Virus record (IMG/VR): IMGVR_UViG_3300042363_000066
Location: 1 to 30,678 of that record
DNA from: a virus
Taxonomy: Duplodnaviria; Caudoviricetes
Reading direction: 5' to 3' (one strand)
DNA length: 30,678 nucleotides
Part shown: in pieces, positions 1-30,678 of the stretch
Layout of the letters: each line of letters opens with the position of its first letter
Numbering within the stretch: the first letter of the stretch is position 1
Translations under genes and position numbers: made by a program
The notes under the pieces: model-generated
What the model was told of the DNA's origin: nothing
The model's input: the letters and a program-made list of their open reading frames with translations, nothing else
The model's database searches: none

Positions 1-12
1 ACCACCTACCAA

Positions 13-195
13 ATGTTCCAATATCAGCGATACGGGAACATATTAATTGACGGGGATAGGAGTACTACAAACCCTTATGACCCTGCCTTATTGCCTAAAA
101 ACTACGATTACGAAGATGACGATTACACGTTTACTCGTTGGGTAGAAAACAATGCAGAACTTGAACTTTTAAAAAACGAAGTATATGAAGATTGA
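13..195 (+). CDS. Hypothetical protein (frame is open from position 1, so possibly 5'-truncated)
   Basis: ORF overlaps the next gene start; no recognisable motif. Confidence 0.55.
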   Translation: MFQYQRYGNILIDGDRSTTNPYDPALLPKNYDYEDDDYTFTRWVENNAELELLKNEVYED

Positions 196-382
196 ATTTG
201 TAAAAGAAACTAAGCCAGACGGAACAATTTTCTATTATACTTTAGTAGATAACAAATACGATAGCGCAAGTATGTACTTGGAATACTCACAAGCTTACGA
301 GTACTTTGTAAGCCTAAAGAAAAGACAAGAACCGATTATCGAAATTTTAGAACACTATAATATAGACATACAAAACAAATAA
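185..382 (+). CDS. Hypothetical phage protein
   Basis: ORF tightly packed between neighbours. Confidence 0.7.
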   Translation: MKIEFVKETKPDGTIFYYTLVDNKYDSASMYLEYSQAYEYFVSLKKRQEPIIEILEHYNIDIQNK

Positions 383-384
383 CA

Positions 385-918
385 ATGAGCCTAATTAAAA
401 TTCAACAAGAACTAAAAGCACCTAAAAACCAATTTAATGCTTTTGCTAAATACAAGTACCGAAGTGCAGAAGATATAATCGAAGCAGCTAAACCTATCTG
501 CCATAAATACGGCTACGCTTTAATGCTTAGCGATGAGGTAATAGAAGTAGGCGGTAGAGTTTATGTAAAGGCTACGGCTTGTCTAAGTAATGGAGAAGAT
601 AACATTACCTGCACGGGTATTGCTCGTGAAGAAGAAAACAAAAAGGGAATGGATGCGGCGCAGCTAACCGGAGCTTGTAGCTCATATGCTCGAAAATATG
701 CACTTAATGGTTTATTCGCAATCGATGACACTAAAGATGCAGATGCTACCAATGAGCATAAAGACGAAGTAAGCGAAGGTCAAAAGGCGTTTTTAATTGA
801 GCAGTTAGACAAGACAAAGTTTACCGAAGACCAGAAGGTAAAGGCTGCTTTAAAAATTAATGCTATTAAGACTTTAGACGAATTTAACAAGATTAAAGAA
901 ACAATAAAGAAAAGCTAA
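385..918 (+). CDS. ERF-family ssDNA annealing protein
   Basis: KAPKNQFNAFAKYKYRSAEDI and TGACSSYARKYALNGLFAIDDTKDAD match ERF superfamily motifs. Confidence 0.88.
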   Translation: MSLIKIQQELKAPKNQFNAFAKYKYRSAEDIIEAAKPICHKYGYALMLSDEVIEVGGRVYVKATACLSNGEDNITCTGIAREEENKKGMDAAQLTGACSSYARKYALNGLFAIDDTKDADATNEHKDEVSEGQKAFLIEQLDKTKFTEDQKVKAALKINAIKTLDEFNKIKETIKKS

Positions 919-1157
919 TGCGTGAACTATTACCATTTGAAAGGCAGATGCTACTTGCAGAAGTATACCATTACGCTTGGTATAATGAAGATGCATATAA
1001 TGACCTACTAATATTTATAGAAAAATATCAAAACCTTTTAGACAAACCTGTTTTTTTTAACCAAATCAATAACAATGACACAACAACAACAAATCTTGAA
1101 CCACTTGCTTTCGGGCAAAACATTGACACCAATCCAGGCTTTAACGAAGTACAATAG
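918..1157 (+). CDS. Hypothetical protein
   Basis: TAATG coupling to the ERF gene; 3' end overlaps the next gene. Confidence 0.6.
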   Translation: MRELLPFERQMLLAEVYHYAWYNEDAYNDLLIFIEKYQNLLDKPVFFNQINNNDTTTTNLEPLAFGQNIDTNPGFNEVQ

Positions 1158-1281
1158 CCTAAGATTAGCAGCCGTAGTGTTTGAATTAAAACGCAAAGGC
1201 TACAAAGTACAAACGGAATTAATTAACGTTGGTACGAAAAAACAAAGTAAATTAGTAGCTAAATATTCAATTAAAAAATGA
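1075..1281 (+). CDS. Small winged helix-turn-helix DNA-binding protein
   Basis: ILNHLLSGKTLTPIQAL...RLAAVVFELKRKGYKV pattern typical of phage HTH proteins. Confidence 0.8.
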   Translation: MTQQQQILNHLLSGKTLTPIQALTKYNSLRLAAVVFELKRKGYKVQTELINVGTKKQSKLVAKYSIKK

Positions 1282-1508
1282 CACCAGAAGAAAAAGCAAT
1301 AGAATTATACAATAAAATGTATGAAACTGGATTTAAACCAAAAAGCGTTTTAATCAGAATAGAACAAGCCAAAGAATGTGCATTAATAGCAGCAAACGAG
1401 ATTTTAAAAGAAAATTTAGAAGAATTACCTGATGAGCCTGAAACTGTTGTTAGGTATATATATTGGCAAGAAGTTAAACAAAAAATAGAAACAATTAAAA
1501 ACAAATAA
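1278..1508 (+). CDS. Hypothetical phage protein
   Basis: ATGA overlap; MTPEEKAIEL...AKECALIA...YWQEVKQ. Confidence 0.75.
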   Translation: MTPEEKAIELYNKMYETGFKPKSVLIRIEQAKECALIAANEILKENLEELPDEPETVVRYIYWQEVKQKIETIKNK

Positions 1509-1510
1509 AA

Positions 1511-1702
1511 ATGGAACAAAAAAAATGGAGTGCAGGTGCTTGGAAAAAGACAACTGCTAAAGGAGAAGTAATTAACTTTACAATTAATGATGTAAAATAC
1601 TCGATGTGGGTAAATGCTTACAAGACAGAAGATAAGCAGCCAGATTATAAAATTTACATTAATGATTTCAAACCTAAAGAAGATACGGGATTGCCGTTTT
1701 AA
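1511..1702 (+). CDS. Small SSB-like / DUF736-like protein
   Basis: GAWKK...KQPDYKI core and acidic C-terminal LPF tail as in SSBs; next to ERF. Confidence 0.6.
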   Translation: MEQKKWSAGAWKKTTAKGEVINFTINDVKYSMWVNAYKTEDKQPDYKIYINDFKPKEDTGLPF

Positions 1703-1704
1703 TT

Positions 1705-2133
1705 ATGCTAACTAGAAATAAAGATGTTTCAATAAGACAACTAAAGGATTTATACTATGCGCAACGTAATACCCATATGCAGCTACACGAAATGATGTCG
1801 CAATTAGGGTTGTTAGGCATAGAAGATAATGAGCCTTTAGGTGCGGATATAGGTGCGAGAAGCATCGTCAAATTAGTAGAAGAAGTATTTGAATGCGATG
1901 TACTGAAAAAAGACAGGTCTTTAAAAACTACCTTCGGGCGCAAAGCTGCTGCCTATCTACTCAGGCGATATACTAAATTGAGCCTTAAAGAGATTAGCGC
2001 ATACAGTGGCACTAAAGACCATACAACCGCAATTCATAATATAAAACAAGCAAATAACCTAATTGATACGGAAGATTGGTTTAAAGACAAAATGAAAAGA
2101 ATTTGTCAAAAAATTGAAATTATACAAAATTAG
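1705..2133 (+). CDS. DnaA C-terminal (domain IV) HTH-containing protein
   Basis: RKAAAYLLRRYTKLSLKEISAYSGTKDHTTAIH resembles the DnaA domain IV signature (R..AMYL.R..T..SL..IG..FG.RDHTTV.H). Confidence 0.82.
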   Translation: MLTRNKDVSIRQLKDLYYAQRNTHMQLHEMMSQLGLLGIEDNEPLGADIGARSIVKLVEEVFECDVLKKDRSLKTTFGRKAAAYLLRRYTKLSLKEISAYSGTKDHTTAIHNIKQANNLIDTEDWFKDKMKRICQKIEIIQN

Positions 2134-2143
2134 TCTATATTTG
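2114..2143 (+). promoter_or_regulatory. Bacteroidota housekeeping-type promoter (-33/-7)
   Basis: TTG at 2114-2116, 19-nt spacer, TATATTTG at 2136-2143 (TAnnTTTG consensus). Confidence 0.75.
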
Positions 2144-2152
2144 CAGTATATA

Positions 2153-2243
2153 AGACACATAGACGAACTGCGAACCGCCTATGTGTTTAGTGGTTAAATA
2201 ATAATAACCCTGATAGTTCGCAGCTATCGGGGTTTATTTTTTT
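2153..2243 (+). promoter_or_regulatory. Structured 5' leader: two hairpins with complementary loops; second hairpin is terminator-like
   Basis: Stem 1 AGACACATAG/CTATGTGTTT with loop containing CTGCGAA; stem 2 AACCCTGATAG/CTATCGGGGTT with loop TTCGCAG, followed by TATTTTTTT and the ATG. Confidence 0.7.
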
Positions 2244-2948
2244 ATGGCAAAAGACCCAGCTTTTTTATTTTACCCCGGCGACTATGTTAGTGGCACAATG
2301 GGAATGACATTTGAAGAAAAAGGTGCATATATGGACCTGCTTATGCTTCAATTTAACCGAGGTCATATGAATCATCATATGATAGTTCATACGGTTGGTC
2401 ACTTGTGGGAACAAGTGAAATGCAAGTTTATACAAGATGACGAAGGTTTATGGTATAATGTCAGGCTTGACATTGAGAAGGATAAACGTAAAACCTTTAC
2501 AGAATCTAGGAGAAACAATATAAAATCAAAAAATAAAGCTACATTAGACACTACATATGAAACGCATATGAATAGTCATATGAAGCCTCATATGGAAAAT
2601 GTAAATATAAATATAAATAAAGATTTAAATAATAATAAAAGTAGATGTAGTTTTGAACAGGCTTTTGAGTATATGGCTACACGGATAGGAGTAGACCAAG
2701 CTAAGATTGAAGCCGAAAAATTCGTAAATTACTACGAAAGCAACGGATGGAAAGTCGGTAAAAACCCTATGAAAAGTTGGACACACGCCGTAAATAATTG
2801 GATAAATAACGCTAAACTATATGCAAAAGGAACTACAAATAATCAACGAAAACTTACAAAAGGAGAACAGTTTAACCTTGATGGATACAACCTCATTAAC
2901 GCTACTACCTATGGAGCAGGAGATTATGACCGCATTTTCGGGGGATAG
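2244..2948 (+). CDS. Phage replication initiator (DUF1376/YdaU-like N-terminus)
   Basis: MAKDPAFLFYPGDY..GT..MTFEEKGAYMDLL N-terminus; C-terminal AEKFVNYYESNGWKVGKNPMKSW; internal repeats. Confidence 0.78.
   Translation: MAKDPAFLFYPGDYVSGTMGMTFEEKGAYMDLLMLQFNRGHMNHHMIVHTVGHLWEQVKCKFIQDDEGLWYNVRLDIEKDKRKTFTESRRNNIKSKNKATLDTTYETHMNSHMKPHMENVNININKDLNNNKSRCSFEQAFEYMATRIGVDQAKIEAEKFVNYYESNGWKVGKNPMKSWTHAVNNWINNAKLYAKGTTNNQRKLTKGEQFNLDGYNLINATTYGAGDYDRIFGG
2554..2641. repeat. Iteron-like CATATG array plus AT-rich tract (putative replication origin)
   Basis: CATATG at 2554, 2565, 2577 and 2589 (11-12 bp spacing), then an almost pure A/T stretch; a second array lies at 2364-2405. Confidence 0.65.
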
Positions 2949-3582
2949 GGTTAGAAACGTAAACCAAATAATGTTGCATCAAAACCTTATTTACATAATG
3001 CAGCTAGTAGGTATTAACGTTATGCCAGACAAAGTTAAGTTAGCTTTATTAGAAGATTGGATTAGAAGCCAATACGGTAACTTCACAATAAACGAAATAA
3101 AAGTAGCGTTTAAGCAAATGGTAGCTAATGACTTCATCGACCACTACCAGAATTTTAGCCCTGCTTATTTTAGTCAGGTAATGGACAGATATAAGAAAAA
3201 AGCAAATGAAGTAAGAAAAATGATGCCACAAGAACGAGTAGAAGCAATCCCACACTTAACCGATTTAGAGATAATTGATTACAGTTACCAAGAATATAAG
3301 CTTCTGGAAAATAGAAATTTTGATAGGTTATTTAACCCATTATCAGTATTTACAAAGCTTAATAGTACAGGCATTAAGGTATGGACAAAAGAAGATGGCG
3401 CACTTGCTAAAAAGAAACTTATGGAGATTATTACATATAAGGCTAATAAAATGGACATCATAAGTGCAAAGCAGTACCGAGACGAATGGACTGAGCAATG
3501 GTTAAAAAACCAAGCTAGAGCAGTTGCAGTAGCTTTATTTTTCGATGAGCAAATAAAATTTGGTAAAGTTTCATTTTCTTAA
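2821..3582 (+). CDS. Hypothetical replication-associated protein (start uncertain: 2821, 2881 or 2911)
   Basis: Long ORF overlapping the end of the initiator gene; position typical of a helicase-loader partner. Confidence 0.6.
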   Translation: MQKELQIINENLQKENSLTLMDTTSLTLLPMEQEIMTAFSGDRVRNVNQIMLHQNLIYIMQLVGINVMPDKVKLALLEDWIRSQYGNFTINEIKVAFKQMVANDFIDHYQNFSPAYFSQVMDRYKKKANEVRKMMPQERVEAIPHLTDLEIIDYSYQEYKLLENRNFDRLFNPLSVFTKLNSTGIKVWTKEDGALAKKKLMEIITYKANKMDIISAKQYRDEWTEQWLKNQARAVAVALFFDEQIKFGKVSFS

Positions 3583-3592
3583 TATAGTTTTG
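3559..3592 (+). promoter_or_regulatory. Possible Bacteroidota-type promoter
   Basis: TTTG at 3559-3562, 22-nt spacer, TAGTTTTG at 3585-3592, just before ATG 3597. Confidence 0.4.
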
Positions 3593-3596
3593 TAAT

Positions 3597-3902
3597 ATGA
3601 CCGCAAACGAATTAACCAAAGAAGCTATCCAAAAGCTAAATAAAAACGGATGCTTTGTATGGCGTAATAACAATTTAGCGGTTAGAGGTCGCACCTTTAT
3701 AGGTTTAAAAGGAGTGCCAGATGTTGTAGGATTTCATACTCAAACAGGAGTAGCGGTATATTGCGAGACTAAAGCAATAGGAGACAAACTTAGCAGCTAC
3801 CAAATAGCATTTTTAAACTTAGCAAAAACGGCAAATTGTTTTTGTTACATAGCAACCGAAGACAACGGCAAACTAACCTTAAAAGAATATGAACAAGAAT
3901 AG
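3597..3902 (+). CDS. VRR-NUC domain nuclease (Holliday-junction resolvase-like)
   Basis: GVPDVVG...YCETKA...LSSYQIAFL PD-(D/E)xK pattern of the VRR-NUC family. Confidence 0.85.
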   Translation: MTANELTKEAIQKLNKNGCFVWRNNNLAVRGRTFIGLKGVPDVVGFHTQTGVAVYCETKAIGDKLSSYQIAFLNLAKTANCFCYIATEDNGKLTLKEYEQE

Positions 3903-4365
3903 CATCATATTAGAACTTTGGGAGAGCCGAGAACTAAAGGAAGCAATAGATAAAATGCAGCCTGAAGATTTACGAGAAGATTTAAGAAGCGAAATATTTA
4001 AGGTGCTATGCGAAATGGACGAGGAACGTTTAATTGATATGCGCACCCGTAATGTATTAAAGTTCTATTTAGTTCGCACTATGATTAATATGATGCAAAG
4101 TAACACTAGCCAATTTTATCGCACATACCGAAAGCCTTTAGAAGTAGAATTGATAGTACACGATAGAGACGAAGATTTACTTAATAAAGTAGAAGATGAG
4201 TTATCTAAGATGCATTGGTACAAAGCGGAACTTTTAAGAGTTTATGCAATTAAGCATAATTGCAACGCTAAAGAATTAAGCAGGGTTACAGGTATACCTT
4301 ATATGTCAATCCATAGGGAACTAAAACTAACTAAACGAGAACTTAAAAAACAATTACGCAAATGA
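3889..4365 (+). CDS. Phage sigma-factor-like transcriptional regulator (ECF-like)
   Basis: EDLRSEIF (region 2-like) and C-terminal HTH NAKELSRVTGIPYMSIHRELKLTK (region 4-like); 158 aa. Confidence 0.7.
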   Translation: MNKNSIILELWESRELKEAIDKMQPEDLREDLRSEIFKVLCEMDEERLIDMRTRNVLKFYLVRTMINMMQSNTSQFYRTYRKPLEVELIVHDRDEDLLNKVEDELSKMHWYKAELLRVYAIKHNCNAKELSRVTGIPYMSIHRELKLTKRELKKQLRK

Positions 4366-4496
4366 TGAACTACTATGCTAAATTAATTAGGTCTACTACT
4401 GATTATCGTAAAAAAAATATAATAAGAAGGATAGTTTCATATAATAAACTTAAGCTAATTCAATCTAAATATAAATTTAAAATTTGTAATTTATGA
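4362..4496 (+). CDS. Small basic hypothetical protein, 44 aa (not in ORF track)
   Basis: MMNYYAKLIRSTTDYRKKNII...; ATGA overlaps with both neighbours and exactly fills the gap. Confidence 0.5.
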   Translation: MMNYYAKLIRSTTDYRKKNIIRRIVSYNKLKLIQSKYKFKICNL

Positions 4497-4726
4497 TAAT
4501 TATAGCAGCAATATGCTTTTCGATATTCTTTATAGAGATACATCAGTTTCATAGAAAGTGGAATTTGAATTTTAAACCTTTTAATTGCACAAGTTGTATT
4601 TCAGCTTGGACAGGGTTAATATTATATTTACTACCTGAAGTGTGCACTAACATAGTAGCTTTTATGTTTGTTCCAGGAGTATTAGCACCAGTTTTAAGCA
4701 AAATAATGTGGAACTTATGGAAATAG
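4493..4726 (+). CDS. Small membrane protein with CxxC (DUF1360-like)
   Basis: Hydrophobic segments flanking KPFNCTSCISAW. Confidence 0.65.
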   Translation: MIIIAAICFSIFFIEIHQFHRKWNLNFKPFNCTSCISAWTGLILYLLPEVCTNIVAFMFVPGVLAPVLSKIMWNLWK

Positions 4727-4947
4727 AACACCGCAACTTTTTAGATGACCACGTTGGTAATTGGCATACAGTTCAAAATGGCTATGTGCGAAATATCGAC
4801 TTAGACATCTTAAAAATGTATGAACATATTTATCGCAAGTATATGAGTTCAGATTTTATCCTAACAGTTTGGTGCGGTAATTGCATTTTCGATATGATTA
4901 AAAGGCTTTACACTTGGTATGAGCAGCAACCTAAAAAAACAAAATGA
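4708..4947 (+). CDS. Hypothetical protein with CxxC
   Basis: WCGNCI motif; ATGA overlap with the glycosyltransferase. Confidence 0.7.
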   Translation: MELMEIEHRNFLDDHVGNWHTVQNGYVRNIDLDILKMYEHIYRKYMSSDFILTVWCGNCIFDMIKRLYTWYEQQPKKTK

Positions 4948-5939
4948 GAATACTTTGCATAACATCTGCAAATAGCGGAGTTGGATTACATAGAATAATG
5001 ATGCCAATAGTACACTTGCAAAAAGAATATGCACTTATTACAGATGTACTAAATGACGAACTACTAGAGCAGGGATGGGATATTGTGCTAATGAATAGAA
5101 TGCTAAACGAAATAGATGCAAAGAAAATGGATGCTTGGCGTACTAAGTACGGCTTTAAATTAGTAGTCGATAACGATGACCATTGGGAACTTAGCGAAAG
5201 CCATTTATTGTATTTAAGATATAAGCTCAATAATATACCTAAACAGATTACAGACTTCATACAGATAGCGGACCTTTGTACCTGTACGCACGAAAGATTA
5301 GCAGCAGAAATAAGTCCTTATAATAAAAACGTACACATATTACCCAACGCATTACCTTACGGGCAAGAGCAATTTATGGATAATAAGACCGAAGATTACA
5401 AGGTAAGATTATTCTGGTCAGGTAGCGGAACACACGAAAGAGATTTAGAGATACTAAGGCAGCCGTTTAAAAGATTGCAAGGTATGAATATAAGAACTGT
5501 AATAGCAGGTTATAATGACGGAGAGAAGCCTATATGGGATAAAATGATTGATAGCTTTACTTGTGGGCTAAAGCTTAACCCTACTATATACAACTATGCA
5601 AAGGTTACTGAATATATGGGTGCTTATACGGATAGCGATATTTCAATTATACCATTGGTGGACAATAAGTTTAATGCTATGAAGTCAAATCTAAAGGTAT
5701 TAGAAACCGCTACTAAAAAGAACCCTGCCATCGTTAGCCATGTCAATCCTTACCTTAATATGCCCGTGCATTACGTTAAAAGCCAAAAGGATTGGTATAA
5801 ACATATACGAGATTTAGTAAGCGATGCGGATATGAGAAAGGAAAGCGGTCAGAAACTATTTGACTTCTGCCAAAAGAAATATAACTTTGAGGAAATAAAT
5901 TTAGACAGAAAGTATATTTATAGTAAACTATGCCAGTAA
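4944..5939 (+). CDS. Glycosyltransferase (GT-B fold, GT4-like)
   Basis: SGVGLHRIMMP, VVDNDDHW, WSGSGTHERDL, DISIIPLVDNKFNAMKSNLKVLE. Confidence 0.85.
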   Translation: MRILCITSANSGVGLHRIMMPIVHLQKEYALITDVLNDELLEQGWDIVLMNRMLNEIDAKKMDAWRTKYGFKLVVDNDDHWELSESHLLYLRYKLNNIPKQITDFIQIADLCTCTHERLAAEISPYNKNVHILPNALPYGQEQFMDNKTEDYKVRLFWSGSGTHERDLEILRQPFKRLQGMNIRTVIAGYNDGEKPIWDKMIDSFTCGLKLNPTIYNYAKVTEYMGAYTDSDISIIPLVDNKFNAMKSNLKVLETATKKNPAIVSHVNPYLNMPVHYVKSQKDWYKHIRDLVSDADMRKESGQKLFDFCQKKYNFEEINLDRKYIYSKLCQ

Positions 5940-6352
5940 TTAAATGTTCTAACGGGAAATACAAAATCGGCTCAGGCGGTTGCATATACGAGACTGAGGA
6001 AAAAGCAATGCAAGTTTGGAAGGCTATCCTTGCAGGTGGTAAATTTGCTGAATCTTATAATGACTATCCAGAATCAGCTAGTAATAACGCAAAGAGAGCT
6101 TTGGAATGGGCTGATAAAAATGGGTGGGGTTCGTGTGGAGAAGCTACAGGTAAAGCGAGAGCAAACCAATTAGCTAATAAAGAGAAGATAACAAGAGACA
6201 CTATTGCCCGTATGGCTTCCTTTAAAAGACACCAACAACATAAAGACGTTCCTTATAGTGAAGGTTGTGGCGGTTTGATGTGGGATGCTTGGGGCGGAAC
6301 AAGTGGAATTGAGTGGGCTATTAATAAACTAAAAGAAATTGACAAAAAATAA
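5930..6352 (+). CDS. Conserved phage protein (domain usually seen in head-associated proteins)
   Basis: YNDYP..A.NNAKRAL, GKARANQLA, TIARMASF.RH, WDAWGG..G..WA. Confidence 0.65.
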   Translation: MPVIKCSNGKYKIGSGGCIYETEEKAMQVWKAILAGGKFAESYNDYPESASNNAKRALEWADKNGWGSCGEATGKARANQLANKEKITRDTIARMASFKRHQQHKDVPYSEGCGGLMWDAWGGTSGIEWAINKLKEIDKK

Positions 6353-6406
6353 TTTTCATAGTTAAATTTTTAATTATTAATCAACGGAAAATTTAATGGG
6401 GAAGCT

Positions 6407-6658
6407 ATGAAAAAACATACACAAATATATTTGCAGGGGATGGGTTATAAAACAACGGACTTTATCCCCTGTGAAGTGTGTGGATGCCAAGCAGTCGATG
6501 TGCATCATATAGAGGCGAGGGGAATGGGTGGTTCAAATGATAAGGACACGATTGAGAATTTAATGGGATTATGCAGGAAGTGTCATATAGATTTTGGAGA
6601 CAAAAAGCAATATAAAGAATTTTTAACCGACATACACAAACAAAATTACCGATGCTAA
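6407..6658 (+). CDS. HNH endonuclease
   Basis: CEVCG...DVHHI...NLMGLCRKCH. Confidence 0.9.
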   Translation: MKKHTQIYLQGMGYKTTDFIPCEVCGCQAVDVHHIEARGMGGSNDKDTIENLMGLCRKCHIDFGDKKQYKEFLTDIHKQNYRC

Positions 6659-7185
6659 TAACAGAACAGGAGTTTTTAGAGTACGAACTTAATGCAGGAA
6701 TAGGGATGCATAATGATTTTTTTAAAGACTTAGCAAGAAATACAGTTGCCCAGATTGAAAATTTGCCTGTTGTTTCGGTATTAGATTATGGAGCAGGAAC
6801 AGGAGTTTATAGCGATGCCTATTTTAAAGCAGGGTATCACATTGTAGCTTTTGAAATATTTAAGTCGCATCGTGAATATATGAAACAATATGTAGCTTAT
6901 GTTGAAATAGTAGATGAGCCTATTACTACAGACCTATTAAACTTTATAGAGACTGCCGAGCATATGACAGACAAAGAATTAGATTATTTATTTAGCAAAA
7001 TAGAGCCTCAATACATTTTATTTAGTAGCACATCACAAAGAGTTCCGGGGTTCGATGAATCTTGGGGTCATATAAATATTAAAGAGCAATCGGAATGGGA
7101 TAGCTATTTTAAAACAAAAGGCTATAGTAAAATAAAAGATTTATCACAACCTACAACTTGGAGCAAATTATATGGCAAAGATTAA
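6652..7185 (+). CDS. Class I SAM-dependent methyltransferase
   Basis: Motif I VLDYGAGTG, then ETAEHM and WGHINIK; no DPPY/NPPY or PC DNA-methyltransferase motif. Confidence 0.82.
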   Translation: MLITEQEFLEYELNAGIGMHNDFFKDLARNTVAQIENLPVVSVLDYGAGTGVYSDAYFKAGYHIVAFEIFKSHREYMKQYVAYVEIVDEPITTDLLNFIETAEHMTDKELDYLFSKIEPQYILFSSTSQRVPGFDESWGHINIKEQSEWDSYFKTKGYSKIKDLSQPTTWSKLYGKD

Positions 7186-7294
7186 AGAAAATAGCAGTAA
7201 AGTAAACTTCGGAAAGCGCAAACGAGGTTCTGCAAAGAAGTCTTTTAACAAACATAATCCTAGACCAAAGGCATATAGGGGGCAAGGAAGATGA
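7172..7294 (+). CDS. Small basic peptide, 40 aa, ending YRGQGR (not in ORF track)
   Basis: MAKIKENSSKVNFGKRKRGSAKKSFNKHNPRPKAYRGQGR; overlaps both neighbours. Confidence 0.75.
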   Translation: MAKIKENSSKVNFGKRKRGSAKKSFNKHNPRPKAYRGQGR

Positions 7295-7512
7295 GAAAGT
7301 TAAACGCAATCTGGTTACTGCTTACACATAAGGCATACTTTTTAGCAGTATGTAAGACAGGTATGGATGGCGATGATATGACCACAATAGGACATTACAC
7401 ATATGCAATGGCAGAAACCCTAATTAATAAACATATAGCAGACGTAGACACATACCTTGACCAAGAGGATGCGTTAGGAGAAGCACAAGACATTATAAAC
7501 GGCATACTATGA
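7291..7512 (+). CDS. Hypothetical protein
   Basis: ATGA-coupled at both ends. Confidence 0.7.
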   Translation: MRKLNAIWLLLTHKAYFLAVCKTGMDGDDMTTIGHYTYAMAETLINKHIADVDTYLDQEDALGEAQDIINGIL

Positions 7513-8096
7513 TACAAAACGTACAAATTAACCAAGTAAAAGCAAACCCAAATAATCCCAGAATAATTAAGGATGATAAGTTTGCAAAATTAGTAAAGTC
7601 TATTACGGACTTCCCCCAGATGCTAAACCTAAGACCTATAGTAGTTAATGACGATATGGTTGTACTTGGTGGCAATATGCGACTAAAGGCTTGTAAGGAA
7701 GCAGGACTTAAAGAGATACCAATCATAAAAGCTAGTGAACTAACCGAGCAGCAACAAAAGGAGTTTATAGTGAAAGACAATGTAGGATATGGAGAATGGG
7801 ATTGGGATGACCTAGCTAATAATTGGGATGCAGAAGAATTAACCGAGTGGGGATTAGATGTATGGACCAATAGCATAGGCGATGAACTGCTAACTATAGA
7901 TGACACTATCGATGAAAGCAAAGATAGTTCTCCTAAAATTACAGATGAAGGATATTCATTATTTGAAATAGTAATGTTACACGAAAATAAATTAGTACTT
8001 TTGGATGTAATAAACCAATTAAAAAGAGAATTTTTGTTTGAAAAAACAGAAGAAGCTATAATGGAATTAATTAGAATTTATCAAAATAAAAAATAA
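7509..8096 (+). CDS. ParB/Srx-like domain protein
   Basis: NPNNPRII...LRPIVVN..MVVLGGNMRLKAC...FIVKDNVGYGEWD. Confidence 0.88.
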   Translation: MIQNVQINQVKANPNNPRIIKDDKFAKLVKSITDFPQMLNLRPIVVNDDMVVLGGNMRLKACKEAGLKEIPIIKASELTEQQQKEFIVKDNVGYGEWDWDDLANNWDAEELTEWGLDVWTNSIGDELLTIDDTIDESKDSSPKITDEGYSLFEIVMLHENKLVLLDVINQLKREFLFEKTEEAIMELIRIYQNKK

Positions 8097-8100
8097 AACA

Positions 8101-8898
8101 ATGAGAAAAGAAAATAGCGCATTCATAAGTTTTGGAAAATCTGATAGCGGATTGATATTTGATGATTCAAATAATGAAACATATCCAATTAGATACTATA
8201 ATGTTATTAATGGAGTAGGTGCTGAGTTAAATAAAAACTATTCTTATTATGGATATGTATATAGCGGCAATGTAACTATTAATAGAAAATGGCTAAATTC
8301 TATAGAGTTAAATAGTCATATGTATTTTAGTTTGTCAGATGAATTTAATTTTTCAACTAATGTTATTGGCAGTTGTATTTTAATTGAGGTACTTAATAAA
8401 AAGTTTTACGAGACATCTAACTATAAAGCATATCCAACTTTTGGCGGTCCAATAGAAGATAAAGGAAGATTAAAATATATTGACGGATGTACTGATAGTT
8501 TATTAATATCTCCTGTAAAGAAAGGACAACCTTGTTTAAATCATTTGCATTTTCCACCTGAGATTAATCAAACACAACATACACACCCTACACATAGAAT
8601 TGGAATAGTTGCATCTGGTTACGGAGAATGTATTACACCATTTGGAAATTTACCTTTAGAGCCTGAGATGATATTTGTTATTAAAGCTTGGGATGGCGTA
8701 TTATATGATAAAGGATTAGATGGCGAACTATACGCAATAGGACAACACGCATTTCAAACATTTGATGCTCCTATGAATGTAATTGCTTTTCATCCAGATA
8801 GCGACTTCGGACCAGAAGATGAGTTTCATCCAATGATTAACCGTACAATAGTAAATGGCGTTTCAGCTAATAAGCTAAAAGACATAATGACAAAGTAA
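8101..8898 (+). CDS. Cupin-fold metal-binding protein
   Basis: LHFPPEINQTQHTHPTHRIGIVASGYG (HxH motif 1) and QHAFQT...VIAFHP (motif 2). Confidence 0.75.
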   Translation: MRKENSAFISFGKSDSGLIFDDSNNETYPIRYYNVINGVGAELNKNYSYYGYVYSGNVTINRKWLNSIELNSHMYFSLSDEFNFSTNVIGSCILIEVLNKKFYETSNYKAYPTFGGPIEDKGRLKYIDGCTDSLLISPVKKGQPCLNHLHFPPEINQTQHTHPTHRIGIVASGYGECITPFGNLPLEPEMIFVIKAWDGVLYDKGLDGELYAIGQHAFQTFDAPMNVIAFHPDSDFGPEDEFHPMINRTIVNGVSANKLKDIMTK

Positions 8899-10091
8899 TG
8901 AGTAAGATTAGAAAAAAGGATTACCAATCGAGCAATGTATTAGAAGCTGCATTAGATAGGATGCGATACCTGTATGATAGTTTTGATAATGTAGAAATAG
9001 GTTTTTCAGGCGGAAAGGATAGTACTGTTGTTTTGAATTTAGCCATAAAGGTTGCTCGTGAAAAAAATAAACTTCCTGTAATAGCAAATTTTTATGACGA
9101 AGAAGCGATACACCCGACAACTATTGAATATGTACAAAGGGTAAGCGAACATCCAGACGTTAAACTTAATTGGTTCTGTTTAGAGTTTAAACATCGTAAT
9201 GCTTCATCAAACGAAGAACCTTATTGGTATACTTGGGATAAAGACAAAAAAGATTTATGGGTTCGTGATATGCCAGAAAATTGTATAAAGGAACATCCTA
9301 AGTTTGTAAAGGGTTTATCTTTCCAACAATTTACATCATATAGAGCTGATAAATCTAAAGGCACAACTGTAGATGTAACAGGAGTAAGGACACAAGAAAG
9401 CCTTAGAAGATTTCAGGCAGTATCACAAAAAGTAAACGATAACTATATTTCAAGATACGGGCATTTTTCTATTGCGCATCCAATATACGATTGGAGCAGT
9501 CAAGACGTATGGAAATTGGTACACGAGTGGGATATAGATTATAATAAAACATATGATATATTTAACAAAACAGAACTGAGTAACAAGTTTCTTACTCAAA
9601 GAGTTTGCCCACCATTTGGAGAAGAACCATTAAGAGGGTTATGGATATATGCAGAATGCTTCCCGGACCTATGGCATAAAATGCTTAATAGAGTAGAGGG
9701 CGTTGCTACTGCTTGGCGATATGCTAATACAGAATTATACGGAGTAGGCGGAATACAAAAGCCAGACGAATTAAGTTGGAAGGAATACCTTTCCTATATC
9801 GTAGATACTTATTCAGGTAAAGAAAGAAACTTTGTAATAGAAAATATTAACAGATATATTACATTGCATAAAGACAGGGCTAAAGATAACATAGCAGACA
9901 TAGAAGCCAATCCATTAACCGGCATTTCTTATAGGTGGCTTTGCAAAATTGCACACAAAGGAGATTTTAAAGGAAGGCAGTTGCCAGATAATGAAAGGGC
10001 TGCGGCTATGAAACGATTAGATATAAATCAAGATGATGCAGTATATTTATACGGTAACGAAAAATACAAAAAGCAATACTTTAAAAAATGA
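8898..10091 (+). CDS. PAPS-reductase-family PP-loop protein (IbrA/YbdN/DUF3440-like)
   Basis: FSGGKDS PP-loop, GVRTQESLRR, PIYDWSSQDVW, QRVCPPFG. Confidence 0.88.
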   Translation: MSKIRKKDYQSSNVLEAALDRMRYLYDSFDNVEIGFSGGKDSTVVLNLAIKVAREKNKLPVIANFYDEEAIHPTTIEYVQRVSEHPDVKLNWFCLEFKHRNASSNEEPYWYTWDKDKKDLWVRDMPENCIKEHPKFVKGLSFQQFTSYRADKSKGTTVDVTGVRTQESLRRFQAVSQKVNDNYISRYGHFSIAHPIYDWSSQDVWKLVHEWDIDYNKTYDIFNKTELSNKFLTQRVCPPFGEEPLRGLWIYAECFPDLWHKMLNRVEGVATAWRYANTELYGVGGIQKPDELSWKEYLSYIVDTYSGKERNFVIENINRYITLHKDRAKDNIADIEANPLTGISYRWLCKIAHKGDFKGRQLPDNERAAAMKRLDINQDDAVYLYGNEKYKKQYFKK

Positions 10092-10660
10092 TTGACAAAA
10101 ATCAATATCCATCTGTTACCCGCATATTAGCGAAAACAAAACCGCAGTCAGATATTGATATGCTTGAAAAATGGAGAATTAAAGTAGGTCCTATAGAAGC
10201 AGACAGGATAAGTAATGCCGCCTTAGAGCGTGGTAAGATGTACGATACCTTCATCGAGGATTATGTAAATGGCATAGACATACCGCATAAAAAACTGCAA
10301 GAGTATTTAAAACAATTTCAAATAGTATCAAGAGAAGAAAACGTATATAGTAGCCAATATCTATATAAAGGTAGATATGATTGTATATTTGCTAAAAATG
10401 GAATATTAGTACTAAATGATTTTAAAGGCTCAGGAAAAAAGAAAACAAAGAAATGGCTAAAAGATTACCCTTTACAGATAGCCGCATATATAAAAGCATT
10501 AGAAGAAGTTGGGGTAATTATTAATTGGGGTATGATAACCGTGATACTCGATGATGAAATACAGACCTTTGTTTATGACCATTGCGAAATAGAAACTTAT
10601 TTTATAGAATTTTTAAAAAGACTAAAACAGTATAATGATGAAACAAATGCCAATATCTAA
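10088..10660 (+). CDS. PD-(D/E)xK exonuclease (phage exonuclease/Cas4-like)
   Basis: YPSVTRIL, RG..Y..IE, YKGRYDCI, NDFKGS, LQIAAY. Confidence 0.82.
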   Translation: MIDKNQYPSVTRILAKTKPQSDIDMLEKWRIKVGPIEADRISNAALERGKMYDTFIEDYVNGIDIPHKKLQEYLKQFQIVSREENVYSSQYLYKGRYDCIFAKNGILVLNDFKGSGKKKTKKWLKDYPLQIAAYIKALEEVGVIINWGMITVILDDEIQTFVYDHCEIETYFIEFLKRLKQYNDETNANI

Positions 10661-11174
10661 CGTACAATGGTTAGACAGAAACGAACTATCCCCAAACCTA
10701 TATAATCCAAATAAGGTTGCACCGCCAGAAATGGCACTACTGAAACAAAGTATATTACAAGACGGATGGCTATTCCCTATTATTGTATTCGATAAGACAA
10801 TACACATAGAAAACCTAACAGATAATAAAGACCTAAATAAGTACACAATCATAGATGGCTTTCATAGGTATACGATAAGCGGAGACAAAGACATATACAA
10901 ACTGAGCGATGGCAAAGTGCCTGTAGTTATCCTAAACCCTAGCAACCCATTAGCTACAACCGTTAGGATGAATAGAGCAAAAGGTACACACGCCGTATTA
11001 AAGATGGGCGACATCGTAAAGAACCAAATAGATAACGGAAAGCAGCTAAGTGAGATAATGAGCGAGTTCGGTATGGAGAAAGAAGAAGTGGTTAGATTAG
11101 CAAATAGGATGGGAATACACAAGACTGATATTATTGTAGATACCGATTGGAGCAATTCTTGGTTACCAAAATAA
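10635..11174 (+). CDS. ParB-like nuclease domain protein (IbrB/YbdM-like)
   Basis: PNLYNPNKVAPPEMALLKQSILQDGW..PI, IIDGFHR, TVRMNRAKGTH. Confidence 0.88.
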   Translation: MMKQMPISNVQWLDRNELSPNLYNPNKVAPPEMALLKQSILQDGWLFPIIVFDKTIHIENLTDNKDLNKYTIIDGFHRYTISGDKDIYKLSDGKVPVVILNPSNPLATTVRMNRAKGTHAVLKMGDIVKNQIDNGKQLSEIMSEFGMEKEEVVRLANRMGIHKTDIIVDTDWSNSWLPK

Positions 11175-11192
11175 CAGCATAATAACAGCACA

Positions 11193-11591
11193 ATGGCAAG
11201 TAAAGATATAATAGCACATCAATTTAATAAAGGTCAGTCTGGCAATCCAAATGGCAGACCTCGTAAATATGTAAGCCTATTAAAAGAACAGGGCTATAAA
11301 GTATCGGAAATAAATGACACCATACAAGCTATGATGGCTATGGAGTTCGAGGAATTAAAATCTGTATGGGATAACCCGAAGGCAACGATACTAGAAAAGA
11401 CTATTGCGGCTGCTATGCGTAAGAGCTTAGAGAAGGGCAGCCTTTATAGTTTAGAAACTTTGCTTACTCGTGTATATGGAAAGCCAAAGGAGACAGTAGA
11501 CACAAATAATAAAACTGAGCTTACAGGCAAAATACAAGTCGAGGTAATTACAAGCGGAGTGCCTTTAGCAAATAGAGAAACAGATGTTTAG
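11193..11591 (+). CDS. terS: Terminase small subunit
   Basis: FNKGQSGNPNGRP N-terminal motif, LLTRVYGKPKE; directly upstream of terL. Confidence 0.8.
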   Translation: MASKDIIAHQFNKGQSGNPNGRPRKYVSLLKEQGYKVSEINDTIQAMMAMEFEELKSVWDNPKATILEKTIAAAMRKSLEKGSLYSLETLLTRVYGKPKETVDTNNKTELTGKIQVEVITSGVPLANRETDV

Positions 11592-12732
11592 AACTACAGA
11601 CGTATTCCTAAGCAATAGGAATGCTGAGACAGACATAATAGTTAATCAAGGCGGAACGAGTAGCGGTAAAACATACTCGATATTACAAAACCTATTCCTT
11701 CACGCTATAGAAGATGACAGGTGTATTATCACTGTTGCAGGTCAGGATATACCCAATTTAAAGGTAGGTCCGATAAGAGATGCTCATAATATAGTAGAAC
11801 AGACGGAAGGGCTATCTGATTACATTTTAGAGTATAATAAATCGGATAGGGTTTTTAAGTTTGTCAATGGCTCGATTATAGAATTTAAAAGCTATGACGA
11901 TTCACAAGATGCCAAACAGGGTAAAAGGGATTATCTATTTTTAAACGAGGCTAATGGTGTTCCTAAGATAATTTGGGATGAACTATATATTCGTACAAAG
12001 AAGCGGAGTTATATTGACTATAACCCGAACAATGAATTTTGGGTACATACCGAGCTTATAGGTAAGCCAAACGTTACGCTGATAATATCGGACCATAGGC
12101 ATAATACTTTCCTTGACCAAAAGATACACGATAAGATTGAGGCAATCGAAGACCCAGAACTTTACAAGGTTTATGCCCGTGGGCTTACGGGTAAAATCGA
12201 GGGGGTAATCTTTAGGGATTATAATGTAGTTCCCGGCATCGACCCAGATGCCAAGCTCATAGGCTACGGCTTAGACTTCGGCTTTACGAATGACCCGACT
12301 GCCTTGGTGGCACTATATAGCTACTCAGGGGAATTGGTAGTAGATGAGCTGATTTACCAGACAGGGCTTTTAAATGTCAATATTAGCGATTTAATGCGTG
12401 ATTTAGGCGTTAATGGGCGTATTGTGGGGGATAGTGCCGAACCCAAGTCAATCGCTGAATTAGGGGCATATGGTTGGCAAATAGAGGGTGCTAAGAAAGG
12501 ACCGGATAGCGTAAGGCAGTCAATAAACAATTTAAAGAGGTATAAGCTCAATGTAACGCAAAGGTCTGTCAATTTAAAAAAAGAGCTAAATAGCTATAAA
12601 TGGAAGCTAAATAAGGATGGGAAGCTAGATAATGACCCTGTAGACTACCTAAACCACGCCATTGATGCCCTACGATATGCATCCCTAAATATCCTCGAAA
12701 ACCCAACTTCTGGCAGGTATGCCTTCCTTTAG
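11584..12732 (+). CDS. terL: Terminase large subunit (PBSX/SPP1-like)
   Basis: Walker A GGTSSGKT, Walker B YLFLNEA, DYNP, RNase H-like GLDFGF, DSAEPKSI, NHAIDALRY. Confidence 0.96.
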   Translation: MFRTTDVFLSNRNAETDIIVNQGGTSSGKTYSILQNLFLHAIEDDRCIITVAGQDIPNLKVGPIRDAHNIVEQTEGLSDYILEYNKSDRVFKFVNGSIIEFKSYDDSQDAKQGKRDYLFLNEANGVPKIIWDELYIRTKKRSYIDYNPNNEFWVHTELIGKPNVTLIISDHRHNTFLDQKIHDKIEAIEDPELYKVYARGLTGKIEGVIFRDYNVVPGIDPDAKLIGYGLDFGFTNDPTALVALYSYSGELVVDELIYQTGLLNVNISDLMRDLGVNGRIVGDSAEPKSIAELGAYGWQIEGAKKGPDSVRQSINNLKRYKLNVTQRSVNLKKELNSYKWKLNKDGKLDNDPVDYLNHAIDALRYASLNILENPTSGRYAFL

Positions 12733-12740
12733 GGGTACTT

Positions 12741-12774
12741 TTTACCGTTCATCACTGATATTTACCGTTCATCA
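12741..12774. repeat. Perfect 14-bp direct repeat TTTACCGTTCATCA, two copies, 20-bp period
   Basis: Copies at 12741-12754 and 12761-12774. Confidence 0.9.
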
Positions 12775-12804
12775 TAAACTTTAAAAAAAAGTTTGCTCAT
12801 TTGA

Positions 12805-12833
12805 TTGTGGAATGTTAAAAGGTTGTACATTTG
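12805..12833 (+). promoter_or_regulatory. Bacteroidota-type (early) promoter
   Basis: TTG at 12805-12807, 18-nt spacer, TACATTTG at 12826-12833; A-tract upstream. Confidence 0.72.
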
Positions 12834-12863
12834 ATATATCAAACAACCACAAAAACAAAACAC

Positions 12864-13439
12864 ATGAAAAATCTAATTGAAAAGTACGAAAATTTAGGCT
12901 ACATTTTAACATTAAAAAATGAGCCTATGATTATAGGTACTTGCGTAAGAAAAGTTAGCAGGGCTAGAATACCTAACCCATTATTTAACTACAGATTTAG
13001 AAGCATCGACAGAATGATTGAGTTCTGTACTGAATGGATTAACAAGGTAGAAATTAACGTAAATGCTGAAAACGAAAGGAAAGCTAAGAAAAAAGAGGCT
13101 CAAAAAAATATGCAGCATAGTTACAAGGTGGGCGATATAATTTACAATAGTTGGGGATATGACCAAACTAACATAGATTTTTACCAGATAGTAGAAGTTA
13201 AGGCTAAGTCGATTATGATTAATAGAATAGGCAAATGCTATGTTGAGGGAACTGAGGGCTTTATGTCATCAAACGTAAAACCAATCCAAGACGATTTTAT
13301 CGGAGAGCCAATTTTGAAAAAAGTAAATATTTTAGTAAATTACAATGGCAATATCCAATACTACATCAAAGCAGAACACGGATGTTTTGTTGAGTATCAT
13401 AATGAAAAATCTGGCGTATACTCTAGTTGGTACGCTTAA
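12864..13439 (+). CDS. Hypothetical phage protein, 191 aa (ATG 12864 preferred over TTG 12831)
   Basis: A/C-rich leader before the ATG; the TTG lies inside the promoter element; contains SWGYDQTNIDFYQIV. Confidence 0.8.
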   Translation: MKNLIEKYENLGYILTLKNEPMIIGTCVRKVSRARIPNPLFNYRFRSIDRMIEFCTEWINKVEINVNAENERKAKKKEAQKNMQHSYKVGDIIYNSWGYDQTNIDFYQIVEVKAKSIMINRIGKCYVEGTEGFMSSNVKPIQDDFIGEPILKKVNILVNYNGNIQYYIKAEHGCFVEYHNEKSGVYSSWYA

Positions 13440-13447
13440 AATAAAAT

Positions 13448-13486
13448 AGGGGTGCGGCTATTCAACGCACATTTAACTCACTAAAA
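13448..13486 (+). repeat. Intergenic hairpin motif, copy 1
   Basis: AGGG-GTGCG-gctattcaa-CGCAC-ATTTAACTCACTAAA. Confidence 0.8.
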
Positions 13487-13493
13487 CATTTTT

Positions 13494-13673
13494 ATGAAAA
13501 ACTTAATTTACAAATCTTCTTATTTATCAGCACCAAACTCAAATAACGTTAGACATTGGGTAATAGATTATTACAATGGTAGATTTACAATGAGTATTCC
13601 ATTTTATATGATGCCATTTAATATTAAAAAAGAAATGGTAAAACAAGGCTTTAATGCAAATAGAAACAAATAA
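13494..13673 (+). CDS. Hypothetical protein, 59 aa (not in ORF track)
   Basis: MKNLIYKSSYLSAPNSNNVRHWVIDYY...; sits exactly between the two motif copies. Confidence 0.7.
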   Translation: MKNLIYKSSYLSAPNSNNVRHWVIDYYNGRFTMSIPFYMMPFNIKKEMVKQGFNANRNK

Positions 13674-13680
13674 CATAAGC

Positions 13681-13719
13681 AGGGGTGCGACTGAATAACG
13701 CACAATTTAACCAACTAAA
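13681..13719 (+). repeat. Intergenic hairpin motif, copy 2
   Basis: AGGG-GTGCG-actgaataa-CGCAC-AATTTAACCAACTAAA. Confidence 0.8.
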
Positions 13720-13728
13720 CTAAACACA

Positions 13729-13815
13729 ATGAAAAAAGAAACCGCACAACTTTTAGCCGTATTTTTAGTAGCTTGTTACCTTATAGGACAATTACAAGAC
13801 ATATACTCAAAATGA
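13729..13815 (+). CDS. Small hydrophobic peptide, 28 aa
   Basis: MKKETAQLLAVFLVACYLIGQLQDIYSK; follows motif copy 2; ATGA-coupled to the next ORF. Confidence 0.55.
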   Translation: MKKETAQLLAVFLVACYLIGQLQDIYSK

Positions 13816-13937
13816 TTTACGCTATTTGCCTTCTGCTAATTGCAATAGGTTTTGTAATAGCAGCATTAACCGATTACACAATAAAACACTATGACCCAAA
13901 GCAACAAAGAATACATAGACAAATACTACGCAAGTGA
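13812..13937 (+). CDS. Small membrane peptide, 41 aa
   Basis: MIYAICLLLIAIGFVIAALTDY...; N-terminal transmembrane segment. Confidence 0.5.
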   Translation: MIYAICLLLIAIGFVIAALTDYTIKHYDPKQQRIHRQILRK

Positions 13938-14103
13938 GCCGATTAGTATAATGATGTCTAACATAGATGCTACCTATCTTGAAATACTAACATACTGCAA
14001 CGAGCAGGGTTATGAACCTGCAAAGCGTAAATTAAGGAGACCAGAACATAAGTCAAAAATCGGCTTTTTTGACATAGATAATTACAAACCAGAAACAATA
14101 TGA
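13891..14103 (+). CDS. Hypothetical protein
   Basis: ORF coupled to the next gene. Confidence 0.65.
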   Translation: MTQSNKEYIDKYYASEPISIMMSNIDATYLEILTYCNEQGYEPAKRKLRRPEHKSKIGFFDIDNYKPETI

Positions 14104-14285
14104 AAAACAAACCTATGAAAACAGCAATGCAAGAATTAAAAGATTGGGCTAACCAATACAAAGGTCAAATGATTTCAGCAGACCAAGTAGTATTACAGGC
14201 ACATAATTTACTTAAAAAAGAAAAGGAGCAATGTATTTTACTTGCAGAAACATTTTTAAATAAATTAATAGAAGAAGATATTTAA
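14100..14285 (+). CDS. Hypothetical protein
   Basis: MKTAMQEL...KEKEQ pattern; ATGA overlap. Confidence 0.65.
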   Translation: MKNKPMKTAMQELKDWANQYKGQMISADQVVLQAHNLLKKEKEQCILLAETFLNKLIEEDI

Positions 14286-14299
14286 CCAAAACTAAACAA

Positions 14300-14764
14300 A
14301 TGGAATTACAACAAATCTTCGAAACAACAAAAGAGCAACGCATCGAGTTTACGCACCAAGTAATTGAAAGATTAAATGCAGGGGAGTTAGACCCTTTAAA
14401 AACCCATCTACAAGTCAAAGCCTTAGAGGATATGCTTGAAACCCTAAAAACAAATAAGGACTATAAAGATGCGGTATTACAAGCATCCGTATTAAATGGC
14501 AAGGACTTCGAGTATATGAGTGCTAAGTTTAACATTAGAGAAGTAGGCGTTAAGTATGACTTTAGCAAATGCGAAAGTCCTGCATATAATGAGATTATGG
14601 ATGACTATAACGATGCTACTAAACGCAAAAAGGATATGGAAGATTTCCTTAAAAAAGTTCCGCATCAAGGACTTGATATTATTAATGGGGTTACGGGCGA
14701 GGTTACAAGAGTTTACCCACCTGCTAAGAGTAGCACAACAAGTGTAGCCGTATCATTAAAGTAA
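14300..14764 (+). CDS. Hypothetical phage protein
   Basis: Good A-rich leader; 154-aa ORF with YDFSKC motif. Confidence 0.78.
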   Translation: MELQQIFETTKEQRIEFTHQVIERLNAGELDPLKTHLQVKALEDMLETLKTNKDYKDAVLQASVLNGKDFEYMSAKFNIREVGVKYDFSKCESPAYNEIMDDYNDATKRKKDMEDFLKKVPHQGLDIINGVTGEVTRVYPPAKSSTTSVAVSLK

Positions 14765-14861
14765 TTAAAATATTGTACTTCTTTGCAATTTGCTTACCTT
14801 TGGCAGCGTTATGCTACATAGGTGGGCATCTTGCTTATGAGATAATGTTAAAACTAAGAAA

Positions 14862-15619
14862 ATGACTTGGAACGAATTAACAGTTTGGCAGTACCAACAA
14901 ATTTACCCGATAGTTACTAAGCCTGAGAAGGATTGGACCACATTAGATGTGGAAAGTAAGCTTGTAGGTATAATCTTTAACCTTACCGACACTCAGGTAG
15001 ATAGCCTAAGCGTAAAGCAGTTTAACAACCTAAAGGTAACACTTGACTTTTTAGACGATAAGATAGAAGGAAAGCCTGTTAAGTATACCGAAGTAAACGG
15101 CAAACGATATAGATTTATATATGATGTGCAACAAATCAAAGCAGCCAGATACATAGAGACAAAAGTATTTAGCACCGATTTAGTTGGTAACCTACACAAG
15201 TTAGCAGCCTCAATGGTTATGCCTCAACGCAAAACTTGGTGGGGCAAATGGGTAGATGACAAGTACGATGCTGCCAAGCATAGCCAATATGCCGAGGACT
15301 TACAAGGGGCAAAGTTTATGCACGTTTATCAATCGGTTGTTTTTTTTTATCAAGTATACAGAAATTGGATAGAAGTTTCTCAGGGTTATTTGGTCAAGGA
15401 GATGATGAATCAGGGAATGAGTATGGAGTTGGCACAAAAGGGGGTTCAAATTTTATGCGACACTTTGGATGGCAGTATTGCGCCAAATCTGTTGCCGACC
15501 ACGAAAATATCACAGTTAATGAAAGCTATGAATTAACCACATTACACTTTTTAAATACGCTATCCTATCTAAAGGCTAAAGCCGATTACGATAAGGAGCA
15601 ACATAGGAAACTTAAATAA
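14862..15619 (+). CDS. Putative tail assembly chaperone: 224 aa in frame 0 (to 15536) plus a -1 frameshift product of about 252 aa (to 15619)
   Basis: G-T9 slippery run at 15339-15348; the -1 frame is open from 15284 to 15619 with no upstream ATG. Confidence 0.65.
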
Positions 15620-15633
15620 GACCCCCAGACGAT

Positions 15634-15666
15634 ACCCTGCCATTTTTGGTGGGGTTAGTTATTTTT
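15634..15666 (+). terminator. Intrinsic terminator-like hairpin
   Basis: ACCCTGCCA-tttt-TGGTGGGGT followed by TAGTTATTTTT. Confidence 0.5.
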
Positions 15667-15689
15667 AGACCTTCCTTATATTTATTAGC

Positions 15690-16391
15690 GTGAGAATAGA
15701 TAAAGCACAAATACAGGCATTAAGAGACGGCTTCTTACAAAGAAAAGGAAGTACTAACTATACAGGCTTACCTATATTAGAAGAGACACTTGCGTTATAT
15801 GGTCAAGCGTTTAACACTGCAATAGGGGCAAACCTTCAAAAGACGGGGTCTATAAGTTCTGGTAGATTAGCAGAACCTGACTTTCCTATCATTACTAAAT
15901 TTGGTAATAGTTATATTCTAAGTGTTGGTTATGCAAAAGGCAGCGAGGCATCTAAATACTATGACTATGTCAATAAAGGGGTGCAAGGTGTAGGAGGTAA
16001 GAACGCAAAGCCTAAAAAGAACACAGGCGAATACTCATACAAGACACCTTACGCAAATAAAAAGATGGCTACAAGCATCTTATTATGGCTTCGTAAAAGT
16101 GCTAACTCATCACGGAATGAAGATGCCCCAATAACTAAGACACAACGTAAAAGAAAAAAACTTGCTAACATAGTATCTAAAACAGATAGCTTAAAAACAT
16201 TAGCTTATAAAATATCAAGTGCAATTAAGAGAGATGGTTTACGAGCAACGTTCTTTTTTGACAAAGCAATTAATGATGTATTTAATAAAGAATTTATTGA
16301 AAGCATAGCAATCGCAGTAGGTGGCGATGTCCAAATTCAAATAAAGCAAACAATTAACGAAGTTAAGAATGGCAATAACAATAACAAGTAG
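15690..16391 (+). CDS. Putative neck / tail-completion protein (HK97 gp10-like)
   Basis: SGRLA..., YYDYVNKGV.G, I..AIKRDGLRATFFF; basic; lies in the morphogenesis block. Confidence 0.55.
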   Translation: MRIDKAQIQALRDGFLQRKGSTNYTGLPILEETLALYGQAFNTAIGANLQKTGSISSGRLAEPDFPIITKFGNSYILSVGYAKGSEASKYYDYVNKGVQGVGGKNAKPKKNTGEYSYKTPYANKKMATSILLWLRKSANSSRNEDAPITKTQRKRKKLANIVSKTDSLKTLAYKISSAIKRDGLRATFFFDKAINDVFNKEFIESIAIAVGGDVQIQIKQTINEVKNGNNNNK

Positions 16392-17583
16392 CCCTGCACC
16401 ATATTCGTCAATGCACGATAACCTTTGGTTTGTATCAAGTTCTACAAATAGCGGAACTACAAACTTTAAGTTTGTTTATGACGTATATATTAATGGAAGT
16501 CAAGTAATTAGGTCTAAAGTATTTCCTTCTCCAAGTGCAGAAGGTAGTTATGGCGTGTTTAACGCATCACCAATGGTTAGGAGTTTTGTTACTAACTACT
16601 TTGAGCCTTCAGGAAACTCAATACTTGTAGCTTCAAACGATAAAATTAAAGTAGATTACCAAATAAGAGTAGGAGAAGAAGTTAGCGGTGTTACAACTAC
16701 TAACTTAGCATCTGGAAACTTCTCAGCTTACAACTTTGTGCCACCATTATTTGCCGATGTGTTCTTAACAAAAAATCAAACGCCTTTAGTACTATCCGAC
16801 TATTACGATAATTTACTATTAGAAAACTTTACCGATGACTTCTTAACCGAGCGTGATACAGACGAGATTACCCTTGAATACGGAGATAACTTTTACATTA
16901 CGTTCCTTAGAATTGCAACGGGCGGTTATTCAGCGTGGGTAGAAGTATTAGGGCAAGGAGATGTGGTTACCAATACTGTATCGGGTAACATAACCTTAGG
17001 CGGTCAATTCAATATGTTTAACCTACAAGCAGGACACATAAATGATTGGGCGAGTGGAACTATTATAGATGAGAATACTTACGGCTATAACTTCTATTTA
17101 AAAAGAGGTGGCGCACAAACAAGGGTAATAAAACTAAGACATAAGTGCTATCCTAAATACCAACAATTTAATTTAGAGTTCTTAAATAGATTAGGCGGTT
17201 GGGACACAAAGAAGTTTGCCCTTGTAAATAGAAGGTCAAGCGAATATCAAAGAGCATCATACAGGCGAAGCGATTGGCAGCTTGTAGGTGGACAAATGAC
17301 AAACATAGATGGATATAACAGATATAACGAAACGACTTTCAACTATGCTATTCAGCATAAAGATAAATATAGGCTTACTTCTGATTGGGTTAGCGAACAA
17401 GATTATTCGTGGTTGGCTCAGCTTGTATCGTCTCCTATTGTATATATGGAAGTTCTTGGTGCATACTTCCCTGTTACCATAACCACAACTAACTACGAGT
17501 ATAAGTTAGAAAGTGCGGATAAACTATTTAACTTTGAGATTGAAGTAGAAGTAGGCAAATACTTAACAAGCCAATTCAGATAA
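16369..17583 (+). CDS. Virion structural (tail) protein
   Basis: MAITI start, beta-rich, FLNRLGGWD and L..SP.VY motifs; upstream of the tape measure gene. Confidence 0.65.
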   Translation: MAITITSSPAPYSSMHDNLWFVSSSTNSGTTNFKFVYDVYINGSQVIRSKVFPSPSAEGSYGVFNASPMVRSFVTNYFEPSGNSILVASNDKIKVDYQIRVGEEVSGVTTTNLASGNFSAYNFVPPLFADVFLTKNQTPLVLSDYYDNLLLENFTDDFLTERDTDEITLEYGDNFYITFLRIATGGYSAWVEVLGQGDVVTNTVSGNITLGGQFNMFNLQAGHINDWASGTIIDENTYGYNFYLKRGGAQTRVIKLRHKCYPKYQQFNLEFLNRLGGWDTKKFALVNRRSSEYQRASYRRSDWQLVGGQMTNIDGYNRYNETTFNYAIQHKDKYRLTSDWVSEQDYSWLAQLVSSPIVYMEVLGAYFPVTITTTNYEYKLESADKLFNFEIEVEVGKYLTSQFR

Positions 17584-19664
17584 TGATTAGCACAGAAATA
17601 TACATCGAGGAACAGAAGATTGATTTATTGCAGGATATATCTACTGAGTTCACTTATGCCATTGATGATGTAAGTGAGTTTGGTAGTCGCAATACTTCTT
17701 ATAGCAAAACAATTAGCATTCCGGGAACGGCAAACAACAACCTTGTCTTTGGTTACATCTTCGAGCTTAACAATGCTAACTTCACAGACAACACGCTTCC
17801 GAACGTTGGCTATAACTACAATGTTAGTAAACAAGCTAACTGTAAAATCTTTATTGATAAGGTGCAGATATTTAAAGGCACTTTACGAATTTTGGAAATA
17901 GTTATAGACAAAGAAACTATTGAATACCAATGTAGCGTAGTAGGAGAGCTAGGCGGTTTTATTACTACATTAGGGAACAAAAGATTAACAGGTAATATCA
18001 ATGTTGAAGATGATTTAGATTTTAGCGCATATAACCATACTTATAGTGTTGCAAATATTAGTGGGAGTTGGGATAATGCCGGAGGCTCTGGTTACTATTA
18101 TCCTTTGATTGATTACGGAAACGTTAGCACAGGACAATTCGGAATTGCTAAAAAGGACTTCCAATATACAACGTTTAGACCTGCTTTATATGTTAAGGAG
18201 TACATAGAAAAAATATTTGCAGGAACAGATTATACTTTTAACTGCCCGTTCTTTGATGAGCCTTTATTTAAACGCTTAATTATACCTCACAACCAGACAA
18301 ACATAACAACGTTAAATAATACAAGCCTTAACGCAGCAGCTAAATTAATTAGAATAAACACCAATTTGAGTAACATTGTAGAGTATACAATGGTAACGGC
18401 AGGTAGCTTTACTCTTGACGGATTAGGTCAGTTATTTACTTATGGAGTAGTTCCAGCACCAACAATTACAACGGATATAAATATTTTATTAAGAGGTAAC
18501 GTTGTTACCCATAACGTAAATATACCAAACTATTCTGTAATACTCTATAAGAATAACATAGAGATAGGCAGACAAGATTTTGATGCAAGTGTAAGTACTT
18601 TTATGAACTGCCAATTTACAGTTAACGGAGTTACGTTTGCGAATAACGACACAATGCAAGTTCAAATATCAGGCAACGGAATTATCCTTGATATTACTTT
18701 AGGAGAAATAGGAGTTACTACAAGCACCCCTACACAAGTGCAGGTTAATTTAGGAGAAACAATTAAAGTAAACGATGTTATTCCAAGAGGTATATTTCAA
18801 TCAGATTTCTTTTTAAGCATTGTTAAGATGTTTAACCTTTACGTTTATGAGAATAAGTTTAACGACAAGGAACTGGTTATTAGTCCGTATGTGGATTTTT
18901 ATCCTGAGAAAGCGGCTGAAGCTTTGGATTGGACTAACAAAATAGATAGAGCAAAGCCTTTAAGTATAAAGCCAATGAGTGAGATTAATGCTCGTTACTA
19001 CAATTACAAGTTCAAGGCTGACAATGACTTCTATGGCGAGAACTACCGCAAAAAGTATACAGAAGGCTACGGAGATTTTATTTACGATACTGAGTTTGAC
19101 TTTGTAAAAGAAACTGACACCTTAGAAGTTATATTTGCTGCTTCTACATTGTTTCAGCAAACAGGACAGGACAAAGTATTCCCTGCTATTTACAAGAAGT
19201 CAAACACAAATAGCGCAGAAGATAGAATGGATAGCATTATTCGTATAATGCAAACCAAGAAGATTACGGGTGTAGCAAGTTGGAACATTATGAATACAAC
19301 TACTAACTTAGCTACTTATACAAGCTATGGTTACGCAGGACACTTAGATGACCCTATTAACCCTACTAATGACATAAACTTTGGCGCACCTAAAGAAGTA
19401 CAATTTAGTCCTAATAGTTACCCAAGCACAAACGTATTCAATGCTTATCATAGTCCTTATATTGCTGAAATAACAAGCAAGGATAGTAAGCTATTAACGT
19501 GTTTTGGTTTATTGGATATTATAGACATTTTCAATTTAGATTTTAGTAAGTATGTATTTATAGATGGAGTATTGTTTAGGCTTAATAAAGTCGAAAATTT
19601 TAATCCTATGGAATATAACACTACTAAACTATCATTTCTTAAAGTAATAGAAACAAAATATTAA
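17583..19664 (+). CDS. Tail tip / baseplate hub-like structural protein
   Basis: YSKTISIPGTANNN, YYYPLIDYG, RPALYVK, DFFLSIVKMFNL; 693 aa, adjacent to the tape measure gene. Confidence 0.65.
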   Translation: MISTEIYIEEQKIDLLQDISTEFTYAIDDVSEFGSRNTSYSKTISIPGTANNNLVFGYIFELNNANFTDNTLPNVGYNYNVSKQANCKIFIDKVQIFKGTLRILEIVIDKETIEYQCSVVGELGGFITTLGNKRLTGNINVEDDLDFSAYNHTYSVANISGSWDNAGGSGYYYPLIDYGNVSTGQFGIAKKDFQYTTFRPALYVKEYIEKIFAGTDYTFNCPFFDEPLFKRLIIPHNQTNITTLNNTSLNAAAKLIRINTNLSNIVEYTMVTAGSFTLDGLGQLFTYGVVPAPTITTDINILLRGNVVTHNVNIPNYSVILYKNNIEIGRQDFDASVSTFMNCQFTVNGVTFANNDTMQVQISGNGIILDITLGEIGVTTSTPTQVQVNLGETIKVNDVIPRGIFQSDFFLSIVKMFNLYVYENKFNDKELVISPYVDFYPEKAAEALDWTNKIDRAKPLSIKPMSEINARYYNYKFKADNDFYGENYRKKYTEGYGDFIYDTEFDFVKETDTLEVIFAASTLFQQTGQDKVFPAIYKKSNTNSAEDRMDSIIRIMQTKKITGVASWNIMNTTTNLATYTSYGYAGHLDDPINPTNDINFGAPKEVQFSPNSYPSTNVFNAYHSPYIAEITSKDSKLLTCFGLLDIIDIFNLDFSKYVFIDGVLFRLNKVENFNPMEYNTTKLSFLKVIETKY

Positions 19665-21418
19665 TGGCACAACAGAACTCAGTAGATATAAATGTTAACT
19701 TACAAGGTAACGCAGAACAATCGATAGGTAATGTAAAAAAAGCATTAAAAGAAGCCAATGCCGAATTAATAAATGCACAAAATAATTTTGGCGATTATTC
19801 CGACCAAGCTATTGCCGCAGCTAAAAGAGTAGCCGAACTAAAAGATAAAATTAGTGAAGCAAAAGAAACTGCTGATTTATTTGACCCGGGTAAAAAGTTC
19901 CAAGTATTTGCAGGAGCAATTAACGCAGTAGCAGGTGGCTTTACTGCCGTTCAAGGTGCGCTTGGTGTAGTAGGTGCAGAAAGTGAGGAATTGCAAAAGT
20001 CCTTATTAAAAGTACAATCTGCTTTAGCTTTATCGCAAGGTTTATCTGCGGTTACGGATTCAGCAAAGGACTTCCAGCGACTTGCAACAATCGTAAAGAC
20101 AAATGTAGTAACTGCATTTTCTACTTTGCGAGGTGCAATTATCGCAACGGGTGTAGGTGCTTTAGCAATAGCCGTAGGGCTTGTAGCTGCTAACTTTGAT
20201 AAGGTTAAAAAAGCGGTGCTTGATTTTATACCAGGACTTGCACAAGTAGGAACTTTCTTTAGTAGCATTATCGAGAAGGTTACCGACTTCGTAGGTATTA
20301 CATCACAAGCGGAACGTGCTTTAGCTTCTTTAGAAAAAACAACTAAGCGTGGTAACGAAAGTATTGAGGCAAGAATTAAGGTATTAACTGCACAAGGTGG
20401 TAAGGAAAAGGAAATACACGAACTTAATTTGCAGCAAGGAGAAGCAGAACTAAACGCTTTAAGACAAAGGTTAGCTACAACAGGTAAGCTAACAGAAGAT
20501 GAACAAAAAAGATTTAGGGAATTAAAAGTTGAAAGAGAAGTTTTAGATGCACAAGAACGAAAAAGAATAGAAGATAATGCAAAGCAAGTTGCTACTACTG
20601 CTAAGGGTATTTCTGATAAATTAGCACAAGATGAAGCAGATAGGATTGCAAAACAAATTGCAGACGAAAAAAAGTTTACAGAAGATTTATTAGCAGAATA
20701 CGATAAAAGAAGGGGTATTGCAAATAAGGCAAAGATATTAACACAAAAAGATTTAAAAGCCTTAGATGCCCAAGAAGCAGCAGAAAAAGCGGCAAAGCAA
20801 AAAGAAATAGATGACAAAAGAATAGATGAACAAAAAAAAGTTGTTAATTCTACTACTAATTTTACTTTACAAGCTATTCAAACTCAACAGAAGGCAACTG
20901 AGAACTCAGCTCAAAATGTAAATGCTGTAAATAAATGGTTAGCATCTGAGGATAAGAAAAGATTAGATGCAAAGGTTGCAGATACCGAAAGTGCATTAAC
21001 TTTACTTAGTGCTATTGTAGACCAAAATAGTGTCGCAGGAAAGGCTATTGCAGTTGCACAAGCTATCATTAATACTTATCAAGGTGCTACAAGGGCATTA
21101 GGTCAAGGCGGTGTTTTAGGATTTGTAGGTGCAGGTGCGGTAATTGCTGCGGGTTTAGTAAACGTTAAAAAGATTGTTAGCACAAATATACCTTCTGCAA
21201 AAGGAACTGGTACAGTAGGCGGTGGGGCATCTGCTCCAAGCATATCAGCATCAGCCCCTTTAGCACCACCACAACCACAAGCACAAACAACTACCTTAGA
21301 TAATCAAACAATTAATGCAATAGGCAACCAAGCGGTAAGGGCTTATGTAGTAGAAAACGATGTAACGAGTAACCAACAAAGGATTGCAGCTATCAAGCAA
21401 AGGGCAAGGTTTGGTTAA
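19664..21418 (+). CDS. Tape measure protein
   Basis: Ala/Gly-rich amphipathic and coiled-coil segments; IIATGVGALAIAVG; C-terminal VRAYVVENDVT. Confidence 0.82.
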   Translation: MAQQNSVDINVNLQGNAEQSIGNVKKALKEANAELINAQNNFGDYSDQAIAAAKRVAELKDKISEAKETADLFDPGKKFQVFAGAINAVAGGFTAVQGALGVVGAESEELQKSLLKVQSALALSQGLSAVTDSAKDFQRLATIVKTNVVTAFSTLRGAIIATGVGALAIAVGLVAANFDKVKKAVLDFIPGLAQVGTFFSSIIEKVTDFVGITSQAERALASLEKTTKRGNESIEARIKVLTAQGGKEKEIHELNLQQGEAELNALRQRLATTGKLTEDEQKRFRELKVEREVLDAQERKRIEDNAKQVATTAKGISDKLAQDEADRIAKQIADEKKFTEDLLAEYDKRRGIANKAKILTQKDLKALDAQEAAEKAAKQKEIDDKRIDEQKKVVNSTTNFTLQAIQTQQKATENSAQNVNAVNKWLASEDKKRLDAKVADTESALTLLSAIVDQNSVAGKAIAVAQAIINTYQGATRALGQGGVLGFVGAGAVIAAGLVNVKKIVSTNIPSAKGTGTVGGGASAPSISASAPLAPPQPQAQTTTLDNQTINAIGNQAVRAYVVENDVTSNQQRIAAIKQRARFG

Positions 21419-21453
21419 ATGATAACAATTTAAAACACTTAATATTTAAGATT

Positions 21454-22038
21454 ATGGACTTACCTGTTTATTTATTAGACATTAGCGAGGATATGAATGA
21501 CGATGCCGAGGTGGATTATGTGGCACTCGTAGACAGACCTGCTATTCAAAAGAATTGGAATGCCTTTAAAAACCAACAACGCTTTGAAGTGGTTAGCGAA
21601 GATAAGCGTATTATTTCTGGACCTCTTATGCTTGCTGATGTACCTATTTTTCGCAGTGATGCTACTTACGGGGATTATTATGTGGTCTTTAGTAAAGATA
21701 CTATTTTTAAGATTGCTCAAAAGTTTTTCAAAAGAGGCTACCAATCAAACGTAAACTTGATGCACTCCCCTAATGCTCAGGTAGATGGTGTTACTATGTT
21801 TGAAAGCTTTATTACAGACGAAAGCCGTGGCATTTTACCAATGAAGGGTTTTGAAGATGCACCTGATGGGTCTTGGTTTGGTTCTTTTAAGGTAGATAAC
21901 GAAGGCGTATGGAACGATGTTAAAGAGGGCAAATTTAAAGGCTTTAGCGTAGAGGGGTTATTTACCTACAAGACAAAGCCAAGCAAAGAACAAGAACTTA
22001 TGAATGCAATAAAGGAAATATTGCAACGGGTTAAATGA
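21454..22038 (+). CDS. Putative prohead protease (XkdF-like)
   Basis: VALVDRPAI, NLMH, GSWFGSFKV, KGFSVEG. Confidence 0.8.
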   Translation: MDLPVYLLDISEDMNDDAEVDYVALVDRPAIQKNWNAFKNQQRFEVVSEDKRIISGPLMLADVPIFRSDATYGDYYVVFSKDTIFKIAQKFFKRGYQSNVNLMHSPNAQVDGVTMFESFITDESRGILPMKGFEDAPDGSWFGSFKVDNEGVWNDVKEGKFKGFSVEGLFTYKTKPSKEQELMNAIKEILQRVK

Positions 22039-22074
22039 TAAACAAAATCTTTTATTAATATTTAAACAAAAAGA

Positions 22075-22659
22075 ATGATGAACGCAAAAGATGCAATTAT
22101 GCAAATTAGGGCTTTATTCGAAGATATGCCACAAGTAGAAACACCTACTGAAGCACCAATCGAAGAAGTACCTGTTACATTTGCTGAGTATAGCCTTTTA
22201 GATGGTACAAAGGTTATGATTAGCGAACTTGCTATCGGTGGAGAAGTTACATTAGCAGATGGAACACCTGCTCCTGTTGGCGAACACCAATTAGCAGACG
22301 GAACTAAAATCGTATTAGACGAAGCTGCAAAAATTTTATCAATCGAAACTCCAGAAGCTGAAGCAAAAGAAGCTGAAGAAGTACCTGCTGAAATGGGTAA
22401 CAAGATTGACGAAAAAATGGCTGACGAAATCGCTGCTTTAGTGTCTGAAAATGAAAATCTTAAAACACAAGTAGCACAATTAGAGGCAAAAGTTAAGAAT
22501 GGCTTTAGTCAAGTAGCTGAATTAATAGAAGCACTTACTAAGACACCTAACGCTGAACCTATTGCGCAACCAAAACAAACATTCGGTTCTAACGTAACTA
22601 CACACGATATGAAGTACAGTAGAATTGAAAAATTTAGAAACGCTTTATTAAACAAATAA
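22075..22659 (+). CDS. Capsid scaffolding-like protein
   Basis: Acidic with a coiled-coil C-terminus, APVGEHQLADG; between protease and capsid genes. Confidence 0.7.
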   Translation: MMNAKDAIMQIRALFEDMPQVETPTEAPIEEVPVTFAEYSLLDGTKVMISELAIGGEVTLADGTPAPVGEHQLADGTKIVLDEAAKILSIETPEAEAKEAEEVPAEMGNKIDEKMADEIAALVSENENLKTQVAQLEAKVKNGFSQVAELIEALTKTPNAEPIAQPKQTFGSNVTTHDMKYSRIEKFRNALLNK

Positions 22660-22671
22660 AAATAAAATAAA

Positions 22672-23625
22672 ATGGGATTTGATGTATCTGCATTAGCAAA
22701 CTATACAAAAGAAAACGAAGCTCTACTTGTAACTTCGTCTGTATTGGGTGCAAAAACTGCTGCTCTTATTAAGAGTGCAGGTAACGTAATGGTTGGCGTA
22801 AAGTCAAGCGAAAAAATCAACATTATGGAAACAGACGCTATCTTCCAAGATGGTGCTTCTTGTGGCTTTAATGCTTCTGGTTCTACTACCTTTACTCAAC
22901 GTACTGTAACTCCGGGAAAAATTAAAATTAACGAAGCTTTATGTCCTAAAGACCTAGAAGCAAAGTATTTACAGAAGGCTTTACCAACAGGTAGCCAATA
23001 TGATTCTATTCCTTTTGAGCAAGAATATAGCGAAAAGAAAGCTAAGACTATTGCTGCTCAATTAGAAACTGCGTTATGGTTAGGCGACACTTCAAGTGTG
23101 AATGTTAATCTTAATAAATTTGACGGGCTTGTAAAATTAATAGGCGCTGCTTCAGGTGTAGTTGCTGCAAACGCTTCAACTTATATTTCTGGCGCTCCTT
23201 TAAGCTCTATCACTGATGCTAACGTAATCTCTATCTTTGATGGCGTTTACAAAGCAATTCCTGCTAAAGTTGTAGCTGCTGATGATATGACTATTTTTGT
23301 TGGTCAAGATTTATTCCGTACTTACACTGTTGCTCTTAAAAATAGCGGTTCTTTCAATTATCAAATTGATGTAAAGGCTGATAGCGAATTTGTACTTCCG
23401 GGAACTACAATTAAAGTAATTGCAGTTGCAGGTCTTAATGGAACTAATAAAGTTTATGCTTTACGTTTAAGCAATTTATTCCTTGGTACAGATTTATTGA
23501 ATGAAGAAGAAAAGTTCGAAATCTTTTATGCAAAAGAAGCGGACCAAGTTAGGTTTGTATCTGAATTTAAGTTTGGCGTAAACATTGCCTTCCCTGACGA
23601 AGTAGTGAAGTTTATCCTTGCATAA
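22672..23625 (+). CDS. Major capsid protein
   Basis: 317 aa after protease and scaffold, followed by a strong terminator; LCPKDL, FDGLVK, GTDLLNE. Confidence 0.82.
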   Translation: MGFDVSALANYTKENEALLVTSSVLGAKTAALIKSAGNVMVGVKSSEKINIMETDAIFQDGASCGFNASGSTTFTQRTVTPGKIKINEALCPKDLEAKYLQKALPTGSQYDSIPFEQEYSEKKAKTIAAQLETALWLGDTSSVNVNLNKFDGLVKLIGAASGVVAANASTYISGAPLSSITDANVISIFDGVYKAIPAKVVAADDMTIFVGQDLFRTYTVALKNSGSFNYQIDVKADSEFVLPGTTIKVIAVAGLNGTNKVYALRLSNLFLGTDLLNEEEKFEIFYAKEADQVRFVSEFKFGVNIAFPDEVVKFILA

Positions 23626-23631
23626 TTTATA

Positions 23632-23661
23632 GGGGGATTGAAATATATCCCCCACTTTTTT
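23632..23661 (+). terminator. Intrinsic terminator after the capsid gene
   Basis: GGGGGAT-tgaaatat-ATCCCCC followed by ACTTTTTT. Confidence 0.8.
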
Positions 23662-23684
23662 CAAACTAATTAAATTCAAAAAAT

Positions 23685-24206
23685 ATGCCTTGCGCTTTAA
23701 CTCAAAATTACTCCCTTGATTGCAAAGATTCATTGGGCGGAATTACTGAGGTTTATTTCATAGCAGCAGCAGATGTAACTTCTACAACAGAAGCAAGTGG
23801 TGTTATTACCGCTTTAGTAAAAGCATCTGGCAAGAAGTTTTTTAAGTATGAACTTGTAAAAGGCACTTCTCAATTAGTTGAGAATGTTAATGCAAACGTA
23901 CAGAATGGAACTATCTTTTATGCTCCAGAATTAACCATAGTATTAAATAAATTACAAGCGAACACAAGAAATGAAATCTTGTTGTTGGCTCAAAACACTT
24001 TAGTATCAGTTGCCAAAGATAACAATGGAAAATATTGGTACTTAGGAAAAACAAGAGGCTTAGACCTTACAGGCGGTAGCGCAGGTACAGGAACGGCAGA
24101 AGGAGACAGAAGCGGTTATACTCTTACCTTTACAGGTGCAGAACCGGCTCTAGCTCCAGAAGTAAACTCAACTGTGGCGGGTCAATTAACCACCGCAGGT
24201 TCTTAG
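23685..24206 (+). CDS. Major tail (tube) protein
   Basis: CKDSLGGI, DNNGKYWYLG, GTGTAEGDRSGYTLTFTGAE; followed by a terminator. Confidence 0.72.
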   Translation: MPCALTQNYSLDCKDSLGGITEVYFIAAADVTSTTEASGVITALVKASGKKFFKYELVKGTSQLVENVNANVQNGTIFYAPELTIVLNKLQANTRNEILLLAQNTLVSVAKDNNGKYWYLGKTRGLDLTGGSAGTGTAEGDRSGYTLTFTGAEPALAPEVNSTVAGQLTTAGS

Positions 24207-24230
24207 GTTGTTTTGGTTTTGTATATAGAT

Positions 24231-24266
24231 GCCCTCGTCTTTAATTAGGCGGGGGTTTTTTATTTT
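24231..24266 (+). terminator. Intrinsic terminator after the tail tube gene
   Basis: GCCCTCGTCT-ttaatt-AGGCGGGGGT followed by TTTTTATTTT. Confidence 0.8.
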
Positions 24267-24298
24267 GCAAACAATCGTGATAGTTTATATTTATAGTT

Positions 24299-24673
24299 GT
24301 GATAAGATTAATTAAGGGTCAAACCCAAAACATAATACTTACCTTGACTGAGAAGCAGCTTTTAACAAGCCCGAACTATCTATTTATTTTTGAGAATAGA
24401 AGTACAAATACTGAGATTAAATTTGTAAGGCTAAATAATACTGACATAAGCTCATATAAGGAAAGGTACAACGAGTTCACTATTGTAGTTAATAGCTTCT
24501 TTAATACGGCTTTAAATGGGCAATATACCTACACAATCTACGAACAGGCTAGTACATCAAACCTAAATCCTACAGGCTTAAACCTGCTAGAAAGTGGAAT
24601 TATGGAGCTATCTGGCACAACTATATCATTTACGGAATACGAAACAACAAGCACATTCACAATTAGACAATAA
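24299..24673 (+). CDS. Hypothetical structural protein (GTG start)
   Basis: Beta-rich, 124 aa; TAATG-coupled to the portal gene. Confidence 0.7.
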   Translation: MIRLIKGQTQNIILTLTEKQLLTSPNYLFIFENRSTNTEIKFVRLNNTDISSYKERYNEFTIVVNSFFNTALNGQYTYTIYEQASTSNLNPTGLNLLESGIMELSGTTISFTEYETTSTFTIRQ

Positions 24674-26649
24674 TGGAAATACAAGTATTGACATTTGCGG
24701 AAGCAAAGCAACCAGAATATAAAGAGAAAAAAGGCGAAGGGTATATGCAATATGGTCAAAACAATGACTATCCGCAATACCTATTAGACCTATTTAACAA
24801 ATCTGCAAAGCATAATGCTATCATTCGTGGCAAGGTAAACTACATTGTCGGTAATGGTTGGGCAGGTGAGCAAGATATGATTAAAAAGGTTAATAGAGAT
24901 GAGACCCTTAATGACCTAACTAAAAAAGTTGCTTTAGATTTAGAACTATTTGGCGGTGCTTATATCCAAGTTATTTGGAGTGTAATTGGAGAACAGATAG
25001 CGGAGTTGTGGCATTGTGATTATACAAAGATTAGAACCAACAAAGACAACACGCAGTTTTGGTACAAAGAAGATTGGAAGCTTACACGTAACCAAGAAAA
25101 AGCTGAGATTTACAATGCGTTTAACCCTGCTAACCCACAAGGTGTGCAGATACTTTACGTTAAAGAGTACAGACCGGGAATGAATGTTTATAGCCTTCCT
25201 GGTTATTTTGGTGCTCTTAACTACATCGAAAGTGATGTTGAAGTTAGTAAGCACGTTTTAGGTAATGCTCAAACAGGGTTTTCTGCAAGTAAACTTATTA
25301 CTTTACCAAACGGAGAGCCAAGCCCTGAAGAAAAACGTCTTGTTAGTAAGCAGTTCGATAATATGTACACGGGTGCAGACGGCAAAAAGTATCTACTTGC
25401 TTTTGTAAACGATGCAGCTCGTAAGCCTATTGTAGATGACTTAGGTGCTAGTGATTTAACTAAAGAAGATTTTAGCCGTGTAGACGAATTAATACAAACT
25501 AACATATTTAGCGGACACCAAATTACAAGTCCAGACTTATTTGGTATTGCCGTTCCTGGTCAATTAGGAAATAGACAACAACTTAGAGATAGCTACGAAA
25601 TCTTTAATAATACTTATGTACGCTATAAGCAAATGCAGATTGAGGGTGTATTTAATATGCTTGGACAATATGCAGGAATAACCGAGGAATTAAAGCTTCA
25701 GCCGGTAGACCCTATTGGAATTGACTTTAGCGAAAATGTTATTTTACAAGTAGCACCTAAAGAGTGGATATTAGAGAAGTTAGGAATTGACCCTACACAA
25801 TACGGAATAGTTGCAGAAACCGAGCAGCCAATGGCAGCAAGTCCTTTAAGTGTGAACGAGCATATTAAAGGATTGAAAGGTAGGGAATGGCAAAATATGC
25901 AACGCATTATTAGAGATTTTAACAAGGGCAAGATAACAAGAGAACAAGCAAGTTCTATGCTTAAAGGCGGATATGCTTTAAGCGACGAGGAAGTTTCTAC
26001 TTGGTTAGGTGCTGAAGATTTAGAATTTAACGAAACTGATTTTCAGGTTTTCTTTGAGTTTGGAGAAGATAGAAGTGCCTACGAAGTATTTAAAAGCAAA
26101 GCAAGATTTAACGATGATGCGGACTTTGAAATGTTTGCAGATGTATCGCAGTTACAATCTAATATCTTGGACTTAATTGTTAAAGACAAGCGTATTACTC
26201 CAGAGGTAATTGCTGAAACTTTAAAAGAAGATGTAGGTGCGGTTAAGCGTGTTATTGATTTATTGATTGAGAAGGGGTTTATTAAGACAAGCGAAGTAAA
26301 GCAAGGTAAGGGCATTGATAGTAACATAATTATCGAAAGGCAACTTACTGCTCCTATTGGGCAGATTGTTGAAGCTATAAAGCCACAAACTACTCAAATT
26401 TTAATTCGTTACTCATACGAGTGGAAACAAGGTTTTAACGATGGCGATTTAGATACAAGCAGACCTTTTTGCAAATACTTAGTAACCGCTAACAAATTTT
26501 ATAGCCGTAGCGAGATTGAGCAAATGAGTGCAAGGCTTGGTTATTCTGTATGGGATAGACGAGGCGGTTGGTACACTAAGCCAGGAACAAACACACATTC
26601 TCCAAGTTGCAGACACGAGTGGAAGTCAAACATAGTTAAAAGAAAATAA
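24673..26649 (+). CDS. Portal protein with C-terminal extension (wHTH plus MuF-like Cys/His region)
   Basis: YGQNNDYPQYL, SAKHNAII, IFSGHQITSPDLFGI in the N-terminal ~350 aa; SRPFC...RGGWY...CRHEW at the C-terminus. Confidence 0.8.
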   Translation: MEIQVLTFAEAKQPEYKEKKGEGYMQYGQNNDYPQYLLDLFNKSAKHNAIIRGKVNYIVGNGWAGEQDMIKKVNRDETLNDLTKKVALDLELFGGAYIQVIWSVIGEQIAELWHCDYTKIRTNKDNTQFWYKEDWKLTRNQEKAEIYNAFNPANPQGVQILYVKEYRPGMNVYSLPGYFGALNYIESDVEVSKHVLGNAQTGFSASKLITLPNGEPSPEEKRLVSKQFDNMYTGADGKKYLLAFVNDAARKPIVDDLGASDLTKEDFSRVDELIQTNIFSGHQITSPDLFGIAVPGQLGNRQQLRDSYEIFNNTYVRYKQMQIEGVFNMLGQYAGITEELKLQPVDPIGIDFSENVILQVAPKEWILEKLGIDPTQYGIVAETEQPMAASPLSVNEHIKGLKGREWQNMQRIIRDFNKGKITREQASSMLKGGYALSDEEVSTWLGAEDLEFNETDFQVFFEFGEDRSAYEVFKSKARFNDDADFEMFADVSQLQSNILDLIVKDKRITPEVIAETLKEDVGAVKRVIDLLIEKGFIKTSEVKQGKGIDSNIIIERQLTAPIGQIVEAIKPQTTQILIRYSYEWKQGFNDGDLDTSRPFCKYLVTANKFYSRSEIEQMSARLGYSVWDRRGGWYTKPGTNTHSPSCRHEWKSNIVKRK

Positions 26650-26652
26650 GAA

Positions 26653-27234
26653 ATGAGCTTAAACACATTATTCATAAGCGTACAGAATATTAAAGAAAGG
26701 TCTGGCTTACACGCTAACGTAGATGAAAAACTTGTATTGCCTGAGATTAAAACTGCACAAGATATGTATATCTTACCTGCGCTTGGAAGTGCTTTGTACA
26801 ATCGTTTACAAGCAGGTATTACGGCAAACAACTTGAACGCTAACGAGGTTATCTTATTAGACCAATACATAGCAGATACTTTAGTGCATTATGTACTTAG
26901 TGAATTGCCAATGGGTTTGTCTTATCAATTCTATAACAAAGGCTTGTTAAGAAAGGGTGGCGAGAATACCGAGAACCCTTCGATGCAAGATATGATTGAC
27001 GTTGCGAATAGATATAAGGCTCGTGCGGAGTTCTACAAGCAAAGAATGATTAAATACCTAAAAGAATATTCTACCCTCTATCCTGAGTACCTTAATCCTG
27101 GAAGTGGCATTGATGCAATACACCCTGAGAACGATGCTTATACAACGAGCATCTGGTTAGGCGATTTTGATTGCTGCGCAGGTAAAAGCTTTGAGGAACT
27201 TTATCAAGGGAATAGAGGTTGTAGTGATTGCTAA
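26653..27234 (+). CDS. Head-tail adaptor-like protein
   Basis: IKTAQDMYILPALGSALY, FYKQRMIKYL....YPEY; follows the portal gene. Confidence 0.6.
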   Translation: MSLNTLFISVQNIKERSGLHANVDEKLVLPEIKTAQDMYILPALGSALYNRLQAGITANNLNANEVILLDQYIADTLVHYVLSELPMGLSYQFYNKGLLRKGGENTENPSMQDMIDVANRYKARAEFYKQRMIKYLKEYSTLYPEYLNPGSGIDAIHPENDAYTTSIWLGDFDCCAGKSFEELYQGNRGCSDC

Positions 27235-27236
27235 TT

Positions 27237-27368
27237 ATGAGTAAAGTAACAACAATTAAAAACCAAAATAAACTTCGTGTTTATTTAGAAAAAATTAAGA
27301 ATGAGCCTAACACTCAATCAAATAACAAAGCAAATAACGACACTCGGAAACGACCACGAACAAATTAA
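27237..27368 (+). CDS. Possible small basic protein, 43 aa (not in ORF track)
   Basis: ATG 2 nt after the previous stop; MSKVTTIKNQNKLRVYLEKIK...; overlaps the next gene. Confidence 0.35.
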   Translation: MSKVTTIKNQNKLRVYLEKIKNEPNTQSNNKANNDTRKRPRTN

Positions 27369-27750
27369 CTTTGTTTACTTCGGTGATGTGTGGGAACGTT
27401 TAAGCAATGGCGAGGTTACTTACCCTGCTATGTTTTACACTTTAACAGGTGCGACTATAAACGCTAAAAATATTACTTACAATTTTAGCCTTTATTTTAT
27501 GGACAGAATGTTAATGGAAGAAACAAACGAAACCGAAGTACTTAGTGATATGACTTTAGTAGGTCAGGACATAGTGGCTCAGTTACGTTATCCTAAAGCT
27601 ATTTGGGATATTGGCGATACCGCTCCTTTGACTTACTTTACCGAGAGCGACCCTGACTATCTTGCAGGAGTTAAGATAGACATAACAATGGAATTACCTT
27701 ACTTAAACGACAGATGCGCAGTACCGAGCATCTATAACTATACAGAATGA
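27301..27750 (+). CDS. Tail terminator-like protein
   Basis: 149 aa, acidic; YPAMF, EVLSDM, AGVKIDITM; located in the head-tail joining region. Confidence 0.55.
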   Translation: MSLTLNQITKQITTLGNDHEQINFVYFGDVWERLSNGEVTYPAMFYTLTGATINAKNITYNFSLYFMDRMLMEETNETEVLSDMTLVGQDIVAQLRYPKAIWDIGDTAPLTYFTESDPDYLAGVKIDITMELPYLNDRCAVPSIYNYTE

Positions 27751-30678
27751 TAGGCAAAAAAATTAACCAATTAGCTACCGAGTTAGCACCAGTTAGCACC
27801 GATTTAACTATTATAGGCGACCCGACAACAGGAGTAAGTAAGAAGATTACACTTGCTCAATTAGGTGCGATATTTAGCGGTGCAGTTTCGTTTTACACTA
27901 ACCTTGCAGGGTTTCCTGCAACGGGCGATATTAACGTTATCTATTGTGCTAAAGACACGCAGAAACTTTATTTATGGAGTGGTTCGGCTTATACAGAAGT
28001 ATTCCCTTCACAAGCTTTATTAGATACTTATCAATTAAGAAGTGAAAAGGGCAACGCTAATGGTTATGCTTCTTTGGATAGTCAAGGTAAAGTTCCTATT
28101 AGTCAGCTACCAAGTTCTATTATGGAATACAAAGGAACTTGGAACGCATCTACTAACACCCCTACACTTGCAAACGGAACGGGAGACACGGGAGATGTTT
28201 ATATATGTAATGTAGCAGGAACAGTAAACTTTGGCGCTGGTCCTATTACTTTTGCGGTTGGCGATTATGTGATTTATAGCGGTACTATTTGGCAGCGTTC
28301 AAGCGGTGCGGTAGGTACAGTTACAAGCGTAGCATTAACAGTTGGTGGCGATGCGATAAGCGTATCTGGTAGTCCTTTAACAACATCGGGAACTTTAGCT
28401 TTAGCGTTTAGCGGTACTACATCACAATACATTCGAGGTAATGGTACACTTGCTACCTTCCCTTCTTTAACGGGTTTTGTTCCGTACACGGGGGCGACTG
28501 CAAACGTAGATTTAGGAACGCATACTTTACTTGCTAAAAATTTAGTAATTAATCATTCAAGCGGTAGCGGAGTTGCTGCATCAATTACTAAGGGCGGTAG
28601 CGGAGAAGCTTTAACTGTTGTTAAGAGTTCAGGAAGTGGCAACGCTGCATCTATTACGGGTGGTGTTACTTTACTTGATGAATTGCATTTGAATACTGAT
28701 TTAGCCGATGCCTATATTGCAAGTGCTACGAATTGGAATGCTGCATACAACGATAAAATAAATAGTGCTGCGGTAACTGGTACTACAACAAAGACCTTAA
28801 CACTTACACAACAAGACGGGGGAACAATAACGGCTTCTTGGACTGACGATAACACCGATGCGGTTACTTCTGTTTTCGGTAGAACGGGAGCAGTTGTGGC
28901 GGTTAGTGGCGATTACAATACAAGTCAAGTTACTGAAAACACAAACCTTTATTTTACAAATGCTCGTGCTATTGCAAGTACCTTAACGGGTTACACAAGC
29001 GGAGCAGGAACGATAACTTCAAGCGATAGCATCTTAAGTGCGATACAAAAGTTAAACGGCAATATCGGTGCTTTAACTACGGGTGTATCAAGTGTAAACG
29101 GATTAACGGGTGCGGTTACTTTAACAACAAGTAACATCGCTGAAGGTACTAACCTTTATTATACCGAGGCAAGAGTAAGTGCTAATACAGATGTGGCAGC
29201 GAACACCGCAGCAAGACATAACGCAGTAACAATAGGCACGGCTAATGGTCTTAGCTTATCTACTCAGGTATTAAGTTTAGGTTTAGCTTCTACAAGTACA
29301 ACGGGTGCTTTAAGTTCTACTGATTGGAATACGTTTAACAACAAGACAAGTAACACGGGTACAGTAACGAGCGTAGGATTATCTTCTGCAACAAGCGGAG
29401 TAACTATTGGCTCTACACCTATTACAACAAGTGGAACTATTACTTTAGCTATTGCAACGGCAAGTGGTTCGGCTCAAGGTTTATTATCAAGCACCGATTG
29501 GACTACGTTTAACAACAAGCAAAACGCTTTAACCAATCCAGTAACAGGTACAGGTACTACTAACTACCTACCTAAGTTTACAGGTGCAAGTACAATAGGG
29601 GATAGTCAAGTATTTGATAACGGAACTAATGTTGGAATCGGGACTGCAACTCCTACAACAAAATTATCTGTTTATGCTGCTACCGGAGGTTCAACTACTG
29701 GCTTAACTGTTAATGGCTCAAGCAATATGTTGAATTTGTTTGGTTCATCAAGTACGGGTGCAGGGGTTATTTTTGATGCAACAGATGGAACAGTAGGAAG
29801 CGCAACTGCAGTTCCTATGATTTATCGTTTAGGTGGAACAGAGAGAATGCGTCTTGATACTTCAGGCAATTTAGGATTAGGAGTTACACCGAGTGCGTGG
29901 GGGAATGCAGCAGGGTTTTTAGCATTTGAAATGCCGTCTGGTAATATAAATTCTTATGGTGCAGATTGGTTAATTATTGCACAAAATTCATATAGCAATT
30001 CAAGTGGTACAAGAATTTACAAAAATACAGGATTTGCATCTGAATATATACAAACAAGTAGTCAGCATAGATGGTACACTGCTCCTTCAGGTACAGCAGG
30101 TAACGCTATATCCTTTACCCAAGCAATGACATTACACGCTTCAGGTAATTTATCTATCGGAAACACTAATGATACATATAAACTTGATGTGACAGGAACG
30201 GGTAGATTTACAGGAACATTAACGGCAGCTACATTAACTGATGGTTTTATTACTATTGGTGCTGCACAAATTAACAGAACAAGTGCAACAGTAGAAATGC
30301 AATTTGCAGGTAGTGGAGATGTTAGATTTTTTGGTAACACCGCATACCCGATAACTTTTACAGCAGGTACAGGAGCAGCTAAATTCTCTAACGCATTACA
30401 AGTAGCAGGACAACAAGCCGCAGCCAACTATGGTGGAACGGGATTAAACTTTGATTTTACTTCAGGTAATATTGGTAGAATAGCATCTGTAAAAACTACT
30501 TCAGGTGGGTCACAACTTCAGTTCTTAGTATATAATACTTCAGGTACAGATGTTAATGCTTTACAAATAGCCTCTACAGGAGCAGCTACATTCTCAAGTA
30601 TTGTACAAGCCACATCAATTATTAGAACAATTAGCTCGGGGGGTGTTATATGGACTGAATTACAAAGTGATGGTGTTT
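27747..30678 (+). CDS. Tail fibre / receptor-binding protein, 3'-truncated (at least 977 aa; absent from the ORF track)
   Basis: Translated by hand with no stop from ATG 27747 to the window end; G/T/S-rich; YKGTWNASTNTP, VTSVFGRTGAV, STDWxTFNNK twice, NVGIGT, ERMRLDTSGNLGLG. Confidence 0.88.
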   Translation, partial: MIGKKINQLATELAPVSTDLTIIGDPTTGVSKKITLAQLGAIFSGAVSFYTNLAGFPATGDINVIYCAKDTQKLYLWSGSAYTEVFPSQALLDTYQLRSEKGNANGYASLDSQGKVPISQLPSSIMEYKGTWNASTNTPTLANGTGDTGDVYICNVAGTVNFGAGPITFAVGDYVIYSGTIWQRSSGAVGTVTSVALTVGGDAISVSGSPLTTSGTLALAFSGTTSQYIRGNGTLATFPSLTGFVPYTGATANVDLGTHTLLAKNLVINHSSGSGVAASITKGGSGEALTVVKSSGSGNAASITGGVTLLDELHLNTDLADAYIASATNWNAAYNDKINSAAVTGTTTKTLTLTQQDGGTITASWTDDNTDAVTSVFGRTGAVVAVSGDYNTSQVTENTNLYFTNARAIASTLTGYTSGAGTITSSDSILSAIQKLNGNIGALTTGVSSVNGLTGAVTLTTSNIAEGTNLYYTEARVSANTDVAANTAARHNAVTIGTANGLSLSTQVLSLGLASTSTTGALSSTDWNTFNNKTSNTGTVTSVGLSSATSGVTIGSTPITTSGTITLAIATASGSAQGLLSSTDWTTFNNKQNALTNPVTGTGTTNYLPKFTGASTIGDSQVFDNGTNVGIGTATPTTKLSVYAATGGSTTGLTVNGSSNMLNLFGSSSTGAGVIFDATDGTVGSATAVPMIYRLGGTERMRLDTSGNLGLGVTPSAWGNAAGFLAFEMPSGNINSYGADWLIIAQNSYSNSSGTRIYKNTGFASEYIQTSSQHRWYTAPSGTAGNAISFTQAMTLHASGNLSIGNTNDTYKLDVTGTGRFTGTLTAATLTDGFITIGAAQINRTSATVEMQFAGSGDVRFFGNTAYPITFTAGTGAAKFSNALQVAGQQAAANYGGTGLNFDFTSGNIGRIASVKTTSGGSQLQFLVYNTSGTDVNALQIASTGAATFSSIVQATSIIRTISSGGVIWTELQSDGV

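Follow-up and report, generated by a model that had tools for sequence, protein, structure and literature searches.

The locus and its genes

The window, i.e. the whole stretch of DNA analysed here, is a 30.7-kb phage record with co-oriented genes. A leader (2153-2243) lies in the 110-nt gap between the genes at 1705-2133 and 2244-2948, and the features in and around it are as follows.

1705..2133, + strand: upstream gene with a DnaA C-terminal helix-turn-helix domain (Pfam PF08299, E 5.5e-12)
2114..2143, + strand: predicted Bacteroidota promoter, TTG at 2114-2116, 19-nt spacer, -7 box TATATTTG at 2136-2143 (from sequence and relatives)
2153..2188, + strand: hairpin 1, 10 bp, a mismatch and 2 bp, with a 10-nt loop (2 + 7 + 1), -11.5 kcal/mol
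2168..2174, + strand: loop code 1, CUGCGAA, pairing with 2217-2223 (covariation)
2181..2201, + strand: six-codon frame MCLVVK, probably incidental, its ATG inside hairpin 1
2187..2213, + strand: predicted alternative helix (2187-2196 with 2205-2213), a candidate anti-terminator that hides the terminator 5' arm (truncated-transcript folds)
2206..2243, + strand: hairpin 2 and U-rich tract, predicted intrinsic terminator with a 7-nt loop (terminator scan), -16.8 kcal/mol
2217..2223, + strand: loop code 2, UUCGCAG, complementary to loop 1 at every position in 184 of 185 loci, contig duplicates counted
2244..2948, + strand: DUF1376-like gene, likely replication initiator (PF07120, E 1.5e-5, below the Pfam cut-off; PHROG primosomal protein)
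2554..2641, + strand: four CATATG repeats 11-12 nt apart, then a 93% AT stretch, inside the DUF1376-like gene; likely replication origin

The gene with the DnaA-C helix-turn-helix domain was found upstream in all 90 leaders of this kind (type I below) that were checked. The product of the DUF1376-like gene is likely a replication initiator, judging from its PHROG matches, the internal repeats with the AT-rich stretch and the labels on relatives. The sequence-only reading had used the same label. The primosomal PHROG matches and the repeats speak for it, whereas the DUF1376 match is below the Pfam cut-off and the protein fold search returned winged-helix matches only, all non-significant, with no solved relative. 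The repeats and AT-rich stretch within the gene are arranged like the lambda origin, which lies within gene O. Relatives of an alternative first gene are labelled 'replication initiation protein'.

In related phages, the gene after the type I leader may encode either of two DUF1376 types, a Lin1244-like protein, a third type without annotation, or an HNH or GIY-YIG nuclease, and where a gene has been inserted before the initiator the leader remains ahead of the insert. As its front position is kept with HNH, GIY-YIG and other initiator-type genes in the lead, the leader marks the start of the operon and not one particular gene. The last gene of the presumed replication operon (3889-4365) has no Pfam family, and its position suggests a late-gene activator. 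Further downstream (7509-11174), ParB-like, PAPS-reductase-like and nuclease genes stand before the terminase and may form a DNA-modification module.

Tyrosine integrase and HTH_3 repressor domains are absent in 5 of 5 complete related genomes, in a scan for these two domain types.

Promoter and architecture of the leader

The sequence-only reading had placed a consensus promoter ahead of the leader. A promoter box is indeed found there, but it is of the Bacteroidota type, for which the consensus is TTTG/TANNTTTG according to PMC6847099. The -7 box TATATTTG alone is frequent, with 34 copies on the + strand of the window. However, it is found at a fixed place relative to the leader in 113 of 113 related regions, and this fixed position supports the promoter call. 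A sigma-70 promoter was rejected, as a scan gives 9 sites where 8.6 are expected by chance. The end of the promoter, TTTGCAG at 2140-2146, agrees with loop 2 at 6 of 7 letters; since it is invariant across the loop codes described below, the match is probably a coincidence.

Both hairpins, both loops, the U-tract and the ATG lie where that first reading had put them, and the two loops (CTGCGAA and TTCGCAG) are exact 7-nt reverse complements, as it had noted. The fold of the leader has a z-score of -3.03. An enclosed, exactly complementary 7-nt loop pair appears in 0 of 3000 dinucleotide shuffles when stems of at least 7 bp are required, and in 8 of 3000 with stems of at least 5 bp. An eighth pair, C2175-G2216, had also been proposed, but it is not conserved: among 99 distinct elements, seven have A at this position and two have T. 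In type I leaders G2216 instead forms the pair that closes loop 2 (G2216-C2224), which never varies, and the conserved loop-loop contact is therefore exactly 7 bp.

Hairpin 2 proper covers 2206-2234, the U-rich tract runs to 2243 and the ATG follows at 2244. The likeness to an intrinsic terminator holds: the terminator scan picks up hairpin 2, and a GC-rich hairpin followed by a U-tract is conserved in relatives. The suggestion that this hairpin also covers the translation start region stands only in part, as hairpin 2 ends 9 nt before the ATG and only an A-U extension of it would reach the start region. The stop of the MCLVVK frame is kept in 65 of the 68 distinct type I leaders and lost in three. 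A leader peptide as a general feature is unsupported; no equivalent frame was seen in the alignment of the second leader type.

Conservation and covariation

A protein-led search gave 79 loci, comprising 66 with a type I leader, 3 cut off upstream, 7 with a second leader type and 3 with neither. A scan with the linker pattern contributed 119 further loci. The 68 distinct type I leaders give 476 cells for the loop-loop helix, of which 475 are paired. In five of its seven pairs both partners have changed, no pair has changed in one partner alone, and the helix contains no G-U pair, though the stems accept G-U. None of 500 shuffles reaches its covariation score, and controls in which the loops are slid drop to 36-40% paired. 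In the same leaders, hairpin 1 is paired in 99.4% of cells, with double changes in 3 of 12 pairs, and hairpin 2 in 97.7%. Kinship among the leaders inflates these covariation counts, and the independent units are the six loop codes. The only leader with a mismatch in the loop helix (A-C; L123:453-549, minus strand) may be a recombinant of two codes, a point mutant or an assembly error.

The covariation among homologues that the sequence-only reading had called for is clearly seen, i.e. loop complementarity is preserved through compensatory changes, both here and in the second type. That the paired complementary loops are real is close to certain.

Other collections yielded little. A metagenome scan returned mostly chance matches, with 2 true leaders among 119, both paired, and none of the other 117 paired. 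A strict detector run on 51 loci from a genome collection gave one doubtful direct match. Among cultured phages, blastn found no leader and only a 41-nt terminator-like match; by eye, phage Pan5 has no leader before its HNH gene, and Flavobacterium phage 1/32 has no gap ahead of the homologous gene. A Porphyromonas phage has a gap of 61 nt.

A second type of leader

More distant phages carry a leader of another layout (type II), with a short first hairpin, a long terminator and loops of 7 and 7 nt. A search with one distant initiator gave 59 distinct upstream regions, of which 49 passed the loop-pair detector (43 type II, 6 type I). Four of the ten misses were later accounted for by truncation, an inserted gene or a variant, and six were not. 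Of 30 distinct type II sequences, 25 were aligned, and both partners have changed in 19 of the 24 pairs. The rows were selected for complementary loops, so that their 100% loop pairing holds by construction. As an unbiased check, a model without the loop-loop term found two more leaders, L305:389-483 and L259, both with exact 7-nt complements and new codes. The first of these is a type II leader with the code GTTGCAG/CTGCAAC, and the same contig has a looser leader before the initiator.

The models of types I and II do not match each other, which leaves a shared design only and no case for common ancestry. The type II model found nothing in 151 genomes from the family of G016 or in 5 others, in a search without a positive control in which few candidates were scored. 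Two type II leaders with different codes stand in tandem in L079, one (159-253) before an inserted ATPase-GNAT gene and the other (1409-1503) before the initiator. In the long hairpin, a purine-rich GAA/GGA internal loop recurs (columns 48-50 and 70-72 of type II alignment A3) and might bend the hairpin.

The loop codes

Type I leaders use six codes: CTGCGAA, CTACGAA, GTACGAA, GAGCGAA, AGTCCAG and AGTCGAG. With seven type II codes, there are at least 13 natural codes. The loops are the most variable columns of the leader, at 0.88 bit versus 0.17-0.38 elsewhere, and this also holds for the 31 protein-led rows alone (0.54 versus 0.09-0.36). The codes are near-orthogonal, with a true mismatch in 29 of 30 cross-code pairings.

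Mapped onto a 90-row tree of the upstream gene, the six codes require 41 changes; the minimum would be 5, and shuffled codes average 48.2. The well-supported branches alone force 3-10 changes per code. The codes are still more clustered than in 200 of 200 shuffles, on a tree in which 34 of 86 inner branches are unresolved. From these changes across the tree it follows that both loops travel together as a cassette. Even with no selection on the code, the swapping could come from a general mosaicism in these phages. The earlier proposal of a variable specificity code is supported in that the loops are the most variable part, near-orthogonal and swapped between lineages, while action of the code in trans would be a further step. 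Records whose names indicate a shared dataset carry four codes (L107, L112, L146, L182) or three (L012, L132, L151), an apparent coexistence. In L206:505-603 the code is reversed compared with L070, i.e. loop 1 of one is loop 2 of the other.

A third pairing site near the start codon was considered and rejected. Neither near the ATG nor upstream is there a site that tracks the code in 109 regions, where a leader's own code matches no better than the other codes. The first 150 nt after the ATG show no own-code excess in these regions. Elsewhere in 15 genomes no such site was found, and in G004 and G009 the own code occurs only in the leader.

An uncatalogued RNA element

Rfam 15 at the gathering threshold gives no match in the window, and none at E<=1 in six related loci. 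The best weak match, trpB, reaches 28.7 of 59 bits and is driven by the terminator. The earlier statement that the leader belongs to no named RNA family thus agrees with the Rfam search. The element is not described in the literature searched, which takes in a minority of the subscription papers, and the readable supplements of a phage RNA screen (PMC10690425) hold no match. It may be an unnamed entry in the remaining alignments or supplements of that paper or of PMC5737381, the sources being accessible in part. Judged from sequence comparison, it is a real, uncatalogued RNA element with swappable loop codes, heading a likely replication operon.

How the leader may act

It is very probable that the leader has a role in gating the downstream operon. 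A minus-strand Bacteroidota -7 box is found in none of the 113 regions between -39 and +219 nt of the linker, in a sequence scan that an atypical promoter could escape, and at +220 to +242 in only 12. Without a third site and without a placed antisense promoter box, the sole remaining candidate for a partner in trans is the short terminated RNA.

Folds of truncated transcripts predict that, after hairpin 1, the alternative helix 2187-2196/2205-2213 (-6.5 kcal/mol) forms before the terminator and leaves the loop-2 letters free. In 61 of 68 type I leaders this helix is at least as stable as -3 kcal/mol. It is weak in the seven GAGCGAA leaders (-2.8) and missing in L210 and L212. A similar helix is predicted in many, but not all, type II leaders. 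The type I helix shows no double-sided change because the linker does not vary.

We suggest that pairing of the two loops in cis favours read-through, and that the terminated RNA of ~90 nt blocks this pairing in trans and favours termination. We give this reading, i.e. the direction together with the action in trans, a probability of roughly 45%. Transcription would start just past the Bacteroidota promoter box. Hairpin 1 and the small alternative helix hiding the terminator 5' arm would then fold first, and loop 1 would catch the emerging loop-2 letters and hinder completion of the terminator, so that the operon is read early in infection. As terminated transcripts accumulate, they would show loop 2 on a stable stem and bind loop 1 of new transcripts, which would lead to termination. 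The outcome would be a feedback on the dose of the initiator and the exclusion of phages sharing the code; this would account for the persistence and swapping of several codes.

The sequence-only reading had drawn parallels to IncI plasmids and to P4 and P1. They are useful for a possible mode of working but not for membership, as a defining property of each is lacking here. For RNAs derived from a leader and acting on their own transcript, P4 CI and IsrK are precedents (PMC4825925). In P4, according to the same source, RNA from the leader of the replication operon base-pairs with and prematurely terminates that operon. The logic is the same as in our preferred model, a leader RNA terminating its own operon, and the layout here, with promoter box, leader and predicted terminator, would allow a regulator made from the leader of the operon it controls, as for P4 CI and P1 C4. 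However, P4 CI (with seqA and seqC) arises by processing of the leader and acts on two targets, one upstream and one downstream, whereas this leader has one 7-nt partner, a regulator loop on the terminator itself and no Rfam match. A second target was found neither in the 109 regions around the ATG nor in the 15 genomes.

It can further be speculated that non-integrating freshwater Bacteroidota phages gate replication by an RNA password, i.e. a leader of ~90 nt that is both sensor and regulator and whose swappable 7-letter codes define immunity or copy-number groups, without an antisense gene or a repressor protein. We hold this wider proposal somewhat more tentatively than the mechanism itself. 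Exclusion would presuppose a resident state, and the absence of tyrosine integrase and HTH_3 domains in 5 of 5 genomes counts against it.

The energies are compatible with a competition between the states. In all 11 code groups, the pre-terminator fold plus the loop duplex differs from the unkissed terminator state by between -6.5 and +5 kcal/mol (ViennaRNA, whose model leaves out pseudoknots; no pseudoknot penalty was added and the terminator state was left unkissed). If the finished terminator also kisses in cis, it would win over the pre-terminator state by several kcal/mol. A crude estimate of the geometry suggests that in type I the terminator can do so once complete, as a span of 67-87 A is needed versus 106 A available; type II is borderline. 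A kiss made with hairpin 2 in place would be in line with the unchanging pairs that close loop 2. A finished terminator kissed in cis would mask the short RNA, and this is an objection to action in trans. The lack of double-sided changes in the alternative helix, and its weakness or absence in some leaders, likewise speak against the read-through model.

A first alternative is a purely cis device. The kiss would tune the folding speed or the strength of the terminator and thereby set a fixed read-through or delay, and the codes would drift by compensation and spread by recombination. Covariation by itself demands only matching loops, the cis kiss appears geometrically feasible in type I by the above crude estimate, and the search for a third site or partner found none. 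However, the loops vary beyond any stem and shun the G-U pairs that stems accept, and the codes are near-orthogonal, which speaks against this alternative. We regard it as the less probable explanation, at about half the weight of the trans model.

Slightly less likely still is a device of the opposite polarity, in which the cis kiss locks both terminator and start shut and the accumulated short RNA opens them in trans, as a sensor of copy number or multiplicity that turns replication on. The exact 7-nt loop 2, closed by invariant pairs in both leader types, and the A-U extension of hairpin 2 that covers the start region would suit such a lock. The model for it is IsrK of the Gifsy-1 prophage, where the short, terminated form of the RNA works in trans on its own read-through mRNA and activates it (PMC4825925). 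IsrK differs in that its pairing extends far along the downstream frame and switches on the translation of an antirepressor, while the complement here is a 7-nt loop pair inside a leader that precedes replication genes. No extended complementarity to the downstream frame was seen, as judged by the lack of own-code excess up to 150 nt after the ATG. Further, the alternative helix would hide the terminator arm before the 3' arm exists, and a lone infecting genome would begin in the off state.

A classical antisense system, as in IncI/IncB or pT181, is improbable. In such a system an RNA from the opposite strand would bind loop 1 and prevent the cis pairing. The layout is indeed the same, with a loop-based pseudoknot before the rep gene: in the I-complex plasmids (ColIb-P9 repZ, IncB, IncK, IncL/M) this pseudoknot activates expression and the loop letters set incompatibility, according to PMC8383071 and PMC10724649. 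The pT181-type attenuators choose between two alternative leader folds with termination before rep (PMC8383071). This leader shares with the former a long-range loop-mediated pairing upstream of the initiator gene and with the latter the alternative folds, here predicted, and in many relatives a U-rich run comes after hairpin 1 when it is read on the minus strand. However, the I-complex plasmids rely on a counter-transcribed RNA against the loop and on translational control, and the pT181 type is driven by a countertranscript. Here none is predicted, the scan of 113 regions having shown no conserved antisense promoter, hairpin 2 is terminator-like and the mini-frame is not conserved across the types.

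The remaining roles, a self-oligomerising short RNA (similar to the phi29 packaging RNA), host-RNA targeting, a ssDNA element or an operator for the upstream helix-turn-helix protein, are even more improbable, since the element is fixed at the head of the replication operon, the G-U pairs are those of a + strand structure, an adjacent DnaA-like gene is absent from type II loci such as L075 and the code does not track the tree of the helix-turn-helix gene. In favour of an operator, the 3' arm of hairpin 1, which does not vary, agrees with the DnaA box consensus at 7 of 9 letters. In favour of an oligomer, self-complementary loops permit it (PMC4201828).

If the proposed action in trans is true, these leaders would form a minimal, protein-free exclusion or copy-control system, and their natural variants a set of orthogonal RNA attenuators for use in Bacteroidota. 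If they act only in cis, they are still an uncatalogued RNA family with unusually clean covariation.

Looser leaders

Five loci on genome-collection contigs (L302, L303, L305, L318 and L325) have looser leaders upstream of the initiator, in which 6-10 nt of a 5' segment match the terminator loop. In L318, a single locus of putative kinship, the predicted cis pairing reaches into the 3' arm of the terminator, in favour of the preferred model. Some of these looser leaders have a frame of 9-10 codons between the 5' segment and the terminator loop.

Follow-up and report, generated by a model that had tools for sequence, protein, structure and literature searches.

Analysis of the window, the whole 30,678-nucleotide stretch of caudoviricete phage DNA investigated here, revealed a gene cassette of the IbrA/IbrB kind in front of the terminase genes. 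This kind is already known and widespread, and the cassette represents a new variant, built around an unnamed bicupin, whose chemistry is predicted. We assign a probability of roughly 0.5 to the model that this bicupin-type cassette adds a small non-phosphorothioate group to the phage DNA after replication, with the support being positional and structural. IbrA/IbrB genes are present in >200 sequenced phage records and are often read as sulfur-assimilation genes; a DNA adduct, if true, would provide new DNA-modification chemistry together with a corrected annotation of viral metabolic genes.

Composition and conservation of the cassette

The five cassette ORFs lie on one strand, touching or overlapping their neighbors, and lead into terS and terL (Table 1). 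The coordinates of the five tightly packed genes reported in a preliminary description of the locus were confirmed. Comparison with seven relatives gave dN/dS values below 0.3 for every gene with a computable value and of 0.01-0.07 against the closest relative, with dS being close to saturation in several comparisons. All five genes are real. A promoter and terminator scan yielded signals at or below chance, and no tRNA genes were detected. The carrier is a lake phage, its genome being 91% complete.

Table 1. Features of the cassette and its terminase border (positions in the window).
Feature	Position	Strand	Basis
ParB1	7509..8096	+	PF02195 above cut-off; phrog_498/940/620
Swapped cargo segment	7860..11235		blastn homology edges vs sister phages
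Bicupin, unnamed family, 265 aa	8101..8898	+	Predicted fold, Atlas, 2797 homologues, residue conservation
IbrA/YbdN-family PP-loop enzyme (PAPS_reduct + DUF3440)	8898..10091	+	PF01507, PF11922, phrog_2302
PD-(D/E)xK exonuclease, MGME1-like	10088..10660	+	phrog_298, human MGME1 match
IbrB/YbdM-family ParB/Srx protein	10635..11174	+	DGFHR, phrog_2159
Terminase small subunit (DUF5681), forming the right edge of the slot	11193..11591	+	Pfam, blastn
Terminase large subunit	11584..12732	+	Family-profile matches

No Pfam or PHROG family matched the 265-aa protein, its profile retrieved no PDB sequence, and the viral fold library contained no full-length match. Its AlphaFold model (pLDDT 94.6), also searched with Foldseek, is closest to DR1152 (best VIA match; Z 18.8, rmsd 3.2, 209 residues) and resembles ureidoglycine aminohydrolase (Z 18.4); the best-scoring folds are about 10% identical to it in sequence. 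On the basis of this model the protein is a bicupin, having two predicted cupin barrels and an HxH...H metal motif. The C-terminal barrel contains His160, His162, and His216, retained in all 67 viral and 72-73 of the 73 bacterial sequences, as well as Arg166 at the position that Glu usually takes. Cys130, Cys145, and Cys177 are near-invariant in the same 67 viral and 73 bacterial sequences. The bicupin is predicted to be a donor-making metalloenzyme.

IbrA exceeds the cut-offs of PF01507 (53.7 vs 22.5 bits) and PF11922 (DUF3440; 54.3 vs 25 bits), matches phrog_2302 (E 6e-87), and carries an intact SGGKDS PP-loop at residues 37-42. S37, G39-K-D-S42, D67, E69, E167, R171, D198, R235, and R265 are invariant in all 68 IbrA sequences compared, G38 being kept in 64 of them. 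No PDB sequence matched; in terms of fold, its neighbors are FAD synthase (Z 15.2), CysD (14.4), and APS reductase (14.3), and IbrA is predicted to be an adenylating enzyme. IbrB contains the DGFHR motif, matches phrog_2159 (E 6e-57), and is 35% identical to the annotated IbrB of phage PhiR5_2 (E 4e-35), with no significant hit among PDB sequences. Invariant motifs of its family are DG(F/E)HR, RxNR, and a C-terminal WxP. The resemblance to IbrA/IbrB noticed earlier was borne out by domain content, PP-loop, and both PHROG assignments.

What recurs as a unit ahead of terS/terL is ParB1–bicupin–IbrA–IbrB. Among bicupin-anchored viral loci with sufficient room, ParB1 was found in 77/77, IbrA in 78/78, IbrB in 66/67, and TerL in 63/64, so the neighborhood survey proposed in the preliminary description confirmed co-occurrence in other genomes. 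The same description had taken the locus as a five-gene module with the nuclease as a core part. Only the four-gene core of this recurs: the nuclease (phrog_298, E 2e-35; human MGME1, E 1e-7) is restricted to 15 of 67 bicupin-anchored loci, equaling a single lineage out of 28, and the N-domain of ParB1 is part of the genomic slot rather than of the cassette. A fixed five-gene unit was accordingly rejected, and the nuclease is an optional insert confined to one clade and under purifying selection. A class II glutaminase and a second PP-loop gene accompany 10/78 related cassettes; the glutaminase is absent from the cassette in the present window.

Among phage records, 223 were matched by IbrA and 227 by IbrB, with identical top-ten organism counts except for the entry "Bacteriophage", and the IbrB scan led to an estimate of 4,600 IMG/VR stretches. 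The bicupin found no match among cultured phage records. In bacterial loci, a PP-loop motif was located on the strand of the bicupin in 43/80 cases vs 2/80 on the other strand. Bacterial bicupins also neighbor asparagine-synthase-like and NRPS genes.

A ParB-anchored slot with exchangeable cargo

The N-domain of ParB1 (aa 1 to about 118) shares 76-100% identity across 80 viral loci, in which other modifying enzymes are fused to it or follow it. Sequence comparison thus identifies this domain as the fixed anchor of a slot and the tail as cassette-specific; ParB1 itself is likely a loader or activator. An assignment of ParB1 as a cassette-specific protein was rejected since its N-domain is common to loci with other cargo. 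DNA homology to eight sister loci ends at ~7858-7862 and returns at ~11231-11244 (blastn), the right breakpoint being visible in seven of them and one (L208) being without a match on the right side. With these sharp breakpoints on either side, the cassette forms the cargo of a swappable, ParB-anchored slot ahead of the terminase.

A census of 79 partly redundant loci with a close ParB1 (L169-L247) revealed N6/N4 methyltransferases as the cargo in 51 loci, Mom in 12, C5 methyltransferases in three, TAGT in two, TAGT plus TET in another two, and a DpdA-like protein with QueC in one. DNA-modifying families hence account for 71/79 loci in total, and therefore DNA modification is the likely role of the cassette as well. 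The DNA-modification role claimed at the outset thereby gained support, by inference from the cargo of sister phages in the same slot. The IbrAB-bicupin cassette itself fills one locus; two loci are cut off. As a counterpoint, the slot also carries ABC-GNAT genes (4/79) and is empty in some phages (1/79). One alternative insert of 165 aa (F14) has no Pfam or PHROG match and a poor Atlas model.

A second exchange concerns the bicupin. Sister cassettes harbor a DUR3-like symporter or a TctC receptor in its place, exemplified by one bicupin locus (L366) and one SSF symporter locus (L373) with common flanks and 71% (IbrA) and 63% (IbrB) identity. Across 60 IbrB-anchored loci with room, 26 contained only the bicupin, 11 only a transporter, 23 neither, and none both (Fisher p 0.0014, with loci that are not phylogenetically independent); conversely, such transporters were found in 0/80 bicupin-anchored loci. 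Six of the 11 transporter loci represent a distant IbrA clade without bicupin, the IbrA tree being only a quick version, and one (L369) encodes an unannotated membrane protein matching only itself. Since bicupin and transporter replace each other and never coincide in the loci sampled, the swap suggests that the bicupin makes a small donor which other cassettes import, lending support to the previously claimed donor supply by the cupin. The apparent solutes diverge, being urea/choline-like, carboxylate, or sulfonate/taurine-like, the latter with an SsuA/TauA-like binding protein in one cassette type. Hints toward nitrogen are the class II glutaminase of 10/78 cassettes, symporters nearest to urea and choline transporters, a ParB fusion of ectoine synthase in phage Gaia, and GNAT partners among the cassette neighbors. 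If the swap reading is true, the solute of the symporters would be a possible identity of the bicupin product.

Proposed chemistry and competing explanations

In the model of DNA modification, the metal bicupin would act on a metabolite of the host to yield a small, polar donor compound (probably an amine); some sister cassettes appear to obtain this donor by import. With ATP as the co-substrate, IbrA, like its relatives FAD synthase and CysD, would adenylate an oxyanion acceptor located either on the DNA or on the donor, and displacement of the adenylate would yield the conjugate. IbrB, a ParB/Srx protein with predicted NTP binding, may serve as the dedicated partner of IbrA, and ParB1 may bring the enzymes onto double-stranded DNA or switch them on there, as in phage T-dioxygenase systems, where a phage ParB, often encoded near terminases, activates the DNA dioxygenase (PMC13229309). 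Progeny genomes would be marked through late expression of the cassette together with terS/terL, probably as protection from restriction, with the nuclease being an accessory for processing ends or flaps. A bolder version, which we regard as a long shot, has IbrAB writing a second natural DNA backbone mark: the backbone phosphate would be adenylated and a small amine from the bicupin or a phage-encoded symporter would displace AMP to form a phosphoramidate-type linkage, and exchange of the donor genes would create a whole set of related marks. In that case, viral "PAPS reductase" genes in their thousands would encode enzymes of genome protection and not of sulfur metabolism.

Alternatively, the cassette might produce a small molecule or nucleotide conjugate that stays free, or might modify a protein or tRNA of the host, for counter-defense or gene regulation, with DNA not being the covalent target. 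We consider this possible, if rather improbable. The cassette partners are small-molecule enzymes and transporters, the nearest IbrA folds adenylate small molecules, and the biosynthetic neighbors of bacterial bicupins point in the same direction. Annotations of IbrA and IbrB, moreover, describe co-activation of prophage (eib) genes. In E. coli, chromosomal ybdNM and the citrate lyase genes are co-regulated (accessible part of PMC9068703), which fits a metabolic role and counts against DNA modification. The predominance of DNA-modifying families in the slot and the two ParB-type proteins of the cassette argue for DNA as the target instead.

Sulfur chemistry, either DndC/SspD-like phosphorothioation via host IscS or a donor that carries sulfur (resembling cysteine sulfinate or taurine) from a 3-His thiol-dioxygenase-like bicupin, is unlikely. 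IbrA belongs to the fold clade of DndC, with weak PADLOC matches to DndC (E 2e-10) and BrxP (E 1e-9), and each of C94, C237, and C254 is found in 45-46 of the 55 IbrA sequences from bicupin-anchored loci; the near-invariant bicupin cysteines and the SsuA/TauA-like protein would fit as well. DndC, however, binds a 4Fe-4S cluster through four cysteines (accessible part of PMC12193691), and no IbrA cysteine is kept family-wide: the best column reaches 45/68, C237 is missing in 10/55 bicupin-anchored sequences and present in 24/68 of the wider set, and three of the 68 homologues, all outside the bicupin clade, are free of cysteine, which makes classical phosphorothioation unlikely. The DndC model TIGR03183 scored 29.6 bits, far short of its cut-off of 290.4, and covered residues 153-217 only, and membership in DndC was rejected. 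No cysteine desulfurase (Aminotran_5) gene was found in the 91%-complete genome, a function which host desulfurases such as IscS can replace (DndA; accessible part of PMC10853773). DndD/DndE and SspB/SspC/PglZ were absent from the seven proteins screened with PADLOC and the 30 screened with Pfam, a subset of the ORFs of a genome of which ~9% is missing. The phosphorothioate chemistry initially considered thus found little backing.

Very improbable is an aid in DNA processing or packaging, with IbrA adenylating DNA ends or nicks at maturation and the nuclease (in other phages SNF2) as its partner. Nuclease and terminase adjoin the cassette and SNF2 partners occur in five IbrB-anchored loci, but the nuclease is confined to one lineage, the entire cassette is missing from close sister phages that share the terS flank, and transporters and glutaminases are left unexplained. 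The packaging coupling raised before is likewise poorly supported because cultured IbrAB phages such as Gaia, Mwe-JY13, and PhiR5_2 have no annotated terminase in the stretches retrieved. A true PAPS reductase for sulfate assimilation, often assumed in phage annotation, in line with the PF01507 match and PHROG label, and found in print (accessible part of PMC6145125), is hardly conceivable: the CysH model NF002537 scored 32.4 against a cut-off of 154, CysH requires a C-terminal catalytic cysteine (accessible part of PMC8175902) while the last cysteine of IbrA (C349) is kept in 25/68 only and cysteine-free homologues exist, and IbrA travels with IbrB, so that CysH identity was rejected.

Comparison with known systems

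The literature covered, mostly freely accessible papers without supplements, gives no function for IbrA/IbrB, YbdN/YbdM, or DUF3440 and does not mention the bicupin cassette; YbdM, YbdN, IbrB, and PAPS are absent from the main text of a ParB-fold survey (PMC12704722). Serratia phage eta turned out to be a false lead as precedent, the accessible part of PMC3918226 reporting no modified base. The closest relatives are IbrA/IbrB of E. coli and phages and YbdN/YbdM of K-12, sharing domain content, PP-loop, the paired ParB protein, and PHROGs 2302 and 2159. Identity to the annotated IbrA of PhiR5_2 is 30%, and bicupin, second ParB, nuclease, and pre-terminase slot set the present cassette apart. 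Cluster B3 mycobacteriophages (Pipefish), with a left-end ParB–IbrA–IbrB–terminase block, and Bacillus phage 035JT001 likewise have two ParB-type genes around IbrA. Terminase adjacency is common to the B3 block and our cassette, whereas small unknown genes or a methyltransferase stand in these blocks in place of bicupin and nuclease.

ParB-dependent T-dioxygenase (5mYOX) systems (PMC13229309) also combine a ParB N-domain protein with an enzyme, often near terminases, and TET plus glycosyltransferase pairs fill the same slot in relatives. In contrast to them, the cassette has no TET/JBP domain (no PF12851 match) and its cargo is a PP-loop enzyme with a bicupin. DndC, SspD, and BrxP share the PAPS-reductase-fold PP-loop enzyme, and the Dnd system also includes a ParB-family gene (DndB); IbrA differs by having no family-wide Fe-S cysteines, by scoring far under the DndC cut-off, and by the missing desulfurase gene. 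The FAD synthase/CysD adenylyltransferases finally provide the closest solved folds, covering IbrA residues 8 to about 250 at 18-20% identity, with the additional DUF3440 and helical C-terminal part distinguishing IbrA from them.

The four-gene core before the terminase

The phage record of 30,678 bases (completeness estimate 91%) carries its main genes on the + strand, and near-identical DNA was found in 19 runs among the matches listed, mostly from lake and freshwater metagenomes. The five ORFs claimed in the preliminary description are present as described, adjoining terS and terL. ParB1, the PP-loop enzyme IbrA, the nuclease and the ParB/Srx protein IbrB were identified by profile matches, the 265-aa bicupin protein gave none, and comparison with seven relatives revealed purifying selection on all five genes. 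The cassette is real and strongly conserved.

A bicupin-anchored survey (best 80 of 217 viral loci, 32 lineages at 75% bicupin identity; counted are loci showing a gene or having room for it) found ParB1 in 77/77, IbrA in 78/78, IbrB in 66/67 (the sole miss, L087, shows IbrB in a separate listing) and TerL in 63/64 loci. Cupin, IbrA and ParB genes therefore do co-occur beside terminases. These counts define a core of four genes; of the five-gene module originally proposed, this core is conserved and the nuclease is optional (15/67 loci, 1/28 lineages). The same holds for a further, short PP-loop protein (24/78), a class II glutaminase (10/78) and a 165-aa protein (13/66). Among close relatives, terL types are swapped (21-27% identity) while the cassette is kept. 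IbrA and IbrB also occur as a pair in cultured phages (223 and 227 records), where they have other partners and a terminase is not always near.

Coordinates of cassette genes and further features (L-numbers denote compared viral or bacterial loci)
Feature	Position	Remark
ParB1	window 7509..8096, +
Bicupin	window 8101..8898, +
IbrA	window 8898..10091, +
Nuclease	window 10088..10660, +
IbrB	window 10635..11174, +
Glycosyltransferase (phrog_7162)	window 4944-5939	upstream of slot
Methyltransf_23 gene	window 6652-7185	upstream of slot; optional in relatives
Low G+C (24-29% vs ~35% around)	window 8000-8599	ParB1 tail and first bicupin barrel; just inside left breakpoint of cargo
Small and tail-like genes between terL and head genes	window 11584-26649	portal gene downstream of capsid gene
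165-aa protein (F14)	L070:7970-8467	in nuclease's place between IbrA and IbrB, 13 loci
F14-related domain fused to methyltransferase	L368:3435-4232
ABC-ATPase–GNAT fusion (phrog_11143)	L197:4662-5738	in ParB-anchored slot; also L215, L226, L244, L287
FkbM-type methyltransferase + TET/JBP dioxygenase	L260:5079-5771 + next gene	in slot; likewise L267, L272, L277, L284, L307
Asparagine-synthase-like protein beside bicupin, no N-terminal glutaminase cysteine	L111:7869-11972, L145:2301-7804	26 other bacterial loci; often membrane TOPRIM-like protein; Planctomycetota, Methylococcales, others
Bicupin with CmlA-type diiron hydroxylase and AMP-binding or NRPS genes	L163:4948-15517, L144:2561-11593	L163 additionally two ATP-grasp genes
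Bicupin divergent from conserved ~1490-aa protein	L100:3288-8756	12 other cyanobacterial loci
SSF symporter at bicupin position (cassette spans)	L373:2719-6501, L397:264-3971
TctC receptor at bicupin position (cassette spans)	L356:2137-5265, L358:3337-6507
Matched counterpart of L373	L366:742-3998

Occupants of the swappable slot

DNA homology to eight sister loci stops at ~7860 and resumes at ~11235 in seven of the eight. From 597 viral matches to the ParB1 N-domain, the best 80 were selected; excluding L005, a copy of this cassette, the ParB1-anchored slot before terS was classified in 79 loci, with occupant labels taken from representatives. It held an N6/N4 methyltransferase in 51, Mom in 12, an ABC-GNAT protein in four, a C5 methyltransferase in three, a TET-associated glycosyltransferase in two, a glycosyltransferase plus TET in two, DpdA-like plus QueC in one and this cassette in one, and was cut off in two and empty in one, counts that are not independent given the many near-identical phages. 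TerL-anchored loci showed FkbM + TET pairs and several empty slots. The ABC-ATPase–GNAT fusion is a candidate DNA-modifying enzyme not characterised before.

Breakpoints and occupants together indicate that the cassette is interchangeable cargo in a slot otherwise holding mostly DNA-modifying enzyme families. By this analogy, the main and indirect evidence, DNA is probably the target and the cassette probably DNA-modifying. We assign a probability of about 0.5 to a post-replicative modification, in which adenylation would be followed by displacement by a small non-phosphorothioate donor. Profile search of 30 window ORFs gave no match to DNA polymerase or nucleotide-synthesis families, so that any change of base or backbone by this phage would likely be made on the polymer. 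A free molecule, a protein or tRNA as target is a possible, clearly more tentative alternative, and DNA-end processing appears rather improbable. The packaging coupling suggested earlier is unnecessary to account for the cassette position; late expression would suffice, as for Mu mom, which is expressed late. Excerpts of PMC13229309 describe phage ParB proteins, often located close to terminases, as activators of T-dioxygenases on double-stranded DNA, and those of PMC12704722 present ParB–methyltransferase fusions as common in phages.

The bicupin and a proposed donor supply

The model of the 265-aa protein (pLDDT 94.6) resembles bicupins, e.g., DR1152 and ureidoglycine aminohydrolase, at ~10% identity. 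His160, His162, His216 and Arg166 of the C-terminal barrel are kept in 67/67 viral and at least 71/73 bacterial sequences, as are Cys130, Cys145 and Cys177. Among 80 bacterial bicupin loci, 43 carry an SGG[KILV]DS motif on the same strand as the bicupin, compared with two on the opposite strand, and 28 have an asparagine-synthase-like partner; the N-terminal Met-Cys-Gly glutaminase motif was found in 0/35 such proteins, with one internal match. The ~1490-aa cyanobacterial neighbor is presumably a NACHT-type NTPase.

IbrB-anchored loci (best 80 of 594) contained IbrA in 71, a ParB1-type gene in 51 and the bicupin in 29, besides GNATs, small-molecule methyltransferases, a short-chain dehydrogenase, 2OG oxygenase, SNF2 and transport genes. 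In a quick IbrA tree, all 29 bicupin-linked rows fell within one 35-row group (SH-aLRT 92). Six of these rows are without bicupin: four have a transport gene at its position, L369 an unannotated membrane protein upstream and L380 a different cupin downstream. The matched pair L366 and L373 shares the same flanks at 42-71% identity (DNA identity 66-71%). Considering the 60 loci from this set that contain IbrA and extend 1.5 kb or more upstream, 26 had only the bicupin, 11 only a transporter, 23 neither and none both (Fisher p 0.0014, which overstates the case, as kin share genes); these transporters occurred in 0/80 bicupin-anchored loci (best 80 of 217). A distant IbrA clade (L383, L384, L405, L410, L401, L408) has an SSF symporter or an NMT1/SsuA-type binding protein, most of its loci also containing another PP-loop gene, ParB1, IbrA and IbrB.

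In the simplest reading, the bicupin would supply a small nucleophile to the PP-loop enzymes, and import could replace it. The symporters are nearest to DUR3 urea and choline transporters, and the transporters disagree on the nature of the putative donor. This swap provides a new, testable lead on donor supply.

IbrA chemistry and known systems

In the bicupin-anchored IbrA alignment (55 sequences after removal of three rows, namely a misgrouped ORF and two proteins of cultured phages), 45/55 retain C237 and 10/55 have Gly or Ala instead. The PP-loop core, D67, E69, E167, R171, D198, R235 and R265 are invariant across 68 distinct IbrA from the IbrB-anchored loci (best 80 of 594), whereas the best Cys column reaches 45/68, C237 24/68, and three sequences have no cysteine; the initial observation that a DndC-type Cys cluster is not evident thus holds. 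In fold, the IbrA model comes nearest to FAD synthase, CysD and APS reductases (Z 13-15); TilS/MesJ (Z 10-12), NcsA and LarE (Z 10-11), and GMP synthase (Z 10) are more distant. Fold ranking and cysteine variability favor an IbrA that adenylates an acceptor resembling phosphate or sulfate and uses no cysteine carrier. Given these losses, sulfur chemistry, whether phosphorothioation or transfer of a sulfur-bearing donor, is unlikely, but three observations warn against dismissing it: the IbrA sequences devoid of Cys come from outside the bicupin clade, the bicupin itself keeps three cysteines, and a sulfonate/taurine-type binding protein is part of one cassette type. Sulfate assimilation, the role ascribed to phage PAPS reductases in excerpts of PMC6145125, is very improbable.

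According to the parts consulted, DndC binds a 4Fe-4S cluster via four cysteines (PMC12193691) and CysH acts through a C-terminal cysteine (PMC8175902). Both identities were rejected for IbrA, the former for want of conserved cluster cysteines, the latter given no conserved Cys column and three Cys-free homologues. In excerpts of PMC4541368, PMC8813620 and PMC5874904, IbrAB figure as prophage regulators or potential virulence factors, and in those of PMC9068703 a family operon is described as citrate-linked; the phosphorothioation/BREX review PMC10853773 contains neither IbrA nor DUF3440. The literature searched revealed no biochemical function for IbrA/IbrB; supplements, outside that scope, may list these genes. 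The cassette is a new form of this known kind: domain content, motif and partner place its pair in the IbrA/IbrB (YbdN/YbdM) family, and its IbrA, with no invariant cysteines, differs from DndC with its four 4Fe-4S ligands.
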